Shown: positions 1 through 64,000 of the stretch, one piece after another
Layout of the letters: each line of letters starts with the position of its first letter
Position numbering within the stretch: position 1 is the stretch's first letter
Assembly (NCBI GenBank): GCA_031414595.1
Contig: JANNVX010000098.1
Coordinates: 32,001-96,000 of the forward strand
DNA from: Deinococcales bacterium
GTDB taxonomy: Bacteria; Deinococcota; Deinococci; Deinococcales; JAAFIG01
DNA length: 64,000 bases
Direction: 5' to 3'
Program-made: the position numbers and the translations under genes
The notes under the pieces: generated by a model
Seen by the model: only the letters and a program-made list of their open reading frames with translations
The model's database searches: none
What the model was told of the DNA's origin: nothing

Positions 1-1334
1 CTAACAACGATTTGTTGAAGACGAGGACGTTGAAGAAGTATTTCTGGGGATTGGATTGGTTGGGGACTGCTTATGGTATCTAAGCCCTGCACCACCCGCA
101 CTGCCTTCTCGAGCATGATGTCCCGCGCACTGGTCTCGAGCGCATCGTAATCCTCGGGTTGTACAAAATTAGGGGTGACTTTAGGGGGCAAAGCAGCACC
201 GTTTAAGTCCAAAGTGCGAACTGTGGTGATCGTCAGACCACTGCCATCGAGTAAAGGAAAAGTCAGTGTGCCAGTGTTGAGGATGCCGTAAGTTGGTTCG
301 CCAATAATTGCGCCACGTTTAGCACTTTGCAGTAAGGCTGGGGTAATTTCGGCACAACTGGCACTTTGTTTATCCACCAGCACCGCTACATTGCCTGTAA
401 AATTAGCCACTTCAGAGACCGAAGCTCGAGCGCCCGTTGAACCAGTCACCACGCCATTGTTATAGACATATTGCTCACGCTTGGTTTTGCCTTCAAAGAT
501 TACGCCAGTTCGTCCCATCAATGCCCCAGACACACTGAGGCAATTGGTGGCAGCCCCACCCGCGTTACTGCGAAGGTCAAGCACCAGACTTTTTGCGCCG
601 TTTTTAATCGCTTGGTTAATCAGTTTGTGGGTCTGGTCAGCCACTTGCGGTGGTACATAATCTGGAATCCGAATCACTGCCACGCTTAAAGGAACACCGA
701 CTGGTTTTTGCAGACTCGGTAAGCGCGGCACAGTTGCCAGTTTACCTATGGCTTTGATTTCGCGGTTTTGCCCAGCCCGCCGCACGGTCATGCTAAATTC
801 ACGACCACTGCGAACTTCGTCGCGTAACGCCAAACTGCTTTGGTCGTCGCCAACAGGTAAGGGCTTACCGTTCAGTGCCACAATCATGTCGCCTCGAGTT
901 AAACCGACGCTTTCGGCTGCCATATTTGGTGCAACATCGGTGATTAAGCGCCCGTTACTTTTTGTGCGGTAAACACTGACAATCCCCAGAACTGGGAAAC
1001 TTCCACCTTGTCCAGTGCGAGCGCGTTGTGATTCGGTAAATTGGGCGGGATTCTCAAAAAAAGTATGCGGGTCTTCGAGTTGGTCAAGCATTTTAGCGAT
1101 AATCGGATGCGCCACACTGCCCGCACACGCCGAACCAAGACTCGAGCAGGCTTTTTGCAAGTCGCTTCTGCCTGCGGCGAGTACATTATTTAACTTCTCG
1201 AGTGAAAAACCATAGTATTGCTCGAGTAAAAGCGAACTGGTCTGCTCAAAAACCTGTTCCGCCAGACTGTTTCCTTTCGGGGCTGGAGCGCAAGCTGATA
1301 ATGCCAGAAGACCAATCAGAGCCATTCTTTTCAT
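1..1334 (-). CDS. S41 family C-terminal processing peptidase with PDZ domain, lipoprotein; 3' end runs off the window
   Basis: Read manually on the minus strand from ATG at 1334: MKRMALIGLLALSAC lipobox, LEDPHT, PDZ-like GLTRGDMIVALNG, VLDLRSNAGG and SASCAE motifs of S41 peptidases; open to position 1. Confidence 0.88.
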   Translation of the reverse strand, partial: MKRMALIGLLALSACAPAPKGNSLAEQVFEQTSSLLLEQYYGFSLEKLNNVLAAGRSDLQKACSSLGSACAGSVAHPIIAKMLDQLEDPHTFFENPAQFTESQRARTGQGGSFPVLGIVSVYRTKSNGRLITDVAPNMAAESVGLTRGDMIVALNGKPLPVGDDQSSLALRDEVRSGREFSMTVRRAGQNREIKAIGKLATVPRLPSLQKPVGVPLSVAVIRIPDYVPPQVADQTHKLINQAIKNGAKSLVLDLRSNAGGAATNCLSVSGALMGRTGVIFEGKTKREQYVYNNGVVTGSTGARASVSEVANFTGNVAVLVDKQSASCAEITPALLQSAKRGAIIGEPTYGILNTGTLTFPLLDGSGLTITTVRTLDLNGAALPPKVTPNFVQPEDYDALETSARDIMLEKAVRVVQGLDTISSPQPIQSPEILLQRPRLQQIVV

Positions 1335-1385
1335 ACTCGGTAGCCTAGCAGATTTTGTAACGCCACTGGTGCTATTGTAGTTGGT

Positions 1386-2105
1386 ATGTACCAAAAAGAC
1401 CTTCGGGCGCTTGACGCACTCGAGTTACTGCCGCGTGTGATTCATGATGCCGATGAAGTCGTTCCAACTTTTAAGGCACTGAATGCCGAGTTAAGTGGAC
1501 CACTTTGGGCAGAAGCCCCAGCCAATTGGCTGGGCAGGGTCACAGCTAGGGCAGAAGATGCCCTTGGCAGCATTTACCTTGTGCCGCCGTTTAAGATGAA
1601 ACGCTTGATGCCCTTAATGCGCCAAATGCAGGAATACGGTGTGATTGCCGCAGGGATTGACTTTGCAATGCTCGAGAATGCCGCCGAGACCCGCCCACGT
1701 AGCGCCGCCGAATTGGGCGAACTGAAAGCCGCCGCCGGCGTGCCTTTTGTGATTGCGGGAATCCTTGACCCACGCGATGCTGAATTGGTAGCCGAAGCGG
1801 GGGCAGATGCGATTATTGGTTGCTCGAGCCTGAGCAGTATTATTGGTGGTCCGAGTCTGCCAAGTTTGGTGGCTGACATCCGCGATGCCATCGGCGACAC
1901 GCTGCTTTTTGCTCGCGGCGGTTTACGCAGTGGTTCGGATGTGTTGCGCTACATTGCGCTTGGTGCGGATGCAGTGGTTGTCCCCGGTAGCCTCAATCCA
2001 CACCGGATTCTCGAGGAGTTTGTGCAAGGAATGCGCTGGAGTGGCTGCTCGAGCCTCGCTGAAATCAATTACGACCTGATTTTTCAACCGATGTTTACCG
2101 ATTGA
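1386..2105 (+). CDS. FMN-dependent alpha-hydroxy-acid dehydrogenase-like protein (short, divergent)
   Basis: LLPRV at the N-terminus, GILDPRDAELVAEAGADAII, GGLRSGSDVLRYIALGADAV FMN-binding TIM-barrel motifs. Confidence 0.7.
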   Translation: MYQKDLRALDALELLPRVIHDADEVVPTFKALNAELSGPLWAEAPANWLGRVTARAEDALGSIYLVPPFKMKRLMPLMRQMQEYGVIAAGIDFAMLENAAETRPRSAAELGELKAAAGVPFVIAGILDPRDAELVAEAGADAIIGCSSLSSIIGGPSLPSLVADIRDAIGDTLLFARGGLRSGSDVLRYIALGADAVVVPGSLNPHRILEEFVQGMRWSGCSSLAEINYDLIFQPMFTD

Positions 2106-2269
2106 GTTGCAGATTTTGACTTTATCGTTTTTTCTGATAACACCGTAATTGCACCTGACTTGTATGTGACGTGAGTTTTCACCCAAGATATTGTATGCTG
2201 CATCCTACAGGGGGTAAACCTTTCTTAGTGCATAAGGGTGAATCTTCCTCATCACAAATGGTATTTTGA

Positions 2270-4036
2270 ATGCAGACTTTTTCCCAATATGCCGCAACTC
2301 GTTTGCTGCTTGAGCATCCGGCTCGAGCGCAAGTCTTTGGTGGCATTGCCTTAAAAACAGGTAACATCCAAACTTTTGCAGGTATTGATTTGATTACTGG
2401 GATGCCAGTCTTTATTTACACCATGCCCGAAAAACCCAGTGCGATTGCCGAGGTCTACAGCGAGCATATTCCCAGTGTTCTTGAAATCGGCTTTGAGCAT
2501 GAGCTTGGTTTTGTGATTACCAGCAGCGCCCCGGGCTACAACCCAATTAAACCCATTTTGACCAAACAACGTCTTGAATGGTTGGTTCGTGCCAGCAGTC
2601 GCGCCTTAGCCGATGCCCACAGCGTTGGGCTAACCCATGGCAATCTTGAACCAAGTCATTTTTTTGCTTGCGGCGACCATCTGTTGATCGAGGGTTGGGG
2701 TTTACCTTGGGGTAAAGCCAATCCCGATTATCAAGCCCCAGAAACCAACATCAGTCTTGCTACTGACATGTTTGCTTGGGCAAGAAGCATCACCATGTTT
2801 GGCAAAGGCAAACCGCGTTTAATGCTCGAGGGTGAATTTGGGCGTTTAATTGGTCATTGCCTGAACCCACGTCCAAGCGAGCGTCCAACTGCCCAAGAAT
2901 TGGTTTTGGCACTCGAGCAAGTGCTGCCACCACGCCAACCAACCCATCCAGACATTGTAGAAACTGCCTTGGAATTATCAGCCACCGAATTCTTAGAAAC
3001 CGAAACCAACACCAGCAATCCAATTAAGCGCACCAAAGCCCTGAAAATTCCCGAAAAAGTGCTACCTCAAGCCGAACCAAGTCTTAAGCCCAGCAAGCCA
3101 GAATTACCAACGCTCCATGTCCCAGAGTTGCCAACGCTCCATGTCCCAGAATTACCACAACCAGAGCGCACGCCCGAAGCGGTTTTTGTGCAAACCAGCC
3201 CAGAACACGAATCAGATTTGGATTCCCCAGAAGCCAAATTAGACGCTATTGAAGCCGAACTATCCTTAAAAACAACCGAGCCTGAATGGGTCAAACCAGA
3301 ACTTGAGTCTCAGCCCGAACCAGAACCAAAACTCGAGCCACAACCAGAACTCGAGCCACAACCACAACCAGAACTCCAGCCCGAACCAGAAGAAGCCCAA
3401 GCCCTCGAGCCAGCCCGAACCGAATTACCACTAGAACTCGAGCCTAAAGCCAACCTAAGCCACCCAGAAATACCAGCCCAACTCAGTGAACCCGAACACC
3501 TCGCGGCTGACGAACCCGATGTCCAACTGCCAATTCGTCCCTCGAGCCGTATCAATGATGATTCTGACGCAGATGCACCACGCCCAGCCATTCGTATTGG
3601 TTTTGATGAAGAAGACCAAAGTTGGCGCAGTGTCGTCACACCCAAAAAATCACCACCCAAAGTAGGGCGTTTGATTATTATCGCAGTGCTTATTGGGGCT
3701 TTAATTGTGATTGGTGGCATTCTGCTCAGTCAACCCAGACCTCCAAATAATCCCAATCCGCAGCCTTTAGCGGTTCAAGGCGACACTTCAAGTGGCAGTG
3801 TGGTGCAATTTGTGATACCGGGTAACACCACCATTAAAGGGCGTTTGATTATTGTTAGCGCCCCCCAAGAAAGCCAACTGGCAGTTGGGGCATTGCTGGC
3901 AACTGTGCCGGGTCCTGTAGCCTTTCCAGTGGCTGGAGAATACAAAGTTCGGATTGAAATACCAAAGTACGCCCCAAGCGAAGTGCTGGTGCGCGTACCT
4001 CAAGAAACCCAAGTCACCCTTGAATTACCACGTTAG
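2270..4036 (+). CDS. Membrane-anchored Ser/Thr kinase-like protein (probable pseudokinase) with Pro/Glu-rich linker
   Basis: HGNLEPSHF, YQAPE, DMFAW, CLNPRPSERPTA kinase-fold motifs; P/E-rich linker; TM helix LIIIAVLIGALIVIGGILL. Confidence 0.7.
   Translation: MQTFSQYAATRLLLEHPARAQVFGGIALKTGNIQTFAGIDLITGMPVFIYTMPEKPSAIAEVYSEHIPSVLEIGFEHELGFVITSSAPGYNPIKPILTKQRLEWLVRASSRALADAHSVGLTHGNLEPSHFFACGDHLLIEGWGLPWGKANPDYQAPETNISLATDMFAWARSITMFGKGKPRLMLEGEFGRLIGHCLNPRPSERPTAQELVLALEQVLPPRQPTHPDIVETALELSATEFLETETNTSNPIKRTKALKIPEKVLPQAEPSLKPSKPELPTLHVPELPTLHVPELPQPERTPEAVFVQTSPEHESDLDSPEAKLDAIEAELSLKTTEPEWVKPELESQPEPEPKLEPQPELEPQPQPELQPEPEEAQALEPARTELPLELEPKANLSHPEIPAQLSEPEHLAADEPDVQLPIRPSSRINDDSDADAPRPAIRIGFDEEDQSWRSVVTPKKSPPKVGRLIIIAVLIGALIVIGGILLSQPRPPNNPNPQPLAVQGDTSSGSVVQFVIPGNTTIKGRLIIVSAPQESQLAVGALLATVPGPVAFPVAGEYKVRIEIPKYAPSEVLVRVPQETQVTLELPR
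3098..3390 (+). repeat. Intragenic tandem repeats (24-bp PELPTLHV x2.5; about 18-bp EPQPEL-type units)
   Basis: ccagaattaccaacgctccatgtc / ccagagttgccaacgctccatgtc / ccagaattacca at 3098-3157; ctcgagccacaaccagaa-type units at about 3311-3390. Confidence 0.8.
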
Positions 4037-4054
4037 GCTCGAGTGGGCTAAGAT

Positions 4055-4663
4055 TTACTCGAGACTGTTTAAGGATTCAACCAATTGATAGACCAAAGTC
4101 ACAGGATTATGTTCGGCGGGTGAATTGGAGACATGGTTCTGCTCGAGTTTTTTAGCGTTTCTAATGGCGATACTTTGTAAAGATAAAAGTGTTCCGTACA
4201 TATTGAGATCGTTTTTTTGATACTCAGTTCCAAGGTATTTGCTCAGTTCTTTTTTGTAACTTGTACGTGATGAAGGGGTATCGGAATACCGAAAATGCAA
4301 AAGATACCAAAGTTCAAATGCCTCGTTGCTGTAGGCAACCTTGATGTTTTTGGCTCGAGCTTTTTGAATAGCGGTATTAAATTGCTCAGATGTAAAACTA
4401 TCCTTATCAAATACGCACCAAGCCTCGTCATACACGGCATAATCATCTAATTTACACAATCTGGCAGCATATTCGACAATACTTTTGGTATTCATACCTG
4501 TCCCTAAAACCAGAAACTCTTCTACTCTTGCACCTCTGCGAAAAGCCTCAAAATAGTTTTTTTCTGTTTTTTCACCTTCACAAAAGATTAAATACGTTGT
4601 TCTTGTTGACTTAAAGGGTTCTTTGCGCCCTCGAGAAAATTTGGCTTTTGCGTGTCGAGCCAT
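4055..4663 (-). CDS. rloB: RloB family protein
   Basis: IFCEGEKTEKNYF, WCVFDKD, SNEAFELWYLLHF and NP.T.V..LV motifs; directly downstream of an AAA ATPase. Confidence 0.85.
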   Translation of the reverse strand: MARHAKAKFSRGRKEPFKSTRTTYLIFCEGEKTEKNYFEAFRRGARVEEFLVLGTGMNTKSIVEYAARLCKLDDYAVYDEAWCVFDKDSFTSEQFNTAIQKARAKNIKVAYSNEAFELWYLLHFRYSDTPSSRTSYKKELSKYLGTEYQKNDLNMYGTLLSLQSIAIRNAKKLEQNHVSNSPAEHNPVTLVYQLVESLNSLE

Positions 4664-4664
4664 A

Positions 4665-5951
4665 TCAGAACCTCAAATTCCCAAGGTATGGAATTGCTCC
4701 GTATTTACCAATCAGATAGTTTTTTTCGTACAACTCGTCGGTACGGACATTTTTACCTTGAGGCTTGAAATCATAAAGCGAATACATCTGGGTTGCGCCC
4801 AATTTATCTTTTTCGGCAAACCAAATTTGGTCACGCCTAAACAACTCTGAGGTCAGCAAATTCGTATCATGAGTTGTAAAAATAAGCTGTGAGCAATGTC
4901 CAGAACCAGTGTTCGAGTGAAACATTTTAATAAGTGCAGTTGTTAGTAAGGGGTGGAGTTTTGCGTCAAGTTCATCAATAATAAAAATCCTTTGATTTTC
5001 TAAGCCCTCGAGAAAAGCAGGAGCAAAATTAAATAATTTTTTTGTTCCTTCAGATTCATATTCGGATAAGTCAACCATCTCAGAACCAATTAAGTTACCA
5101 TCCGATGAAAATTTGTTGTGTTGCGTAATTGCCTGATAAATTGGTAAGTCTTTGACTCCCCCACGCATTTCACGTGGGAATCCACTAAAAAATATGCGAT
5201 CTCTGCGTTCTGAATCCAACCTTATTTCCACAGTAATATCCTGAATTGAAAGGTCTAATTCCTTTATAAAATCACTCACTTTTTTTCTTACTGCTTCATC
5301 TGTGATTGCTTGAGCGGCTAATAAACTTTGGGCTTGGTCAGCAGTGCCATCTAAAATTTGAATGCCCCTAAACCAATTGATAATGAGTCTCGAGATTTCT
5401 CCGTTAAATTGTGCAACTGTTGCCAAGAATAAGGCATTTTCTCGAGTCTTATCTGCTATATTTTCGCCTTCAGTGAATTTCTTTTTAATGTCGAATTTCA
5501 GTTCATTTCTCTCAAATAAGCAATTTTCTCTTGAAGCGCTTTTGACATAAAGCCATTCTTCAATCACTTTTTTGTTGGTAACGCTAAAGCCATAGCGATA
5601 AGTATTCTTGTCCGACGCAAAAAAAATAATTTCAAACGATGATGGTCTTTCCCCAAAACCTTCAATAAAACGAAATGTTGAGACATCAATGTTGTCGCCT
5701 ATTTGCATTGCCGAGGAACGCAAAACAAAATTTCGCATAAAACGAAGCGCTTGTACAAAATTGCTTTTTCCGCTTGCATTTGCGCCGTATAAAATAGCAG
5801 ATTTTAGTAATTTTGTGTTTGGTATCTCAAACTGATTTTCAATATCAACAGACATTTTTTTAGCCCGTTTTGAGGTGGGGGCTGCTTCCATTGAAAAATT
5901 GATTTCATTGGCAATGGAACGAAAATTACCAACAGTAAATTGAATGAGCAT
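4665..5951 (-). CDS. RloA-like AAA_21 ATPase (abortive infection / defence type)
   Basis: NFRSI, GANASGKSN Walker A, ESEGTKK signature, IDELDAKLHP Walker B, QLIFTTHD, RRDQIWF, YLIGKYGAIP; AT-rich. Confidence 0.88.
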   Translation of the reverse strand: MLIQFTVGNFRSIANEINFSMEAAPTSKRAKKMSVDIENQFEIPNTKLLKSAILYGANASGKSNFVQALRFMRNFVLRSSAMQIGDNIDVSTFRFIEGFGERPSSFEIIFFASDKNTYRYGFSVTNKKVIEEWLYVKSASRENCLFERNELKFDIKKKFTEGENIADKTRENALFLATVAQFNGEISRLIINWFRGIQILDGTADQAQSLLAAQAITDEAVRKKVSDFIKELDLSIQDITVEIRLDSERRDRIFFSGFPREMRGGVKDLPIYQAITQHNKFSSDGNLIGSEMVDLSEYESEGTKKLFNFAPAFLEGLENQRIFIIDELDAKLHPLLTTALIKMFHSNTGSGHCSQLIFTTHDTNLLTSELFRRDQIWFAEKDKLGATQMYSLYDFKPQGKNVRTDELYEKNYLIGKYGAIPYLGNLRF

Positions 5952-6075
5952 AATTTCACCTACTTAATCGAGTTTTTGGTGAAATTTTCACCAAAAACAG
6001 TGTATCATAATTTTGGCATCATATATGCGCTTGAAGTTTGCAAATGTCAAAGCATGGTTGTCTTATACTGAACCG

Positions 6076-6453
6076 ATGATTGAATTCTTTGACCCACCAG
6101 AAACTGGCTCGAGCCGTCCTTTTAGTCGTGCCACTCGAGCCGCCGGGCTGGTGTTTGTCTCTGGTCAGGCAGCCCCTCATGACCTTGCCCTAGGCATTGA
6201 CCGTGGCGCAACTGCCACCGACGAAGTGCGTAACGCCCTAGAACTGCTTAAACAAATTCTCATCAAAGCTGGATCAAAACTCGAGCAAGTGGTGCAGGTC
6301 ACAATGCTGCTGACCAACCCAGATGATTACGAGGAGTGCAACCAAGAGTACGTCAAACATTTTCCTGCTGGTTTACCAGCCCGTCATACGGTTCGCTTTG
6401 GTGTGCCAACTCAGGCACGGGTTGCTTTTTCTTGTATTGCGGTTGCGGATTGA
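6076..6453 (+). CDS. RidA/YjgF family enamine/imine deaminase
   Basis: PFSRA, LVFVSGQ, PARH motif; TATACT 6 nt upstream of ATG 6076 supports this start. Confidence 0.85.
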   Translation: MIEFFDPPETGSSRPFSRATRAAGLVFVSGQAAPHDLALGIDRGATATDEVRNALELLKQILIKAGSKLEQVVQVTMLLTNPDDYEECNQEYVKHFPAGLPARHTVRFGVPTQARVAFSCIAVAD

Positions 6454-6511
6454 GTACAGTTTTCTACCCTCCCAATTGTTATACTAAACTCCCAATCTTT
6501 GAGGTCTGCTG

Positions 6512-7342
6512 ATGAGTGTCTTACCGCGTTTGAATCGTTTACTGGCTGCCGATGGCAAGTGCTTTGATGTGGCGATTGACCACGGTTTTTTTGGTGAGCT
6601 TAGTTTTTTGCCCAGTATCGAAAATATGCAAAAAGCGGTGCAAACGGTGGTTGGGGCTGCGCCAGATGTGGTGCAACTGAGCCTTGGTCAAGCGCGGCAT
6701 TTACAGCATATCAAAGGCTCAAAAAAACCTGCGCTGGCACTGCGAACCGATGTGGCTAATGTCTACGGCTCGAGTTTGCCGAGTCTGCTTTTTTCGGAAA
6801 TTATCGAATCGCCACTCGAGCAGGCGCTGCGTTTAGATGCAGCCTGTATTGTGGTGAATTTGTTGATGCTGCCAAATCAACCCGAGTTGCACCGTGCCTG
6901 TATCAAAAATATTTTGCGCTTAAAACCAGAAGCCGAACGTTTTGGAATGCCTCTGATGATTGAACCGCTTGTGATGCAGGACAACAGCTTAAAAGGTGGC
7001 TACATGGTGGATGGAACACTCGAGAAGATTCTGCCACTGGTGCGTCAGGCAGTTGAGCTTGGGGCGGACATCATCAAAGCCGACCCCTGCGATAACATCC
7101 TCGAGTATCATAAAGTGATTGAAATGGCTGGCGGGATTCCGGTCTTGGTGCGTGGTGGTGGAAAAGTCCCCGATACAGTCATTCTCGAGCGAACTTACGG
7201 GCTAATACAGCAAGGCGCTTCGGGGATTGTGTACGGGCGCAATGTGATTCAGCACCTAAATCCTGCGGGAATTACACGGGCGTTAATGGCTGTGGTGCAT
7301 GATGGGGCAACACCGAGCATGGCTTTGGAGATGATGGTGTGA
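6512..7342 (+). CDS. Class I fructose-bisphosphate aldolase family (DhnA/LsrF-like)
   Basis: VAIDHG, ELGADIIKA Schiff-base Lys, PVLVRGG, GIVYGRNV. Confidence 0.85.
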   Translation: MSVLPRLNRLLAADGKCFDVAIDHGFFGELSFLPSIENMQKAVQTVVGAAPDVVQLSLGQARHLQHIKGSKKPALALRTDVANVYGSSLPSLLFSEIIESPLEQALRLDAACIVVNLLMLPNQPELHRACIKNILRLKPEAERFGMPLMIEPLVMQDNSLKGGYMVDGTLEKILPLVRQAVELGADIIKADPCDNILEYHKVIEMAGGIPVLVRGGGKVPDTVILERTYGLIQQGASGIVYGRNVIQHLNPAGITRALMAVVHDGATPSMALEMMV

Positions 7343-8469
7343 AAACCCTGCGTTTTGGAATTATCGGTTGTGGCTTAATGGGGCGCGAATTTGCTACGGC
7401 GGCGGCTCGTTGGGCGCATCTGCTAAATATGAAGGTTAAACCCGAAATCGTGGCGGTCTGCGACTCAAACCCAAACTTGATGGACTGGTTTAGTGATCAT
7501 TTTTCTGGTGTACAGCAAGTCAGCACCGACTACAAGGATTTACTCGAGAATCCAAATATAGATGCGATTTATTGTGCTGTGCCGCATAATCTGCACGGTG
7601 CGTTGTACCAGCAGATTATTAAAAGTGGTAAGCATTTATTAGGCGAAAAACCTTTTGGGATTGACCAAGCTGACAACACCGCGATTCTTGAAGCCATGCA
7701 AGCCAATCCAGATGTTTTGGTGCGTTGCTCGAGTGAGTTTGTGTTTTATCCAGCCGTACAAAAAATTGTTCAGTTGGCACAAGAAAACCGCTTTGGGCGG
7801 ATTCTCGAGGTCGAAGCTGGTTTTTGGCACAGTTCAGACCTTGACCCAAACAAAGCCATCAATTGGAAACGCATGGTTGCGATCAACGGCGAGTATGGTG
7901 TGATGGGCGACCTTGGTTTTCATGTGCTGCACCTTCCGGCGCGGCTTGGTTGGATTCCCAAAGATGTTCGAGCGGTTCTAAGTAACATCATCACCACGCG
8001 CCCAGACGCAAAAGGCAATACTGTACCCTGCGAGACTTGGGACAACGCCCATTTACTAACTCGAGTCGAAATGCCAGATTACGAATTTCCAATGCAGTTA
8101 AGCATGAAACGGATTGCGCCGGGTGAAACCAACACTTGGTTTATTCGGGTCATGGGAACAAATTTAAGTGCTGAATTTAGCACCAAACACCCAAAGACAC
8201 TGCGTACCTTACCGTATTCGACTGGTCAGGCTCAGGCTTGGCACGAACTCGATTTGGGTTACGAGGGTGCGTACCCGACAATCACTGGGCATATTTTTGA
8301 ATTTGGTTTTACCGACTCAATTTTACAAATGTGGGCGGCTTTTTGCGACGAAGCCATTGGGCAGACACCGCGTTTTCAGTGTGCTACACCCGAAGAAACC
8401 GCGCTCAGTCACCGGTTGTTCACGGCGGCGATTAAAAGCCAAAACACTGGGCAAACGGTTTTTTTATGA
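7339..8469 (+). CDS. Gfo/Idh/MocA family oxidoreductase
   Basis: GIIGCGLMG Rossmann motif, KHLLGEKP, GVMGDLGFH. Confidence 0.88.
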   Translation: MKTLRFGIIGCGLMGREFATAAARWAHLLNMKVKPEIVAVCDSNPNLMDWFSDHFSGVQQVSTDYKDLLENPNIDAIYCAVPHNLHGALYQQIIKSGKHLLGEKPFGIDQADNTAILEAMQANPDVLVRCSSEFVFYPAVQKIVQLAQENRFGRILEVEAGFWHSSDLDPNKAINWKRMVAINGEYGVMGDLGFHVLHLPARLGWIPKDVRAVLSNIITTRPDAKGNTVPCETWDNAHLLTRVEMPDYEFPMQLSMKRIAPGETNTWFIRVMGTNLSAEFSTKHPKTLRTLPYSTGQAQAWHELDLGYEGAYPTITGHIFEFGFTDSILQMWAAFCDEAIGQTPRFQCATPEETALSHRLFTAAIKSQNTGQTVFL

Positions 8470-9443
8470 TTCAAGTTATCAGCATGGGTATTGTGGTCGC
8501 CGATTGTGTGGCGCAACCCGTGGTACGTCCACCACAAGCGGGGCGGCTCGAGTTGGTACAAAACATTGGGCTGTTTTCGGGTGGTTCTGCCGCCAGCACA
8601 GGCTACAGTCTGGCTCGTTTTGGGATTCAGGCAGCGGTGATTGGCAGAGTTGGCAACGATGGTTTTGCCGATTTTTTGTTAAATGAAGCCAAGCGCCACG
8701 GCGCAGATTCAAGCGGCATGATTCGGGACAAGACCAGTGCAACCTCGGCAACTTTAGTGACCGTAGATTCCGAGGGCGAGCGTACTTTCCTGCATTCAAT
8801 CGGTGCAAATGCCAATCTAAGTGCTTTGGATGTGCCTCTCGAGAACCTAAAAAATCAAGGCGCAAGGCTTTTGCATCTGGCGGGTTTTTTTGCGCTTCCC
8901 AGTTTAGAAGGAACAGATGGCACTCCAACCCAAGAGCTATTTGCTCGAGCCACCGCATTAGGGTACATCACCTCATTAGATTGTGTTTGGGATGCCACAG
9001 GGCGTTGGCGACAACTGATGGCTAAAGTGCTGCCGCAAACCGATATTTTCTGCCCCAGTATTGACGAAGCCCGTGCAATTGTGGGCTTAGCTCAAAATAC
9101 CTCGCCGCTAGAAGTTGCCCAAGGTCTGTTTGAGCTTGGGGTGCGCCGCGTGGTGTCCTTAAAAATGGGTCAACAAGGCTCATTTATTTTAACTCGAGAT
9201 GGTCAAGCAGACCTGATTCCAATTGTTCCAACCACTGTTTTGGACGGTACTGGCTCTGGGGATGCGTTTATCGCTGGGTTTTTAGCCGCCTACTTACGCG
9301 GCGAGGACTGGCTGACTTGTGGGCGCATCGGCAATGTGGCAGGGGCAATGTGTGTGCGTGGCGTGGGAGCAATGACGGGTATGGGCGACTGGCAAGAAGC
9401 CCTCGAGATGGCAAGGTATTTTCAGACCAGTAACACGAGATAA
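8466..9443 (+). CDS. PfkB family carbohydrate kinase
   Basis: GGSAA, GRVGNDGFA, DGTGSGDAFIAGF PfkB signatures. Confidence 0.9.
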   Translation: MIQVISMGIVVADCVAQPVVRPPQAGRLELVQNIGLFSGGSAASTGYSLARFGIQAAVIGRVGNDGFADFLLNEAKRHGADSSGMIRDKTSATSATLVTVDSEGERTFLHSIGANANLSALDVPLENLKNQGARLLHLAGFFALPSLEGTDGTPTQELFARATALGYITSLDCVWDATGRWRQLMAKVLPQTDIFCPSIDEARAIVGLAQNTSPLEVAQGLFELGVRRVVSLKMGQQGSFILTRDGQADLIPIVPTTVLDGTGSGDAFIAGFLAAYLRGEDWLTCGRIGNVAGAMCVRGVGAMTGMGDWQEALEMARYFQTSNTR

Positions 9444-9464
9444 ATTGTAACCAGTATGTCAGGC

Positions 9465-9809
9465 TCATGCTTTGACCTTCTTTTTGACTTGGCGATTGGC
9501 GGCAGCCACTGCGCCCATGATCCAAGGCTGTAGTGCCTCCCAATCCTCGAGGATGTCTTCTGGGGCGCGGTAATAACTCATGCTAATACTTTTGTGAGCG
9601 GTTTGGTAAGTGAACGGCTCGAGGTTGGCGTTTTTGAACATACCAATGTTTTCGGTGTCGGTTTTTAAGTACAGCACATCCTCGGCAATTAAACCAATCA
9701 TGCGGTCTTGGGTGTACACCCCCCAACCGCCGAACATGCTTTTGCAACGCGCTTTGATTGGGGTTAGGGTTTCTTCGATGAATTGCACAAAAGCGGGTTT
9801 GGTTTTCAT
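9465..9809 (-). CDS. TfoX/Sxy N-terminal domain protein
   Basis: KSMFGGWGVY, LYLKTD, PFTY...MSYY motifs. Confidence 0.85.
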   Translation of the reverse strand: MKTKPAFVQFIEETLTPIKARCKSMFGGWGVYTQDRMIGLIAEDVLYLKTDTENIGMFKNANLEPFTYQTAHKSISMSYYRAPEDILEDWEALQPWIMGAVAAANRQVKKKVKA

Positions 9810-10165
9810 GTTAGCCCAGCTTCTTTGAATTTCTCAAAACCCTTGGCAGTTAAGTTCTCGAGTTCGGCTTGTACATCTGGCTCAGGTTTTTTGAAGTTAA
9901 AGCAGGATTTTCCCTGCATTCGTTTTTTTAGGGCTTCTGAGATGCCCTCGAGTAATTCTGGGTAAACATAAACCGCCATCAGGTGATACGAAACATAATT
10001 TTTTTTGATTTGTACACTGCCAAAGAAACTTTGGTAGCCATCTTTTCGGGTTTGATGAAAATTGAGGTAATAGTATTCGGGTTGGTCATGAATCAAGACC
10101 AGTTCAGCTTGGTACTTTTGCAAAATTGTTTTGAGGCTTTGGAAAACACTTTGAAAATCGTCCAT
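9806..10165 (-). CDS. Conserved hypothetical protein (DUF1801-like)
   Basis: KKNYVSYHLM and RMQGKSCFNF motifs; RBS upstream; ATGA-type overlap with the TfoX gene. Confidence 0.6.
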   Translation of the reverse strand: MDDFQSVFQSLKTILQKYQAELVLIHDQPEYYYLNFHQTRKDGYQSFFGSVQIKKNYVSYHLMAVYVYPELLEGISEALKKRMQGKSCFNFKKPEPDVQAELENLTAKGFEKFKEAGLT

Positions 10166-20183: not shown

Positions 20184-20829
20184 CTTCTAAAAACCACTTC
20201 TCGGCATAGTCTGAACCGTGCGTTTGCACCAACGTTTCTTTGATTGCTTCTAAAAAAACTTCTCTCGAGTTAAACGCTGGTGTCACTTTTTTGGCTTGTG
20301 AAAACCATAAAATCGGGCGCAAGTTGACTATTTTTTGCTGTTTTTCTTGTACACGAATTGGTCTTGTGGAACTTGTGCCGCTAATTTCCCAAATTTTCTT
20401 TAACCAAAAGTCAGTCACTTTGAGGACACCATCCTCGAGACTGTATGCAAAAATCAGGTAGTCGGCATTTAATCGGTAGGCGTTGGTTCGCAATGAACGT
20501 GTATAGGCATCAAAATTTGCAGTGTCAAAATTTGGACTTGCACTTGCATCAAAGACTTTAATCTCGAGTAAGTTTTCTTTATTTGAAGTTGGGTCAAGCA
20601 AAAAGTCAGGGAATTCTTGAGTATTGATTTTCTGACGATAAAAAATGTTTTTATTCTGCAACCAAAGTCCAAACCATTCCTGCAATAAGTTCCCGACCGA
20701 ACTTTTATCTTTGACCAAAAGCGTAATTCCAGCAAAAAAGACTTCGATACGACCTGTTTGGGCTTGTAGATTCTCGGATTTTAGCAAGTCAAAAATTTGT
20801 TGTGCAGTCAGATTTTGCGGCGAACTCAT
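20131..20829 (-). CDS. Type II restriction endonuclease, NgoBV family
   Basis: VGNLLQEW, QEFPDF, LEIKVF...SPNFD.ANF..Y, ADYLIF, WLKKIWEI; convergent with the C5 MTase. Confidence 0.8.
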   Translation of the reverse strand: MSSPQNLTAQQIFDLLKSENLQAQTGRIEVFFAGITLLVKDKSSVGNLLQEWFGLWLQNKNIFYRQKINTQEFPDFLLDPTSNKENLLEIKVFDASASPNFDTANFDAYTRSLRTNAYRLNADYLIFAYSLEDGVLKVTDFWLKKIWEISGTSSTRPIRVQEKQQKIVNLRPILWFSQAKKVTPAFNSREVFLEAIKETLVQTHGSDYAEKWFLEVSQNYAAHLQTSIDSAG

Positions 20830-20899
20830 GGCGTAGCTTAACACTGTGGCTCTATTTGTACTCGAGCCGCTAGATTTTGCGCCTCAAGTGTTCTACAAT

Positions 20900-20914
20900 T
20901 TGTACTTAGTACAA
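20900..20914. promoter_or_regulatory. Putative FadR (TetR-family, Thermus-type) operator
   Basis: Perfect inverted repeat TTGTACT-T-AGTACAA just downstream of TACAAT (-10) and upstream of the fad operon; fits the recalled consensus TTRNACYNRGTNYAA. Confidence 0.7.
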
Positions 20915-20944
20915 AAATCCCCACTTCACCTTAAGGAGTCAATC

Positions 20945-23212
20945 ATGAAGATTCGTAAAGCCGCCGTCGTCGGCTCTGGCACAATGGGCGCTGCTGTCGC
21001 CGCTCACCTCGCAAATGCTGGTATTCCCGTGCTGCTCTTAGATATTGCTGGTTCTGGCGCGGATAAAAATGAAATTGTCAAAAAAGGTTTGGAACGAGCC
21101 TTAAAAGCCAAGCCCGCCGCTTTTATGCACCCCAAAGCCGCGCAACTCATCACCCTCGGTAATCTCGAGGATGACATTGCTAAATTAACCGGTGTGGACT
21201 GGATTTTTGAAGCAATTCTCGAGCGTTTGGATGTCAAACAAGATTTCTGGGCTAAAGTCGAAGCGACAGGCACAAAAGCAATTGTCAGCAGCAACTCGAG
21301 CGGTATTCCAATGCACTTGCAAATTCAAGACCGAAGTCTCGAGTTCAAGCAGCGTTTTGTTGGCACACACTTTTTTAATCCACCGCGTTACTTAAAACTG
21401 CTCGAGGTGATTCCCACCCCAGACACAAAACCAGAAGTAATAGCTGCCGTCTCTGAATTTGGCGATAAAGTCCTAGGCAAAGGCGTGGTTGTTGCCAAAG
21501 ATGTCCCCGGATTTATTGCCAACCGAATTGGTGTCTGGGGCATGACCCATACCGTCCGCGATGCCGTCGAACTTGGCTTGCGCCCCGATGAAGTGGATGC
21601 CTACCTTGGAACACTGATGGGACGCGCCACCAGTGCCAGTTTTCGCACCAACGACCTGAGCGGTTTGGACATCGGTTTGATGGTCGCTAAAAACCTCGGC
21701 GCGAGTACCGAATTTGATTACACCCCAGCGCCTATTCTCGAGAAACTGGTGGAAATGGGACGGCTAGGCGAAAAAACGGGCGAAGGCTTTTTTAAGCGCA
21801 TCAAAGGTAAAGACGGAAAAAGCGTTATTTTAACGCTAGATTACGAAACACTCGAGTACAAAGATAATGGTCGGGTGCGTGTCCCCGATGAAATTCGCGC
21901 TTTGCCAAGTGCGGTGGCTCGAATCAAAGCCCTCCTGAAACTCGAGAACAACGTTGGTGAGTTGGTGCGGCGCAATGTCTACGGTCTAATCTGGTTTGCC
22001 GCTAAGAATATCCCCGCTTGTGCCGATACGGTTGTAGAAGTAGACAACGCCCTAAAATGGGGCTTCAACTGGGAAATCGGAGCGTTTGACTTGGCAGATG
22101 CACTCGGACACGACACCGTAATTGCTGGAATTAAGGCGCTGGGCTTGGATGTACCGCCGCTTCTCGAGCAAGGCAAACCGTTCTACGCCGAAGGTGCAGT
22201 CCAAAAAAGCGGTTTGATTGTGCTGCGCGATATTAAACGCGACTCGAGCAAGATTATGAAAACCATGCAAGGGGCTTCGCTGGTGGACATTGGTGATGGT
22301 GTGGCGCTGCTCGAGTTTCACAGCAAAGCCAATTCGCTGGGTGAAGATGCGGTGCGAATGATGGCGTTTGCCCAAAATGCGGTACAAGAAAACTTTGTCG
22401 GGTTGGTGGTCGGTAATCAAGGCGATAATTTTAGTGCTGGCGCGAACCTTGCGCTGCTGCTGATGCAAGCCCAAGAAGGCGAATTTGACGAGATTGACAT
22501 GGGCATTCGTCAATTCCAACGCTTCACAACCAGTATGCGCTACAGCCCATTCCCAACCGTTTCTGCGCCGTTTGGACTGACCCTTGGCGGTGGTTGCGAG
22601 CTATCCTTGTACGCCGACCATGTGCAAGCCCACAGCGAACTTTACATGGGCTTAGTCGAGGCTGGCGTGGGTTTAATTCCTGGTGGTGGTGGTACAACCG
22701 AAATGCTGGCACGCTTTTCCGAAGCATTGTTGCCCAATGAAGACCCGTTTAGTGCTGTCCGCAAAGCCTTTGAACAAATTGCCCTCGCCAAAACCAGCAC
22801 CTCAGGACTCGAGGCACGGGATTTAGGCTACTTAAAAAGGGGCGATGGCATCACCATGAACCGCGATAGGCTGCTGTCCGATGCCAAACAAAAGGTTCTC
22901 GAACTCGCCAAAGATTATGTGCAACCACAGCCTCGAGCCGAGATCATTGCCATGGGCGAAAGTGCCATTGCAAATATCAAAGTAGCGGTTCACGGCTTGC
23001 AACTGAGCCGTCAAGCCTCCGAACACGACGGAATTATTGCCATGCAGCTTGCTAAAATTCTGGCGGGTGGAAGCATGAACCGAGTTAGTAAGCAACCCGA
23101 ACAGCATTTTCTTGACCTCGAGCGTGAAGCATTTTTGTATTTGGTTGGCACACGCAAAACCCAAGAACGCATTGCTCACACCTTGAAAACTGGTAAACCA
23201 TTACGCAACTAA
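20945..23212 (+). CDS. fadN: 3-hydroxyacyl-CoA dehydrogenase / enoyl-CoA hydratase (FadN-type)
   Basis: RBS AAGGAG; VVGSGTMG, SSNSSG, GTHFFNPP, PGFIANRIG; C-terminal crotonase FSAGANL, LGGGCE, GLVEAGVGLIPGGGG. Confidence 0.92.
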   Translation: MKIRKAAVVGSGTMGAAVAAHLANAGIPVLLLDIAGSGADKNEIVKKGLERALKAKPAAFMHPKAAQLITLGNLEDDIAKLTGVDWIFEAILERLDVKQDFWAKVEATGTKAIVSSNSSGIPMHLQIQDRSLEFKQRFVGTHFFNPPRYLKLLEVIPTPDTKPEVIAAVSEFGDKVLGKGVVVAKDVPGFIANRIGVWGMTHTVRDAVELGLRPDEVDAYLGTLMGRATSASFRTNDLSGLDIGLMVAKNLGASTEFDYTPAPILEKLVEMGRLGEKTGEGFFKRIKGKDGKSVILTLDYETLEYKDNGRVRVPDEIRALPSAVARIKALLKLENNVGELVRRNVYGLIWFAAKNIPACADTVVEVDNALKWGFNWEIGAFDLADALGHDTVIAGIKALGLDVPPLLEQGKPFYAEGAVQKSGLIVLRDIKRDSSKIMKTMQGASLVDIGDGVALLEFHSKANSLGEDAVRMMAFAQNAVQENFVGLVVGNQGDNFSAGANLALLLMQAQEGEFDEIDMGIRQFQRFTTSMRYSPFPTVSAPFGLTLGGGCELSLYADHVQAHSELYMGLVEAGVGLIPGGGGTTEMLARFSEALLPNEDPFSAVRKAFEQIALAKTSTSGLEARDLGYLKRGDGITMNRDRLLSDAKQKVLELAKDYVQPQPRAEIIAMGESAIANIKVAVHGLQLSRQASEHDGIIAMQLAKILAGGSMNRVSKQPEQHFLDLEREAFLYLVGTRKTQERIAHTLKTGKPLRN

Positions 23213-23215
23213 TCC

Positions 23216-23279
23216 GTAGGGGCGAGGTTTCTTGATTCTAAACACGCACCTACGGGCAGAATCGCTCGTCTCGCCCTGC
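23216..23279 (+). repeat. GTAG-family REP palindrome with nested internal insert
   Basis: GTAGGGGCGAG...CTCGCCCT hairpin; similar copies at 36000, 56017, 58376, 60069. Confidence 0.8.
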
Positions 23280-23337
23280 CCACCGCCCAAGCATCGGCAG
23301 CACACCAGTTACGCCCGAGGATAGAAACGAGAAATTT

Positions 23338-23664
23338 ATGCCAGAAGAAATCAGAGTTATTCGTTTTCGTTGCCCTCACCTTAAAGAAGATGTTGAACTG
23401 ACCCAAGAACGCGCAGACCACATTGCACTTCAACACCCAGATTTTTTTCCAACTTATGCACAACGTATTCCAGAAACACTACTCGAGCCAGATTTAATTC
23501 GCCAAGACCCACACAGACCAGATTGTCAGCATTTCATTAAGTTTTATGGAAATCTAAACGCACTTATCGCCGTGATTATCACCACAGAACGAAATTTCAT
23601 TACTACCGCGTACAATACCCGAAGAGTTCCGCAAGGAGGTGTTCTATGGACAAAAAAACCGTAA
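23338..23664 (+). CDS. Putative BECR-fold (PBECR2/RelE-like) ribonuclease toxin
   Basis: ERADHI..QHPD, IPETLLEPDLIRQD, FITTAY pattern; overlaps a DUF2283-like gene. Confidence 0.55.
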   Translation: MPEEIRVIRFRCPHLKEDVELTQERADHIALQHPDFFPTYAQRIPETLLEPDLIRQDPHRPDCQHFIKFYGNLNALIAVIITTERNFITTAYNTRRVPQGGVLWTKKP

Positions 23665-23981
23665 CCGTCTCATACGACAAAACCAGCGACACATTGGCAT
23701 TTGACCTTGTGCCACGCAATGCTACACAAATCAGTGACCATATGACTGATGAAATCCTAGGGCGTTTTAACAGCCACACAAATGAACTCGAGAACATAGA
23801 TGTACAAGGTTTTATGGCTCGGCTCGAGCAAGGGCAACGTTTGGTTTTACCGTTGGTGTTTAGTAATATTACAAGTCTCGAGGATGCCGAAGATATAGCG
23901 ATTTTTGAGGAGCGTAGAAACGAAGAACACATTCCTTGGGAAACCATAAAAAAGGAATTGGTTGCCAGTGGGCGTTTGTAA
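23646..23981 (+). CDS. DUF2283-like putative antitoxin with C-terminal acidic helix
   Basis: VSYDKTSDTLAF, DEILGRF, ELENIDV; tail LEDAEDIAIFEERRNEEHIPWETIKKEL. Confidence 0.55.
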   Translation: MDKKTVTVSYDKTSDTLAFDLVPRNATQISDHMTDEILGRFNSHTNELENIDVQGFMARLEQGQRLVLPLVFSNITSLEDAEDIAIFEERRNEEHIPWETIKKELVASGRL

Positions 23982-23982
23982 T

Positions 23983-24213
23983 ATGGAAAAAGTAAATATC
24001 CAATTTGATACAGAAGGCGACATTCTTTACGTCGAATTCTGCAAACCCTACAAAGGACAAGGTTCAACCGAAATAGCGGGCGGTGTGGTTGCCAGAACCC
24101 ATCCAATTACTGGAAGAATCGAAAGCCTCGAGATTATGGATTTAAGTGCTAGACAGGGCAAACTCGAGTTACCAATGATTGTTGAACCCCTCGAGATGGC
24201 AGCCGCAGATTAA
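23983..24213 (+). CDS. DUF2283 family putative antitoxin
   Basis: FDTEGDILYVEF, EIAGGVVAR, TGRIESLEI. Confidence 0.7.
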   Translation: MEKVNIQFDTEGDILYVEFCKPYKGQGSTEIAGGVVARTHPITGRIESLEIMDLSARQGKLELPMIVEPLEMAAAD

Positions 24214-24225
24214 AAAAGGATTTTT

Positions 24226-24927
24226 GTGTTTTCTGTAGAAGAATATAAAATTGCACTGCAACAACCTCTGAGTGAGACTCAGATTCAGATGCTGTCTCTG
24301 AATTATGCCGCCCCTGATATGGCAATTACTGGTATTCAAATGGCTCGAGGCATGGGCTGGGGGAATTTTGGCGCTGCCAATATGCACTACGGAAAACTTG
24401 GTAGATTAATTGCAAAGAGAATAGGGAAACAAATTGAACCTGCTTCTGATGGGGAAGTTTATCCGTTAAATGTACTGGCAGAATTTGTGGGTGGTGCTGG
24501 TCATCTCGAATGGTGGTTGTGGGAAAACCTCGCAGTTGCTCTTGAGGAACTTGAGTTGGTTGATTTTGGGAGTAACATTTTCCCTGAAGATGTGTCTCGA
24601 GAAGAATCTTTATTAGAAGGGACAACTTATACAGTAACAGTTAATGTTTTTGAGCGAAATCCAATTGCTCGGAAAATTTGTATTGAACATCATGGTTCAT
24701 CCTGTTCTATTTGCCAATTTAATTTTGGTGAAGCATATTCCAACATGGAAGGATTTATTCATGTTCATCATTTGCGTCTCCTGAGTGAAATAAGAGAAGA
24801 ATACATAATTGATCCAATAAAAGATTTGCGTCCAGTATGCCCAAATTGTCATGCGGTAATTCACTCTAAACGTCCAGCTTATTCAATTGAAGAAGTTAGG
24901 GCAATGCTGAAAAGAGGTTCTCTATGA
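24226..24927 (+). CDS. HNH endonuclease (McrA-like C-terminus)
   Basis: [33 protein letters not shown]. Confidence 0.85.
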
Positions 24928-26099
24928 ATGAAGCTGTTATCGTTTCCGCCGTCCGCACCGCCGTTGGTCGTGGCTTAAAAGGCACACTGTCGAATACTCG
25001 AGCCGATGATCTTGCGGCTATTGTCCTTAAAGAATCCGTCTCGAGGGCGGGTGTAGACCCAAACCTCATTGAGGATGTTTACCTTGGTTGTGCCATGCCT
25101 GAAGGTTCGCAAGGGCTTAATTTTGCGCGTCTCTCGAGTTTACATGCTGGTCTGCCCGATTCGGTTCCGGGTGTGACGATTAATCGTTTTTGTGCGGCTG
25201 GTTTGGATGCGATTGCTTTTGCAGCGCATTCGATTCGAGCTGGTATGTATGAGTGTATTGTGGCTGGTGGGGCGGAAAGCATGAGTTTAGTGCCGATGTC
25301 TGGTTTTGCGTTCTCCGCTAATAATGCTTTGGTGGACTCGAGACCCGGTGCGTATATCAGCATGGGTCATACTGCTGAGAATGTCGCGGAGAAGTACGGT
25401 GTGAATCGTGCAGATATGGATCAGTTTGCGCTTGAGTCGCATCAGAAAGCGGCGGCGGCGATGGATGCTGGTAAGTTCAAAGACGAAATCGTGCCTGTGC
25501 CTGTTCGGGTGGATAAGCTCAAAGGTACAAAAACCATTTCGAGCGAAATGATGTTTGATACTGATGAACTGCTGCGCCGTGATACGACCCTCGAGGGGCT
25601 TGGGAAGCTGCGTGGTGCGTTCAAAGAGGGCGGTGGGGTTACGGCTGGTAACTCGAGTCCGTTTTCGGATGGTGCGGCGGCGGCTGTTTTGATGAGTGCG
25701 GCTCGAGCTTCTGACCTTGGTTTGAAACCCTTGGCGCGTTTTGTCAGTTTTGCTAGTGTTGGTGTTGCACCTGAAATCATGGGAATTGGTCCAATTGCTG
25801 CGATTCCTAAAGCCTTGAAACTAGCAGGTCTCGAGCTAAAAGACATAGACCTCTTTGAACTGAACGAGGCTTTTGCAGCTCAAGCGCTGGCGGTGGCTCG
25901 AGAAATCGGGATTGATATGAATAAACTTAATGTCAATGGTGGTGCGATTGCGCTGGGGCATCCGCTTGGTTGTACTGGTGCGAAATTAACCACGACTTTA
26001 ATTAACGAACTTCGTCGGCGTGGTGGGCGGTACGGCATGGTGACGATGTGTGTTGGTGGTGGGCAGGGTGCAGCAGGTATTTTTGAATTGCTGAATTGA
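24924..26099 (+). CDS. fadA: Acetyl-CoA C-acyltransferase (thiolase)
   Basis: [34 protein letters not shown]. Confidence 0.95.
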
Positions 26100-26182
26100 T
26101 TTACGACAGCCCTCCTCTTGCGGTGAGGCACAAATTTTCGCAATCCAACTAAATCAAGAAAAACGTGTGCAACGCAAAAAAA

Positions 26183-26315
26183 TCCTCCCCTGTCGTTAGA
26201 CAGTTGGGAGGTGGCACGAGTGCAACGAGTGACGGAGGGGTCTGCAACGCGGAAACGCTGTGCAAGACCCCTCCGACGCGCTTCGCTTGCCACCTCCCCT
26301 GCTTCGCGGGGAGGA
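26183..26315. repeat. Long intergenic composite palindrome (TCCTCCCC...GGGGAGGA)
   Basis: Terminal IR TCCTCCCC/GGGGAGGA; internal arms gggaggtggca...cggaggggtct and agacccctccg...tgccacctccc. Confidence 0.7.
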
Positions 26316-26440
26316 CAAAAACCTAGTGCCTAGTCATGAACTAGAAAATCTAGTTTGCCGTCAAGCATAGTAGGGACAAATTAGTTGAAACATATGCCCT
26401 TTTGGTCGCTCAGCTTTTCTTTTTGCGTTATGCTGCTGCC

Positions 26441-27631
26441 ATGACTCGAGTGATACTGATGGTGGCTTTGCTGGTTTTTTCGGTGACGGCTTTTTCGCAG
26501 TCTCAGATTGGCAAACCTGACTCGAGTCTTGGCAATAACGGCACGACCCAAGCTGGGATTTGTGGCTTACAGACCATGCTAGATTTCCCAGACCGAAGTG
26601 TATTGCTGGTCAAGCAATCTCAAAAAACGCTGACGCTCTTAAAACTGACTCGAGCAGGCAAATGGGACACCAGTTTTGCGAATCAGGCGGTGCTGCGCTT
26701 GCCCGATTGGGATGTGCGGTACACCCAAACGGTTCAACAAAATAATTCGGATGTCCTGCTGGTTGGTGTATCCGACTACCAAGATTTTGACAGAGACTTT
26801 ATTCCATTGCGTTTGGTATTGGTCTCGGCGGCTGGAAAAGTAAAATTTCGGGTCAATTTGGATTTGCCGAGGCTCGATGGTGTTGCGGCGGCGGCTTGGG
26901 TTTGGTCTGGTCAGCGTTTATTGTTGGCATTTGGGGACGAAGCCAATCAAAGGGTTGTTTTTGTGCGCTACACCCTTTCAAATCGAGGTGAATTAGACCT
27001 TGACACCAGTTTTGCCACCCAAGGCTATGCTGAATTTAGCGTTATCACTCCAAAAATCCTCGAACTTCTGAGCGCCTTTGGTTCTGGAACGCCAGCCGTG
27101 ACAGCCTATGGTTTGGCGATGGATGCGGTTGGAAATTTTGCCCTGACCGGCGGAATTCAATTTAGAGGTCTACATTTATTTGTGGCTAAATTTAACAATG
27201 CTGGTTTTCTCGAGCCAAGTTTTAGTCAAGATGGTGTGGACATTGACGCTTATCCAAATGACATTGGTTCTTATCATTCTTTGCAAATTATGCCAAAAGG
27301 CGGTGTGGTTTTTGTTTCTGGCACGGATAATTCACCACAAGGCGATAAGCTCACTTGGTATGTAGATTGGTTTAACGAGCGAGGTGTGCGTGTGGATTCT
27401 CAGGGTCTTGACTCACTCGAGTCAGGGGATTTTTATGCCAAGACCTATCCAACAGGCGAGGTTATTTTTTTGGATGAACAAAAAGTAATGCTCCACACAC
27501 CAAACAACAAACCGCGTTGGCTGGCGGCAATCCCAGCCAAACTCGAGGATTTTAGTCTCACCACCGACAAAAAACTCTTGCTTGGTTATTGCCAAAAAAA
27601 TCAATTGCTGATTCGCCGTATCACTTTTTAG
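26441..27631 (+). CDS. Secreted beta-propeller protein with delta-60-like repeats
   Basis: Signal peptide; repeated G.(L/W)D.SF...G motifs (PDSSLGNNG, WDTSFANQ, LDTSFATQG, LEPSFSQDG). Confidence 0.65.
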   Translation: MTRVILMVALLVFSVTAFSQSQIGKPDSSLGNNGTTQAGICGLQTMLDFPDRSVLLVKQSQKTLTLLKLTRAGKWDTSFANQAVLRLPDWDVRYTQTVQQNNSDVLLVGVSDYQDFDRDFIPLRLVLVSAAGKVKFRVNLDLPRLDGVAAAAWVWSGQRLLLAFGDEANQRVVFVRYTLSNRGELDLDTSFATQGYAEFSVITPKILELLSAFGSGTPAVTAYGLAMDAVGNFALTGGIQFRGLHLFVAKFNNAGFLEPSFSQDGVDIDAYPNDIGSYHSLQIMPKGGVVFVSGTDNSPQGDKLTWYVDWFNERGVRVDSQGLDSLESGDFYAKTYPTGEVIFLDEQKVMLHTPNNKPRWLAAIPAKLEDFSLTTDKKLLLGYCQKNQLLIRRITF

Positions 27632-27645
27632 CGTAAACTGTCTCC

Positions 27646-28620
27646 ATGACCCTTGCAAGCACCGACCTTTGGCTCGAGCGTAATTCTGGAATGCCGTTTG
27701 ATTTGTCTTGGCTCGAGGAAACCCGTGTCAATAAAAGCGCCGTCGAGCGCCGTGCCGCCACCATCGGCACACGCCGCAGCGTCAAAAAAGAATTCCAAGC
27801 GGCGTGGTTGCTGCGTGCCATTACCCTGATTGACCTGACCACACTTTCTGGCGATGATACAGACACCAATGTGCAGCGCCTTTGCGCCAAAGCCCGTAAT
27901 CCTGTGCGCCAAGATATTCTCGAGTCCTTGGGCGCAAGTGCTTTGGGCATTACCACGGGCGCAATTTGTGTCTACCATCCGTTTGTTAAAACTGCCGTTA
28001 AAGCCCTTGAGGGCAGTGGAGTCCCAGTCGCAGCCGTCAGTACCGCCTTTCCAGCAGGGCTTGCCCCAATGAAAACCCGTCTCGAGGAAGTGCGGGCGAG
28101 TGTATCTGATGGTGCAAGCGAAATTGACATGGTGATTACTCGAGGGCTGGTGCTTGGCAATAAATGGGAAGCGCTACATGACGAAGTGCGCCAAGTCCGC
28201 GAGGCTTGTGGTAACTCGAGACTAAAGGTAATTCTGGCAACGGGTGAACTTGGCAGCCTGACCAATGTGGCAAGGGCAAGCCTGACCGCAATGATGGCAG
28301 GGGCAGACTTTATTAAAACCAGTACAGGCAAAGAAAGCGTCAATGCCACCCTCCCCGTGACCTTGGTGATGGTGCGGCAAATTAGGGCGTACCTCGAGCG
28401 CACGGGCTACCGCGTTGGCTACAAACCCGCCGGCGGGATTCGCACTGCCAAAAATTCCCTCGAGTATCTGTTTTTAATGCGTGATGAACTTGGTCTGCCG
28501 TGGTGTGAATCGCACTTATTTAGGTTTGGGGCAAGTGGACTTTTAACCGACATCGAGCGTCAACTCGAGCATTATGTGACGGGTGCGTACTCGAGTGCCA
28601 AGCGTCACGCCATGCCTTAA
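27646..28620 (+). CDS. deoC: Deoxyribose-phosphate aldolase
   Basis: IDLTTL, GASEIDMVI, LKVILATGEL, DFIKTSTGK, KPAGGI, RFGASGLL. Confidence 0.93.
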   Translation: MTLASTDLWLERNSGMPFDLSWLEETRVNKSAVERRAATIGTRRSVKKEFQAAWLLRAITLIDLTTLSGDDTDTNVQRLCAKARNPVRQDILESLGASALGITTGAICVYHPFVKTAVKALEGSGVPVAAVSTAFPAGLAPMKTRLEEVRASVSDGASEIDMVITRGLVLGNKWEALHDEVRQVREACGNSRLKVILATGELGSLTNVARASLTAMMAGADFIKTSTGKESVNATLPVTLVMVRQIRAYLERTGYRVGYKPAGGIRTAKNSLEYLFLMRDELGLPWCESHLFRFGASGLLTDIERQLEHYVTGAYSSAKRHAMP

Positions 28621-28685
28621 AGAGCATAGACGAGAGGAAAAACTTTTACCTTTCGCCTTTTGACCTCCAATGTTATGCTCGTCTC

Positions 28686-29447
28686 ATGCCTTCACTTCGT
28701 GATTATCTCGAGACCTGCATAGACGCTGCTTACCTTGGTGGGAAACGCACTTTGGCGTACTTTAATACGGGTGTGGATGTAGAAACCAAAAGCAATGACA
28801 CACCTGTTACCATTGCCGACAAAGAAGCCGAGTTGGTCATTCGGGAGCGGATTAAACGCGATTATTCGGGTCACAGCATCATTGGCGAAGAAGGCGGCTT
28901 AGAGTCTGGCGATTCCGAAATGCGCTGGATTATTGACCCGCTCGATGGCACAAAATCCTTTATTCGGGGTGTACCACTGTACGGCACATTGGTTGCCCTC
29001 GAGATTGCAGGAGTGGCTAGTGTTGGCGCGGTGTACTTGCCAGTCCAGAACGAAATGTTGTATGCCGCCAAGGGCATGGGGGCGTTTTTGAATGGGCGGG
29101 TGGCTCGAGTGTCAACAACCAAAAAACTCGAGGAGGCAACGCTTTTAACCACCAGTTCGGAATCATGTCGCAAACGGGGTTCGCAATACGATGCTCTAGC
29201 TTCTCGAGTGCAATTAACCCGTGGTTGGGGCGATTGCTTCGGCTATGTGCTACTTGCAACAGGCAGAGCCGATATTATGCTTGATGCTGGCATGAACGTC
29301 TGGGATTGTGCGCCTCTGCTACCGATTCTCGAGGAGGCTGGCGGGCATTTTACGACTTGGGCGGGAGTGCCAACCATTCACGGCTCGGATGCGGTGGGGA
29401 CGAACGATGGGCTGCATAGCCAAGTTCTCGAACTATTGGCGGGTTAA
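28686..29447 (+). CDS. Inositol monophosphatase family protein, probable histidinol-phosphatase
   Basis: PVTIAD, GEE, WIIDPLDGTKSFIRG.P.YGTL, WDCAP. Confidence 0.85.
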   Translation: MPSLRDYLETCIDAAYLGGKRTLAYFNTGVDVETKSNDTPVTIADKEAELVIRERIKRDYSGHSIIGEEGGLESGDSEMRWIIDPLDGTKSFIRGVPLYGTLVALEIAGVASVGAVYLPVQNEMLYAAKGMGAFLNGRVARVSTTKKLEEATLLTTSSESCRKRGSQYDALASRVQLTRGWGDCFGYVLLATGRADIMLDAGMNVWDCAPLLPILEEAGGHFTTWAGVPTIHGSDAVGTNDGLHSQVLELLAG

Positions 29448-29912
29448 TATCACCCAATCAAAACTAAATTCGTGTTTTTCGTCTGTGCCATGATGAATTC
29501 TCGAGACTTCTTGCCACTCGAGCGGGTTGTATTTTGGGAAAAACGCATCGGCATTTTCAACTTGCGTATTGACTAAAGTCAGGTACATTGTTGAAGCAAG
29601 CGGCAGTGCTAAAGTGTAAATCTCACCGCCACCAATCACCATTAAATTTGGCTCGAGGGCAAGCGCTTGTTCTAAACCATGTACGATTTCAATACCATCG
29701 GCTGTAAAACTTGGGTCCCTTGTCAGAACGATGTTATGGCGTTTGGGTAAGGCTCGTCCGATGCTCAAAAAAGTTTTGCGCCCCATCAGCACAGTTTTTT
29801 CTAAAGTTACGCGCTTAAAGTATTTCAGGTCATCGGGCAAATACCAAGGCATGGCGTTCCCAAAGCCAATTGCATGGTTTGAATCTATGGCAGCAATCAT
29901 CTCGAGGCTCAT
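29433..29912 (-). CDS. folA: Dihydrofolate reductase
   Basis: [31 protein letters not shown]; follows thyA. Confidence 0.95.
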
Positions 29913-30703
29913 ACAGCCACCGTTGCTTTAATCCGTGGGTGTGGGTCGTAATTCTCGAGAACAATGTCTTCAAGTCCGAAGGCAAATAAATCCTCGACAT
30001 TGGGGTTCAAGCGCACGTTTGGTGAAGCCCGGACTTCTCGAGCAAGTTGGGTTTGGACTTGTTCAAAGTGATTGTTATAAATATGGGCATCGCCAAAAGT
30101 ATGAATAAATTCGCCAAGCTCGAGCTTACAAACATGGGCAATCATTTGGGTTAAAAGCGCGTAAGAAGCAATGTTAAACGGCACACCCAAAAAGGCATCG
30201 GCACTGCGTTGGTACAATTGACATGATAATTTATTGTTCGCCACATAAAACTGAAACATTGTATGGCAGGGTAAAAGCGCCATGTCGGGCAGGTCAGCCA
30301 CATTCCAAGCCGAAACAATTAAGCGCCTCGAGTCTGGATTCTTTTTGATTTCCTCGAGCAACCAGCTTATTTGGTCTATGGTTTGCCCGTCCTTAGCAGT
30401 CCACAAGCGCCACTGATGCCCGTAAATTGGTCCAAGCGAACCATCCGCCCTTGCCCACTCACGCCAGATGCTGATACCCATTTCTTCTAAAGTATTATTG
30501 TTGGTATCGCCCGTTAAAAACCAAAGTAGTTCGCCAACCACGCTTTTCCAATGAACTTTTTTGGTGGTCACAAGCGGAAAACCTTTTGCGAGGTCAAAAC
30601 GCATCTGATACCCAAAAACACTTTTTGTACCCGTGCCAGTGCGGTCAGCTTTGTCTGTTCCATGCTTGAGAATATGCCGTAAAAAATCATGATATTGCTG
30701 CAC
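29909..30703 (-). CDS. thyA: Thymidylate synthase
   Basis: DRTGTGT, LPCH, YQRSAD.FLGVPFN, DAHIY; GTG start overlapping the galE stop gives 264 aa. Confidence 0.95.
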
Positions 30704-31713
30704 TACCGCTCCCAGCCTTTGGGGTGGCTCGAATACCAACTGATTAAACTTTGCACATTCTGCTCGAGGCTACGCTTAGGTGTCCAACCCAGTAGTTTCT
30801 CGGCTTTGCGGTAATCGGCAACCATTCGGTCAGCTTCGCCAGTCCGACGGTTTGGGTCTGGTGCAACAGAAAAGTCCTTACCAGTCACTTGTTTGACCAT
30901 ATTGACAATCTCGAGGACGCTGTTGCCCGTGCCAGTGCCAAGATTAAAAATCTCAGTACGTTTTTCTCGCTGTAAAAATTGAAGCGCTGCTACATGGGCT
31001 TCACCTAAATCCACGACATTCACATAATCCCTTATTGGGCTGCCGTCTGGTGTGTCTACGGTCGCATAATTAAACGTAAAATCACGCAAGCCCATCGCGC
31101 CCAGCACGGCGTTTTGCATCAAATGAAAACTTGGGCGTTTAGAATCGCCTATTTGTCCATCATCGGTTGCACCACAGACATTAAAGTAACGCAATGCCAC
31201 ATACTCGAGAATACCCAGTTTGCTGTACCACGCCAGCATATCTTCACAGATTTTTTTACTTGCGCCGTAGACACTTTCGGGTTGAACGACTGGGTGCGCT
31301 TCGTCAAGCGGCAAATACTGGGCATTGCCATAGACAGTGCAACTGCTCGAGAATACCAATTGGCGCACCTTGGCGTGGTGCATGGCTTCGATGAGGCGTT
31401 GTGTACCAACGATGTTGTTGCTAAAATACTCAACAGGCTGGTGCATACTTTCGCCAACGTTTAAGAGCGCTGCAAAGTGCATGACTGCCGTAATTTGATG
31501 ACGGGTAAAAATCGTATTTAAGTCTGAGGTGGCAAGGTCAGCTTCCTCGAGAATCAAGCGCTTTTCACCATACCGATTTTGCAGCAACTCGAGTGGAGCG
31601 CGGTAGCCGCGCACAAAATTTTCCAAGCAGACCAAATCAAAGCCAGCTCTGAGCAGTAACTCGCTTGCTACCGAACCAATGTACCCACCAGCGCCAGTCA
31701 CTAGAATTTTCAT
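30703..31713 (-). CDS. galE: UDP-glucose 4-epimerase
   Basis: [16 protein letters not shown]...[25 protein letters not shown]. Confidence 0.92.
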
Positions 31714-31717
31714 GGGT

Positions 31718-32227
31718 TTAGCGTACCACTTCAAAAACAAGGTGCGCTAATTCTTTGGCAAAAATACCTTTCCAAGCGGTCTGCACAGCATTTAACGACC
31801 CCGGCATGGCAAAAATCAAGCAACCCCCGCCGTGTGCCAGTCCGCCAGTTGCCCTAGATAACATTGCGGCTGCGCCAACTTCTTGGTACGAGAGCATCCT
31901 AAATAATTCACCAAAGCCCGGCATAGGTTTCTCGAGTAAACCTTCGATAATTGGAATGGTGTTATCACGCTTGGTGATTCCAGTGCCGCCAGTAGTGAAA
32001 ATAATTTGGGCTTCTTTAGCGCTTAACCAAGTCCCCAGTTGGTTTTGAATCGCTTCTGGGTCGTCTTTGACCAGCCCTCGAGCCACCACCAAATGCCCAG
32101 ACTCGAGTAGAGCATCTACTAAAAACTGCCCGCTTGAGTCGGTCTCGAGTGTGCGGGTATCAGAGATGGTCAGAATGGCGGCACGGATTTGTTTCTGGGC
32201 AGCTTCTCGGTGTGATTCAGATGACAT
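31718..32227 (-). CDS. moaB: Molybdenum cofactor biosynthesis protein MoaB/Mog
   Basis: TISDTRT..TDSSG, TTGGTG, PGFGELFR, AMLSRA, MPGS. Confidence 0.9.
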   Translation of the reverse strand: MSSESHREAAQKQIRAAILTISDTRTLETDSSGQFLVDALLESGHLVVARGLVKDDPEAIQNQLGTWLSAKEAQIIFTTGGTGITKRDNTIPIIEGLLEKPMPGFGELFRMLSYQEVGAAAMLSRATGGLAHGGGCLIFAMPGSLNAVQTAWKGIFAKELAHLVFEVVR

Positions 32228-32252
32228 AAACCACAGGTTAAGAGTCTGGCAC

Positions 32253-32792
32253 TTAAAACACAAGTCTGATGTTCAATTCGCTTGCCAATAAGCCGTACAA
32301 AACATCATCCACCCAAGCGCCCTTAAACCAAAAATTCTCGAGTAGATGTCCTTCTTTTCTAAATCCCAATTTCTCGAGTAAACGCATTGAACTGGTGTTG
32401 CGTGGGTCGGTGGTCGCATGGACTCGGTGCAGTTTTAAGGTTGTAAAGGCAAACTCGAGCAGGGCGGTAGCGGCTTCGGTGGCGTAACCTTTTCCTTGAA
32501 AAGCAGGGTCAAAACTAAAACCGATTTCAGCTTGGCGGTCCTCGAGCTTAAAAGCCAAATCTCCGATTAACTGGTTCTCGAGCGTCACGGCGATTTGATA
32601 CCAATGGTCTTGGGTCGGCTGCTCGAGGTGCTGCATTTGGGCAATCAGGGTTTGTGCTGCCTCTAAAGTGTAGCTTTCCCATGTTTGCAATCGTGCCACA
32701 TCGGGGTGATTGCGGTAGGCTGCAAAACGGGCTGCATCGGCGGGTTCAAATGCTCGTAAAGTCAAACGGGCGGTTTGTATTGCTTCAAACAT
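32253..32792 (-). CDS. GNAT acetyltransferase, RimJ/RimL family
   Basis: IQTARLTLR, EIGF, QGKGYATEA, N.SSMRLLEKLGFRKEG. Confidence 0.88.
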   Translation of the reverse strand: MFEAIQTARLTLRAFEPADAARFAAYRNHPDVARLQTWESYTLEAAQTLIAQMQHLEQPTQDHWYQIAVTLENQLIGDLAFKLEDRQAEIGFSFDPAFQGKGYATEAATALLEFAFTTLKLHRVHATTDPRNTSSMRLLEKLGFRKEGHLLENFWFKGAWVDDVLYGLLASELNIRLVF

Positions 32793-33032
32793 AAATAACC
32801 TTAAAACGCTCGCAAACAAGCGGCATCTCGAGTGTGGGTTGCAGACCAAGTGGCTCGAGAAATGCTTGCCAGTAGACTTCTATCTGTGGCTCGGACATGA
32901 TTGCAAAGATAACCTAAGAAATTCTAAATCCAAATACGCACATTGACTTAGGGCTTAAAATTGGTGGATCATGCTTTGGTTAAGCCAGTTCTAAATTGTC
33001 TCGAGGCTGAGTTTTCCTGATATGCTCGCATC

Positions 33033-34172
33033 ATGACTGTGATTCTCGCACCGCGTGGCAAAGCCCGTTATGAAACTGGACACCCTTGGGTTTATAAGTC
33101 CGACATTGCTAAAATGCCCGATAAACCCGGTTTAGAAGACATCCAAGACATTCGTGGCAACCATCTTGGCTGGGCAGCCGTCAATCCAGCGTCTGAAATC
33201 ACGGTGCGTTTTTTATCAAAGGGTTCGGTGCGCCCCAACATCTTGCAGCGCTTGGAACGTGCCATTGAATTTAGGCGCTTTCTGCACGTCAATGGCGATT
33301 CGTTTAGGATTGTCCATTCGGATGCCGATGGACTGCCCGGTTTAACCATAGATAAGTACAACGATTACCTTGTCATTCAGCAAAATTGTGCTGCCCTCGA
33401 GCCGTACTTGCAAGATATGTTGCGGGTTCTAAAACGCGAATATAAACTCAAGGGTATTCTGGGGCGCTTTGACTCGAAAATCCGGACGCTCGAGGGCTTA
33501 GAAATGAAAGTTGAAGCCTTATTCGGCGATGTCCCAGAGTGGATTACCTGCCGTGAAGGAGAAATTAGTTACCGTGTTGACCCGTGGAAAGGGCAGAAAA
33601 CAGGGGCGTTTTTAGACCAGCGTGATAACCGCATTGCCCTTGCTGAAGTCGGTTTTGGTAAGGCACTGGATATTTTCTCCTACCATGCCTCATTTGGGCT
33701 GCATTTAGCTAAGGTCTGTGATTCGGTCGAGTGTATTGACTCGAGTGCCGCCGCCTTAGAACGCGCCGAGGACAACGCCCGTTTGAATGGCATCAGCAAC
33801 ATGATTTTTACCGAAGGCAATGCCTTTGATTGGCTGCACCAAACCGATACTGCTAATCGGTATCACACGATTTCTTTAGACCCACCCGCCCTTGCTAAAG
33901 CCCGCAAAGATTTGGACGGGGCGTATCGGGCGTACAAAGAACTCAATCTTCGGGCGCTTAAATTACTCGAGCCGGGTGGTTTTTTGGGGACTGCCAGTTG
34001 CAGCTTTCATGTCTCCGAAGCCGATTTTTACATCATGCTCGAGGATGCGGCTGCCGATGCTGGGCGGATGGTGCGGATTCTCGAGCGCCGTTCTCAGGCA
34101 GCTTGTCACCCCGAAGTGCTGAATTTTCCCGAGAGTCGGTACTTAAAATATGCACTTTTACAGGTGATGTAG
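33033..34172 (+). CDS. Class I SAM-dependent rRNA m5C methyltransferase (RlmI family)
   Basis: GHPWVY PUA, SDADGLPGLTID, GQKTGAFLDQRDNR, LDPP, SCS. Confidence 0.88.
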   Translation: MTVILAPRGKARYETGHPWVYKSDIAKMPDKPGLEDIQDIRGNHLGWAAVNPASEITVRFLSKGSVRPNILQRLERAIEFRRFLHVNGDSFRIVHSDADGLPGLTIDKYNDYLVIQQNCAALEPYLQDMLRVLKREYKLKGILGRFDSKIRTLEGLEMKVEALFGDVPEWITCREGEISYRVDPWKGQKTGAFLDQRDNRIALAEVGFGKALDIFSYHASFGLHLAKVCDSVECIDSSAAALERAEDNARLNGISNMIFTEGNAFDWLHQTDTANRYHTISLDPPALAKARKDLDGAYRAYKELNLRALKLLEPGGFLGTASCSFHVSEADFYIMLEDAAADAGRMVRILERRSQAACHPEVLNFPESRYLKYALLQVM

Positions 34173-34257
34173 GTCTGTTTGTAGGTTGTTAGGTTGTACT
34201 GAGTCCTAAGCTAAAAAAACCAAGACACCAGACTTTCTTAGTGTTAGACTTATAGCT

Positions 34258-34908
34258 ATGCAGGATAAGACCAGCACCGCTTGGGAGTCAGTCGGTTTTG
34301 ACTTGTCTGGTGTCTTGGATTCGGCATCAGCCGGTTTGGTCTTGCGGATGTTGGCGCAGCGTGACCCTGATACATATGCTCATTCTGAACGGGTTTCGCG
34401 TTTGGTGGTGCGAATTGGTGAAGAACTGCATTTAACCCCCGATGAACTCGAGACACTGCGGCTTGGGGCGCTTCTGCACGACATTGGTAAAATTTCGGTC
34501 AATCTTGGGATTTTGAATAAACCCTCTAAACTCGAGTCGCACGAATATGTTTTGGTGCAGAATCATACGGTGCTTGGCTTTGAGTTCTTACAAAATGTTC
34601 CGGGTCTCGAGCGCTTTGCCTTAATTGCCCGTTCGCACCATGAGCGCTATGATGGCAAAGGCTATCCAGACCTTTTGGTTGGTGAGGATATTCCGTTTTT
34701 GGCGCGGATTGTGGCTGTGGCAGATTCTTTGGATGTCATGCTCAACGGTCGGGTCTATCAAAAACGGCGTACTCCAAGAGATATTATTTTGGAAGTCTCT
34801 AAAAATGTGCGAACCCATTTTGACCCGCAAGTGGTCAATGCTTTAATGAATGTTTGGCAATCTGGGGCGTTACCGCTCGAGGAAGCCGAATCTCAGCTGA
34901 CCGAATAA
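34258..34908 (+). CDS. Stand-alone HD-GYP domain phosphodiesterase
   Basis: HSERV, LLHDIGK, HHERYDGKGYP, ARIVAVAD. Confidence 0.9.
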   Translation: MQDKTSTAWESVGFDLSGVLDSASAGLVLRMLAQRDPDTYAHSERVSRLVVRIGEELHLTPDELETLRLGALLHDIGKISVNLGILNKPSKLESHEYVLVQNHTVLGFEFLQNVPGLERFALIARSHHERYDGKGYPDLLVGEDIPFLARIVAVADSLDVMLNGRVYQKRRTPRDIILEVSKNVRTHFDPQVVNALMNVWQSGALPLEEAESQLTE

Positions 34909-34967
34909 AACAAGTGTTTGTTTGTGGCTATCACTTTGCAATCGGGGCTTTTCTTAGTCTCAAGCAT

Positions 34968-35019
34968 TTGTTAAACTGTCGCTGTTCTTGTATAATTTGC
35001 TTCGTGAAAGATAGCACGA
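34968..35019 (+). promoter_or_regulatory. Putative nuo promoter (TTGTTA-17-TATAAT) with a Rex-like operator
   Basis: -35 at 34968, -10 at 34991; TCGTGAA-agat-AGCACGA at 35002-35019 resembles the Rex site TTGTGAAnnnnTTCACAA. Confidence 0.55.
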
Positions 35020-35044
35020 GCAATCAACCTTGGAGGAAACCATT

Positions 35045-35398
35045 GTGAACCAATACCTAAATGTCTTTATCATGTTCCTTGTCGCGGCAGGCATCGGTGT
35101 GCTTGCCCTGATTGTTGGGGCAGTCCTCGGACCTAAAAAACCTTCTCGAGCCAAAAACATGAGTTATGAAAGTGGTAATGATCCCATCGGTAGCGCTCGA
35201 GAACGCTTCCCAGTCCATTTTTACTTAGTAGCGATGCTCTTTATTATTTTTGACATCGAAACCGCATTCTTTTACCCCTTGGCAGTTGCCTACAATAAAC
35301 TCGGGCTATTTGCCTTTTATGAAGCCCTAGCCTTTGTTTTCTTGGTCGGTATTGGGTACTTTTATATCCTTAAAAAAGGCATTCTGGACTGGAAATAA
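35045..35398 (+). CDS. nuoA: NADH-quinone oxidoreductase subunit A
   Basis: RBS GGAGG, GTG start; [24 protein letters not shown]. Confidence 0.95.
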
Positions 35399-35453
35399 AT
35401 CAGCTTTGAGTTATCAGCTTTGGGCTTTGAGGCAACAAAACTTAGGAGTAACA

Positions 35454-35993
35454 ATGTCAACCCTAAAAGACTTATTTGAAAAAGATGTCCAAGAACTCGA
35501 GAACGAGGGAATAGTTTTTGCGACCCTCGAGAAACTGGTGGCTTGGGGACGCAGCAATTCTATGTGGCCCATGACCTTTGGGCTTGCTTGCTGCGCCATT
35601 GAAATGATGGCATCCACCGATGCCCGCAACGACCTTGCACGGTTTGGCTCGGAAGTATTTCGGGCTTCGCCGCGTCAGTCTGATGTTTTAATTGTGGCTG
35701 GGCGTTTAAGTAAAAAAATGGCACCCGTGATGCGCCGAGTGTATGACCAAATGCCCGACCCTAAATGGGTGATTTCAATGGGCGCATGTGCCTCGAGCGG
35801 CGGCATGTTCAACAATTACGCGATTGTCCAGAACGTAGATAGTGTTGTTCCCGTGGATATTTTTGTCCCCGGCTGTCCGCCCCGCCCCGAAGGACTGATT
35901 TACGCCGTGATGCAACTGCAAAAGAAAGTACGCGGCGAAGCCATGGATGATTTTGGTACGCCCCTACCAATGGTGGAAGCATGGACAAGATAA
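35454..35993 (+). CDS. nuoB: NADH-quinone oxidoreductase subunit B
   Basis: [24 protein letters not shown]; Thermus Nqo6-like N-terminus [13 protein letters not shown]. Confidence 0.97.
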
Positions 35994-35999
35994 ATAACC

Positions 36000-36063
36000 G
36001 TAGGGGCGAGGTTGTCTTGACCCTAAACATGCACCTAGCGGGCAGGGTCGCACGCCTCGCCCT
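36000..36063 (+). repeat. GTAG-family REP palindrome with nested insert
   Basis: GTAGGGGCGAGG...CCTCGCCCT between nuoB and nuoC. Confidence 0.85.
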
Positions 36064-36078
36064 CTTTGGAGGACACCC

Positions 36079-36684
36079 ATGAGTTCATTAGTTACCGCCC
36101 TCGAGAAAGCTGGCTTGCGCGAATACCCAATTCTCGAGGGGAAAATCAAAACGGTTGTCGCAGCACTGGACACCTTCAAAGCCTTTTTATTTGAATGTAA
36201 AGCTGTCGGTTTTAGTCTCTGTGCCGATCTCATGGGCGTGGATTACCTCGAGTACACCGAATTTATGCCCGAGCGCTTTGCTGTTATTTATAACTTGTTA
36301 AATGCTAAAAATGGTGAACGGATTCTGGTTAAAGTTTATGTCCCAGATGCTATAAAAATCCCAACCGTGACCGATATTTGGCGCACTGCCGAGTACCATG
36401 AACGCGAAGTGTATGACTTACTGGGGATTGAATTCTCCGACCATCCAGATATGCGTAAAATCCTCACCCCAGAAGATTTAGACGGGCATCCGCTTCGTAA
36501 GGATTTCCCGCTTGGCGAAACGCCAACGCTTTTTCGTGAAGGGCGCTTCTTAGACCCTTCGGCTTTTCGGGCTGGCTTAAGTGGTAAGGATACTGGTTTA
36601 TCGGGTTGGCGCGGTGGGTCACGCATAGACTCGAGCCTGATTCCGAAGTTGCCAACCGCAATTCCAGTATCAAAGGAGAAATGA
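36079..36684 (+). CDS. nuoC: NADH-quinone oxidoreductase subunit C
   Basis: EREVYDLLGIEF..HPDMRKIL, GHPLRKDFPL. Confidence 0.95.
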   Translation: MSSLVTALEKAGLREYPILEGKIKTVVAALDTFKAFLFECKAVGFSLCADLMGVDYLEYTEFMPERFAVIYNLLNAKNGERILVKVYVPDAIKIPTVTDIWRTAEYHEREVYDLLGIEFSDHPDMRKILTPEDLDGHPLRKDFPLGETPTLFREGRFLDPSAFRAGLSGKDTGLSGWRGGSRIDSSLIPKLPTAIPVSKEK

Positions 36685-36687
36685 GTT

Positions 36688-37959
36688 ATGGCAAAAGTCA
36701 AAGAAAAACCAGTCATGCCAAAGCTCGAGACTCGAGCCGAAGTGATTATTCCCCAAGAACGCTCAGAATTAACGGGTGGGTCTGGTTTGCTGCACACCGA
36801 AATCATGCGCCTCAACGTTGGACCGCAACATCCAAGCACCCACGGTGTACTGAGAGTGGTAGTGGACATGGAGGGCGAATACGTCAAGCGGGTCGAACCG
36901 CACATTGGCTATTTGCATACTGGCTTTGAAAAAACCATGGAGAACCGCACCTACGCCCAAAACTTTACTTTTGCACCACGTATGGATTACTTGCACGGCT
37001 TTGGGTATGAGTTAGCCTACGCGCTGCCAGTTGAGCAACTTGTGGGCGCAGAAGTCCCAGACCGCGCTCGAGAAATCCGTGTGCTGCTGGTTGAACTCAA
37101 CCGCATCTCGAGCCACTTGGTTTTTTTAGGCACGGGCTTACTAGATTTAGGCGCTTTAACCCCATTTTTTTATACATTTGTCGAACGCGAAGCGATTTTA
37201 GATATTTTTGAAGCGATTGGCGGACAGCGCTTGCACCAAGGCTACTTTCGGGTTGGCGGCGTTGCCAAAGATACCCCAGACGGCTTTGAGGGCATGGTCA
37301 AAAAATTCCTTGATACGTTTGATGCCAAAGTAGACGAATACGAAAAACTCTTCAAAACTAATCCGATTTTTCTCGAGCGTACTCAGAACACTGGTATCAT
37401 GTCCGAAGCTGTGGCGCTGGATTTAGGCATCACTGGACCAAATCTTCGGGCTTCGGGTGTGGCGCTTGACCACCGCAAAACCACGCCGTATTCGGGTTAC
37501 GAACAATACGACTTTGATGTTCCACTTGGTACACATGGCGATAGCTTTGACCGCTTTGTGGTGCGTGTCCAAGAAATGCGTGAATCGGCAAAAATTTGTC
37601 GCCAAGCACTCTCGAGATTAAAGCCCGGCGCAATCCAAGACCCAAATCGCAAAATCAGCTTGCCGCCCCGCGAAGAACTCGAGACCAGTATGGAAGCTGT
37701 GATTCACCACTTTAAGCTGGTGACAGAAGGTTATCATCCGCCTAAAGGCGAGGCGTATGTGCCAACTGAATCGGCTCGAGGTGAACTGGGGTGTTATATC
37801 GTTTCTGACGGCGGCAGTATGCCCTACCGCATTCATTTCCGCGCCCCAAGCTTTGTCAATTTGCAAGCCTTGCCCGTAATTGGCATTGGTGGATTATTCG
37901 CCGACCTGATTACTGTAATCGCCAGCCTTGACCCCGTGATGGGCGACGTAGACAGGTGA
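36688..37959 (+). CDS. nuoD: NADH-quinone oxidoreductase subunit D
   Basis: [36 protein letters not shown]. Confidence 0.97.
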
Positions 37960-37963
37960 GAAT

Positions 37964-38686
37964 ATGAGTCAAACTGCCGAACAAGAATACATGGAACGAC
38001 TGACCCAAGCAGTCAACAACAGTGTGGATTTTAATCAAGAATTTAAGTCTGACTTACACCAATTCAAACTCGAGCAGTTTTACGAAATGTTTGCTCAAGA
38101 AATTCTGTTTTACAAACCTATTGAACTCTTAAACGGTCAAGTCTGGGGCGAAGGAATTCTCGTTACTTACGACGCTGACGACATGAAAAAACTGCATCAC
38201 TCGAGAATACTGATACCAGACCAGCCTGTCGAACTGATTAACGGACATTTTTTCAAAACACCAATATCCACACAAGCCCAAACCAATGCAGCCATTGATT
38301 TAAGCACCGAAATGCTTAGAGGATTAGGTGACAATGCTATTTCTCGAGGCGGTTATGACATCGAACTTGGTGCAAAATTTGTGGTTTCCCCAGAAATTGC
38401 CATTCTACAAGCCCCTCGGGAACGATACAATCATCGCAACGCCACTCTCGGCGACGTGTACTTATTGGTCGAAGTTCTAGCCGAAAAACCTAAGTATTGG
38501 GATTACAAACTTTCAGCCTATGCTCGAGCTTGCGTACCAGAACTCTGGGTGCTGAATACAAGCACCCAACAACTTGAGATTTATGCAGACTCAGACGGTG
38601 TGGAATTCTTGCATCAAGTCAAGCTCGAAAAAGGACAACCAGCCACACCACTCGAGTTTCCAGATGTGCAAATCAGGTGGTGGTGA
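37964..38686 (+). CDS. Uma2 family endonuclease-like protein (N-terminally extended, degenerate)
   Basis: Two ELLNG/ELING segments, LLVEV, KLSAYARACVPELWVLN. Confidence 0.75.
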   Translation: MSQTAEQEYMERLTQAVNNSVDFNQEFKSDLHQFKLEQFYEMFAQEILFYKPIELLNGQVWGEGILVTYDADDMKKLHHSRILIPDQPVELINGHFFKTPISTQAQTNAAIDLSTEMLRGLGDNAISRGGYDIELGAKFVVSPEIAILQAPRERYNHRNATLGDVYLLVEVLAEKPKYWDYKLSAYARACVPELWVLNTSTQQLEIYADSDGVEFLHQVKLEKGQPATPLEFPDVQIRWW

Positions 38687-39252
38687 TGACCCAAATTTTA
38701 GAACGCCCACAAGACGCTAATTACCCACATCGGTTTAGTGTTCTCGAGTTTGAACGCTTGTTTGAAGCAGGGGTTTTTGGTGAAGAAATTCAAGTTGAAT
38801 TGCTAGACGGAGAAATTTTTGTTATGCCAGAAATGGGAGATGACCACGCCGACAGTCTGACACGACTGACCAAACAACTGATTCGTAAACTCGGTGATTA
38901 CGTCGAGCTTGCCCCACAAATTCCGTTGGATTTACCCGAAGGTGAAACCCGTCCACTGCCCGATTTTATTGTGATTGACATTAAAAAATATGGTCGGCGT
39001 AAACCGATTCCTAGCGATGTGTTCTTCTTAATCGAAATTTCGGATACTACACTGCATAAAGACCGCAACCGCAAAGCCCAAATTTATGCCCGAAACGGGA
39101 TTCTCGAGTATTGGATTGTGAACTTAAAAAACAAGCAACTCGAGGTCTATCGCAACCCAGAAAATGGTGTTTACCCAAAACCACAAATTTTGCAAATCGG
39201 TCAAGCAATTGCGCCCTTGGCATTCCCAGATGTTTTAATTGAGTGGTGGTGA
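38686..39252 (+). CDS. Uma2 family endonuclease
   Basis: VELLDGEI, PLPDF, LIEISDTT, DRNRKAQIYARNGILEYWIVN. Confidence 0.9.
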   Translation: MTQILERPQDANYPHRFSVLEFERLFEAGVFGEEIQVELLDGEIFVMPEMGDDHADSLTRLTKQLIRKLGDYVELAPQIPLDLPEGETRPLPDFIVIDIKKYGRRKPIPSDVFFLIEISDTTLHKDRNRKAQIYARNGILEYWIVNLKNKQLEVYRNPENGVYPKPQILQIGQAIAPLAFPDVLIEWW

Positions 39253-39262
39253 AAGGAGATTT

Positions 39263-39502
39263 ATGAGTGACGACGAAAAGAAATTACTTCATGCGATTCA
39301 AGATTTACACTTTGCTGTCAGGGATTTAAGTCAGGGATTTGCTCCCGCCAGACCTCGAGACGAAAGTGATTTACGTTACCAATCAAATGAATCTTTTGGT
39401 TCTGGGTTTAATTTACTACATAAAGCATTTGAAGTGATAATAAAAAATCAGGAAAAACAAATCGAATTACTCGAGACTATTGCTCGAAATAGTCGTAGAT
39501 AG
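39263..39502 (+). CDS. Hypothetical protein
   Basis: RBS AAGGAG and ATG; 79 aa, coiled-coil-like C-terminus. Confidence 0.55.
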   Translation: MSDDEKKLLHAIQDLHFAVRDLSQGFAPARPRDESDLRYQSNESFGSGFNLLHKAFEVIIKNQEKQIELLETIARNSRR

Positions 39503-39518
39503 TTTTGGAGGTTCAACC

Positions 39519-40100
39519 GTGAGTTTCTTTACCAATCAACAAGCCCTTGTTCAAGACATTCTCTCGAGATACCCAAAAGGACGCGAACGCAGCGCGGTGA
39601 TGCCGCTCCTGCGCGAAGTCCAGAATGCCGAAGGCTATGTCTCGGATGCGGCTTGTGCTGAAATCGCGCAAATCATCGAAAGTACCGCCACCGAAGTCAA
39701 ATCAGTCATGAGCTTCTACAGCACCTACTCGAGCAGCCCGACAGGAAAGTATCACCTTCAAGTCTGCATGACCTTATCCTGTGCGTTGCAAGGTTCTGAC
39801 CAAATGTGGGATTACTTGTGCGAAACCCTTGATATTGGCGTGGGCGATGTTACCCCAGATGGCTTATTCAGCGTCCAGAAAGTCGAATGTCTAGGCTCAT
39901 GTGGCACTGCGCCCCTGATGCAAGTTTCGGATAGCGGTTATTACGAATGCCTGACCAAAAAACGCTTGGATGCCCTGCTTGCTGATTTCAAGGCTCGAGG
40001 CGATGGCAGTATGCCCGAATCGGATACCCAAGCCCCAGTCTTTATTCAAAGAAATGGTGATGTGGTGAGCCAAATCACTGCCGAAGGAGCAAGTTTATGA
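39519..40100 (+). CDS. nuoE: NADH-quinone oxidoreductase subunit E
   Basis: RBS GGAGG, GTG start; VCMTLSC and ECLGSC [2Fe-2S] N1a ligands. Confidence 0.95.
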
Positions 40101-41455
40101 CTTTAGTTGCTGAAGCACCTGTAGCTGAAAAACCAAAAAGCATTACCAGTGGACTCGACCCGCGTTTCAAACCACGATTGTACGAACACGTTGGGCAAAA
40201 TAATTCGTGGACGCTCGAGTACGCCCTGCGTCATGGCGCTTACGAAGGTGCAAAACGTGCCTTGGCTGGAACACCAGAATCAGTCCAAGATGAAGTCAAA
40301 AAATCAGGTTTGCGCGGACGTGGCGGCGCTGGTTTCCCGACGGGCTTAAAGTGGTCATTTATGCCCAAAGAAGATGGCAAACCCCATTATTTGGTCTGCA
40401 ACGCCGATGAATCCGAACCCGGCACGTATAAAGACCGTTACTTGATGGAAGCCGACCCACACCAGTTACTTGAGGGAATGCTTGTGGGAATGCACGCCAT
40501 CCGCGCCAATGTTGGTTACATTTATATTCGCGGCGAGTACATTCTTGGCGCAAATCGCTTAAACGCTGCGATAGCCGAGGCTCGAGCCGCAGGGATTTTT
40601 GGCGAAAATGCGCTTGGTTTTGGTAAAAGTATGGAAGTTTTTGTACATCGCGGGGCTGGGGCATACATTTGCGGTGAAGAAACCGCGTTGATGAATTCAC
40701 TCGAGGGGCTACGAGCCAATCCGCGCCTGAAGCCACCGTTTCCTGCTCAAGCTGGAATTTTTGGAATGCCAAGCACTGTTAATAATGTGGTCAGTATCGC
40801 TTCGGCTGCCCTAATATTGCGCCACGGTGCGGACTGGTTCTCGAGCATGGGGACAGAAAAAAGCAAAGGGAATTTCTTGTTTCATATTTCCGGACCCGTT
40901 AAGCGTCCGGGCGTGTACGAATTGCCACTTGGCACAACTTACCGCGAGATTATTTACACTTGGGGCGGTGGACCAACGGAAAGCATCAAAGCCTTTAACC
41001 CCGGTGGCTCGAGTACCCCGATGCTTCCATTCACTGATGAGATTCTGGACATGCCAGCCGATTACGAAAATTGCGCTGCCAAAGGAACTTTTCTTGGTAC
41101 GGGCGGAATTATCTTGATTCCCCAAAATTGCGATATTGTCAATATGATGTACAACTATGTTCGTTTTTATGGTCACGAATCTTGTGGCAAATGCACCCCA
41201 TGCCGTGAAGGAATTGGTACTTGGATGAATCGTATCTTCCAAAAACTGATTTCTGGTAAAGGCGACCCGAACGATGTAAAAATTCTCGAGGATTTATTTG
41301 GCAACATCAAAGGCAAATCGTTTTGTTTGCTTGCCGATTCGTGCATTATGCCAGTGCAGAGTGCCATGAAACTTTTCCGTGATGAATTTGAATATATTGC
41401 TCAGCATGGTAAACCGATATATACAGGTTACGGCAATCGCTGGAAAGACGAATAG
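40097..41455 (+). CDS. nuoF: NADH-quinone oxidoreductase subunit F
   Basis: [49 protein letters not shown]. Confidence 0.97.
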
Positions 41456-41579
41456 ATTCTCGAGAAGGAGGTGAACCCGTGATGCAAGATTATTTATTTC
41501 AAAAGCTGCCACGCTCGAGCTTTGGGCGGCATTGCGGGTTTAGCTCCAAGTATTCTCGAATTGAATTGAAGTGGCGGAT

Positions 41580-42545
41580 ATGAAAGAAATTATTGTCCAC
41601 CAAGTCAACATTGCCCATTATCGGTTGCTCGAGCTAACGCTGTTGGCTGACCAAGCCAAACCGTTTTATGATTGGATTGAAAAAACTGCTCGACAAATCA
41701 CAGGCTCGCACTTAACCCTGAATGAATTGCTGCTGACTTGCACAAAAGAACAACTCAAAAGTATTGTGATGGCTTGTTATACCCAAACGACGCAACAAAA
41801 ACCATTTCTGTTTGATGGTGTTGGGCGAGCCTACCCCCATAAAAAAGCCTGTTTCTATTTTTTTGCATGGATGATACGAGATGCACCTCAACAACGACTC
41901 GCGCCACTTATCTCGAGAATGCAAAAACTTGTCAGACTCGAGAAAATAGTAATTGAAACAGATAGTCTAATCGAACTGATTTTCGAGTACAGAACGAATG
42001 TCAAGTCTTTTGAATGGCAAGCTGTTCGTGAGGTCGTGATTGACCGTTTAGAAGGCTCGAGGCGAAGTATCAGTGGTAACAAAATAGAAGCCGATGTGCG
42101 AATTGGTTTAGGAATTGCCTTGCAGTGGTATTACGCGGTTCATGGCAATTATGGTCAGTTCAAAGAAATTCAAATTGCTGATAAGCAAATCAAAGTCGGC
42201 AATCACACCATAGATGTATCTGCGAATTTAATTTTAGAGAACAAACAAAGTAAACAAATTTTTATTCCCGTGAAAACCCGAGAAACCGAAGGCGGCGGGC
42301 ATTCACACTTATTCACTCGAGACATCATGAATGCCATAACAGATATTCAATCAGCCAATTGTTTTATTGTGGCGGTCATCATTGCCGAAAATTGGTCAGT
42401 TCATGAACTCGAGACAATCAAAAATCAAATAGATTTGGTACTGTATTTCAACATGAACCCCAATGTTTTTACGGGTTTTGACCAAGCCTCACAAATACAA
42501 TTTAATCAACTTATCGAAAAAATTCTGCAAGGACAAGCATCATGA
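41580..42545 (+). CDS. Putative type II restriction endonuclease
   Basis: RLEGSRRSISG..IE, IDV...PVKTRE PD-(D/E)xK-like pattern; translationally coupled to a DNA MTase. Confidence 0.6.
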   Translation: MKEIIVHQVNIAHYRLLELTLLADQAKPFYDWIEKTARQITGSHLTLNELLLTCTKEQLKSIVMACYTQTTQQKPFLFDGVGRAYPHKKACFYFFAWMIRDAPQQRLAPLISRMQKLVRLEKIVIETDSLIELIFEYRTNVKSFEWQAVREVVIDRLEGSRRSISGNKIEADVRIGLGIALQWYYAVHGNYGQFKEIQIADKQIKVGNHTIDVSANLILENKQSKQIFIPVKTRETEGGGHSHLFTRDIMNAITDIQSANCFIVAVIIAENWSVHELETIKNQIDLVLYFNMNPNVFTGFDQASQIQFNQLIEKILQGQAS

Positions 42546-43456
42546 ACGGTCAGGTTTTCCTTGGGGATGCTCGAGAGATTGCCGTTAATCTCGAGTATCA
42601 TTCTGTTCAAAGTATTATCACCAGCCCACCCTATTTTGGATTGCGAAATTATGCTGACCAGCCAAGCCCAGCCGAAATTGGACAAGAAGCGACAGTTCAA
42701 GAATATGTGACGAACTTGGTCAGTATTTTCCGCAGCTTAAAACAAGCACTTAAACCTGACGGATTACTCTGGCTTAATTTAGGCGATACATACCGCGAAA
42801 AGTCCTTGCTGGGTATTCCGTGGCGCGTTGCTTTAGCTTTACAAGATGATGGTTGGTTATTGCGTTCGGACATTATTTGGCATAAACCCAACGCCATGCC
42901 CTCGAGTATTAAAAATCGCCCAACTACAGACCATGAGTACATTTTCTTATTTGCGCTCAACCGAGATTATTACTATGATGCCGATGCCATCCGTGAGCCA
43001 CACATTACATTCACTGAGCAATCCAAAATGAAAGGTGGGCGAAATCACTTTGGGAAAGAAGGAGGCACACCCGAAAATGGCAAGAACGCTGGCAATAGTA
43101 ACCTTCATGACGGACGATGGGATCAAGCCTTTCACCCAAAAGGCAGAAACAAACGCACTGTATGGCAAATACCTCTAAGTAAATTTAGAGACTCACACTT
43201 TGCGGTTTTTCCAGAAAAACTTGTTGAAACCTGTATTCTTGCTTCGACTCGAGTGTCTGATGTTATCCTTGACCCATTTGCGGGGTCTGGCACAACTGGT
43301 GTTGTTGCCACAAAATTACAACGCCGATTCATAGGTATAGAACTTGTGAAAAAATATCAAGAAATGGCACAGGCTCGAATAAACCAAGCCAACCCACAAA
43401 CCGATTTATTTAGTGTTCTGACAGCCCAAGAAGAAATGACTCATGAAGCCGCCTAA
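42542..43456 (+). CDS. Site-specific DNA methyltransferase, beta class (probable m4C)
   Basis: TSPPY motif IV before LDPFAGSGTT motif I; LWLNLGD, IIWHKPN, HFAVFP. Confidence 0.92.
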   Translation: MNGQVFLGDAREIAVNLEYHSVQSIITSPPYFGLRNYADQPSPAEIGQEATVQEYVTNLVSIFRSLKQALKPDGLLWLNLGDTYREKSLLGIPWRVALALQDDGWLLRSDIIWHKPNAMPSSIKNRPTTDHEYIFLFALNRDYYYDADAIREPHITFTEQSKMKGGRNHFGKEGGTPENGKNAGNSNLHDGRWDQAFHPKGRNKRTVWQIPLSKFRDSHFAVFPEKLVETCILASTRVSDVILDPFAGSGTTGVVATKLQRRFIGIELVKKYQEMAQARINQANPQTDLFSVLTAQEEMTHEAA

Positions 43457-43562
43457 GTTTAAGATAACTCGAGAAGGAAAACGATGAGCCAAGCCAACCC
43501 AAGTTTTAACCCCACTTTTTGCAAGTGCTGTTCATCATTGCACCATGCCTTATGCTCAGTCC

Positions 43563-43772
43563 ATGCCAAAAAAATCTCGAGAAGAGTTGAAAATTGCAGA
43601 GCAGAATTTCATTGAATTGCTTTGTAAAAATTTTAATGAACCAATAGAAGTGTCTTTTATTGAACTAGATACCAGTGATGAAGAAGCAAACCAGCGATTT
43701 TTAGAGTTTTTCAAGCAAGAGTTACCAAACGATTTTGATAAGTTGTTCTCTTCAGAAAAGGAAAAGGGGTGA
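43563..43772 (+). CDS. Hypothetical small protein
   Basis: TATGCT 6 nt before ATG; stop overlaps the next start (GTGA). Confidence 0.5.
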   Translation: MPKKSREELKIAEQNFIELLCKNFNEPIEVSFIELDTSDEEANQRFLEFFKQELPNDFDKLFSSEKEKG

Positions 43773-44047
43773 GTGAAATGTCTGTGACCATCGAAATTGA
43801 AAAAATCCATGCCAGTGCAATCAGTTTCCCCCGAGATGTGATTGAGGACTCAGAAACTCGAGAATTCAGGATTAAAGTTGTGGGCAACGAATTTGTTATT
43901 TATCCGGCACACATGAAATTCTTTGAAGTTGCCACACCTCAACAACGCGCCAATTTGCTGCTCGAGCGATTAGCGCACAATAAATCCAATCCAGATGCAC
44001 CTCAAATTCCAGATGAAGCTTTACGCCGCGAGAATTTTTACGAATGA
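43769..44047 (+). CDS. Putative antitoxin of the PIN toxin
   Basis: C-terminal APQIPDEALRRENFYE typical of PIN-associated partners; ATGA overlap. Confidence 0.6.
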   Translation: MSEMSVTIEIEKIHASAISFPRDVIEDSETREFRIKVVGNEFVIYPAHMKFFEVATPQQRANLLLERLAHNKSNPDAPQIPDEALRRENFYE

Positions 44048-44496
44048 ATATTTTTTTAGACACCAACATTTTTTTAAGACTGACCGATGAAAACTCGAGT
44101 CAACATGAACTTGTCGTTAAAGCTGTGGCGCAATTACTGGCTCGAGGAGACGAACTTTATTTTGCGCCACAAACAATTGTTGAATTTTGGGCAGTGGCAA
44201 CCAGACCACTACAAGCCAATGGTTTGGGGTTAGATGCCCAAACGATAGAACATAAACGAGAAGAATTTTCTGATGAATATAAAATGCTCGAGGAAACCCC
44301 AGCCTTATATGAAAAGTGGCTCGAGTTGGTCAAGCAACACGCGGTTCAAGGTAAGCAAGTCCACGACACCCGACTTGTGGCACAAATGTTGGTGCATAAT
44401 ATCAATACGATTTTGACAATCAACACGGCGGATTTTAAGCGATTCTCGAACATAACGGCTGTGCATCCAGAGCAAGTGCTAAAAGGTGAAGCATAA
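44044..44496 (+). CDS. vapC: PIN domain (VapC-like) toxin
   Basis: FLDTNIFLR, EFW.VATRP, GKQVHDTRLVA, ILT.N.ADF. Confidence 0.88.
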   Translation: MNIFLDTNIFLRLTDENSSQHELVVKAVAQLLARGDELYFAPQTIVEFWAVATRPLQANGLGLDAQTIEHKREEFSDEYKMLEETPALYEKWLELVKQHAVQGKQVHDTRLVAQMLVHNINTILTINTADFKRFSNITAVHPEQVLKGEA

Positions 44497-44549
44497 AGCC
44501 CAAGCAGAAAGCCAAAAGCCAAAGAGGTGAGTTAATGTCAGTTTTAGAA
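44484..44549 (+). repeat. Cassette-junction direct repeat, family J (copy 1)
   Basis: AAGCATAAAGCCCAAGC--AGAAAGCCAAA...GAGGTGAGTTAATGTCAGTTTTAGA. Confidence 0.8.
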
Positions 44550-44729
44550 ATGATTCGAGAAGTTCCAAAATTAACCCATGCAGAGCAAAGTTTATTGCTG
44601 CTCGAGTTGCAAAAATACTTGCAACCACCAGCAGATTTAAGCCAAATTCCAACCAATGGTATAGCCGAGTTATTCCCGTTCTACGAAGCCATTAACGCCA
44701 ACCATGATTTATCCAGAATTGTAAAATAA
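44535..44729 (+). CDS. Small partner protein of retropepsin module (copy 1)
   Basis: RBS GAGGTG; MSVL start; helical; paralogous to 46893, 52952, 53632. Confidence 0.7.
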   Translation: MSVLEMIREVPKLTHAEQSLLLLELQKYLQPPADLSQIPTNGIAELFPFYEAINANHDLSRIVK

Positions 44730-44737
44730 GGCAACCA

Positions 44738-45142
44738 ATGAAATCTGTAACCTACCCATACTTACCAAATAGACAAAATTCTCTGATGCCGTATCTGCCC
44801 GTTCAACTCGAGCAGCAAGGTCGGGTTATAGAAACTATGGCGTTGGTAGACAGTGGCGCAGTTTCCAGTATTTTGCCATATTCAATGGGACTAGCCCTAG
44901 GATTAGATTGGCAGTCAGCCCAACAAGGTTTAGATGTGATTGGAGCAGTTGTTTCACCTTCAAAAAATGTTCGTGCGGTACTGCATATCCCGCAATTCTC
45001 GGCACTCGAGACGGGGTTTTCTTGGGTTGAAGATGATAATAAGCCGTTAATTCTTGGGCAGAGGATTTTCTTTTATCAGTTCCAAGTTCAGTTTGACGGT
45101 CGGCAACCAAGTTTTACTTTGACAAGGCAGGAACAAGCATGA
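44738..45142 (+). CDS. Retropepsin-like aspartic protease (copy 1)
   Basis: MPY, ALVDSGA, GLALGLDW, PLILGQRIFF. Confidence 0.8.
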   Translation: MKSVTYPYLPNRQNSLMPYLPVQLEQQGRVIETMALVDSGAVSSILPYSMGLALGLDWQSAQQGLDVIGAVVSPSKNVRAVLHIPQFSALETGFSWVEDDNKPLILGQRIFFYQFQVQFDGRQPSFTLTRQEQA

Positions 45143-45187
45143 AGCCCAAGCTCGAGCAGAAAGCCAAAAGGGAAGATACAGATGGGT
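45134..45187 (+). repeat. Cassette-junction direct repeat, family J (copy 2)
   Basis: CAAGCATGAAGCCCAAGCTCGAGCAGAAAGCCAAAAGGGAAGATACAGATGGGT. Confidence 0.85.
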
Positions 45188-45203
45188 TACTCGAGGTCAA
45201 GCC

Positions 45204-46199
45204 ATGATAGATAAATCAGACCGAAATAAAACAATAGAATTATCTGAGGCAGAAAAAATGCTTTACTCAGAACGGTTAAGTCGTTTTGATCAATGTGCAA
45301 CCCAAGCCGATGTACAAAATAAAACCTTAAATCAAGATTTGTTCTCGGTACTCGAGTTTTTACCCACTGGTTTTGTGGATTTGTTGTTTATTGACCCGCC
45401 GTATAATTTAAGTAAAACCTTTAACGAAGTCAGTTTTAAGAAAACCTCGTTTGAAGAGTATGTGATTTGGGTAGACCTTTGGCTGTCCAAGTTGGTGCGA
45501 ACCTTAAAACCAAATGCTTCCGTCTATATCTGCTCGGATTGGCTTTCTTCACCTGCTATTTTTGAAGTTGCAAGACGTTACTTTATTGTCCGTAGTCGAA
45601 TCACTTGGGAACGCGAAAAAGGACGTGGTGCATTGACCAATTGGAAAAATTCATCTGAAGATATTTTGTTTTGTACAGTTTCAGATGAATATACTTTTAA
45701 TGTCGAACAGGTCAAACTCAAGAAAAAAGTGATTGCCCCATACCGCACCGATGATGGAATTCCTAAAGATTGGAGCGAAACCGACGATGGCAATTACAGG
45801 CTGACGCATCCATCTAACCTTTGGACAGACATCACCGTGCCATTCTGGTCAATGCCCGAAAATACTGAGCATCCGACGCAGAAACCCGAGAAACTGCTGG
45901 CTAAAATCATCCTCGCCAGTTCAAATGTTGGCGATATGGTTTTTGACCCATTTTTTGGCTCTGGAACAACCTTGGTGACAGCCAAAAAACTCGAGCGAAA
46001 CTTTTGTGGCGTGGAAATAGACCCATATTATGCTTGTATTTGCCAGAAGCGTCTCGAGATGGCAGAGTTAGACGGTGGCATCCAAGGCTACAGCCAAGGT
46101 GTGTTTTGGGAACGCAATACACTGGCAGAACAAAAATCTGAAGCCCCAAAGCCCAAAAAACGCACTTTGGCTCGAGAGCAACAGGAACAATTCTTATGA
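45204..46199 (+). CDS. Site-specific DNA methyltransferase, beta class (m6A/m4C)
   Basis: IDPPYN, HPTQKPE, FDPFFGSGTT. Confidence 0.92.
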   Translation: MIDKSDRNKTIELSEAEKMLYSERLSRFDQCATQADVQNKTLNQDLFSVLEFLPTGFVDLLFIDPPYNLSKTFNEVSFKKTSFEEYVIWVDLWLSKLVRTLKPNASVYICSDWLSSPAIFEVARRYFIVRSRITWEREKGRGALTNWKNSSEDILFCTVSDEYTFNVEQVKLKKKVIAPYRTDDGIPKDWSETDDGNYRLTHPSNLWTDITVPFWSMPENTEHPTQKPEKLLAKIILASSNVGDMVFDPFFGSGTTLVTAKKLERNFCGVEIDPYYACICQKRLEMAELDGGIQGYSQGVFWERNTLAEQKSEAPKPKKRTLAREQQEQFL

Positions 46200-46837
46200 G
46201 CCAAGTTTTTACCCATGGTTTTGAAACTCGCACCCTCGAGAGGCTGAATGCACTGGCAAAAACCATTCCTGTTTCGATTCTGGGCAGCCCCCGCTCAATT
46301 GGGGATACCATCCAAGATTTAATTGGACAGCACTTTCTCGAGTTAATGGGTAAGGAAATTTGTAAGACATACTCGAGTGAATCAGCACGGCGTTCAATGG
46401 CAGATGTGGCTTTTGAAGATTTTGATGGTAATTTTTATTCGGTGGATATTAAAACCCATAATTTAGGTACAAAATTTAATATGCCAAATTTGACTTCTGT
46501 GGAACGTTTAGCACGGCTTTACGAAAGTGACAAAGATTATTTTTGTGTTCTGCTGATTGCTTATGGTGTCGAAAACTCGAGTATTACTTTTGAAAGCGCT
46601 AAATTTGTGCCGATTGAACATATAGACTGGAATTGTTTAACCATAGGTGCGTTGGGTTGGGGGCAAATTCAAATTGCCAATTCAAACAAGTTTTTAACGA
46701 ATGCCACACAAACCAGAAAAGCATGGATGATTGAACTTTGCGATACGCTACTTGGTTTTTATCCTCGAGAAATTCTCAAAATTAACGAACGAATTGAGCA
46801 TTTTGTAGCCATTCGTCAGAAATGGATGGAGCGTTGA
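46196..46837 (+). CDS. Putative type II restriction endonuclease
   Basis: MADVAF...VDIKT PD-(D/E)xK pattern, FNMPNL, GWGQIQI; ATGA-coupled to the MTase. Confidence 0.65.
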   Translation: MSQVFTHGFETRTLERLNALAKTIPVSILGSPRSIGDTIQDLIGQHFLELMGKEICKTYSSESARRSMADVAFEDFDGNFYSVDIKTHNLGTKFNMPNLTSVERLARLYESDKDYFCVLLIAYGVENSSITFESAKFVPIEHIDWNCLTIGALGWGQIQIANSNKFLTNATQTRKAWMIELCDTLLGFYPREILKINERIEHFVAIRQKWMER

Positions 46838-46845
46838 TATGATGT

Positions 46846-46906
46846 CAAGCATGAAGCCCAAGCTCAAGAAGAAAGCCAAAGAGGTGAGTTAAATGTCAGT
46901 TTTAGA
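46846..46906 (+). repeat. Cassette-junction direct repeat, family J (copy 3)
   Basis: CAAGCATGAAGCCCAAGCTCAAGAAGAAAGCCAAAGAGGTGAGTTAAATGTCAGTTTTAGA. Confidence 0.85.
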
Positions 46907-47105
46907 TTATGTGCAACAAGCTAAAAATTATAGTTTAGACGAACGTCAAGAAATCATTGCCAGTCTCCAAGAACAAATTTTTGAGCAGCGACAAAAAACC
47001 ATGATAAAACCACGAAAAGATGGGGTGTTTGAAATTTGGTCTCCGACTGTAGATGCTGCTTCGATGGAAAAACTTCAAGAACGAGCAAGGCAGCGAAAAC
47101 TGTGA
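46893..47105 (+). CDS. Small partner protein of retropepsin module (copy 2)
   Basis: MSVL start, FEIWSP motif; GTGA overlap with the protease. Confidence 0.72.
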   Translation: MSVLDYVQQAKNYSLDERQEIIASLQEQIFEQRQKTMIKPRKDGVFEIWSPTVDAASMEKLQERARQRKL

Positions 47106-47527
47106 GCCGAATAGCCCGATTTCCGTATGCAGAATCAGCTACCAATGTGCGTATGCCGTATATAGATGTGCTTATTGATTCTGGCGAAGTAGCAGTTCGA
47201 GTCAAAGCTCTACTCGATTCAGGCGCAATGGTCAATGTCATTCCAAAGCAAGTAGGAGAACGGCTAAACTTAAACTGGGAAAAAGGAGTAGATATTGCCC
47301 TAGGCGGTAACTTAGGCAAAGCACCTGCTCGAGCCTTTTATTTGAATTGTACAGTACAGGGTTTAGAAGTGACACAACTAGAACTTAATTGGTCAATGCT
47401 CGAGGATATTCCTGTTATTTTTGGGCAGTTTGATTTTTTCCAGAATTTCGATGTGTGTTTTTCGTACTCAGAAAATGAAATTAGTGTGCGACCTAGGCGA
47501 GTACAACAGAATCAAGGTGAAGCATGA
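47102..47527 (+). CDS. Retropepsin-like aspartic protease (copy 2)
   Basis: MPY, ALLDSGA, GERLNLNW, PVIFGQFDFF..FDVCF. Confidence 0.8.
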   Translation: MSRIARFPYAESATNVRMPYIDVLIDSGEVAVRVKALLDSGAMVNVIPKQVGERLNLNWEKGVDIALGGNLGKAPARAFYLNCTVQGLEVTQLELNWSMLEDIPVIFGQFDFFQNFDVCFSYSENEISVRPRRVQQNQGEA

Positions 47528-47572
47528 AGCCCAAGCTCGAGCAGAAAGCCAAAAGGGAAGACACAGATGGGT
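47514..47572 (+). repeat. Cassette-junction direct repeat, family J (copy 4)
   Basis: AAGGTGAAGCATGAAGCCCAAGCTCGAGCAGAAAGCCAAAAGGGAAGACACAGATGGGT. Confidence 0.85.
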
Positions 47573-47668
47573 GTTGTGTAAGGTGGGAAAAGCCCCTCCA
47601 CAAGTAGATGTACTCAAGAAATTACAAAAATCAGGGAACAGCTCAAACGTTTTCAGAAGGTTAAAATA

Positions 47669-48037
47669 ATGGTTGATAAAATGAGTCAGAACAGAAACGT
47701 AAAAAGTGCATATAGTGCAACTCGCATTTCAATTAATTATCAAACCTATGTGGGCGCTCGATATATCGGTTGTGGGCTGACATTGCATTATCTTCCAGAT
47801 TCAGAATTACAAGTCAGTTGTACAGCAGAATTTCCTGTAAATGACAACTACCGAATTAATGTTTGTAAAGCGATAGAAAAAACTTGTCAAGAAAAGTTGT
47901 TTGTAGGACAATTTATTGTTGAAGAAATAGATTTTCATCCTATCTACTCGAGCCAAAATGCTTTTGAAAACGCCGCTCAACAAGCTGTTTTAGCAATTCT
48001 GGGCTTACTTTCTTTTAAGCCTCTCACAATGGAGTGA
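47669..48037 (+). CDS. Hypothetical protein, possible stand-alone EF-G domain IV / S5-domain-2-like fold
   Basis: IDFHPIYSSQNAFENAAQQA resembles EF-G domain IV YHDVDSSE.AF..AA. Confidence 0.45.
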   Translation: MVDKMSQNRNVKSAYSATRISINYQTYVGARYIGCGLTLHYLPDSELQVSCTAEFPVNDNYRINVCKAIEKTCQEKLFVGQFIVEEIDFHPIYSSQNAFENAAQQAVLAILGLLSFKPLTME

Positions 48038-48039
48038 CT

Positions 48040-50406
48040 ATGCCTAAAGTAATTGTGAATGATCGTCAAATCGAAGTCCCTAATGGTGCATCTGCTTTGG
48101 ATGCGGTTTTCCAAGCAGGTTTCGATGTGCCTTATTTCTGCTCTAACGAGTATCTCTCGCCGATTGGTGCGTGTCGAATGTGCCTTGTCGAAGCTGGCTC
48201 GCCGCGTAAAAATCCCGATGGTTCTTGGATTCTCGAGGATGGTGTTCCAAAACTGTTTTACTTCCCCGGTACAGTCGCAAGCTGCACACTGGCAACTTCC
48301 GAAGGCATGGTCATTAAAACCACCACTGAGGCGGCTGTCAAAGCCCAAGCTGGGATGATGGAATTCACGCTGATTAACCATCCGCTTGATTGCCCCACCT
48401 GCGATAAGGGTGGCGCGTGTGAACTCCAAGACCGAGCTTACGAGTATGGTTACGGCGAAGCGCGTTTTGAATTTACTCGCCGTCATGCCGATAAGCACCA
48501 TGCCCTGTCTGATTTTATTGTGCTGGATAAGGAACGCTGCATTCATTGCAAACGCTGTGTGCGTTACTTCGAGGAAATCCCGGGCGAAGAAGTGCTGGAT
48601 TTCATCGAACGCGGTGGGCATACTTTTATAGATTCGTACCAATCCGAAGACTTGGCGGGCGCAAAACTCGGTAATTTTAGCGGCAATATTAACGACCTCT
48701 GCCCTGTAGGAGCGCTGCTCGATAACGTCTCGAGATTCCGTGGGCGCAACTGGGAATATGACCGCACCCAAACCACCGATATGTCCAACGCCGATGGCTC
48801 GAGTATTTGGGTGGATGCTCGAACGGGGCGAATCGAACGCATTCGCGCCGCTCACAACAAAGAAGTTAATGAAATTTGGATTTCCGACGCACAGCGTTTT
48901 GGGCATGAATGGGTGGATGCCGATGCTCGAGTCCGCACGCCACTGATTCGTAAAAATGGCAAACTCGAGCCAGCCACCTTTGATGAAGCTGTTGAAGTGA
49001 TTGCAAAAGCCAATCTCGAGCCGAGCAAATTAGGTTTGTATACCAGTGCTGACATCACCCTCGAGGAAGGTGTGGCGCTTGAGTCGTTTGCTAAGACCAT
49101 TGCGACCATCAATGTAGACCATTTTCCGCGTTATAACAGCGCTCTGAGTGGTGTTGCTCGAGCCACCTTTACCGACCTTGCCAAAGCGGACGCAATTATC
49201 GTGATTGGTGCAGACTTGTACGAAGAATCTGGCACAGCCTACTTGCGAATCGAGGAGAGCTTGAAGGGTGTTATCACCTCCGACACGCAATTTAATCACG
49301 GTGCGCCTTTGGCAGATTTGCGTCTCAAAGAACGCATGGACAGAAAGCGCGGTAAACTGGCGGTCTTTGCACCAATTCCAGTGCAACAAATGAGCCACGC
49401 GGGAATCTCGAGCCTGTATGCAGTAGGTGCTGAACTCGAGCTTTTGGCGCAGATTAACCAAGCCAAATCGGGTAATGACTCGAGCAACGCCCAAGCCAAC
49501 GCTGCTGGCAAACTGCTCTCGAGTGCCAAAAACCCTGTGATTGTGCTGGGTAGCTTTGCGCTTGCCTCAGATGCCGAAAAAGTGTTGGCAGCCGCTAAGA
49601 AACTCGGTGGAAAAATCATGCCGATTCCAGCAGGTGCAAACGGCGCTGGACTCGAGACTTTAGAACTTGTACCAACCAAAAATGGGCGCAGTTTTGGGCA
49701 GTGGGACGGCTTAAAAGGCTTGTTCGTTTCGGGTAGTGCCATGACCAAGCGTCCAAAATCGCTCGAGATGTTGGTGGTTCACACCCATACCCTGACAGGC
49801 GCGGCACTCGAGGCGAATGTGGTGCTGCCAGCCCTGACTGCCTACGAGAAACGCGGCACAACCATGAATCTCGAGGGGCGCTTGTTGCCTTTGGCTGGGG
49901 CAGCCGTGGATGGTGGGCAAGGCGTGGACATGATTGGTGCGTTGCAAGTCTTATCCGATGCCATGAGTGCTAAACTCGAGATTCGTGGAACGCGCAGCGC
50001 CCAACGAATCCTGCAAGATAAATTTGGTCTCGAGATGGACAAAATTGCCGTTGAAGGTGCGTTTCCTGTGAAAACTGTCTCGAGTCGTTCAGCGCCAATT
50101 GTGCGCTCCACCACGGGCGAAACCGTACTGCTTGTGCCAAGAATGTGGTCTGAAAACATGCTCTCGAGCCAGCGCATCCGTGAAAGTGTCGGCGCAGATT
50201 ACTTAACTGTCAACTCGAGTGATGCCCAAAAAATGGGTGTGCGGGATGGCTTTACTTTAGAGCTAGAAGTCAACGGCAAACCTCGAGCCGTGACCGTTCG
50301 GATAGATGATGCGGTGTCTGCGCCAACGCTGCCCGCTTTGAATTCAGATTTGTCTGGGGCGCTTTCGAGTGTCAAAATAGCGGTCATGGCAGGAGGGGAT
50401 GATTAA
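48040..50406 (+). CDS. nuoG: NADH-quinone oxidoreductase subunit G
   Basis: [51 protein letters not shown]. Confidence 0.96.
50367..50405 (+). repeat. nuoG 3' end, duplicated at 51081-51119
   Basis: 36/39 identity with 51081-51119. Confidence 0.9.
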
Positions 50407-51048
50407 ATGAAAAAATGGTTACTGATACTGGTTTTACCCCTCTTTGCAGCTTGTTCAACTTTTGGTGGCGGCGAGCCTTGGGCGCGACAATTGCTTGCTC
50501 CGTCAGATAACACTTACCGTCAAGTCTGTGACTACACCCTGAGCAATCAACTTACTTCTAATCAACTCAGTAATTTTGGGGCAGCCGTCATTAAAACCGA
50601 GCAACTGGGGGATTTTAATGTTTTTAGTTCCACTTTCTTAGTGGGATTCACTTGCGGTATCCTCGAGCCACTTGCCAGAATCAATCCATCAGGAAAAGCC
50701 CAGTTGCTGCAAAGTAAAGAATTGGCGGATTTATCTCGCTTAGGGCGTTTTGTTGTTTCTACTCGAGTTCGGGTTAAAAACACCAGTCTGGAGAATAAAA
50801 AACTCACCCTAACTTTAGAAGATGAAAAGGGCGAAACCGTGCTGCAATTAAAACCAGAACCATTTATTGCGGGAACAGACGAAGAACCTCGCATTAGTTT
50901 TGCCCTGATTCCAGCCGATTACACCCCCACGCAATTACAAGCCTTTGAGAAAGTCCAAGCCATGTCTTTCAAAATTCAATTTGGAGAAAGCGAAGCCACT
51001 TTTCGTTTAACCCCCAAGGATTTTGGGGCTTTTCAGGTCAGTAAATAA
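50407..51048 (+). CDS. Hypothetical lipoprotein
   Basis: MKKWLLILVLPLFAAC lipobox. Confidence 0.7.
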   Translation: MKKWLLILVLPLFAACSTFGGGEPWARQLLAPSDNTYRQVCDYTLSNQLTSNQLSNFGAAVIKTEQLGDFNVFSSTFLVGFTCGILEPLARINPSGKAQLLQSKELADLSRLGRFVVSTRVRVKNTSLENKKLTLTLEDEKGETVLQLKPEPFIAGTDEEPRISFALIPADYTPTQLQAFEKVQAMSFKIQFGESEATFRLTPKDFGAFQVSK

Positions 51049-51080
51049 ATTACGAGGTTCGGATTTTCGCGGGATACTTT

Positions 51081-51119
51081 GAGTGTCAAAATAGCAGTGA
51101 TGGCAGGAGGCGATGATTA
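51081..51119 (+). repeat. Displaced duplicate of nuoG 3' end
   Basis: Encodes the same [12 protein letters not shown]; all 3 differences are synonymous third positions. Confidence 0.9.
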
Positions 51120-51122
51120 GGT

Positions 51123-51308
51123 ATGACAATGAAAATGGTGTACTGGGAAGATGACGGTTGGCTGGTTGGTCGTTTAATTGATTATCCAAATGTGGCAACT
51201 CAAGCCGAAACCCTTGAAGAACTCGAGGAGAACATTAAGGATGCCTTTGAACTGATGTATCTCGAGGATGTACCAGCCAATCACAAGTTTAAGGAAGTTA
51301 CCATTTGA
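51123..51308 (+). CDS. hicB: HicB-like antitoxin (short)
   Basis: YWEDDGWLVG...YPNVATQAETLEELEENIKDA. Confidence 0.85.
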   Translation: MTMKMVYWEDDGWLVGRLIDYPNVATQAETLEELEENIKDAFELMYLEDVPANHKFKEVTI

Positions 51309-51496
51309 AGCACCGTGACTTGATTCGCTTACTTGTTCAAAATGGTTGTTTTCTAAAACGAAACGGCAAAAAGCACGATTTGTACATCAATCCAGCAACA
51401 GGCGCATCATCGGCAGTTCCACGACATTCGGAAATCAAAGAGACAATGGCACGAATCATTCTGAAAGAATTAAGTATTGAAATAAAAAACAATTAG
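51305..51496 (+). CDS. hicA: HicA toxin
   Basis: KHRDLIRLL..NGC...R.GKKHDLY.NP...VPRHSEI. Confidence 0.88.
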   Translation: MKHRDLIRLLVQNGCFLKRNGKKHDLYINPATGASSAVPRHSEIKETMARIILKELSIEIKNN

Positions 51497-51539
51497 GTGA
51501 TGCTCGAGATTCAAACGTTTTGCTAAAAGAGGTGAAGAA

Positions 51540-51761
51540 GTGAATCCAAATCCAATACGTCCGCCGCAGCAATTTCTTGTAGACCATCATGGAATAAAAA
51601 CCCATGTTATTTTGCCGCTCGAGGAATACGAGGAAATGATTGACCAGCTTCTTGATGCAAGGGATGCGGTCGAAATGCCAAAATTAGTCGTAGAAGCTCG
51701 AGCCAATAGTGAGAGGATAACGATTGAAGAACTTCGCAAACAATATGGACTCGAGCCATAA
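51540..51761 (+). CDS. Orphan antitoxin-like protein
   Basis: QFLVDHHG.KTHVILPLEEYEEM...DARD...ERITIEEL pattern of RelE-partner antitoxins. Confidence 0.55.
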   Translation: MNPNPIRPPQQFLVDHHGIKTHVILPLEEYEEMIDQLLDARDAVEMPKLVVEARANSERITIEELRKQYGLEP

Positions 51762-51801
51762 GAGAAAAAATGAAGTCTATGAACGCTAATAAGGAGTACA
51801 A

Positions 51802-52926
51802 ATGCTGATTGAAATTTTAATTGTTTTACTAAAAGCCGTTGGTGTAGCCCTTGGGCTACTCACCACTTTCGCCTACATGACCCTAATCGAACGCCGTTTG
51901 CTTGGGCGTTTCCAAATGCGTCACGGTCCAAATCGGGTTGGTGGTCCGCTGGGTTTGGCTCAACCACTTGCCGATGCCATCAAAAGCATTTTCAAAGAGG
52001 ATGTCAACATCACCCTAGCCGATAAGTTCGTCTATTGGATTGCGCCACTTATCGCCATCACCATGTCCTTAACCGCTTTCGGAGCAATTCCAGCCGGTCC
52101 TGCTGGTAGTTTATTCGGCACTGACCCTTGGGTGTTTAACCTCGATATTGGCTTGCTGTTTATTCTTGGAACAACCAGCATGGGTGTCTACGGCATTTTT
52201 CTGGGTGGTTGGGCTTCGGGCAGCAAATACCCGCTTTTGGGTGGGCTTCGTGCCAGCGCCCAAGTGATTAGTTACGAACTCGGTATGGGGCTTAGTGTCT
52301 TGGGGCTACTGATTCTAGTGGGCAGCATGAACTTGCTCGAGATTGTCAAATGGCAAACCGAAAATGGCTGGTTAATTCTGTTTCAGTGTGTGGCTTTCAT
52401 GACTTTTTTTGTTTCCGCCTTTGCCGAAACCAACCGCTCACCGTTTGACCTTCCAGAAGCCGAACAAGAATTGGTGGCAGGGTTTCTAACCGAATACTCG
52501 AGCATCAAATGGGCATTGTTTCAAATGGCGGAGTACGTGGCAATGATTACGGCTTCGGCAGTCATGGCAACCTTGTTCTTTGGTGGCTACAAAGGACCAA
52601 ATCTCGAGATAGCTGGGTTTAACATTGGCAATATTCCATTTATTTGGTTGTACGCTAAAATTGGTGTGTTTTTGTTTGTGTTTATCTGGGTTCGGGCAAC
52701 GCTCCCTCGGATGAGGTACGACAAGCTGATGCAATTCGGTTGGAAGTTCTTGTTTCCTGTGGCACTAGGTAACACGCTTGTGGCAGCAGGTTTCAGAGGC
52801 TACTTCCCCAAAGATACCCCTTGGATTTTAGGTGGGATTAGCTTGGTTGCTCTCATTATTATTTTTGCTGTGACCTCGAGAAACCCTGTGCGACCCGCGC
52901 CTGCTCGAGCCAATGCTGGCGACTGA
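51802..52926 (+). CDS. nuoH: NADH-quinone oxidoreductase subunit H
   Basis: ERRLL...[44 protein letters not shown]. Confidence 0.97.
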
Positions 52927-52959
52927 TAGAATGATTTTGGAGGTGAATGAAATGAGTGT
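52901..52959 (+). repeat. nuoH 3'-end/junction repeat, family H (copy 1)
   Basis: 54/59 identical to 53581-53639; partial third copy at 54249-54278; contains CTCGAG, TGaTAGAAT and GGAGG. Confidence 0.9.
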
Positions 52960-53164
52960 GATGCAAATGGTTGAAAGTGTAAGGGAGTTATCCATAGCCG
53001 AAATTGAACAATTACAAGATGCGCTCGAGAAAGAACGTTTGATGCAACTCAGTAAAATAGCTGCTAAACGTTGGGCTGGTAAGACTTTTGAATTGTGTTT
53101 CCCCTCGAGCAAAGATGTACCTGTCCACCCTTTTCAAGTTTTTCTCGAGAATCAAAAACCATGA
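52952..53164 (+). CDS. Small partner protein of retropepsin module (copy 3)
   Basis: RBS GGAGGTG, MSV start, FELCFP motif; ATGA overlap. Confidence 0.7.
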   Translation: MSVMQMVESVRELSIAEIEQLQDALEKERLMQLSKIAAKRWAGKTFELCFPSSKDVPVHPFQVFLENQKP

Positions 53165-53577
53165 ATTACGTTAAATTTCCGTATCAACCAATCAAAGATG
53201 ATTTATTCATGCCTTATGCGTGGGTGCGTTTGTCCTTTGGTAATACTTTTTGGGATGAATGGGCTTTGGTTGATAGTGGTGCGGAAATCAATGTTATTCC
53301 GTTTAGTGTTGGAGTAAAATTGGGTCTTGATTGGAATACATCTGAAGATGGTCCAACAATTGGTGGTAGTGCTTCTGGTGCTACGAAAACTGTTGAACTT
53401 ACTGTGACTATCGGTTCTTTTACAAATGTGTCAATGAGTTTTTGTTGGCTCAGTCATGATAATGTTAGGGTTTTACTTGGAGAACAAGATTTTTTTGAGA
53501 ATTTTGCTGTTTATTTTGATTTACAAAACAAAGAATTTGCTTTGTTTCAATATGCAAAGAAACAGGATGTTGAGTAG
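53161..53577 (+). CDS. Retropepsin-like aspartic protease (copy 3)
   Basis: MPY, ALVDSGA, GVKLGLDW, VLLGEQDFF. Confidence 0.8.
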   Translation: MNYVKFPYQPIKDDLFMPYAWVRLSFGNTFWDEWALVDSGAEINVIPFSVGVKLGLDWNTSEDGPTIGGSASGATKTVELTVTIGSFTNVSMSFCWLSHDNVRVLLGEQDFFENFAVYFDLQNKEFALFQYAKKQDVE

Positions 53578-53580
53578 CCT

Positions 53581-53639
53581 CTGCTCGAGCTAAAGCTGGT
53601 AGCTGATAGAATGATTTTGGAGGTGAATGAAATGAGTGT
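53581..53639 (+). repeat. Family H junction repeat (copy 2)
   Basis: Exactly 680 bp downstream of copy 1. Confidence 0.9.
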
Positions 53640-53853
53640 CGGACAAATAATTACACAACTTAAAAGTCTCTCGAGAAATGATTTGGTCTTAATCGTGAAT
53701 GAGGCACAGAAAACACTTCATGAACTTGACCCGATTGCATCCAATCATCTTGACTTGTCCAAAATGCCAAAGAACCCTGAAATTTGGTCGCCTTGGGATG
53801 AATACCAAGCCGCTGATGATATGGAAAGATTACTCGCTGAGGGAAAATTGTGA
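53632..53853 (+). CDS. Small partner protein of retropepsin module (copy 4)
   Basis: MSV start, EIWSPWDEYQAA motif; GTGA overlap. Confidence 0.72.
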   Translation: MSVGQIITQLKSLSRNDLVLIVNEAQKTLHELDPIASNHLDLSKMPKNPEIWSPWDEYQAADDMERLLAEGKL

Positions 53854-54272
53854 GTGATGTAGAGCGTTTTTCTTACATAATTAAGGGCGAAATGGGTAAA
53901 ATGCCGATTATTCCTATTCGTTTCTTAGATAATAATAAAGCCATTGAAGAACTAGCGCTTTTAGATTCTGGTGCAGCCGTGAGTATTTTACCGTACAGAA
54001 TGGGTTTAGCATTAAAGCAGGATTGGAATAATCCAAAATTATATGAGGCTAGGCTAGGTGGCGTGTTTCGGCATTTAACTGGAAAATTTGTGAAAGTGTC
54101 ATTGCAAATTGGGCAACTCGAGCCTCGAGATGTTGCATTCGTGTGGATGGAATCTGAAAATGTGCCGCTTATTCTTGGTAATGGTAATTTCTTTCAGATT
54201 TTTGATGTGTGTTTTTCACGCTTAAACAATGAAATTTCGGTGCGTTTAGCTCGAGCCAAAGCTGGTAGCTGA
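53850..54272 (+). CDS. Retropepsin-like aspartic protease (copy 4)
   Basis: MP, ALLDSGA, GLALKQDW, PLILGNGNFF..FDVCF. Confidence 0.8.
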   Translation: MSDVERFSYIIKGEMGKMPIIPIRFLDNNKAIEELALLDSGAAVSILPYRMGLALKQDWNNPKLYEARLGGVFRHLTGKFVKVSLQIGQLEPRDVAFVWMESENVPLILGNGNFFQIFDVCFSRLNNEISVRLARAKAGS

Positions 54273-54278
54273 TAGAAT
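54249..54278 (+). repeat. Family H junction repeat (copy 3, partial)
   Basis: GCTCGAGCCAAAGCTGGTAGCTGATAGAAT. Confidence 0.85.
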
Positions 54279-54296
54279 AAAATTGGGGGAGTATTT

Positions 54297-54731
54297 ATGC
54301 CAAAAAGTAAAAATCCGTATAGCAAAGAGGTAAAAGAGAAGGCAATAAGAAAAGTTGCAGAAGGTTTGTCTTACGCTGAAGTAGGACGCGAAATGGGGAT
54401 TCCATATTCGACTATTAGTAATTGGTCTAAGGAAGGTGGTATTGAAAGTAAACATAGTAATGGCAAGGGGCAGGCTTTGTACAATATGATGCGGGTCTGT
54501 ACAACCTTGTTTCAAACAATAAGTCAAATCCATAGCTATGCTTATGGCACTTTTCAAAACAGTAGGCACTATAAACATCTACGAGACGCTGCAAAAAAGG
54601 GCTTACTTGAAAGAAGAATAGATGGATTAGATGAGTCATTTAAATTAACAAAACTTGGCAAAGAATGGTTAAAAGCTAATGAAAATACTTTTGAAGAAAA
54701 ATATCAAGAATTAATTTTAAAGCGAGCGTAA
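54297..54731 (+). CDS. HTH protein (IS3 OrfA-like N-terminal HTH + winged-helix-like C-terminus)
   Basis: YSKEVKEKAI...SYAEVGREMGIPYSTISNW; KKGLLE...FKLTKLGKEWL; AT-rich. Confidence 0.6.
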   Translation: MPKSKNPYSKEVKEKAIRKVAEGLSYAEVGREMGIPYSTISNWSKEGGIESKHSNGKGQALYNMMRVCTTLFQTISQIHSYAYGTFQNSRHYKHLRDAAKKGLLERRIDGLDESFKLTKLGKEWLKANENTFEEKYQELILKRA

Positions 54732-54769
54732 TTTGACTCTTAATTGCTGTATTATCGGAGGTTCTTAAA

Positions 54770-55444
54770 ATGGGTGTTCTCGAGATCGCCAAAGGGATGG
54801 GTACAACCCTTGGCAAATTGTTCCAAAAGCCTTTAACCGTTTCCTATCCAGAAACGCCAATTCGTTTGCAACCGCGTTTTCGTGGTCGGCATATCCTGAC
54901 TAAGCACGCCAACGGCTTAGAAAAGTGCATTGGCTGTTCGCTCTGCGCTGCCGCCTGTCCAGCCTATGCCATCTATGTCGAAGCCGCCGAGAATACCTCG
55001 ATCCAGACCGTCTCGGCGGGGGAAAGGTACGCTTCGGTATACGAAATCAATATGCTGCGCTGTATTTTTTGCGGCATGTGCGAAGAGGCTTGCCCGACAG
55101 GTGCAATTATTTTAGGTACAGACTTTGAACTCGCCGATTATAAATCTCGAGATTTTGTGTATGGCAAGGAAGACATGATGGTCGGTGTGGTCGGTACAAA
55201 GCCCCAACGCCGCGAAGCCGAACACAAGAATAAACCCGTCAAACTTGGCTACAACATCACCCCTCGAGCCGAAGTTGCCGAGGCACTCGAGGCGCTAAAG
55301 AACCCCAATAAGCGAGTCTCGAGTCTGCCAGCCTCGGGTGTGGGTATAGGGGTTGTATCTCGAGATACTGGGGACGACACAGGGCGCTCGAGTCCAAGCC
55401 GAATTAACGATGCACCAATTGCCAAGGGTATAGTGAAACGATGA
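54770..55444 (+). CDS. nuoI: NADH-quinone oxidoreductase subunit I
   Basis: [12 protein letters not shown] and [12 protein letters not shown]. Confidence 0.97.
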
Positions 55445-56004
55445 TTGTCTTTGTTTTGCTGTCTTTACTCGCCGTTGCTGGAGCGCTTGGCACGATTTTA
55501 TGGAAGAACGCGCTTTACAGTGCGCTTTCTTTGGTCGGGACGCTCCTAGCCTTGGCGTGTATTTTCGTGACCCTCGAGGCGCAGTTTTTGGCCAGTGTCC
55601 AAGTGATTGTCTACGCGGGTGCAATCATGGTGCTGTTCTTGTTTGTGATTATGCTCCTGAACGCCCAGTATCCAGACCAGCACGAAGACCCACTGCCGTG
55701 GCTTGCACCTGTAGCCATTGCGGGTGGGATTGTCCTCGCGGGGGCGCTTGCCTACACTGCCTTTTTGTTCAAAGCCCCCAAAGCCCTCGAGACGGCAGCC
55801 AAAGCCTTGCAGGGTGGTACACCGGGTCCTGTGGGTGAAACGCTGTTCACCAAGTTCTTACTGCCATTTGAAGCGGTGTCGTTGCTGCTGATTATCGCTG
55901 TGGTTGGTGCGGTGGCTTTGGTCAAACGCGAACCCGAAGGCAAACAAGTTAGGGAAACCCTCGAGGAACGGGCTACCCACACCCCCGAAGAGGTCGTCGC
56001 ATGA
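55441..56004 (+). CDS. nuoJ: NADH-quinone oxidoreductase subunit J
   Basis: [29 protein letters not shown]. Confidence 0.95.
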
Positions 56005-56016
56005 CCCAAAATCACC

Positions 56017-56079
56017 GTAGGGGCGAGACTGTCTTGACCCTAAACACGCACCTAGCGGGCAGGGTCGCTTGCCTCGCCC
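56017..56079 (+). repeat. GTAG-family REP palindrome with nested insert
   Basis: Near-identical to 36000-36063. Confidence 0.85.
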
Positions 56080-56094
56080 AACTGAGAGGACATC

Positions 56095-56397
56095 ATGGTT
56101 GAAACCCCGTATTACATTGCCCTCGCGGGTATTTTATTTTCGATAGGCGCAGTCGGTTTTCTGATGCGCCGCAGTGTGATTCAAATGTTCTTGTGCGTCG
56201 AACTAATGCTGAATTCTGCCAATCTGGTGCTGGTGGCGTTCGCTCGAGCATGGGGGAATCTCGAGGCGCAGACAGCCGTGTTTATCATCCTGACTCTTGC
56301 GGCGGCTGAAGTGGCAATTGGCTTAGGGATTATCGTGGCGATTTTTAGGAAACGAGTCTCCACGAATGTGGATGAACTCTCGAGTTTGAAGGGATAA
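56095..56397 (+). CDS. nuoK: NADH-quinone oxidoreductase subunit K
   Basis: CVELMLNSANL, AAAEVAIGL. Confidence 0.96.
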   Translation: MVETPYYIALAGILFSIGAVGFLMRRSVIQMFLCVELMLNSANLVLVAFARAWGNLEAQTAVFIILTLAAAEVAIGLGIIVAIFRKRVSTNVDELSSLKG

Positions 56398-56400
56398 ATT

Positions 56401-58362
56401 GTGGAGAATATCTTTTACTTAATGATTGTGCCACCGCTTCTTGGTTGGTTGCTTTTAATTGCCTTTGGTAAGCGGTTGCCCGAACCAACTTCGGGGTATG
56501 TGGCGAGTGGCATGATTTTGGTCTCGTTTGTGATGGCAGTGCTTGGGTTTTTCGGGACAATGAATCTCGAGGAAGGTAAGCAGTGGCACGTTAAACTCTG
56601 GGAATTCCTACCATTTATTGGTGGCGAGGGTAAATCCCTGTACATGGGTTTTGCACTCGACCAACTCTCGAGTCTGATGACCCTGATTATCACGGGTGTT
56701 GGCTTTTTGATTCATGTCTTTGCAATTGGCTATATGCACGGGGACACGGGCTTCTCGAGGTTCTTTGCGTACCTGAATTTCTTTGTGGCGTTTATGCTGA
56801 TTCTGGTGTTGGCGGATTCCTTGCCCGTACTGTTTATCGGTTGGGAAGGCGTGGGCGTTGCCAGTTTCCTGCTCATCGGTTTTTGGTACAAGGATTTTAA
56901 TAACTCGAACGCTGCCCGTAAAGCCTTTATCGTCAACCGAGTTGGCGATGCGTTTTTGATGCTGGGGATGTTCTTGTTGTTTAAAGAATTCGGCACATTA
57001 AATCTGCATGAACTCAAAGAATCCTTTGGTTCGGTCAATGTGCCACTGGTCGGCGAAGTCTCGAGGAATGCCGTGGCGTATGGTGCGCCCGGTCTCGAGT
57101 TAGCCTGTGTGTTCTTGCTGCTCGGCGCGGCGGGTAAAAGCGCTCAATTGCCGCTTTCAACTTGGCTACCCGATGCGATGGCGGGTCCAACCCCTGTTTC
57201 TGCCCTGATTCACGCGGCGACGATGGTTACGGCGGGTGTCTACCTTGTGGCGCGTAATTCCGAGTTGTTTGCTCATGCCCCTGTCGCTTCTGGCTGGGTG
57301 GCGTGGGTTGGTGCTGCGACGGCTGCTTACGGGGCGGTGTGTGCCATTGCTCAGACCGATATTAAAAAGATTTTGGCGTACAGCACCGTCTCGCAACTTG
57401 GGTTTATGTTTGTGGCAGTGGGTTGTGGTGCGTACTGGGTCGGGATTTTCCATGTGCTAACCCATGCGTTCTTCAAAGCCTTGTTGTTTCTGGCTTCGGG
57501 TAGCGTCATTCATGCACTGGGCGGCGAACAGGACGTTCGTAAAATGGGCGGTTTACGCAAGGTCTTACCGACCACGCATTTGGTTTCTTTTATTGGCACA
57601 TTAGCCATTATGGGTGTGCCGCTTTTGGCTGGGTTTTTCTCTAAAGATGCGATTCTCGAGAGTACCTTAATGTCGCCTTTCGTGGGTGGAGAAGCTGGTA
57701 ATGTTCTGCTTTTTGCCGTAATGGTGATTGTGGCAACCATGACTGCCGCCTACATGTGGCGTTGGTATGTGCTGGTTTTTGTTGGCGAGTATCGAGGTCA
57801 CGCCCATCCGCATGAATCTGGGGCAGTCATGACTTTACCTCTGATGGTGTTGGCGGTTCTCAGCGTGATTGGTGGCTTTATCGGCTTACCGCACTTCTTG
57901 GGTAAAAATGTCAATTTAATCGAACCGTATCTCGAGAAAGTTGCTCATAATGCTAAGGGCATGACCAAACTCGAGGGAATTGTCGAATTTGTCCCACTGA
58001 TTTTTAGTGTCTTGGCGGTACTTGTCGGGTATTTGATTGCCAATTACTTCTTTAGGCGCGATGGGGCTAACGTTATGGCAGAAATTCCAAACAGCTTTGG
58101 CAATGCTTCAAAAAATGCCTTGTACTTGGATAAAGTCTATGATTTTGTGCTTGGCAATCCGTCTCGAGTGGCGGCGCAGTTCTTAGGGATTGTGGATAAA
58201 AGCGGAGTTCAAGCCAGCGCGCACTTTCTGGGGGAACAAGTCGGGGAAGCTGGCGCGAGTCTATCCATTTGGCAAGCTGGTTTTGCCCGTGGTTACGCGG
58301 TTGCCATTCTCATCGGCACAGTCGGTTTGATTGGTTTTTTAATCCTGCGGGGGTTCGCATGA
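56401..58362 (+). CDS. nuoL: NADH-quinone oxidoreductase subunit L
   Basis: GWEGVG, GKSAQLP...WLPDAMAGPTPVSALIHAATMV, HAFFKALLF. Confidence 0.97.
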   Translation: MENIFYLMIVPPLLGWLLLIAFGKRLPEPTSGYVASGMILVSFVMAVLGFFGTMNLEEGKQWHVKLWEFLPFIGGEGKSLYMGFALDQLSSLMTLIITGVGFLIHVFAIGYMHGDTGFSRFFAYLNFFVAFMLILVLADSLPVLFIGWEGVGVASFLLIGFWYKDFNNSNAARKAFIVNRVGDAFLMLGMFLLFKEFGTLNLHELKESFGSVNVPLVGEVSRNAVAYGAPGLELACVFLLLGAAGKSAQLPLSTWLPDAMAGPTPVSALIHAATMVTAGVYLVARNSELFAHAPVASGWVAWVGAATAAYGAVCAIAQTDIKKILAYSTVSQLGFMFVAVGCGAYWVGIFHVLTHAFFKALLFLASGSVIHALGGEQDVRKMGGLRKVLPTTHLVSFIGTLAIMGVPLLAGFFSKDAILESTLMSPFVGGEAGNVLLFAVMVIVATMTAAYMWRWYVLVFVGEYRGHAHPHESGAVMTLPLMVLAVLSVIGGFIGLPHFLGKNVNLIEPYLEKVAHNAKGMTKLEGIVEFVPLIFSVLAVLVGYLIANYFFRRDGANVMAEIPNSFGNASKNALYLDKVYDFVLGNPSRVAAQFLGIVDKSGVQASAHFLGEQVGEAGASLSIWQAGFARGYAVAILIGTVGLIGFLILRGFA

Positions 58363-58375
58363 TTCATTATGGTTT

Positions 58376-58510
58376 CGTAGGGGCGACGGAGCTTCAAGCG
58401 ACGGGGGTCGCCCTTGATGTGCAAAAGCGCAATGCTTTGGCGGGTTGGGCGAGGCATACCTGTCTTGACCCAATACACGCACCTCACGGGCAGGGTCGCT
58501 CGCCCCTACG
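58376..58510. repeat. REP doublet (REPIN/BIME-like) with terminal CGTAGGGGCGA inverted repeats
   Basis: CGTAGGGGCGA...TCGCCCCTACG between nuoL and nuoM. Confidence 0.85.
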
Positions 58511-58528
58511 GTTGGATGGGAGATTGGC

Positions 58529-60052
58529 ATGAATTGGGTTTTAATTGCGTTTATTTTCTTGCCGCTTCTGGCTGCCTTGCTGTCGTTACTCGTTCCAAAG
58601 GCGGCTCGAGGGCGTTTTGCAGTGCTGACTGGCTTGGTTCATTTGGCGGTGGGTGTCTACATTTGGTTGGGTGGCACAAAACTCGAGGAGTTCAGTACCA
58701 TCACCGATTGGCTGCCCGGGCTGGGTGTGAAATTCGCGGTCAGCACCGATGGTGTATCCTTGCTGCTCTCACTCGTGACTGCCCTGATGGTTCCGCTTGG
58801 GCTGTACTACCTTTCTTCTCGAGACGATGGCAAGTTATCGGCTTTTTATCCGCTTGCTCTCGCTATGCAGACTGGTATTTTAGGTATTTATGCTGCCAGA
58901 GACTTAATTTTATTCTATGTGTTCTTTGAAGCCACACTGATTCCAAGTTTGTTCTTGCTTGGGCGTTATGGTCGGGCTTCTCGAGTAAAAGCGCTGACCA
59001 CAATGGCGTTGTACACGGTTTTTGGCGGTTTATTGATGTTGGTCAGCATCATCAGTGCCAAGTTACTGACTGGTTCACCGACTTTTCTGCTCGAGGATTT
59101 GTTGCGTGGTTTGCGCTTGCCAATTGCTGATGTGACGCTTTTGTTTATCACTTTTAATCCTAAAACCATGATGTTTATTGGGTTTTTACTTGCCTTGGCG
59201 GTCAAAACCCCGCTTTTTCCGATGCACGCTTGGATGCCAGAATTTCACGCTCAAAATCATCCGAGTGGTGTAGCTGACCTGATGGGAACGCTCTATAAGG
59301 TTGGCGGCTATGCCTTGTTTCGTTTTGCCGTGCCAATGTTCCCCGATGTTGTGGCAAATGCCCAAGGTTGGCTGATGTTCTTAGCCGCCTTTACCGCCAT
59401 TTATGGCGCATGGGTGGCTTTTGCCCAAACCGATTTTAAGCGCTTACTGGCTTACGCAGGTATTTCCCACATGGGTTTGGTGGCATTGGGTGTCTTTAGC
59501 CTTCATCCTGCGGGTGCGGCTGGCGCAATGTTGCTGCTTGCCTTTCAGGGTATCTACTCGAGTGGCTTGTTCTTGGTGGTTGGGATGCTCGAGCGTCGCT
59601 TTATTGTGTTAGAAGGTGGCGATGAAAGCAAAGAAAAAGCCTTGGATCGCGCCCTCGAGATTGGGCGAGTGCGAGGACTTGCCGCAAGCGCTCCAGCCTT
59701 TGCGGGTGTGGCGCTGCTGCTCTGGTTTGCCAGTATTGGTGTTCCGGGTTTGGCAGGTTTTATTGGTGAGTACAGCATTTTACTTGGTGCATACCAAGCC
59801 AATCCGTGGATGGCGGCGATTGCGGTCACAACCGTGATTGCCAGTGCTGCCTTTGCTTTAACTGCCTACCAAAAAACATGGTACGAAGAAGCCACACACA
59901 GCGTAGCCGACCTCTCGAGACGTGAATGGACAGTGCTTATCCCAATCGTTGCCCTTGTGGTCTTGTTTGGTGTCTACAGCGCTCCAGCCCTCGAGTTGGT
60001 CAAACCCGTGGTGGCACAATTGTATGGAATTGCATTGGAGGCAAATAAATGA
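58529..60052 (+). CDS. nuoM: NADH-quinone oxidoreductase subunit M
   Basis: FYVFFEATLIP, VKTPLFPMHAW, KRLLAY..ISHMG, PGLAGFIGE. Confidence 0.95.
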   Translation: MNWVLIAFIFLPLLAALLSLLVPKAARGRFAVLTGLVHLAVGVYIWLGGTKLEEFSTITDWLPGLGVKFAVSTDGVSLLLSLVTALMVPLGLYYLSSRDDGKLSAFYPLALAMQTGILGIYAARDLILFYVFFEATLIPSLFLLGRYGRASRVKALTTMALYTVFGGLLMLVSIISAKLLTGSPTFLLEDLLRGLRLPIADVTLLFITFNPKTMMFIGFLLALAVKTPLFPMHAWMPEFHAQNHPSGVADLMGTLYKVGGYALFRFAVPMFPDVVANAQGWLMFLAAFTAIYGAWVAFAQTDFKRLLAYAGISHMGLVALGVFSLHPAGAAGAMLLLAFQGIYSSGLFLVVGMLERRFIVLEGGDESKEKALDRALEIGRVRGLAASAPAFAGVALLLWFASIGVPGLAGFIGEYSILLGAYQANPWMAAIAVTTVIASAAFALTAYQKTWYEEATHSVADLSRREWTVLIPIVALVVLFGVYSAPALELVKPVVAQLYGIALEANK

Positions 60053-60068
60053 CCCCCGTTTACGAATT

Positions 60069-60180
60069 CGTAGGGGCGAACCTTGTGTTCGCCCTGACCC
60101 TGCCTTGTGCGTACAGGGCGATGACAAGCGACCCAAGCCCGAAGGTGCTGTTTTTGCGGTCAAGAAGCATCGCCCCTACG
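60069..60180. repeat. REP doublet (REPIN/BIME-like)
   Basis: CGTAGGGGCGA...TCGCCCCTACG between nuoM and nuoN. Confidence 0.85.
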
Positions 60181-60215
60181 GTTGGTTTGGTGTTGGTTGT
60201 GACCGAGGTGTGTTT

Positions 60216-64000: not shown

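Follow-up and report, generated by a model that had tools for sequence, protein, structure and literature searches.

A repeat that looks like a copied gene tail and ribosome start site borders defence cassettes in the nuo operon of an uncultured Deinococcales bacterium

Several described systems hold variable genes between conserved repeats. Integron cassettes are promoterless, co-oriented and often of toxin-antitoxin or defence type, with a conserved repeat between them and a content that varies among relatives. Their attC repeat is an imperfect palindrome that forms a hairpin, cassette arrays show the RYYYAAC/GTTRRRY core pair, and the array sits behind attI and Pc. In the ICESt3/CIME case, integrative elements, including integrase-less cis-mobilisable ones, accrete in tandem at an att site as head-to-tail units, each flanked by direct repeats in which the 3' end of the target gene recurs. 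Rhs/CDI orphan-cassette arrays and Neisseria minimal mobile elements place divergent cargo between short conserved segments that permit homologous replacement without a dedicated recombinase. A Xer/dif site is 28 nt long, with two inverted arms of roughly 11 nt around a 6-8-nt centre, and transposon target-site duplications of 2-15 bp go with an element that has terminal inverted repeats and a transposase.

Precedents also exist for coupling and for insertion. The attI1 site of class 1 integrons is described as containing ORF-11, a short ORF with its own SD-like motif that couples translation to the next cassette, its stop coming from neighbouring sequence (PMC8876359). Homology-facilitated illegitimate recombination and transformation merodiploids are described in naturally competent bacteria, where one homologous anchor and one illegitimate join insert foreign DNA and can leave partial duplications (PMC3240628; PMC3784515). 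Our literature search found no description of the leader presented below and nothing on CTCGAG as a highly iterated palindrome; among the matches listed (title and start of abstract), none was relevant to toxin-antitoxin genes inserted in a nuo operon.

The array lies in a metagenome assembly (4.49 Mb, 120 contigs) of an uncultured Deinococcales bacterium, here G000, within a window of 64,000 nt, the whole stretch that was analysed. It forms a 6.6-kb cassette island inside the respiratory complex I (nuo) operon, from nuoF to nuoG, with defence and toxin-antitoxin-like genes as cargo, all co-oriented. There are no intergenic signals: neither promoter-like sites (15 versus 19.8 in shuffles) nor terminator-like sites (11 versus 15.0) were enriched. 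The features of the region, including four repeat copies labelled A to D, are as follows.

40097..41455, plus strand: left island border, a 452-aa ORF taken as NuoF from its own sequence
41479..41583, plus strand: relay mini-ORF of 34 codons after nuoF, with SD-like motif AAGGAGGTGA and a stop that overlaps the next ATG (ATGA)
41571..43456, plus strand: RM-like pair, a 324-aa ORF without known family and an N4/N6 DNA methyltransferase (42542-43456)
43545..44496, plus strand: 75-aa ORF, 92-aa ORF and PIN/VapC-like ORF (44044-44496, ending KGEA*)
44484..44534, plus strand: copy A, degenerate short form; the PIN stop TAA replaces ATG, then SD-like motif and sORF1 start
44535..45142, plus strand: cassette 1 (A-B), sORF1 (64 aa) and retropepsin-like ORF 1 (134 aa, 44738-45142) with a DSGA motif, ending QEQA*
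45128..45207, plus strand: copy B, long form, with a 22-codon mini-ORF (45139-45207)
45204..46837, plus strand: cassette 2 (B-C), N4/N6 methyltransferase (45204-46199; PF01555, E 7e-41) and a 213-aa ORF
46847..46892, plus strand: copy C, short form, LKK variant, with a 13-codon mini-ORF (46851-46892); the sORF2 ATG directly follows its stop
46893..47527, plus strand: cassette 3 (C-D), sORF2 (70 aa) and retropepsin-like ORF 2 (about 47102-47527, ending QGEA*)
47513..47664, plus strand: copy D, long form, with a 27-codon mini-ORF (47524-47607)
47669..48037, plus strand: 122-aa ORF without known family, resident directly 5' of nuoG
48034..50406, plus strand: nuoG, right island border, a 790-aa ORF with 79-92% DNA identity in relatives
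50364..50405, plus strand: native nuoG tail; duplicate at 51078-51119 (42 nt, 90.5% identity)
52901..52959, plus strand: native nuoH tail, spacer and start site (J1); duplicates J2 (53581-53639) and J3 (54249-54289)

The methyltransferase of the RM-like pair matched Pfam PF01555 (E 4e-53), and the PIN/VapC-like ORF matched PF01850 (E 1e-12) and TIGR00028 (E 8e-14). The 213-aa ORF of cassette 2 had no match in Pfam, NCBIfam or PHROG, and its best PDB match, a single chain at E 0.046, was unconvincing; this ORF, of no known family, is a putative restriction enzyme. The RM-like pair also occurs in the relative G003, which retains the frame of the 34-codon relay mini-ORF and its ATGA overlap at ∼75% DNA identity; we read a 110-aa ORF of G003 as the homologue of the 122-aa ORF at the same place. 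The DNA of nuoF is 80-97% identical to that of relatives, in which variable content lies 3' of the gene.

Four repeat copies had been placed at 44489, 45135, 46847 and 47520 by an earlier note on this DNA, and all four are real. A 34-nt word is exact (0 mismatches) at 45135-45168 and 47520-47553, recurs with 2 mismatches at 46847-46880, and had 0 matches in 100 dinucleotide-preserving shuffles, far beyond chance. The fourth copy (44489-44518) is degenerate: it lacks 6 nt, carries 7 additional nt and reads ATA in place of ATG. Copies B and D have 53 nt in common at 98% identity. The two alternating right-hand versions in the note hold as well, copies A and C running into GAGGTGAGTTA(A)ATGTCAGTTTTAGA and copies B and D into GGGAAGAYACAGATGGGT. 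Its bracketing of a first protease module, an RM system and a second protease module agrees with the ORFs found between the copies, and the protein ends KGEA*, QEQA* and QGEA* that it gives are right. Identity among the repeats is 94-100%, whereas the two retropepsin-like ORFs that they flank share only 29% protein identity and sORF1 and sORF2 cannot be aligned.

Within the host's own assembly, blastn matches of at least 23 nt were confined to this locus, with four local copies only and no dispersal like that of REP, MITE or uptake sequences. Genome-wide interspersed repeats of these kinds were rejected as an explanation, the repeat being confined to one gap here and in relatives. Weaker echoes claimed at 42536 and 43441 are matches of at most 13 nt inside other gene ends and were given no weight. 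The word CTCGAGAAGGA, claimed at 41459 and 43468, consists of CTCGAG and a ribosome-binding motif and is not specific, because CTCGAG occurs 352 times in the window against 7.8 expected. Several homology blocks end exactly at CTCGAG.

The left part of the leader is the final 3-4 codons and stop of the upstream gene, whichever gene that is. This tail overlaps an ATG and contains an SD-like motif (AAGGTGA or AGGAAC), found 3-6 nt 5' of the ATG in 9 copies. The ATG opens a purine-rich, lysine-rich, unstructured mini-ORF (MKPKLEQKAK...), which in the short form continues into an SD-like motif and the start codon of the next gene, and in the long form into 27 further conserved bases. Of the 12 copies with an ATG, 10 have it overlapping the upstream stop (ATGA), and in 8 the end of the mini-ORF falls in the interval from 23 nt within the next gene to 5 nt short of its start; three mini-ORFs extend 14-23 nt into the next gene and one extends 68 codons. 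In copy B the ATG of the mini-ORF overlaps the upstream stop and its own stop overlaps the methyltransferase ATG. In copy D an 18-codon mini-ORF, read by eye from the sequence, directly follows the 27-codon one and ends 4 nt 5' of the next gene.

The geometry is that of a translational-coupling mini-cistron, with its own SD-like motif and ATG and a stop at or near the next start, and translation of the mini-ORF is predicted from it. ORF-11 of attI1 is a known analogue of the proposed coupling role (PMC8876359). Copy A and the copy in G011 have lost the ATG, which makes the mini-ORF dispensable at least in these two. In G005 a 297-aa BstEII-like enzyme has no plausible start other than the repeat ATG, its first invariant residue being F13; a relative with 92% identity begins MKPKLEQK, and ten homologues from other lineages have unrelated N termini. 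The left edge of the repeat has two forms, which equal the tails of the PIN gene in two genera, GEA* (G000 and G005) and EQA* (G011). Searches with Rfam covariance models found 0 matches (E up to 1; 37000-53000, both strands).

A search for the repeat in relatives, allowing up to 3 mismatches, found it in 3 of the 19 family genomes (3 copies in G000, 4 in G005 and 2 in G001), on one contig each and always in the nuoF-nuoG gap. A scan of 185,579 species genomes returned G005 and G001 as the sole other records. From one repeat copy to the next, the gene order is PIN, module 1, RM, module 2 and the 122-aa ORF in G000; PIN, the BstEII-like enzyme with a 431-aa methyltransferase, sORF-protease 3, sORF-protease 1 and the next gene in G005; and a 131-aa ORF, Uma2 and an Mrr-like gene in G001. 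The repeat-bounded cargo comprises two RM systems, small-ORF and retropepsin-like pairs, and Uma2 and Mrr nucleases, so cassette content varies at the repeats. The module of cassette 1 is also present in G005, at a different array position and with 90.8% DNA identity. The repeat copies of G001 are 96.7-97.5% identical to those of G000, the corresponding values for nuoF and nuoG being 88% and 92%. All four left/right variant combinations of the repeat exist. Sites that are empty or nearly so also occur, G002 having a nuoF-nuoG spacer of 117 nt and a nuoG-nuoH spacer of 1 nt.

The idea of excisable or shuffleable cassettes, also put forward in the note, therefore survives in part: the repeats are borders, and the cassette set differs among G000, G005 and G001, contrary to what the note named as a refutation. 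No sign of excision was found, and the G000 and G001 arrays contain no gene for a recombinase.

The design recurs in two more gaps of the same nuo operon, but the sequences there are unrelated to the repeat and plainly derive from the ends of nuoG and nuoH. The nuoG-tail duplicate follows an inserted 213-aa lipoprotein-like gene, lies directly before a HicB-like gene and at two positions has the bases characteristic of the nuoG alleles in G005 and G003. At the nuoH tail, J1-J3 bracket two further sORF and retropepsin-like modules. Duplicates of the nuoH tail occur in 4 of 10 genomes examined, and in G003, G007 and G011 the duplicate matches the tail in that same genome. The same architecture built from unrelated sequences argues for general recombination and selection for translational continuity rather than a sequence-specific system. 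The duplicated coding tails are uniformly short (about 10-45 nt), which could also point to a dedicated mechanism.

The nuo array shares with integron cassettes the promoterless, co-oriented layout, the frequent toxin-antitoxin and defence cargo, the conserved repeat at the borders and a content that varies among relatives; as with ORF-11, its junctions hold a short ORF that has its own SD-like motif and a stop from neighbouring sequence. It differs in lying inside an essential operon and in having a repeat that is a local gene-tail copy and changes from gap to gap, and no core pair was seen in copies B and D. Moreover, the junction repeat is without a hairpin-forming palindrome: folded as DNA, the four copies on both strands gave z values of -0.65 to +0.74 against 200 shuffles each. 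In the whole assembly the best match to the integron integrase model (TIGR02249) scored 56.9 bits against a cut-off of 265. Seven sub-threshold matches lay on contigs C88, C9 and C29 and none on the array contig C98, and 14 of 14 control genomes likewise gave sub-threshold matches. The repeat is accordingly non-attC, as the note had proposed. The head-to-tail units with gene-end repeats resemble ICESt3/CIME accretion, although the nuo units are only 0.65-1.7 kb long with one or two genes and no integrase in the array, and the repeat also carries the next gene's start site. In the Rhs/CDI and Neisseria cases the conserved segment belongs either to a long toxin gene or to core genes at the flanks, whereas here it is an intercistronic leader that recurs at each border. 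A Xer/dif module (pdif, IMEX) was rejected after inspection of the copies, in which the sole dyad seen is GCTCGAGC with asymmetric flanks, and after a repeat search that reported no arm pair within the repeat. A transposon target-site duplication was rejected on the unit length of 35-63 nt, with no transposase in the cassettes and no terminal inverted repeats seen.

The repeat has the look of a gene tail copied together with a ribosome start site, and not of a new integron or a dedicated recombination site. Our preferred reading, to which we give a probability of about 0.5, is that this duplicated leader couples cassette translation and supplies homology for gain, loss and shuffling of cassettes by general recombination. 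We infer that a single polycistronic message covers the island together with the nuo genes. Ribosomes ending one cassette would restart on the mini-ORF and pass to the next start codon, so that inserted cassettes and nuoG would remain translated. Because every cassette has the same leader, any two copies offer 35-60 nt of homology, in the same genome or in incoming DNA of a relative; general recombination at the copies would add, delete and reorder cassettes and also keep the copies alike. Candidate routes are unequal crossing-over, loop-out, Campbell-type recombination and homology-facilitated illegitimate recombination. The last would explain a donor nuoG-tail copy before an imported cassette; the published events are laboratory ones, whereas the nuo junction is standing, multi-copy, conserved and reused at every border. 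A homology of 35-60 nt is short for RecA-type recombination, a point against general recombination.

A tentative and rather improbable extension is a recombinase-independent or recombinase-unknown integron-like platform in an essential operon, its portable leader being both expression signal and crossover site. The lineage would then collect and reshuffle defence or addiction cassettes between nuo genes, a setting in which an imprecise deletion would kill the cell. The word CTCGAG, hyper-abundant across the family, might be a preferred crossover mark.

We consider it unlikely that the repeats are passive scars of old tandem duplications or illegitimate joins, kept alike by gene conversion and with no role in translation or exchange. 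Neutral copies should diverge like the cargo, yet the identity among the copies exceeds the conservation of nuoF between species. The stop-start overlaps and open mini-frames persist in the diverged versions of G003 and G007, the ATG serves as the start of a restriction enzyme, and cassette order at the repeats differs between species. What does resemble insertion by-products are the nuoG-tail and nuoH-tail duplicates, the former with its G005/G003-type bases as if imported with a cassette, and copy A is decaying.

Distinctly unlikely is a site-specific system, similar to integron cassettes or to integrase-less elements stacked at an att site, in which a trans-acting recombinase encoded elsewhere would use the repeat as its recognition site for cassette excision and integration. 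Such a system would account for packed, co-oriented cassettes split by one highly conserved direct repeat, for cargo that differs among relatives, for homology blocks stopping at CTCGAG and for the four variant combinations, as expected from crossing-over inside a core. One sequence-specific enzyme would not explain three unrelated local-tail copies in three gaps, however, and the subcut-off integrase match on another contig, the arrays without a recombinase gene and the repeats that do not fold, with their single dyad, also stand against it.

It is very unlikely that the product of the mini-ORF is a functional small peptide or a leader peptide with a regulatory role, one whose lysine-rich stretch stalls ribosomes and so tunes each cassette, for example, and that the nucleotide repeat follows from selection on this peptide. 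The proline codon of the mini-ORF occurs in all four synonymous forms (CCC, CCA, CCT and CCG), the changes GCC to GCT and GAT to GAC are also synonymous, and the placement of the SD-like motif fits. A manual count gave 5 synonymous third-position, 3 first-position and 0 second-position changes, a weak indication of a third-position excess at these small numbers (about p 0.09). Lengths (13-68 codons) and C-terminal halves vary by copy, two copies lack the ATG, and the LEQ to LKK variant alters two residues.

In two runs the Logan contigs end precisely at copies B and D; the three unique segments have equal depth in both runs (12.3, 13 and 14.3; 35.8, 33.3 and 34.4), so there is no sizeable deletion subpopulation across the B-D segment. 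The deletion variants that the note suggested looking for were not seen, no deletion or circle junction being present in the read-derived contigs, which are blind to rare variants. An assembly artefact, with strain variants strung together via a shared repeat, is conceivable in a 120-contig metagenome assembly where 42 nt of B and D are the same and k-mer contigs end there, and has almost no probability given the equal depths, the 42-nt repeat unitig at 26.3 (∼2x its flanks at 12.3, 13 and 14.3), which fits two copies in series, a repeat shorter than a usual short read, and the same kind of array in the G005 and G001 assemblies.

An essential, highly conserved complex I operon can thus be a long-term docking site for RM, toxin-antitoxin-like and nuclease genes. 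The solution is simple: the tail of the preceding gene and a start site are copied with each cassette, which could keep the operon working and create homology for exchange. If the roles proposed in recombination and coupling prove true, the leader would offer a way to shuffle genes in integron fashion without an integrase, and a ready natural design for inserting genes into an operon without polar effects.

The junction repeat lies in an operon of nuo genes in an assembly (GCA_031414595.1, here G000) of 4.49 Mb in 120 contigs with a G+C content of 47%, of which the window is positions 32,001 to 96,000 of contig C98. An island of 6.6 kb separates nuoF from nuoG; nuoE lies upstream of it, and nuoH, nuoI, nuoJ, nuoK and nuoL lie downstream, all names being our reading of the translations. 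All genes of the locus are on the plus strand and closely packed, and a scan of the locus returned no promoter-like or terminator-like sites above the level of shuffled sequence. The features are as follows, A to D being the repeat copies at 44489, 45135, 46847 and 47520.

40097-41455, plus strand: nuoF, left of the island (name read from the translation)
Island unit 1, plus strand: 324-aa ORF and N4/N6 methyltransferase
Island unit 2, plus strand: 75-aa ORF, 92-aa ORF and PIN/VapC-like gene, then copy A
Island unit 3, plus strand, between A and B: sORF1 and a 134-aa retropepsin-like ORF (DSGA motif)
Island unit 4, plus strand, between B and C: second methyltransferase and a 213-aa ORF
Island unit 5, plus strand, between C and D: sORF2 and a second retropepsin-like ORF
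Island unit 6, plus strand, after D: 122-aa ORF
48034-50406, plus strand: nuoG, right of the island (name read from the translation)
44738-45142, 47102-47527, 53161-53577 and 53850-54272: retropepsin-like genes

None of 13 island proteins had a match in PHROGs, and the single match of the 213-aa ORF among PDB sequences was at chance level (E 0.046). The nuo operon as a whole (37964-54770) is a docking site for foreign-looking genes, as is the same operon in relatives. Two Uma2 genes precede nuoE; the nuoG-nuoH gap holds a lipoprotein-like gene, HicB/HicA-like genes and a Phd-like gene; and the nuoH-nuoI gap holds two modules of an sORF plus protease and a 144-aa ORF read as HTH-like. This cargo is different in every relative examined, and the sites are near-empty in the relative G002. 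After nuoJ (56029-56073) and again after nuoL (58460-58504) there is a 45-nt direct repeat (88.9% identity).

The earlier note had described four repeat copies with two alternating right-hand versions, and both observations hold. In a search of the window, a 34-nt word was found exactly at 45135 and 47520 and with 2 mismatches at 46847, and it matched in 0 of 100 shuffles. The fourth copy, at 44489, is degenerate: ATA replaces ATG, and it lacks 6 nt and carries 7 additional ones. The right side of the short form (A and C) leads into a motif resembling a ribosome-binding site (SD-like) and the start of a small ORF, and that of the long form (B and D) into GGGAAGAYACAGATGGGT; B and D have 53 nt in common at 98% identity. 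Two weaker echoes reported at 42536 and 43441 proved to be matches of at most 13 nt within other gene ends and were dropped. The junction copies are 94-100% identical, as against 29% protein identity between the two retropepsin-like proteins of the island, and sORF1 and sORF2 cannot be aligned with each other.

Copies B and D are break points of Logan contigs in two runs. Depth is equal over the three unique segments and about twice as high over the 42-nt repeat unitig, indicating two identical copies in series in nearly all cells and showing that the array is no assembly artefact. Seven sequencing runs containing the stretch were listed, none of them of RNA. No joint bounded by the repeats, and no deletion or circle junction, was seen in the contigs of four runs. 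The sole joint reported runs from 41290 to 42056 in a single contig (side 21) and is unconnected with the repeats. Contigs cannot reveal rare deletion variants, so this search is silent on excision.

The repeat is narrowly distributed. With four queries of 75-80 nt, blastn matches of at least 23 nt in G000 were confined to the locus. Copies with at most 3 mismatches occur in three of the 19 family genomes (3 plus the degenerate A in G000, 4 in G005 and 2 in G001), all of one genus and each with its copies on one contig. Among 185,579 species represented by one genome each, the only records to match besides G000 are those same two, G005 and G001, both titled as Deinococcales metagenome-assembled genomes. 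A metagenome scan with a 30-nt degenerate word gave no hits; 62 stretches from a 20-mer scan, whose loci have 56-76% G+C in 60 cases and 43-46% in two, were rejected as chance, at most 15 of the 40 following bases agreeing with the repeat. The nuoF-nuoG loci of 14 genomes were also examined, and more diverged versions were found at the same type of junction in G003 (one copy), G007 (two copies, both with a CCT variant) and G011 (one copy, lacking the ATG), the last belonging to another genus.

Between the copies the cargo differs in G000, G005 and G001, so cassette variation bounded by the repeats, on which the earlier note had staked its reading, does exist. The G005 array runs nuoF, small ORF, the 92-aa ORF and the PIN gene, copy, a 297-aa enzyme with a 431-aa methyltransferase, copy, sORF-protease 3, copy, sORF-protease 1, copy, and the next gene, where the contig ends. 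In G001 it is nuoF, Uma2 and a 131-aa ORF, copy, Uma2, copy, then an Mrr-like ORF and nuoG. The first protease module is 90.8% identical between G000 and G005 yet occupies a different array position, and the PIN region of the two is 94.6% identical; homology between genomes begins and ends inside the repeats. The nuoF-nuoG gap is nearly empty (117 nt) in G002 and holds other genes in G006, G013, G014, G017 and G018. A second conserved leader, single-copy and about 90 nt long (43470-43560; translation ...LFASAVHPC..PYA..M), precedes differing first genes of this gap in G000, G005, G001, G003 and G007 at 78-84% identity, directly after nuoF in G005.

Two more junctions of the operon proved to be duplicated in a search for local direct repeats over 30000-64000. 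One is the final 42 nt of nuoG (50364-50405), repeated at 51078-51119, right behind an inserted 213-aa lipoprotein-like gene and right before the HicB-like gene; two bases of the duplicate are as in the nuoG alleles of G005 and G003, unlike those of G000's own nuoG. The nuoH tail with the spacer and next start site (52901-52959) is repeated at 53581-53639 and 54249-54289, bracketing two further sORF plus retropepsin-like modules. The ARAKAGS* end of the second protease in that gap copies the nuoH end ARANAGD*, which is the native one because it is common to relatives. Duplicates of the nuoH tail were present in four of the 10 genomes examined and not found in the other six (G001, G002, G004, G006, G013 and G015). 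In G003, G007 and G011 they follow the inserted gene or module and match each genome's own nuoH tail. The clear differences between nuoG tail and duplicate are all at third positions (4/4), as are three of four in the G011 nuoH pair; other pairs are mixed, which allows no firm conclusion. The three gaps carry three unrelated repeat sequences, each a duplicate of local gene tail plus start region. Such a pattern speaks strongly against recombination at a sequence-specific site and in favour of the junction being duplicated at each cassette addition.

In the anatomy of the copies, an upstream stop overlaps the repeat's ATG (GCATGA) in 10 of the 12 ATG-bearing copies and lies 5 and 13 nt upstream in the remaining two. 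Unrelated upstream proteins consequently share endings: GEA* in the PIN protein, proteases 2 and 3 and the 131-aa ORF, and EQA* in protease 1, the 431-aa methyltransferase and the G007 protease. Both left-hand versions of the repeat coincide with the ends of the PIN genes in two genera (G000/G005 and G011), and the PIN gene of G014 likewise ends in GCATGA, with no repeat after it. An SD-like AAGGTGA or AGGAAC stands 3-6 nt upstream of the ATG in nine copies. The ATG, which two copies lack, opens a lysine-rich mini-ORF (MKPKLEQKAK...), mostly 13-27 codons long. Its end falls between 23 nt within the next gene and 5 nt ahead of its start in 8 of 12 copies, with an exact ATGA overlap in two (G000-B and G003), and some mini-ORFs overrun the next start codon. 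Changes in its frame, counted by hand, are five at third, three at first and none at second positions, a small synonymous excess.

In G005 the repeat ATG is in frame with the 297-aa protein, called bstEII by one source, and is very probably its working start codon, since invariant residues of the protein begin at F13, a 92%-identical relative starts MKPKLEQK, and ten homologues from other lineages have unrelated N-termini. This BstEII-like enzyme (3148-4041 of the fetched G005 locus, L011) is 69-75% identical to homologues from very distant lineages (Candidatus Albibeggiatoa, Desulfobacterales, Xenococcaceae, Blastocatellia and Geobacteraceae, according to the sources), which suggests wide horizontal spread of the restriction-modification gene. 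A separate 34-codon mini-ORF (41479-41583), between nuoF and the 324-aa gene, has a strong SD-like motif and an ATGA overlap at its end, and its open frame is kept in G003. Its ends, ...LKWRI in G000 and ...LKWWK in G003, resemble the ...LEWW ends of Uma2 genes after nuoF in G001, G006, G013, G014 and G017; it may be the remnant of a lost Uma2 gene with translation retained.

All four retropepsin-like genes found by tblastn in the G000 assembly are within the nuo operon. The family has 22 matches, spread over 12 of the 19 genomes and three of them with a TAG stop; 17 lie by coordinates in the nuoF-nuoG or nuoH-nuoI gaps and five on further contigs. The homologues found number just 68 and are scattered, the sources naming Prosthecobacter, Anaerolineae, Caldilineaceae and Microcystaceae. 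The genes may have a link to complex I instead of being plainly selfish.

The palindrome CTCGAG is hyper-abundant, with 352 sites in the window (for example 108-113 and 135-140) against 7.8 expected and 23,235 in the G000 genome (5.2 per kb). There are 12,028-35,442 sites in each of the 19 family genomes and 128-7,001 in 22 genomes from four further families of the same order. The reversed GAGCTC is almost absent (6 in G000, 0-568 across the family), and nine other 6-mer palindromes occur 0-6 times each in G000, including GGGCCC (0), TGCGCA (2) and CGATCG (3). The flanks show no preference, save that CCTCGAGG is avoided, and the spacing of neighbouring sites favours multiples of three (9908 versus 6226 and 6164). 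A literature search found no paper on CTCGAG as a highly iterated palindrome. The word GCTCGAGC was considered as special to two junction families and dropped; it is one of 16 flank combinations, with 6.6% of CTCGAG sites. CRISPR-like arrays on contigs C101, C11 and C82, outside the window, have a 35-37-nt repeat with about 70-nt periodicity that contains CTCGAG.

The sORF-protease module as sole carrier of the repeat was rejected: in G001, where the module is absent, the repeats flank Uma2. Nor is the array an integron, and the earlier note had expected none. The best match to an integron integrase in the G000 assembly scores 56.9 bits against a cut-off of 265 and lies on other contigs; the purine-rich repeats show neither structure nor hairpin on either strand; the repeat region has no match in Rfam; and the arrays of G000 and G001 hold no recombinase gene. 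Small GC-rich hairpin-like elements (GGTGGG...CCCACC) stand behind some junction copies (window 47575-47600; G007 locus L015, about 1240-1430, with a unit of about 45 nt twice; G014 locus L017, with a longer inverted repeat). A recombinase may, with low probability, act on the repeats in trans; the three unrelated local tails speak against such a site. The proposed array of excisable or shuffleable cassettes on a non-attC repeat is supported in part: the borders and the variation are real, no excision was seen in the contigs, and the repeat is best read as a duplicated gene-junction leader instead of a dedicated site.

Such a leader would arise if each cassette travelled or stayed together with its original translation initiation region, which lay within the final 10-45 nt of the gene then in front of it. 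One side could be joined by homologous recombination and the other by an illegitimate or short-homology join, a route described for naturally competent bacteria (PMC3240628); alternatively, arrays could cross over unequally. Either would leave a tail copy at every border. At 35-60 nt of homology, short for RecA-type recombination, the copies could then support loop-out deletion, Campbell-type insertion and exchange with relatives' DNA, the last of which would homogenise them. The genome-specific nuoH-tail duplicates, the shared CCT and LKK variants (LKK, for LEQ, in one copy each of G000 and G005) and the 96.7-97.5% identity of copies between G001 and G000, against 88% for nuoF and 92% for nuoG, point to concerted evolution or exchange.

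The copies would also preserve a stop-restart relay that keeps both the cassettes and the nuo gene downstream of them translated. Among described systems the closest analogue is ORF-11, a short ORF within attI1 of class 1 integrons that, when translated, couples ribosomes to the first cassette (PMC8876359); the relay proposed here is our inference. The locus is akin to known kinds of system, namely cassette arrays, coupling mini-cistrons and recombination at short repeats.

Follow-up and report, generated by a model that had tools for sequence, protein, structure and literature searches.

Four gene pairs encoding a small protein and a retropepsin-like protease form repeat-bounded cassettes in the complex I operon of a Deinococcales bacterium

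In type II toxin-antitoxin (TA) systems with Phd/YefM antitoxins, a small upstream gene overlaps a slightly larger downstream gene, the upstream product has a folded module at its N terminus and a flexible C-terminal part, and the modules are multicopy and patchily distributed, with orphan and degraded forms. We know of no characterized type II toxin that is an aspartic protease, and a full-text literature search pairing retropepsin or aspartyl protease with toxin-antitoxin returned nothing. The single-lobe retropepsin fold, with its D-S/T-G-A catalytic motif and a hydrophobic-hydrophobic-Gly motif near the C terminus, is found in APRc (PDB 5c9f/5c9b), which is the soluble domain of a membrane protein, in Ddi1, which carries ubiquitin-like domains, and in the retroviral proteases. 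Control of an aspartic protease by a small protein is exemplified by IA3, a largely disordered inhibitor (∼70 aa) of yeast aspartic proteinase A, which becomes folded once it occupies the cleft of the enzyme. In the PADLOC candidate PDC-M52, a gene for a small protein (model of 86 positions) precedes that of a ∼139-aa protease; this candidate is one of 145 proposed by guilt by embedding, which the preprint describes as untested (bioRxiv 10.1101/2024.01.29.577857). The name "PDC-M52" was absent from the full-text literature searched.

The window analyzed here is a stretch of 64,000 nucleotides from a Deinococcales bacterium (GCA_031414595.1 JANNVX010000098.1:32001-96000). ORF calls established the four co-directional pairs that the first-pass annotation had described, each consisting of a small protein of 64 to 73 aa that starts with MSV, followed by a protease of 134 to 141 aa. 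A search of the whole 4.49-Mb genome found copies of either gene at these four places alone. The pairs and some of their neighbors are as follows.

44044-44496: PIN gene, neighbor of pair 1
44535-44729, + strand: partner 1, small helical protein of 64 aa, MSV start, ELFPF motif (ORF, aligned with the other three)
44738-45142, + strand: protease 1, 134 aa, ATG start, ALVDSGA (PDC-M52B, E 4.6e-22; PF13975 and PF13650 below threshold)
46893-47105, + strand: partner 2, 70 aa, MSV start, EIWSP motif (ORF, alignment)
47102-47527, + strand: protease 2, 141 aa, GTG start, ALLDSGA (PDC-M52B, E 6.6e-28; AlphaFold model)
51305-51496: HicA, with a HicB-like ORF at 51123-51308
52952-53164, + strand: partner 3, 70 aa, MSV start, ELCFP motif, directly 3' of nuoH (ORF, alignment)
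53161-53577, + strand: protease 3, 138 aa, ATG start, ATGA overlap with partner 3 (PDC-M52B, E 1.3e-18; PF13650)
53632-53853, + strand: partner 4, 73 aa, MSV start, EIWSP motif (ORF, alignment)
53850-54272, + strand: protease 4, 140 aa, GTG start (PDC-M52B, E 1.2e-26)

Stop and start codons overlap by 4 nt in pairs 2 to 4, in agreement with the three coupled pairs reported earlier, and the genes of pair 1 are separated by an 8-nt gap. The four copies are strongly diverged, with pairwise identities of 23 to 36% for the proteases and 16 to 31% for the small proteins. Along with the PIN and HicAB genes, two restriction-modification (RM) gene pairs are present in the window, so the company noted in the first-pass annotation is indeed there.

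All four proteases matched the PDC-M52B model (PDLC04692) at the E values given above, and PDLC04693 as well. The PDC-M52A model (PDLC04691) was not matched by any of the four small proteins, even at E ≤ 10, and the window partners thus differ from PDC-M52 in falling outside this model itself. Among 15 partners of relatives that were scanned, the 12 of helical type matched PDC-M52A (E 1e-46 to 0.015); the remaining 3 did not. Because the profile of the Deinococcales partners matched that of cyanobacterial partners (97.5%, E 7.8e-12, 66 columns), which fit the model, the window partners can be linked to the PDC-M52A type. Judged by these profile matches, the module belongs to PDC-M52 and is already catalogued. 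The proposal of a candidate new TA or defense system is thus retained as regards the TA-like architecture, including a Phd/YefM domain in one relative and decayed forms, and has to be given up as regards novelty. The match to PDC-M52B and the joint recurrence of both genes elsewhere indicate, at the level of sequence, that the pairs are more than a chance association.

The motifs quoted in the first-pass annotation were all recovered. An alignment shows AL[VL]DSGA in all four proteases, as either ALVDSGA or ALLDSGA, so that the DSGA active-site motif is intact in each copy, and [IL][LF]G..FF lies near every C terminus; across the family, D[ST]G is retained in 146 of 150 representatives. The AlphaFold model of protease 2 (pLDDT 93.2) adopts a single-lobe retropepsin fold, and its top Foldseek match was Rickettsia APRc (5c9f; E 5.3e-6, TM 0.70/0.74), followed by Ddi1 and then by the HIV, FIV, and HTLV proteases, with 140 chains at E ≤ 0.001. 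Sequence identity to these structural matches is just 13 to 23%, and a profile search with the protease as query reached PDB sequences at E 0.02 to 0.1. In Pfam, protease 3 alone exceeded a gathering threshold (PF13650, 29.6 bits versus 24.3), the remaining matches to PF13650 or PF13975 scoring 17 to 24.5 bits, below the cutoffs. The predicted fold, the catalytic motif, and the weak Pfam matches support the earlier assignment of the larger protein as a clan AA retropepsin-like aspartic protease, which, by analogy with retropepsins, probably acts as a homodimer. In contrast to APRc, Ddi1, and the retroviral enzymes, the window proteases are soluble, stand-alone proteins of ∼135 aa with a small partner gene of their own.

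As read from the sequences, the partner is built of a variable N terminus, a conserved aromatic-(Ser/Thr)-Pro motif, and a helix. In the cyanobacterial and Anaerolineae loci, 34 of 40 partners contain W[ST]P and 38 contain x[ST]P; in many cyanobacterial partners, Tyr-Pro stands ahead of the Trp, and partners 1 and 3 have a direct aromatic-Pro sequence. Disorder is predicted for the segment that holds the motif. Most partners have an N-terminal helical hairpin without a recognized DNA-binding family in a Pfam scan, and the closest solved relative of this hairpin by sequence is the L7/L12 dimerization domain, at a borderline E value of 0.0065. One Deinococcales partner carries a Phd/YefM domain (PF02604, 33.3 bits versus a cutoff of 29.8) ahead of the same motif and helix, the one recognized antitoxin domain in ∼60 pairs examined; ribbon-helix-helix (RHH)-like and DUF2281-like N termini are by-eye readings or subthreshold (E 0.052). 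The small size of the partner, the conserved site with a likewise conserved amphipathic helix after it, and the tight translational coupling of both genes could also suit a precursor peptide, cut by the protease at the motif to release an active C-terminal helical signal or toxin. We give this very little credence, since no gene for an exporter, a modification enzyme, or a receptor is conserved beside the pair, and since the N-terminal part, being variable, swappable, and in one case an antitoxin domain, is the opposite of a conserved leader peptide.

In related Deinococcales, 17 of 18 protease genes follow a partner gene (15 detected by HMM, 2 by inspection), mostly with 4-nt overlaps. In 39 loci sampled from cyanobacteria and Anaerolineae, a small ORF lies upstream of each of the 40 protease genes; the gene pair is co-conserved across three phyla. 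Of 201 genomes sampled from the cyanobacterial class, 73 encode the protease, in as many as 6 copies, and numerous fragments interrupted by stops are present too. Within the order to which the window belongs, the protease was found in 11 of the 18 genomes of the same family as the window and in none of the 22 genomes of four sister families. Such a patchy, multicopy distribution is typical of TA or defense genes, and Pfam families of these kinds lie within 1.5 kb in about 14 to 16 of the 39 cyanobacterial and Anaerolineae loci. Viral contigs yielded no relative. Decayed forms include an orphan protease in a same-genus genome, which lacks the partner and reads LLATGA where the catalytic Asp should be; in another genome, only a remnant of the partner survives between nuoH and nuoI. 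Over 17 pairs, partner divergence correlated with protease divergence (Mantel r 0.717, reached by 0 of 2,000 permutations), a correlation that shows inheritance as units only and says nothing of physical interaction or of insulation between pairs.

These data bear on a further reading, modeled on the repressor-protease switches ImmR/ImmA and DdrO/IrrE, in which the protease would be a transducer rather than a toxin and, upon a signal, would cleave its cognate regulator at the aromatic-(Ser)-Pro motif. The aromatic-Pro and Tyr-Pro sequences resemble retropepsin cleavage sites, the disordered segment would leave them accessible, and the Phd/YefM domain is of a DNA-binding type. However, recognized DNA-binding domains are missing from most partners, the module mostly stands alone, with neighbors that vary by locus and no conserved cargo, and the orphan protease with a dead site is more readily explained by relief from toxicity than by loss of a switch. 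We consider such a switch unlikely.

We favor, at somewhat better than even chances, the reading that each pair is a type II TA-like or abortive-infection module with a protease effector. Its support consists of the retropepsin fold with intact active sites, tight gene coupling, co-conservation, a modular partner, patchy multicopy spread, decay forms, and the company of PIN, HicAB, and RM genes. As in type II TA systems, two small, adjacent, co-directional, and translationally coupled genes are conserved as a pair, the partner joins a folded N-terminal module to a flexible C-terminal region, and a genuine Phd/YefM domain is found in one relative; the difference lies in the downstream protein, which is here an aspartic protease. 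The effector would be this stand-alone retropepsin-like enzyme, and the regulator would be the cognate upstream protein, with its helical hairpin (replaced by different modules in other lineages), its flexible linker bearing the aromatic-(Ser/Thr)-Pro motif, and its amphipathic helix. Motif and helix may bind the protease at the substrate cleft or the dimer interface and keep it inactive. If the partner were lost, degraded, or displaced, for example, by stress, module loss, or phage infection, the protease would cleave cellular or phage proteins, and growth arrest or abortive infection would follow. We infer the binding, inhibition, toxicity, targets, and anti-phage effect in this scheme. The proposed mechanism would resemble that of IA3, by analogy only, since IA3 has no sequence relation to the partners, acts on a two-lobed pepsin, and belongs to a eukaryotic setting.

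Unexpectedly, and missed in the first-pass annotation, all four pairs are repeat-bounded cassettes inside the complex I (nuo) operon. Two junction repeats, alpha and beta, were defined from the repeat-family listing of the window and from comparison of junction sequences.

44477-44518, + strand: repeat alpha, end of the PIN gene, ahead of partner 1
45135-45187, + strand: repeat alpha, end of protease 1, ahead of the second methyltransferase
46835-46899, + strand: repeat alpha, 3' of ORF 46196-46837, forming the leader of partner 2
47508-47572, + strand: repeat alpha, end of protease 2, 98% identical to the copy at 45135
52901-52968, + strand: repeat beta, reference, nuoH 3' end with leader and ribosome-binding site of partner 3
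53581-53648, + strand: repeat beta, copy 2, 87% to the reference, 3' of protease 3 and leader of partner 4
54247-54314, + strand: repeat beta, copy 3, 62% to the reference, end of protease 4 and leader of the helix-turn-helix (HTH) gene 54297-54731

The final codons and stop of protease 4 thus fall within a copy of the nuoH 3'-end repeat. Exact-pattern searches found no further copies of either repeat in the genome. Nothing conspicuously attC-like appeared in the repeat listing, and the ORFs called in the window included no obvious integrase gene.

Eight of the 18 protease genes of relatives are placed between nuoH and nuoI and another 4 between nuoF and nuoG, and all those tallied for nuo position are co-directional with nuo. 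A role in complex I, by which the pair would mature or quality-control a Nuo subunit in this Deinococcales family, would explain the place of the pair between nuoH and nuoI, a position kept across genera whose NuoH proteins are just 72 to 77% identical. However, the content of this junction varies among relatives: it is empty in genome G010, holds a membrane ORF in G013 and only an HTH gene in G006, and retains a partner remnant in G001. In a same-genus genome, NuoH is 96.5% identical, whereas the cassette protease and its partner are 53% and 37% identical, respectively. Furthermore, the 108 neighboring ORFs in the 39 cyanobacterial and Anaerolineae loci include no ndh or nuo gene, and other junctions of the same nuo operon carry RM, VapBC, HicAB, and Uma2 genes, so that the operon seems to be a place where cassettes of many kinds can land. 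A function in complex I is, in our estimation, the least probable of the readings considered here. The persistence of the pair at nuoH-nuoI in several genera is nevertheless unusual for a purely selfish module and might reflect a function for the host.

The modules were probably placed or stacked at nuo junctions by recombination on duplicated junction sequence. As a broader and rather doubtful proposal, stand-alone retropepsin-like proteases may form an uncharacterized class of TA or abortive-infection effectors, held in check by the pseudosubstrate-like aromatic-Ser/Thr-Pro motif and helix of the partner. Together with RM, VapBC, HicAB, and Uma2 genes, they would have colonized junctions of the essential complex I operon in one Deinococcales family, as co-directional cassettes each bounded by a duplicated junction copy, that is, as a recombination-driven array that does without an integrase and uses the transcription and ribosome-binding sites of the operon. 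Like integron-type arrays, the cassettes are promoter poor, co-directional, and stacked behind a host gene, with a short sequence bounding each, but unlike those of integrons, the repeats in the window are copies of local gene junctions.

Four pairs of genes, each coding for a small helical protein (the partner) and, downstream, a retropepsin-like protease, had been picked out by the first-pass annotation, and all eight are indeed real ORFs on the same strand:

44535-44729, + strand, partner 1, 64 aa, starting MSV
44738-45142, + strand, protease 1, 134 aa
46893-47105, + strand, partner 2, 70 aa, starting MSV
47102-47527, + strand, protease 2, 141 aa
52952-53164, + strand, partner 3, 70 aa, starting MSV
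53161-53577, + strand, protease 3, 138 aa
53632-53853, + strand, partner 4, 73 aa, starting MSV
53850-54272, + strand, protease 4, 140 aa

Partner and protease genes overlap by 4 nt in pairs 2 to 4 and are separated by an 8-nt gap in pair 1. In alignments of the four copies, pairwise identity was 23 to 36% for the proteases and 16 to 31% for the small proteins. The active sites had been described as intact in four diverged copies, and we found ALxDSGA in 4/4 proteases; this motif and the G..FF block are included in the 22 columns invariant among them. A profile search of the whole 4.49-Mb assembly recovered exactly four of each gene and none besides. Consensus scans detected no excess of promoter-like sites (20, versus 23.8 expected from shuffled sequence) or of terminator-like sites (12 versus 14.5).

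Pfam gave the window proteases weak matches to PF13975 and PF13650, with the curated threshold passed by protease 3 only, and NCBIfam returned no match for any of the 8 pair proteins. PDB chains were matched marginally by the protease sequences alone (E 0.02 to 0.1). Using the AlphaFold model of protease 2 (pLDDT 93.2, from a 16-row alignment), Foldseek placed first the Rickettsia conorii retropepsin-like protease 5c9f (E 5.3e-6, TM 0.70/0.74), followed by Ddi1 domains and the HIV, FIV, and HTLV proteases. This match of the predicted fold, together with the intact catalytic motif, bears out the proposed identity of the larger protein as a retropepsin-like protease. Among 1.84 billion representatives, a profile search found 2578 proteins at E<=1e-3, of which 499 passed E<=1e-10 and 39 passed E<=1e-30; almost all of them are single-domain proteins of about 110 to 150 aa, and D[ST]G was kept in 146 of the 150 best matches. 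Public names of the relatives are "retroviral-like aspartic protease" or "hypothetical protein." No relative was found in the viral contigs searched.

We then asked how regularly the two genes occur together elsewhere, and the comparison supported their co-conservation. The first set consisted of 18 further protease genes from genomes of the window's own family, which are Deinococcales metagenome-assembled genomes according to the locus titles. A partner detected by HMM lay directly upstream of 15 of these genes, mostly with an ATGA-type overlap of 4 nt, and inspection added two more, one a diverged MSV protein and the other carrying an N-terminal Phd/YefM antitoxin domain (PF02604, 33.3 bits, cutoff 29.8) ahead of the same motif and helix, which brings the count to 17/18. 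Outside the phylum, a scan of related loci with a 4-row alignment (7 loci) placed the protease family in cyanobacteria and Anaerolineae. When the class of one such cyanobacterium was sampled evenly, 73/201 genomes contained the protease (E<=1e-8), with as many as six copies in some of them, and fragments with stops were numerous. All 40 full-length protease genes at 39 cyanobacterial and Anaerolineae loci had a small ORF upstream; its motif was W-[ST]-P in 34/40 and x-[ST]-P in 38/40. Divergence of partner and protease was correlated (Mantel r 0.717, 0/2000 permutations, 17 pairs), which shows inheritance as units and nothing beyond.

The sole partnerless protease among the 18 has lost its catalytic Asp, its motif reading LLATGA. 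It is located at L019:1495-1905 (- strand) in G003, a genome of the same genus as the window, where it adjoins a homologue of the window's first restriction-modification (RM) methyltransferase, upstream of nuoG. A partner-only remnant of 91 aa with an MSV start and a degenerate motif is present in G001, also of the same genus (locus L084, 364-639); it directly follows nuoH, and a 190-aa membrane ORF and nuoI come next, with no protease gene. In G011, locus L023 contains a second partner-like ORF (2101-2331, - strand) that corresponds to the N-terminal part only (HMM E 3e-7, profile positions 1 to 48). The order at this locus is nuoF, PIN, partner-like ORF, partner, protease, nuoG, and thus the window's succession of PIN and pair is retained in another genus.

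The layout of the partner, with secondary structure taken from a predicted fold, appears to be a helical hairpin, a poorly ordered linker that ends in aromatic-Ser/Thr-Pro, and an amphipathic helix. The aromatic residue directly precedes Pro in partners 1 and 3, and aromatic-Ser/Thr-Pro is found in most others; between lineages, the variable part is the N-terminal section. The fold is that of P0118, a 187-aa metagenome protein in which partner and protease are naturally fused, the protease part lacking its first ~15 residues. P0118 is a singleton, with one member on a 1.1-kb contig, and the remaining 119 among the 120 best listed relatives all measure 103 to 152 aa, so that it constitutes weak Rosetta-stone evidence for a partner-protease link. 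It may have arisen by deletion or reflect an assembly artifact. Its model has helices at 4 to 11, 15 to 30, and 50 to 66, and a motif segment (31 to 48) with pLDDT <50 that is not docked. Since this is a monomer model whose partner part had no aligned homologues, the predicted fold weighs neither for nor against binding. Searched against PDB sequences, the partner profile (alignment A4) weakly matched the N-terminal dimerization hairpin of L7/L12 over residues 1 to 26 (E 0.0065 to 0.011), which hints that the N-terminal hairpin may be a dimerization module rather than a DNA binder. The nearest atlas cluster to the partner is automatically named "Programmed cell death antitoxin YdcD," with a score of 0.86, below the 0.9 level and of value as a lead only.

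The module had been put forward as a candidate new toxin-antitoxin (TA) or defense system. Its novelty did not hold, as 4/4 window proteases matched PDC-M52B (E 1e-18 to 7e-28), the PADLOC model for the protease of candidate defense system PDC-M52; its status as an uncharacterized candidate did. PDC-M52A, the 86-position model of the small protein, did not match the window's four small proteins even at E<=10. Among 15 relatives' partners scanned, it matched 12 of the helical type (E 1e-46 to 0.015) and missed 3, two with different N termini and one without the Pro motif. The profile of these helical-type partners in turn matched the Deinococcales partner profile (97.5% probability, E 7.8e-12, 66 columns). 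From the PDC-M52B matches and this profile-profile match, the window modules can be assigned, on sequence grounds, to the PDC-M52 family as diverged members. The PDC systems are 145 candidates obtained by "guilt-by-embedding" and called untested by their authors (bioRxiv 10.1101/2024.01.29.577857). The name "PDC-M52" was absent from the full-text literature searched. What is new here is the tie, by sequence profile, of the Deinococcales partners to PDC-M52A, as well as the motif and modularity of the partner, the decay forms, and the cassette layout inside the nuo (respiratory complex I) operon.

The best-supported reading of the module is a type II TA-like system or, equally possible, an abortive-infection device. 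Supporting it are a protease with the retropepsin fold and an intact catalytic motif, the translational coupling of the two genes, their co-conservation as pairs in three phyla, a partner whose conserved C-terminal motif and helix are joined to a swappable N-terminal module (in one case Phd/YefM), and a patchy, multicopy distribution with fragments. The two decay states, an orphan protease without its catalytic Asp and a partner left on its own, fit a toxic effector. In such a system, the motif and helix of the partner would inhibit the protease through binding at its cleft or dimer interface, while free protease would harm the cell by acting on its targets, possibly with a role against phages. 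The motif may serve as a pseudosubstrate or may itself be cleaved. Rival readings of the same gene pair are a repressor-protease switch and the processing of a precursor.

A TA-like module of this kind would work like type II TA pairs but differ from them in effector chemistry, the effector being an aspartic protease. To our knowledge, retropepsin-type chemistry is not known among TA toxins. Full-text searches pairing retropepsin or aspartyl protease with toxin-antitoxin found nothing, a looser search for retropepsin with phage defense found nothing among the papers listed, and literature under the Pfam family names was eukaryotic or viral only among the matches listed. Should the protease prove to be a toxin or defense effector, its chemistry would be unseen among known TA toxins, and its partner would offer a naturally occurring inhibitor motif, encoded by a gene, against enzymes of the retropepsin type. 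With a conserved motif, a catalytic Asp, and four diverged cognate pairs in a single genome, the module lends itself to direct tests of specificity and insulation. A functional result would annotate many "hypothetical" genes, because the family is not rare (499 representative clusters and 73/201 genomes, as counted at the respective thresholds).

The four pairs sit within the complex I operon, a setting that the first-pass annotation had missed:

35030-37959, nuoA, nuoB, nuoC, and nuoD, start of the co-directional order
37964-39252, two Uma2 genes, after nuoD
39480-41455, nuoE and nuoF, after the Uma2 genes
nuoF-nuoG interval, RM pair 1, 75-aa ORF, VapB-like/PIN, pair 1, methyltransferase and 213-aa ORF, pair 2, 122-aa ORF
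48034-50406, nuoG
nuoG-nuoH interval, 213-aa ORF, HicB-like/HicA, Phd-like ORF
51802-52926, nuoH
nuoH-nuoI interval, pair 3, pair 4, helix-turn-helix (HTH) gene; then nuoI through nuoN

The nuoA-N operon (35030-61646) is thus broken at four gene junctions by accessory genes, all co-directional with nuo. Three of the inserted ORFs deserve a brief description. The 122-aa ORF (47669-48037) overlaps the start of nuoG; it has no NCBIfam match other than a subthreshold one (E 0.0025) to a Tli1a-family immunity protein, and G003 carries a homologue (35% identity) in the corresponding position. The 213-aa ORF following nuoG (50407-51048) has an N terminus that we read as lipoprotein signal-like and no family match. 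The ORF at 51540-51761, just upstream of nuoH, is an orphan of Phd/YefM type (PF02604, E 7.6e-4, subthreshold) with no toxin gene after it, and it is 86% conserved in L038, a locus from a same-genus relative.

Such a location raises the possibility of a complex I-related function. Among the relatives' 18 protease genes, 8 occupy the nuoH-nuoI junction and 4 the nuoF-nuoG interval; the flanks retrieved around the other 6 contain no nuo gene. Two observations argue against such a function. First, junction content varies among relatives. The nuoH-nuoI junction is empty in G010, where nuoH abuts nuoI, and holds a 111-aa membrane ORF in G013 and an HTH gene only in G006. Although NuoH is 96.5% identical in one genome of the same genus, identity there falls to 53% for the cassette protease and 37% for the partner. 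Second, linkage to ndh is absent in cyanobacteria, as neither ndh nor nuo genes occurred among 108 flanking ORFs of the 39 cyanobacterial and Anaerolineae loci. About 14 to 16 of these 39 loci had a TA or defense family within 1.5 kb (ParE, DUF3368/UPF0175, Abi_C, Fic, DUF4435, SIR2, DUF5615/DUF433, HicB, Gp49 with HTH_3, Mrr, BrnT/BrnA, and TIR_2 among them), and the remaining neighbors were housekeeping genes.

Local direct repeats mark the cassette junctions in the nuo operon. The last ~25 nt of nuoH, along with the leader and ribosome-binding site that follow, are found a second time behind protease 3 (87% over 68 nt, 32 nt identical) and a third time where protease 4 ends, with the repeat encoding its last codons. 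Copies of another repeat (alpha) lie at the ends of the PIN gene, protease 1, the ORF preceding partner 2, and protease 2, with 98% identity between two of them. The nuoG 3' end and ribosome-binding site (50364-50405) are repeated with 90% identity at 51078-51119, after the ORF at 50407-51048 and just before the HicB-like gene, following the same junction-duplication pattern as the protease cassettes. Exact-pattern searches found none of these repeats elsewhere in the genome. Two relatives, belonging to different genera, likewise carry a duplicate of their own nuoH 3' end immediately behind the cassette. It is unusual for accessory genes to reside as variable cassettes, at duplicated junctions, between the genes of an essential respiratory operon.

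Contigs of four public DNA runs, possibly the source samples, break at the junction repeats. Contigs from three runs join across the first Uma2 gene (37957-38651) with 36 to 38 nt on the shorter side, and one run has a weak join of 22 nt across the second RM pair (45172-46879), between two alpha copies. Contig depth was low over 52850-53483 in two of the four runs, with no joining contig there. The joins hint at, without proving, presence/absence variants of cassettes in the population.

The G+C content is 0.41 in the cassettes versus 0.50 in the nuo genes. The palindrome CTCGAG occurs 352 times in the window versus 7.8 expected from shuffles, or about once per 180 bp; it is hyperabundant across the genome and brings to mind HIP1 of cyanobacteria. 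The inserted cassettes (5.5/kb) and the nuo genes (6.0/kb) contain it at about the same density despite the lower G+C content of the former, which points to cassettes that have probably resided long in the lineage or been exchanged among close kin.

Follow-up and report, generated by a model that had tools for sequence, protein, structure and literature searches.

Integrative elements that enter tRNA or protein genes at the 3' end duplicate their attachment site (attL/attR) and substitute the end of the gene, for which they need an integrase and a fixed site. The minimal mobile elements of Neisseria are alternative cassettes between conserved genes that are exchanged by transformation and flanking homology; they are not known to carry duplicated core-gene ends or stacked units. 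Furuta, Abe and Kobayashi (2010, PMC2853133), citing Nobusato et al. 2000 (Gene 259:99), describe insertion with long target duplication for restriction-modification units that insert without a transposase or integrase between direct repeats of more than 30 bp. The repeat is single at the empty site of a relative, is unique in the genome and often overlaps the 3' end of a gene, as do the 46-bp repeats at gene ends in Haemophilus influenzae; the cases come mostly from naturally competent species, and one is from Thermus thermophilus (PMC2853133). For Rhs, CDI and T6SS effector-immunity loci, Kirchberger et al. 2017 (PMC5361080) describe C-terminal displacement and orphan arrays; Jackson 2009 and Poole 2011 are among the references of that paper.

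The window analysed here is a stretch of 64,000 nt from the genome of a Deinococcales bacterium (G000), a draft metagenome-assembled genome (MAG); all genomes compared are likewise draft MAGs, except G013. This lineage belongs to the same phylum as Thermus thermophilus. In the window, the last 13 codons of nuoG are repeated 714 bases downstream, 3' of a lipoprotein gene (lipoA) and 2 bases ahead of hicB. As judged from the DNA sequences, the structure fits the known class of insertion with long target duplication.

The repeat at the nuoG end

The features between nuoG and nuoH are as follows.

48034..50406, + strand: nuoG, subunit G of complex I, 790 aa (open reading frame within the nuoA-N operon)
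50364..50406, + strand: copy 1, working nuoG tail, haplotype GCG-GTC-GGG-TAA, which appears to travel with lipoA (repeat; match to G004)
50407..51048, + strand: lipoA, 213-aa lipoprotein, probable inserted cargo, whose ATG abuts the nuoG stop (lipobox Cys16, family alignment)
51049..51077, + strand: spacer from the lipoA stop to copy 2, probable part of the cassette block (shared with G004)
51078..51120, + strand: copy 2, probable displaced former nuoG tail, haplotype GCA-GTG-GGC-TAG (repeat; match to G003)
51106..51110, + strand: GGAGG inside copy 2, likely hicB ribosome-binding site (sequence; 12 nt ahead of the ATG at 51123)
51123..51308, + strand: hicB-like antitoxin, 61 aa (weak UPF0150 match, E=0.0014)
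51305..51496, + strand: hicA toxin, 63 aa (PF07927, E=6.7e-9, 36.2 bits against a cut-off of 27)
51540..51761, + strand: orphan Phd/RelB-like antitoxin, 73 aa (weak matches to PF02604 and PF18506)
51802..52926, + strand: nuoH, start region G007-like, rest G001-like

A repeat search returned one 42-nt direct repeat (50364-50405 and 51078-51119, 38 of 42 bases identical, spacing 714), which occurs only at these two places in the 4.49-Mb genome. The copies differ at three synonymous sites (GCG/GCA, GTC/GTG and GGG/GGC) and in the stop (TAA/TAG), and translation of both gives an identical 12-residue peptide, exactly as the first-pass annotation had described for the last 39 bp of nuoG. With up to three mismatches allowed, the window contains two matches to the 36 coding bases of copy 2 (50368-50403 and 51082-51117), a count that was reached in none of 100 dinucleotide shuffles. 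The same annotation had reported weaker similarity for about 25 bp further upstream, which proved borderline: the ~34-base stretch between lipoA and copy 2, compared with the sequence upstream in nuoG of seven genomes, gave p values from 0.02 to 0.73 (0.02-0.17 in the better rows), and the head of nuoH fits about equally well and is just as borderline (12 of 14 bases, p about 0.015). Its remark that copy 2 supplies a GGAGG to hicB agrees with the sequence, in which the motif is likely to serve as the ribosome-binding site; at the native nuoG-hicB junctions of G013 and G018, hicB is preceded by the same codons that hold it. A scan of 50200-51900 returned no promoters and no terminators.

A draft MAG in 120 contigs could hold a misassembly. 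However, a separately built Logan contig of 5421 bases from the probable source run covers 49600-52200 with 0 differences, which argues that the arrangement is not an artefact of the MAG assembly. The same block is present in G004, and the longest exact word common to the two copies is at most 15 bases. An assembly artefact is therefore hardly credible.

If the final 714 bases of nuoG had been duplicated locally in tandem and the interior had then diverged into lipoA, this would account for a spacing divisible by three (714 bases are 238 codons), for the position of copy 2 in frame with the lipoA reading frame past the lipoA TAA, and for a 17-nt match (16/17) between 50115-50131 and 50829-50845 at the same 714 offset, also in frame. 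Yet identity in register beyond the repeat is at background (26.5% vs 24.8 +/- 1.8% at 430 other offsets) and the NuoG C-terminus aligns to LipoA in BLASTP with E=0.55, so that this origin of lipoA is close to refuted. In addition, the 17-mer sits in the conserved LEDEKG motif of a lipoprotein family to which LipoA belongs and which has members at other places in the nuo operon of relatives. We regard a tandem duplication as very improbable.

LipoA itself has no Pfam or NCBIfam family. Its predicted model (pLDDT 75) consists of a helical N-terminal part plus a beta-sandwich and has no match in the PDB at E<=0.001 (Foldseek). The UPF0150 match of HicB is weak (18.9 bits vs a cut-off of 27.3); the protein shares 75% identity with the HicB encoded after nuoG in G013. 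In a metagenome search with HicB, hicA was adjacent in all 80 loci kept, with a best identity of 61%; nuoG, nuoH, lipoA or the phd-like gene stood beside none of the 80, and no donor was found among them. From the HicA domain and the adjacency of the genes, hicB and hicA are predicted to form a HicAB type II toxin-antitoxin pair. No NCBIfam match was obtained for HicB, HicA, the Phd-like protein or the retropepsin-like module described below. The phd-like gene and the start of nuoH are 88% identical in DNA to G007. Over the 40 columns of 51780-51819, the sequence is 80% identical to G007 but 45% to G001, and from 51820 onward its identity to G001 is 95-100%; a crossover is thereby placed in the head of nuoH.

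Alleles and empty sites in relatives

The C-terminal 200 aa of NuoG were matched in 57 of 61 related genomes, and a related-locus search with a NuoG piece returned only the same genus. The allele of copy 2 stands at functional nuoG ends of relatives, being identical to the working end at 38 of 39 bases in G003 and 37 of 38 in G005, both of the same genus; the working end of G006 likewise has GCA and GGC. In G004, lipoA (92% identical in DNA, 98% in protein) lies behind a nuoG tail that equals copy 1 at all 35 bases available, suggesting that the first allele travels with the cassette. Thus, the earlier proposal that the cassette came from a related genome with its own nuoG end is largely supported. 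That proposal would have been refuted if the second allele were missing from functional nuoG ends of relatives and if there were no empty site; neither is the case.

The gene that follows nuoG varies. Among 15 genomes of the family in which the nuoG end was recovered, it is a lipoprotein gene in five, a small ORF in four, nuoH in four and hicB in two, and across eight genomes of the genus, between 0 and 4 genes separate nuoG from nuoH. The direct succession of nuoG and hicB, which the first-pass annotation had suggested looking for, is found in G013 and G018, two other genera of the family in which the hicB start overlaps the nuoG stop, and in none of seven genomes of the same genus. It also appears in a 350-base contig of an independent run (X5) that aligns to 51081-51278 and is preceded by 12 bases that equal genuine nuoG sequence of G003, G006 and G007; since the contig was built by de Bruijn assembly from a mixed community, it may be a chimera across a repeat. 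Record 9 of the same run (depth 6.4) has the loose end TGGAGCGCTCTC ahead of 51081, and depths in X5 are 6.05 for the nuoG tail and 2.45 for a lipoA piece. Run X6 yielded a 151-base contig ending at 51080, and run X7 a lipoA piece only, neither of which informs on the junction.

Copy 2 is probably the former working end of nuoG, displaced by an incoming tail-lipoA block without a recombinase, as in insertion with long target duplication. We infer the following order and direction of events. Before the insertion, hicBA would have stood directly behind nuoG, and a block of nuoG tail, lipoA and short 3' flank would have been joined ahead of the resident tail. The incoming tail would now end nuoG, leaving the NuoG protein unchanged, and the resident tail would have been shifted 714 bases downstream, still carrying GGAGG ahead of hicB. 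The block would circulate among relatives via recombination, presumably by uptake of their DNA followed by homologous and illegitimate joining.

The joint in G004 bears on the age of these events. It is the same lipoA/relic joint as in G000, with a decayed second end that reads LNIKIVVKSGGND followed by a stop and has ~27 of 38 bases in common with copy 2 of G000 (manual count on the alignment). In G004, hicB is truncated and hicA is lost. The spacer differs between the two genomes by ~3 substitutions and one indel. Both relics begin with TTTGA at the left edge and diverge from the next base onward, the remainder of copy 2 being of the working type. Because G004 has this joint, the first duplication may be old and predate G000. 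At the divergence of the two genomes (dS 0.40 for lipoA and 0.65 for nuoH), a neutral 39-nt relic is expected to gather ~8 to 13 changes per lineage, with P(<=3) from 0.049 to 0.001, and copy 2 of G000 has no non-synonymous change. If the duplication predates G000, an un-decayed copy 2 calls for gene conversion or for a subsequent crossover with a haplotype that lacks the cassette. In the displacement account, a crossover in G000 between a lipoA-bearing and a cassette-free haplotype would lie no more than 5 to 8 bases into the tail homology, which would make copy 2 a fresh allele of the working type. Two hicB lineages had been considered as proof that the right-hand part was replaced in G004; this argument was dropped, as the identities of 55-81% also fit neutral decay.

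Alternatively, an old duplication that precedes the G000-G004 split may have been retained, with copy 2 kept as the initiation region of hicB, by repeated conversion from a working nuoG tail, or both; the purely synonymous pattern would then be a mark of conversion and not of recent displacement. The shared joint in G004 and the GGAGG in copy 2 are in keeping with this, as is the state of the relic, which has decayed in G004 along with the truncation of hicB and the loss of hicA, and is intact in G000 together with hicBA. However, this last correlation has n=2, and a ribosome-binding site constrains about 5 to 10 bases, not all non-synonymous sites of 13 codons. Moreover, copy 2 departs from copy 1 of its own genome at four sites, and the allele that it matches is found in other genomes, which indicates that conversion from copy 1 is not its source. 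A clean copy 2 might reflect gene conversion or selection on the hicB leader instead of recent displacement; overall, we consider a retained old duplication unlikely.

Duplicated ends at other loci and the search for a recombinase

The nuoG case is not isolated: there are several such places in the one genome. In the window, the end of nuoH is present in triplicate around two modules of small ORFs and a retropepsin-like gene.

52901..52968, + strand: working nuoH tail and leader, reference copy of the second tail-repeat family
53581..53648, + strand: relic nuoH tail and leader, 87%, z=25, behind the first small-ORF/retropepsin-like module (52913-53577)
54247..54314, + strand: second relic nuoH tail, 62%, core 54249-54294, z=13, behind the second module (53611-54272)

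The second relic precedes a helix-turn-helix gene (54297-54731). Relics of the nuoH tail behind retropepsin-like modules occur in G000 and also in G011 (z=21), G003 (z=9.7) and G007 (z=6.4). The G011 relic matches the nuoH tail of its own lineage at 48 of 54 bases, which would fit concerted evolution and to that extent favors a retained old duplication at nuoG as well. No relic tails of nuoD or nuoF and no relic heads of nuoE, nuoG, nuoH or nuoI were found in G000 above z=3.5. Elsewhere in the genome, 46-nt repeats on contig C90 enclose an hicAB-like cassette, for which the empty site in G001 is base-exact, and 36-nt repeats on contig C88 enclose a PIN-module insert of 3.4 kb, for which G004 and G007 have base-exact empty sites. 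For the cassettes on C67 and C64, no clean empty site was found in seven genomes of the genus, where contig breaks or other inserts occupy the position. Flanking repeats at these other loci are 36-68 nt long; those of the nuoH tail, C90, C88, C67 and C64 are unrelated in sequence, each deriving from its local target gene.

The motif CTCGAG lies on some left edges (nuoG tail in relatives, nuoH tail, G011 and C67) and off others (C90 and G013). It occurs once per 190 bases, and we make no claim for it as a cut-and-join site.

A single gene flanked by direct repeats could also be a site-specific excisable cassette, in which lipoA and one nuoG tail, as attachment site, form a 714-base circle under a recombinase encoded elsewhere. 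The presence of the same block in G004 is compatible with this. So is the arrangement in G013, where the order is nuoG-hicBA, a nuoH head relic (26/28), a nuoG tail relic (z=13.7), the lipoprotein gene and nuoH; gene order is thus reversed relative to G000, and the head-to-tail joint of nuoH and nuoG is the expected trace of a circular or tandem intermediate. Several pieces of evidence argue against it: (i) No integrase or transposase catalytic domain was detected by Pfam in the + strand ORFs from 35030 to 61646, which include the operon and the 714-base unit; the sole related match is the 144-aa HTH_Tnp_1-like ORF at 54297-54731, which lacks a catalytic domain. (ii) The repeats at the nuoH tail, C90, C88, C67 and C64 have no common sequence, so that one site-specific enzyme cannot account for all of them. 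(iii) The 42-nt repeat lies nowhere else in the genome. (iv) No joint skipping the 714 bases was listed among the contigs of four runs, which by itself is not evidence that it is absent. Neither an integron attC-type shared site nor, in the ORFs scanned, an IntI integrase was found, the boundary repeats being local gene ends unrelated to each other. An excisable cassette thus seems decidedly improbable. The earlier reading of the repeat as an integration footprint holds in the sense of recombination and not of a site-specific event, for which neither recombinase nor circle was seen.

The displacement proposed for nuoG might be part of a wider, recombinase-free life cycle of small cassettes in this Deinococcales lineage, although we regard this extension as doubtful. 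Toxin-antitoxin pairs, the lipoprotein gene and small-ORF/retropepsin-like modules, selfish or accessory, would loop out, by recombination between the flanking tail copies, as a unit of tail and cassette, sometimes with the head of the next gene. After uptake by a relative, one crossover with the homologous tail of an essential gene would integrate the unit. Units would come to be stacked head to tail, with the cassettes translated from signals in the copied tail, and they would settle by preference in the complex I operon, as it is indispensable.

Comparison with known systems

A literature search returned no toxin-antitoxin cassettes flanked by duplicated host-gene ends, which does not imply their absence from print. 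With the minimal mobile elements of Neisseria, the locus shares a variable spacer, here between nuoG and nuoH with its 0 to 4 genes in eight genomes. As in integrative elements, the direct repeats take in a gene's 3' end without disrupting the target gene; unlike in those elements, no integrase domain was found in the ORFs searched and the repeats vary by locus.

The likeness to Rhs, CDI and T6SS arrays (PMC5361080) is that the resident end is moved downstream by an incoming module with a gene end of its own, and that arrays grow by repetition. The route proposed there, homology-facilitated illegitimate recombination, in which one side is anchored by homology and the other is joined illegitimately, is also similar to the one suggested here. 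In those loci, however, the displaced ends are variable toxin tips with immunity genes and the protein is altered (PMC5361080), whereas here a conserved 13-codon housekeeping tail is involved and the protein is unchanged.

Relative to insertion with long target duplication as outlined in PMC2853133, the nuoG locus has a repeat of more than 30 bp (42 nt) that is unique and lies at a gene 3' end, with no mobile element detected in or beside the insert among the + strand ORFs scanned. Empty sites with both flanks are base-exact at C90 and C88; for nuoG/hicB, the candidates are the X5 contig with its 12 nuoG bases and the junctions in two other genera. The differences from that description are fourfold. 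The cargo comprises a lipoprotein gene, toxin-antitoxin pairs and small-ORF/retropepsin-like modules instead of restriction-modification units, which is a difference of cargo and not of architecture; the units are stacked between two essential genes in operon orientation; the duplicated tail holds the likely ribosome-binding site of the next gene; and the joint in G013 shows gene-head and gene-tail relics together.

The locus offers a well-resolved natural example of what appears to be the gain of a single gene without transposase or integrase: the two ends of the gene are available together with a candidate empty site, the decayed relic of a sister genome and, from another genus, the mirror-image order. 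The essential respiratory operon bears about 11 kb of such passengers (the sum of four spacers), and loci with several independent joints are concrete substrates for testing the mechanism of this insertion class. Read in this way, long target duplication would no longer be confined to restriction-modification units but would include small cassettes, among them toxin-antitoxin pairs, and its known range would take in a lineage of Deinococcales.

The duplicated nuoG end

The nuoA-N operon occupies 35030-61646 on the + strand of the window, which lies within contig C98 of a 4.49-Mb draft genome (G000). Several genes separate nuoG from nuoH:

Genes from nuoG to nuoH
48034-50406, +, nuoG
50407-51048, +, lipoprotein gene lipoA
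51123-51308, +, hicB
51305-51496, +, hicA
51540-51761, +, orphan Phd/RelB-like antitoxin gene
51802-52926, +, nuoH

A scan of 50200-51900 found no promoter-like or terminator-like sites, which fits read-through transcription of the nuo operon.

The strongest repeat of the region is a 42-nt direct repeat (50364-50405 and 51078-51119, 38 of 42 positions identical, spacing 714). Copy 1 is the working nuoG tail; copy 2 follows the lipoA stop, reads in the frame of lipoA and precedes hicB. The two copies have the same protein translation: three coding differences are all synonymous, and the stop codons differ. Only two matches to the 36 coding bases of the tail occur in the window at no more than 3 mismatches, a result reached in 0 of 100 shuffles, and the repeat is limited to two copies in the whole genome. 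In addition, an independent assembly of the probable source run has a contig that spans 49600-52200 with 0 differences. Repeat search, translation, shuffles and separate contig thus confirm the repeated nuoG end with exclusively synonymous coding differences that the first-pass annotation had described; the weaker similarity that it placed upstream of the repeat stays doubtful.

LipoA itself carries a lipobox cysteine plus two other cysteines that are invariant, and its structure model (pLDDT 75) combines a helical part with a beta-sandwich; a PDB structure search with this model gave no convincing match. As a query, LipoA matched 6 of 61 genomes, and its family is confined to spacers of the nuo operon within this bacterial family. 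Derivation of lipoA from the nuoG end as a diverged tandem duplication was rejected: identity at offset 714 outside the repeat is 26.5% versus 24.8 ± 1.8% at 430 other offsets, and the NuoG C-terminus and LipoA are dissimilar (E = 0.55). A 16/17 match at the same 714 offset and in frame (50115-50131 in nuoG, ..TGETVLL.., and 50829-50845 in lipoA, ..KGETVLQ..) lies within the LEDEKG motif, where the lipoprotein family is most conserved, and is probably due to chance.

Alleles and junctions in relatives

In the eight genomes of the genus (G000 and the following), the spacer between nuoG and nuoH is hypervariable.

Spacer content in same-genus genomes
G002: nuoH directly 3' of nuoG
G006: single lipoprotein gene
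G001, G003, G005, G007: small ORF first, then toxin-antitoxin, other, or another lipoprotein gene
G004: lipoA, decayed nuoG-like end, truncated hicB, phd-relE, second lipoprotein gene, nuoH

Across the 15 family genomes in which the nuoG end was recovered, the gene 3' of nuoG is a lipoprotein gene (5), a small ORF (4), nuoH (4) or hicB (2). The first-pass annotation had proposed that a cassette carrying its own nuoG end displaced the resident end, and had named among its checks a comparison of both copies with the nuoG ends of relatives and a search for strains in which hicB directly follows nuoG. The first places the copy 2 allele (GCA, GGC) at the working nuoG ends of G003 (38/39) and G005 (37/38); the copy 1 haplotype is identical to the tail before lipoA in G004 over all 35 available bases. 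The second finds hicB directly behind nuoG in G013 and G018, both of other genera, with the hicB start overlapping the nuoG stop in each. Further support comes from an independent biofilm metagenome run of another study, in which a 350-base contig (depth 6.4) covers 51081-51278 and 51468-51594 and has directly ahead of these TGGAGCGCTCTC, the exact nuoG sequence found 5' of the tail in G003, G006 and G007. Depths in this run are 2.45 for the lipoA piece and 6.05 for the nuoG tail. On this evidence the majority strain appears to have hicB directly behind nuoG, although so short a contig is support rather than proof.

At 80 metagenome loci encoding relatives of HicB (up to 61% identity), hicA is always present and nuo genes never are; no donor was found there. 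Separately, G005 contigs C476 and C663 match a toxin-antitoxin locus of G000 (C64:29000-30700) at 100% over 1274 and 485 bases, whereas the two genomes are ~10% different in nuoG and nuoH, which suggests very recent transfer or cross-binning.

The state of copy 2 bears on its age. G000 and G004 have lipoA (92% DNA and 98% protein identity, dS 0.40) and its 3' flank in common, and their identity drops to about 65-73% from 51083 onward. A neutral 39-nt relic would be expected to collect ~8 to 13 changes per lineage (dS 0.40 to 0.65 between G000 and G004). The G004 relic, which reads LNIKIVVKSGGND before its stop, is decayed as this expectation predicts, and hicA is lost there. Copy 2 in G000 has 0 non-synonymous changes; under that expectation, no more than 3 changes would occur with a probability of 0.049 to 0.001. 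The main rival explanation is that copy 2 was kept clean by gene conversion or by selection on the hicB leader; a GGAGG does lie inside copy 2, at 51106-51110. The left edge of the relic is TTTGA in both genomes, versus CTCGA at working ends, and the two diverge from the base that follows. These observations are most simply read as a crossover in G000 between a lipoA-bearing and a cassette-free haplotype within the first few bases of tail homology, after which copy 2 would have been a working nuoG end until recently. The phd-like gene and the bin 51780-51819, the latter comprising the nuoH start and the bases just 5' of it, resemble G007 (80-88%), and the remainder of nuoH is G001-like (95-100%). 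Judging from these affinities, crossovers in core-gene ends do take place in this genome.

The same architecture elsewhere

The tail and leader of nuoH (52901-52968) recur at 53581-53648 (87%) and 54247-54314 (62%), flanking two different small-ORF/retropepsin-like modules ahead of an HTH gene. Relic nuoH tails lie behind the retropepsin-like module in G011 (48/54, z = 21), G003 (z = 9.7) and G007 (z = 6.4); none was found in the 7 other genomes with enough sequence. The module is also present 3' of nuoH in relatives of two genera. All four retropepsin-like genes of the 4.49-Mb genome are within this one operon, each preceded by a small ORF of 64-83 aa.

Retropepsin-like (aspartyl protease) genes
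44738-45142
47036-47527
53095-53577
53850-54272

Passenger genes in the operon amount to ~11 kb; they occupy four spacers and are all encoded on the same strand as the operon. Between nuoD and nuoE lie two Uma2-family genes together with an ORF of 87 aa. Between nuoF and nuoG are two DNA methylase genes, each next to an unknown ORF, as well as a PIN module, a 122-aa ORF and two small-ORF/retropepsin-like modules. The nuoG-nuoH and nuoH-nuoI spacers contain the genes given above.

G013, a single-contig genome, has the mirror order: nuoG, hicB (75% identical to that of G000) and hicA, followed by a nuoH-start relic (26/28), ~45 bases, then the relic of a nuoG tail (..VGVAVMAGSDD and stop, z = 13.7) whose stop overlaps the start of a lipoprotein gene, with nuoH next. 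This head-to-tail joint of two core genes (L049) shows tandem placement of whole 'tail-cassette-head' units; it lies ~365-480 bases 3' of the nuoG stop, and a 16-base insertion splits the nuoH-start relic. A weak relic (z = 3.5) is found in G015 at the end of the first of its two lipoprotein genes.

Of 881 direct repeats across the G000 genome (30-150 nt long, spaced 150-4000 nt), 28 span the stop codon of an ORF of at least 150 aa, most of them in repeat proteins. Apart from those at nuoG and nuoH, the clean cases are:

Inserts on other G000 contigs
C90: hicAB-like pair (HicA E = 4.7e-17)
C67: MazF/PemK-like pair
C64: weakly ParE-like
C88: 3.4-kb insert with PIN and HTH genes

Base-exact empty sites exist for the C90 insert in G001 and for the C88 insert in G004 and G007; no clean ones were found for C67 and C64. 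The C88 insertion is a true C-terminal replacement: the target repeat (C88:6228-6276, L142) is located within the 3'-terminal codons of a 301-aa gene, which gains new final codons and a stop from the insert, its original end lying 3.4 kb downstream. The C67 cassette is present at a different locus in G003 (L159, C15:116938-117510, 78% identity) and so moves from one site to another. Around it there, no direct repeat of at least 20 nt was found. As a separate feature of this genome, CTCGAG is three times as frequent as the next most common hexamer (23,235 copies, 5.2 per kb, ~24x the base-composition expectation; 352 in the window), and hexamers containing GGCC are nearly absent (e.g., 5 copies of CCGGCC).

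Mechanism and relation to known insertions

No integrase or transposase catalytic domains were found among the ORFs of the nuo operon, and the flanking repeats are target-derived and unrelated in sequence from locus to locus, so a site-specific recombination system is unlikely. A homologous anchor on one side with an illegitimate join on the other, as proposed for displaced gene-end arrays by Kirchberger et al. (PMC5361080), may have produced the G000 insert with DNA from relatives. Once flanked by tail copies, a unit could be moved, or the DNA behind it swapped, by ordinary homologous recombination.

The features appear to match 'insertion with long target duplication'. As described in PMC2853133, this class has direct repeats >30 bp that are single at the empty site, occurs without another mobile element, and has repeats that often overlap gene 3' ends. 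Its cases are mostly in naturally competent species, one Thermus thermophilus case being listed; the mechanism is left open there, with a proposed cycle of insertion, amplification via the repeats and release. Given the alleles, the G013 and G018 junctions and the G004 joint, the displacement reading of the first-pass annotation is essentially right. The repeated nuoG end is real and is a further member of this known class. Its value comes from a range of comparison states that is unusually complete and from the recurrence of the pattern inside a single essential operon.

Follow-up and report, generated by a model that had tools for sequence, protein, structure and literature searches.

The window analysed here is a stretch of 64,000 nucleotides from the genome of a Deinococcales bacterium (G000), and it carries a nuo operon in which the last 30 to 60 nt of nuoH are present three times. 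The three copies bracket two pairs of genes, each made up of a small gene and a gene for a retropepsin-like protein, and are followed by an HTH gene and nuoI. The positions of these features, and of other duplicated gene ends in the same operon, are collected in Table 1.

Table 1. Junction repeats and neighbouring genes of the nuo operon (positions in the window)
Feature	Position	Strand	Description
nuoF stop + ATTCTCGAGAAGGA	41455..41475	+	similar stretch ATAACTCGAGAAGGA near 43466-43486
J2a	44483..44548	+	second junction family; PIN gene end, GGTGAAGCATAA..
nuoG end (..VMAGGDD*)	50367..50405	+	repeated at 51081-51119, 92% of 39 nt
nuoH	51802..52926	+	ORF, 374 aa; repeat derives from its last 7 codons (ARANAGD*)
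Junction copy 1 (J1a)	52901..52959	+	nuoH end, stop, TAGAAT, GGAGG, ATGAGTGT
small1	52952..53164	+	70 aa, starts MSV; stop overlaps AP1 start (ATGA)
AP1	53161..53577	+	138 aa, retropepsin-like (LVDSGA)
Junction copy 2 (J1b)	53581..53639	+	untranslated hybrid
small2	53632..53853	+	73 aa, starts MSV; stop overlaps AP2 start (GTGA)
AP2	53850..54272	+	140 aa, retropepsin-like; tail of 7 codons plus stop formed by junction copy 3
Junction copy 3 (J1c)	54249..54278	+	30-nt core
HTH gene	54297..54731	+	144 aa, HTH_Tnp_1-like, without catalytic domain
nuoI	54770..55444	+	ORF

The three nuoH junctions and the genes between them

A first-pass annotation of this sequence had reported that the nuoH end recurs at 53581 (54/59 identical) and at 54249, with spacings of 680 and about 666 bp, and the repeat search gave the same result. 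With 52901-52968 as the reference, the other two members of the family are 53581-53648 (87% over 68 nt) and 54247-54314 (62%); the spacing is 680 nt from copy 1 to copy 2 and 666 nt from copy 2 to copy 3. The sequence TGATAGAAT is common to all three copies. Over the 59-nt spans listed in Table 1, copies 1 and 2 are identical at 54/59 positions, share an exact repeat of 38 nt, and have their mismatches confined to positions 11, 14, 20, 21 and 22; the differences number 5/22 in the first 22 nt and 0/37 in the last 37 nt (Fisher p = 0.005). Copy 2, which begins 3 nt after the AP1 stop, is a hybrid: over its first 22 nt it is similar to copy 3 and to the Jb copies found in two relatives (G003 and G007), and over its last 37 nt it equals copy 1. 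The 30-nt core of copy 3 agrees with copy 2 at 29/30 positions and with copy 1 at 26/30. Of the three, copies 2 and 3 form the youngest pair, and copy 2 recombined with copy 1 at a later time. Copy 3 is fused onto AP2: read in frame, it forms the AP2 tail ARAKAGS*, which corresponds, as had been noticed earlier, to the NuoH end ARANAGD* encoded by copy 1. The rest of the 4.49-Mb genome holds only short matches to the nuoH junction, all centred on CTCGAG. The only palindrome within the junction is GCTCGAGC, and no hairpin site was found there.

All copies contain TGaTAGAAT, and copies 1 and 2 also contain GGAGG and ATGAGTGT, the start of the small ORF, again in agreement with the first reading of the sequence. 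TAGAAT and GGAGG are kept in the six genomes that carry small1, across two genera. The pattern to compare it with is the sigma-70 extended -10, TGnTATAAT, which is defined with or without a -35. A promoter scan listed no junction site, because no -35 is present; it found 5 sites against 5.4 expected, all on the other strand. Judged from its motifs, the junction may plausibly serve as a promoter and RBS unit.

The conserved junctions enclose genes that are highly diverged, as had been claimed. In a global alignment of unit 1 and unit 2 there are 54 identities in the first 60 columns and 8-19 in each later full 30-column window (3 in the gap-filled last window), for an overall identity of 47%; the interiors of the two pairs are about as dissimilar as unrelated DNA. 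At the protein level AP1 and AP2 are 30% identical, and small1 and small2 18%. AP1 matches the Pfam family PF13650 with 29.6 bits (cut-off 24.3), and AP2 matches PF13975 (23.4 bits) and PF13650 (20.4 bits), both under the cut-off; aspartyl-protease families are the only Pfam matches in the two inserts, which are 0.67-0.68 kb long and hold a small ORF and a retropepsin-like ORF rather than R and M genes. The PADLOC profile PDC-M52B is matched by all four AP proteins of the genome (E 1e-18 to 8e-28), among them AP1 (E 1.3e-18) and AP2 (E 1.2e-26). Of the catalytic motif D-S/T-G, D38 and G40 are invariant in 18 AP sequences and S39 in the four of this genome, whose four small/AP pairs all lie within this nuo operon. 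In the AP tree AP2 has a long branch and groups, though weakly, with APB. The small proteins matched no PADLOC or Pfam family, NCBIfam has no family for the small or the AP proteins, and a metagenome scan for AP2 relatives gave 120 pattern matches with 0 confirmed.

Homologues of the small ORF lie directly 5' of the AP genes in 15/18 loci of relatives. The structure predicted for a small1-AP1 complex scored 0.87, and the best control 0.03; a Phd/YefM domain was recognised in the AP partner of one relative (33.3 bits against a cut-off of 29.8). The cassettes are predicted to be toxin-antitoxin-like pairs, with the small helical protein modelled over the cleft of the retropepsin-like protein. 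A literature search combining 'retropepsin-like' with 'antitoxin' gave no paper. The conserved small-protein/retropepsin-like pair (PADLOC candidate PDC-M52) may represent a toxin-antitoxin or defence module.

Duplicated gene ends in relatives and elsewhere in the genome

NuoH of the relatives is 73-98% identical, and of the 11 genomes compared all but G002 have the nuoH end (..RAxxGD*) with CTCGAG; G002 has CTTCAAG at this place. The end is native in the cassette-free relatives G002, G004, G006 and G013. The repeat sequence derives from nuoH, and in the family its duplication happened on at least four separate occasions. Among the relatives each duplicated nuoH end stands directly before a different gene, and in all four events the upstream edge is at CTCGAG, with starts 0-3 nt from it. 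In genus g1 the Jb copy has the left context TAGCCC.T in G000, G003 and G007 and GCCCAT in G006, and is then followed by a different gene in each of the four genomes; copy 3 of G000 has a new left joint. In G011 and G016 the copy comes from the genome's own nuoH end: the former's is 60 nt long (53/60), and the latter's, 33 nt long (32/33), stands in front of an unrelated ORF. Concerted evolution of the copies was also considered and was rejected for genus g1, where by hand count the Jb copies of G000 and G007 agree at 26/30 positions, no less than Jb and Ja within a genome.

AP1 orthologues are found at the same place in G007, G008, G011 and G014-G018, and in G007 the order nuoH-cassette 1-Jb is that of G000. 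Copy 3 with the HTH gene is orthologous to a J copy with an HTH gene in G006 (HTH protein 72% identical). The blastn match between G000 and G006 resumes exactly at 54249, and G007 matches G000 through 53622. The empty site of cassette 2 is a composite of these two species, G006 having one J before the HTH gene and G007 having AP1 and then one J.

The junction had originally been described as a reusable recombination unit. Reuse is borne out by the repeated duplications of the nuoH end and by the hybrid copy 2; portability is not. The junction is a locus-specific sequence copied from nuoH and not a portable unit; nuoH has this end even in cassette-free relatives. In the ORFs scanned (31-64 kb of the window) no recombinase was found, nor was any integrase or transposase domain in or beside the cassettes, the sole candidate being the HTH-only ORF.

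The architecture of duplicated ends is not specific to nuoH; it is also seen at the ends of nuoF, nuoG and the PIN gene and at toxin-antitoxin cassettes genome-wide. The second junction family, J2, has further copies at 45134-45187, 46846-46880 and 47520-47572. The J2 copies, 34-53 nt in length, bracket two small/AP cassettes, cassette A at 44535-45142 and cassette B at 46893-47527, as well as a pair with a methyltransferase at 45204-46837. In G005, positions 44485-44518 of G000 (34 nt) align to both sides of a 2.79-kb insert. The nuoG-end repeats bracket a lipoprotein-like ORF of 213 aa, and the nuoF-end stretches flank a restriction-modification-like pair (41571-43456) that is absent from G005; this pair and the methyltransferase pair within J2 each have their own junction repeats. 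Across the whole genome there are 55 isolated repeat pairs, 24-90 nt long and 350-2500 nt apart, and 13 of the 40 repeat-pair regions fetched contained PIN, HicA, BrnT, Gp49, PemK, ParE or HEPN genes. One array has 4 repeat copies in G000 and 4 in G001; in G003 a motif search found one, with a degraded second at the left edge of the cassette. A clean empty site was sought for six toxin-antitoxin loci in five relatives and none was obtained, the flanks lying mostly on different contigs. In a literature search for toxin-antitoxin cassettes 'flanked by direct repeats', none of the matches listed was on the subject by title or abstract.

CTCGAG and the origin of the arrays

The presence of CTCGAG alone is no signal, because the window holds 352 copies against 7.8 expected and the genome 23,235, one per 193 nt. 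The latter figure is 23.9 times the composition expectation, the next palindrome reaching 2.2 times. CTCGAG has the property that defines a HIP, a palindrome many-fold over-represented throughout genes and spacers. Its density is 6.0 per kb in the nuo ORFs and 5.4 per kb in the accessory ORFs, and from these similar values the cassettes are long-term residents of the lineage. An essential respiratory operon can house about 27 co-oriented accessory ORFs over long periods, and these vary by species as the nuo genes stay.

Repeat edges were compared with control positions, and CTCGAG occurred at 20/110 edges of isolated repeats versus 4/110 controls (about five-fold; p = 8e-4, a value that is optimistic, as the 110 edges are those of the 55 isolated pairs and trios from one locus were entered as separate pairs). 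The claim of the first-pass annotation that CTCGAG marks the left edge holds for all four nuoH events and fits the enrichment at edges genome-wide, and does not extend to J2 and the nuoG-end repeats, both edges of which are without CTCGAG. CTCGAG is absent from 90/110 edges and from 36/55 isolated pairs. Since two other junction families do without it, CTCGAG at a repeat edge tends to be preferred and is not obligatory. In blastn comparisons of G000 with six relatives across the window, the match ends were by eye mostly at gene starts and stops and not at CTCGAG; these ends are uninformative on mechanism, because conserved genes beside variable spacers fix them regardless. A search for a CTCGAG-specific (XhoI-type) nuclease with PF04555 gave no match and, as the control genomes likewise gave none, was itself uninformative.

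On balance it is rather probable that the three copies are long target duplications left by cassettes that were placed successively behind nuoH, by insertion or by unequal exchange. The cassettes would have been placed one after another, the partners in an unequal exchange being genome copies or strains with different cassettes at the nuoH spot, and each event would duplicate the stretch from CTCGAG in the last nuoH codons to a point shortly past the stop. No such event was caught in progress, and the Logan contigs from four of eight public runs show no joints. Breaks and joins may favour CTCGAG, either via microhomology or via cleavage of the hyper-abundant palindrome, and the broken end would be repaired from a copy holding another cassette, in a Deinococcales cell that is probably polyploid and transformable (polyploidy and competence being assumed here from Deinococcus and Thermus). 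Such events would survive inside the operon as the stacked genes keep the same start context, presumably because each copy has the nuoH stop and TAGAAT, and copies 1 and 2 also GGAGG. The 29 nt that follow the core in copy 2 (leader, RBS and ATGAGTGT) are not target sequence under simple insertion, and a later exchange must therefore be assumed for them.

A further-reaching and rather doubtful proposal is that CTCGAG is the break-and-join point of an integrase-free stacking of cassettes, in which ends that are opened or paired at the palindrome capture cassettes copied from another genome copy or strain, duplicated gene ends are left behind and integron-like arrays are built. If this were true, arrays of toxin-antitoxin, restriction-modification and other small cassettes could arise even in the essential nuo operon, and a highly iterated palindrome would acquire a definite part in gene flux.

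For the arrangement as a whole, target duplication from insertion or unequal exchange is a better reading than a dedicated site for recombination. Were the junction, or the CTCGAG in it, the site of a dedicated cut-and-join or site-specific system that builds integron-like arrays by excision and re-insertion, one would understand why every joint of an array has a copy of the same repeat and why the cassette number differs between G000, G001 and G003. One array repeat is CTCGAG-N23-CTCGAG, with the sites or one-letter variants of them at both edges; at this array and at a ParDE cassette the inter-genome homology begins exactly at CTCGAG, and a HEPN/MNT cassette is 99% identical in G001 between flanks of 92-95%. 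A precedent is given in part of Elhai 2015 (PMC4390886), which ties HIP1 to site-specific recombination and to an SDR5 insertion inside the palindrome. Against such a system, the repeats differ by locus, most edges (the 90 of 110 noted above) are not at CTCGAG, other cassette boundaries common to genomes fall at gene ends, and the HTH-only ORF is the one candidate for its enzyme. The Logan contigs of four public runs show no joints or circles either, and we regard this reading as unlikely.

An old tandem duplication of one small/AP unit, in which selection on promoter and RBS or gene conversion kept the junctions as the genes drifted, appears less likely still. The confinement of all small/AP pairs to this operon agrees with it, as do the conservation of TAGAAT and GGAGG before small1 across two genera and the conversion-like tract in copy 2. 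However, AP2 does not group with AP1 in the tree, nuoH-end copies also stand before unrelated genes in G003, G006, G007, G011 and G016, and identity drops from 29/30 to 11/30 within one window of the alignment. Constraint cannot explain the identity of the leaders, because they differ between the species of the genus, yet are identical at 37/37 positions inside G000. That the 38-nt exact repeat misled the assembler, and that the cassettes are alternative alleles rather than neighbours, is very improbable. The Logan contigs of the probable source runs do break off at 52952 and begin again at 53610, where the exact repeat has its ends, and none lies on cassette 1, but a gap in filtered contigs proves nothing and the repeat is shorter than ordinary reads. 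In addition, the AP1 end, copy 2 and small2 are joined with 0 differences in one contig of 250 nt (X6), which comes from another study, and G007 keeps the gene order of the first cassette.

Comparison with known systems

The arrays resemble integrons in their small, mostly promoterless, co-oriented cassettes, in the repeat at every joint and in a number that varies between relatives; toxin-antitoxin cassettes are common integron cargo. Unlike integrons, the locus has no tyrosine-recombinase integrase (IntI) domain among the ORFs scanned, which cover 31-64 kb of the window, and no attC-type hairpin. Whereas attC sites are foldable imperfect inverted repeats that form one family across cassettes, its repeats are copies of local sequence that are different at every locus. 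In the minimal mobile elements of Neisseria, conserved flanking genes hold different cassettes in each strain or species, which replace one another cleanly, presumably by transformation and homologous recombination. The nuo genes are likewise conserved flanks with differing cassettes, whereas here the cassettes also follow one upon another, each separated from the next by a duplicated gene end. The pairs themselves are like type II toxin-antitoxin systems in having two overlapping co-directional genes (ATGA, GTGA), predicted binding and a Phd/YefM domain in the partner from one relative; compared with these systems and with PDC-M52, their small proteins are without a PADLOC or Pfam family, and toxin, defence and protease roles are putative.

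The closest parallel is with restriction-modification genes. Passages of Furuta, Abe and Kobayashi 2010 (PMC2853133) describe such genes inserted with target duplications that are long and variable, without mobility genes; some of the duplications reach into the 3' end of a gene, and some give rise to fused genes. Thermus provides one case, and naturally competent species provide most of them. The first description of this kind of insertion is that of Nobusato et al. 2000, as cited there. The definition used in those passages asks for direct repeats of >30 bp, a single alignment in an insert-free relative, no other mobile-element genes, a size of <20 kb, and R and M genes. J1a and J1b (59 nt, 54/59) exceed this repeat length, whereas J1b and J1c share only 30 nt (29/30) and fall short of it. 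A single alignment is clean for J2, where 44485-44518 of G000 matches both sides of the G005 insert, and for cassette 2 there is only the composite of G006 and G007. The inserts of 0.67-0.68 kb are within the size limit and free of mobile-element genes, with the HTH_Tnp_1-like ORF without catalytic domain directly after copy 3; cassettes 1 and 2 lack R and M genes. Shared with the published insertions are a short unit without mobility genes between locus-unique direct repeats of tens of bases, the single occurrence of the repeats in a relative (clean at J2, composite for cassette 2), their possible overlap with the 3' end of the gene next to them, and a possible fusion of genes at the joint. 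The present events differ in their cargo of toxin-antitoxin-like pairs and single ORFs, with restriction-modification only sometimes, in being stacked into arrays inside an essential operon, and in having one edge preferentially at a hyper-abundant palindrome. They would extend insertion with long target duplication, which has been little studied, from restriction-modification to toxin-antitoxin-like cassettes, with arrays as a possible outcome.

The palindrome itself invites comparison with HIP1 (GCGATCGC) of cyanobacteria, treated as a place of recombination in parts of Elhai 2015 (PMC4390886), Kamoku and Nielsen 2024 (10.1101/2024.09.10.611283) and Xu et al. 2018 (PMC5861425). In these accounts HIP1 occurs at the joints of site-specific and illegitimate recombination and as the insertion point of a small repeat, and a Chi-like role has been proposed for it. 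CTCGAG resembles HIP1 in being a palindrome over-represented 20-fold or more in genes and spacers; it is a different word of 6 and not 8 letters, in a different phylum, and its link to joints is comparative, through repeat edges and cassette boundaries. This comparative evidence points to a second phylum in which rearrangement joints are marked by a highly iterated palindrome, which makes the role of such palindromes more testable.

The nuoH-end repeat and its two cassettes

The repeat behind nuoH was traced from the last codons of that gene. In the 59-nt stretch, CTGCTCGAGCC is followed by the stop codon (TGA), TAGAAT, GGAGG and ATGAGTGT, the last being the opening codons of small1, a 70-aa ORF. 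The first-pass annotation had described three copies of the nuoH end delimiting two cassettes, diverged inside and conserved at their junctions. The layout was right in every point, the copies being located as a 54/59 match and a 30-letter core, and the contrast in conservation was borne out: globally aligned, the two units share 54 identities in the first 60 columns and 8 to 19 in each later 30-column window. Protein identity is 30% between the retropepsin-like proteins AP1 and AP2 and 18% between small1 and small2; an LVDSGA or LLDSGA motif is retained by both AP proteins, and in both pairs the stop of the small gene overlaps the start of the AP gene. Junction copy 2 is untranslated and begins 3 nt past the AP1 stop, and AP2 is fused to copy 3, which encodes in frame its last residues, ARAKAGS, and the stop.

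Features of the nuo operon and of a comparison array (window positions unless a contig is named)
Feature	Position	Remark
nuo operon with accessory ORFs	35334-61646	
J2 repeat, four copies	44483-44548, 45134-45187, 46846-46880, 47520-47572	second junction family, from the PIN-gene end
small/AP pair A	44535-45142	bracketed by the J2 family
small/AP pair B	46893-47527	bracketed by the J2 family
nuoH	51802-52926	source of the repeat; CTGCTCGAGCC, the repeat start, lies seven codons upstream of the stop
small1	52952-53164	paired with AP1 in the first cassette
AP1	53161-53577	PF13650 match above cut-off
Junction copy 2	53581-53639	54/59 letters match the 59-nt stretch at the nuoH end
small2	53632-53853	paired with AP2 in the second cassette
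AP2	53850-54272	aspartyl-protease family matches below cut-offs
Junction copy 3	54249-54278	first 30 letters of the 59-nt stretch
C106 array	G000:C106:68796-70913 (L138 1297-3414); G001:C456 (L145); G003:C94 (L144)	G000, source genome; G001 and G003, relatives

Copies 2 and 3 are alike at 29/30 positions, and copy 1 differs from each at 4-5 of 30. The match between the source genome and its relative G006 restarts exactly at 54249, so that copy 3 and its HTH gene correspond to the single copy and HTH gene of G006; relative G007 matches up to 53622, that is, through AP1 and copy 2. The simplest reading of these alignments is an ancestor of the form nuoH-J-pair 1-J-(gene), J being the junction repeat, with pair 2 placed into the second J and 30 nt duplicated. 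Copy 2 is a hybrid: its last 37 nt equal those of copy 1, and the five differences are confined to the first 22 nt (Fisher p = 0.005). The leader in those 37 nt varies among species of the genus. To explain this, it must be supposed that copies 1 and 2 later exchanged sequence, or that an unequal crossover in J joined genome copies with different cassettes. No population variants were seen in public-run contigs or in a metagenome scan. Logan contigs of runs holding the source DNA break at 52952 and resume at 53610, the borders of a 38-nt exact repeat; pieces of cassette 2 occur without any difference in contigs from a further two studies, of sediment and hot-spring metagenomes.

Junctions in relatives and elsewhere in the nuo operon

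A NuoH terminus of the form ..RAxxGD-stop, with CTCGAG in its last codons, was found in 10 of the 11 family genomes compared, G002 carrying CTTCAAG instead. Since this end is also present in G004, G006 and G013, where the small/AP pair is absent behind nuoH, the repeat was copied from nuoH and not brought in by a cassette. Pairs of the small1/AP1 type follow nuoH in G007, G008, G011 and G014-G018, and on comparative grounds the position is an old small/AP site. In the AP tree the pairs behind nuoH fall into several clades that do not track genera. The AP of G007 (genus g1) joins those of G011 and G014 (genus g5) and not AP1 of the source genome (loci L061-L082), and in the g5 genomes this single position is taken by two or more unrelated AP clades; both observations imply that cassettes have been replaced across genera.

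Extra nuoH-end copies in G003, G006 and G007 occupy the copy-2 position, have TAGCCC.T in common as their left context (GCCCAT in G006) and precede different genes (a 198-aa ORF, the HTH gene and a 141-aa ORF, respectively). The extra copy of G011 (60 nt, 53/60 against its own nuoH end) begins exactly at an upstream CTCGAG; that of G016 (33 nt, 32/33 identical to its own nuoH end) begins exactly at the terminal CTCGAG and precedes an unrelated 134-aa ORF; and in copy 3 of the source genome the left joint is new, AP2 coding sequence abutting GCTCGAG. Four separate duplications were thus counted, and the upstream edge lies 0-3 nt from CTCGAG in 4/4, while the downstream edges fall anywhere between just past TAGAAT and ATGAGTGT and share no motif. 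Two CTCGAG sites lie in the final 100 nt of nuoH in the source genome; the chance of such an edge is roughly estimated at about 0.1 per event, and the genomes are related, so that 4/4 is indicative only. A chance origin of all four edges appears unlikely. Taken together, these alignments show a repeat derived from nuoH whose duplication recurred independently in front of different genes. A 20-nt piece of the nuoH end also recurs without mismatch in an unrelated 276-aa ORF (G000:C88:16558-16577, L004 1501-1520), with ARANAGD again in frame; it may be due to chance, helped by the palindrome and codon usage.

The operon spans nuoB to nuoM in the window, and co-oriented accessory ORFs occupy its intergenic gaps. 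About 27 lie between nuoD and nuoM, among them two Uma2 genes, two methyltransferase pairs, a PIN gene, HicAB, a Phd-like gene and four small/AP pairs; the only four AP homologues of the source genome are all within this operon. Against six congeners the nuo genes are collinear at 72-96% DNA identity, whereas the gaps between them differ almost throughout. The accessory ORFs have a G+C content of 42% versus 50% for the nuo genes, and their CTCGAG density (5.4 per kb) is close to that of the nuo genes (6.0 per kb), which argues that they are old residents of a CTCGAG-rich lineage and not recent outside imports. Several nuo spacers (35995-36075, 56010-56090, 58370-58510 and 60060-60215) carry a hairpin-rich short element (..CCGTAGGGGCGAG.. 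/ ..CTCGCCCCTACGG..), found also behind nuoH in G001, G004 and G006; G001 and G007 hold dozens of copies of a related repeat, and the element looks like a miniature mobile repeat.

The J2 repeat starts in the last codons of the PIN gene (..GGTGAAGCATAA/TGA AGCCCAAGC..) and likewise brackets the methyltransferase pair between pairs A and B. Its positions 44485-44518 align on either side of a 2.79-kb insert in G005, which is the clean demonstration of target duplication in the present material. The nuoG end (39 nt, 92%) recurs behind a 213-aa ORF; ATTCTCGAGAAGGA directly follows the nuoF stop, and a similar stretch lies behind a restriction-modification-like pair (41571-43456) that is missing from G005. 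With upstream-gene ends duplicated around inserts at nuoH, PIN, nuoG and nuoF, this is the rule in the operon and no peculiarity of nuoH.

Direct repeats and CTCGAG across the source genome

CTCGAG occurs 352 times in the window (7.8 expected) and 23,235 times in the source genome, one per 193 nt or 23.9 times the composition expectation. A random 30-nt stretch therefore holds the word with roughly a one-in-seven chance; its presence alone carries little meaning in this genome. Several other 6-letter palindromes are nearly absent (GGGCCC 0, TGCGCA 2, CGATCG 3, GACGTC 3 and CGCGCG 3, with 780-970 expected), a deficit suggestive of strong restriction avoidance. A profile search for an XhoI-type enzyme (PF04555) was negative, in the control genomes as well, and it brought up no candidate nuclease for CTCGAG.

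A genome scan for low-copy direct repeats, 24-150 nt in length and separated by 60-6000 nt, gave 422 non-redundant pairs. A stricter set (24-90 nt, at least 85% identical, 350-2500 nt apart) comprised 147 pairs, and 55 isolated pairs were left once paralogous coding repeats, recognised by collinear partners or similar flanks, had been removed. CTCGAG was found at offsets -1 to 3 in both copies at 20/110 edges (19 pairs, one at both edges), compared to 4/110 at control positions 7-9 nt inward and 2-4 of 58-106 at larger shifts (Fisher p = 8e-4 for edge versus control, each trio at a locus entering as more than one pair); counted per locus, CTCGAG edges number about 14 of about 46. Edge CTCGAG is absent from 36 of the 55 pairs, from the J2 family and from the nuoG-end repeat. 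The enrichment at repeat edges is real but partial, and the earlier proposal that CTCGAG marks the junction edge holds beyond chance.

Forty regions were inspected, namely 39 of the 43 of the isolated pairs (the other four being within the window) and one more (C67), which had been filtered out. Thirteen contain a type II toxin family (PIN, HicA, BrnT, Gp49, PemK, ParE or HEPN), mostly as two-gene modules enclosed by the repeats. In the C106 array, MazEF-like and VapBC-like modules lie in opposite orientations, with a 35-nt repeat, CTCGAG-N23-CTCGAG or one-letter variants, at each joint; motif search found 4 copies each in G000 and G001 and 1 in G003, where a degraded second copy lies at the cassette's left edge. 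Among cassettes shared between genomes, boundaries coincide with CTCGAG on the left side of a ParDE cassette and on both sides of the C106 array; those of two others lie at gene ends. A HEPN/nucleotidyltransferase cassette and its flanking repeats (G000:C102:31006-31788, L139 2009-2796; G001:C774:4951-5738) are 99% identical between the two species, the flanking genes being 92-95% identical, which points to a recent exchange.

The small/AP pair and a likely route of insertion

The AP family consists of 'hypothetical proteins' of about 135 aa, widespread in cyanobacteria and Chloroflexi (200 homologues at E <=1e-5 among 3133 candidates). All four AP proteins match the PADLOC defence candidate PDC-M52B, and the small proteins have no PADLOC or Pfam match. 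A small MSV.. ORF lies upstream of the AP gene in 15 of 18 relatives' loci. The AP partner in G018 (91 aa; L068:1892-2164, G018:C171) has an N-terminal Phd/YefM antitoxin domain (33.3 bits, cut-off 29.8) and a C-terminal EIWTP.. segment as in the small proteins, and antitoxin-like neutralisers are suggested as the role of the latter. A small1-AP1 complex, modelled from our own alignments (18 rows for each protein), scored 0.87 (best control, 0.03); three runs had at least 96% of contacts in common, with partner pLDDT of at least 82. The mark applied is reached by 116/157 solved complexes and 2/215 mismatched pairs and is only roughly valid with own alignments. In the predicted complex, AP residues 34-45, which surround the DSG motif, are among those contacted. 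The pair is read as a putative toxin-antitoxin-like or defence module.

The most likely route of insertion is by repair. A break or pairing at CTCGAG in the nuoH end would start the event, the template being another genome copy, or incoming DNA of a related strain, with a different cassette behind nuoH. Deinococcus and Thermus are polyploid and competent, and the same is assumed for the source organism. Synthesis would pass through that cassette and the new strand would be recaptured at the CTCGAG end, leaving the stretch from CTCGAG to the haplotype divergence point on both sides of the cassette; with two copies in place, ordinary recombination between them could delete, stack or swap cassettes. 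Such a route would account for one edge at the palindrome and the other not, for the native CTCGAG content of the cassettes and for reuse of the spot. Events inside an essential operon are presumably tolerated because the stop and TAGAAT of each copy, with GGAGG in longer ones, preserve the start context. The reusable recombination and expression unit of the first-pass annotation stands in part: the junction is reused, in four separate events, as a target duplication that is specific to its locus and belongs to a known class, and not as a dedicated unit.

In the evidence summarised by Elhai 2015 (PMC4390886), the palindrome HIP1 is associated with recombination, both site-specific and illegitimate, and with small-repeat insertion inside it, and a Chi-like effect of highly iterated palindromes in transformation was proposed by Kamoku and Nielsen 2024 (bioRxiv 10.1101/2024.09.10.611283). 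Furuta, Abe and Kobayashi 2010 (PMC2853133) describe 'insertion with long target duplication': restriction-modification units that carry no mobility genes lie between direct repeats, which are long, variable and locus-specific and are single-copy in a strain without the unit. Most cases are in naturally competent species, one being in Thermus thermophilus; two cases, in Haemophilus, have repeats that extend over the 3' end of the adjacent gene, and gene fusion at the joint is described. The authors suspected DNA double-strand breakage and pointed out that such repeats permit amplification. The present junctions fit this class, although the cargo here is mostly not restriction-modification and the 30-nt pair lies at, not above, the length threshold.
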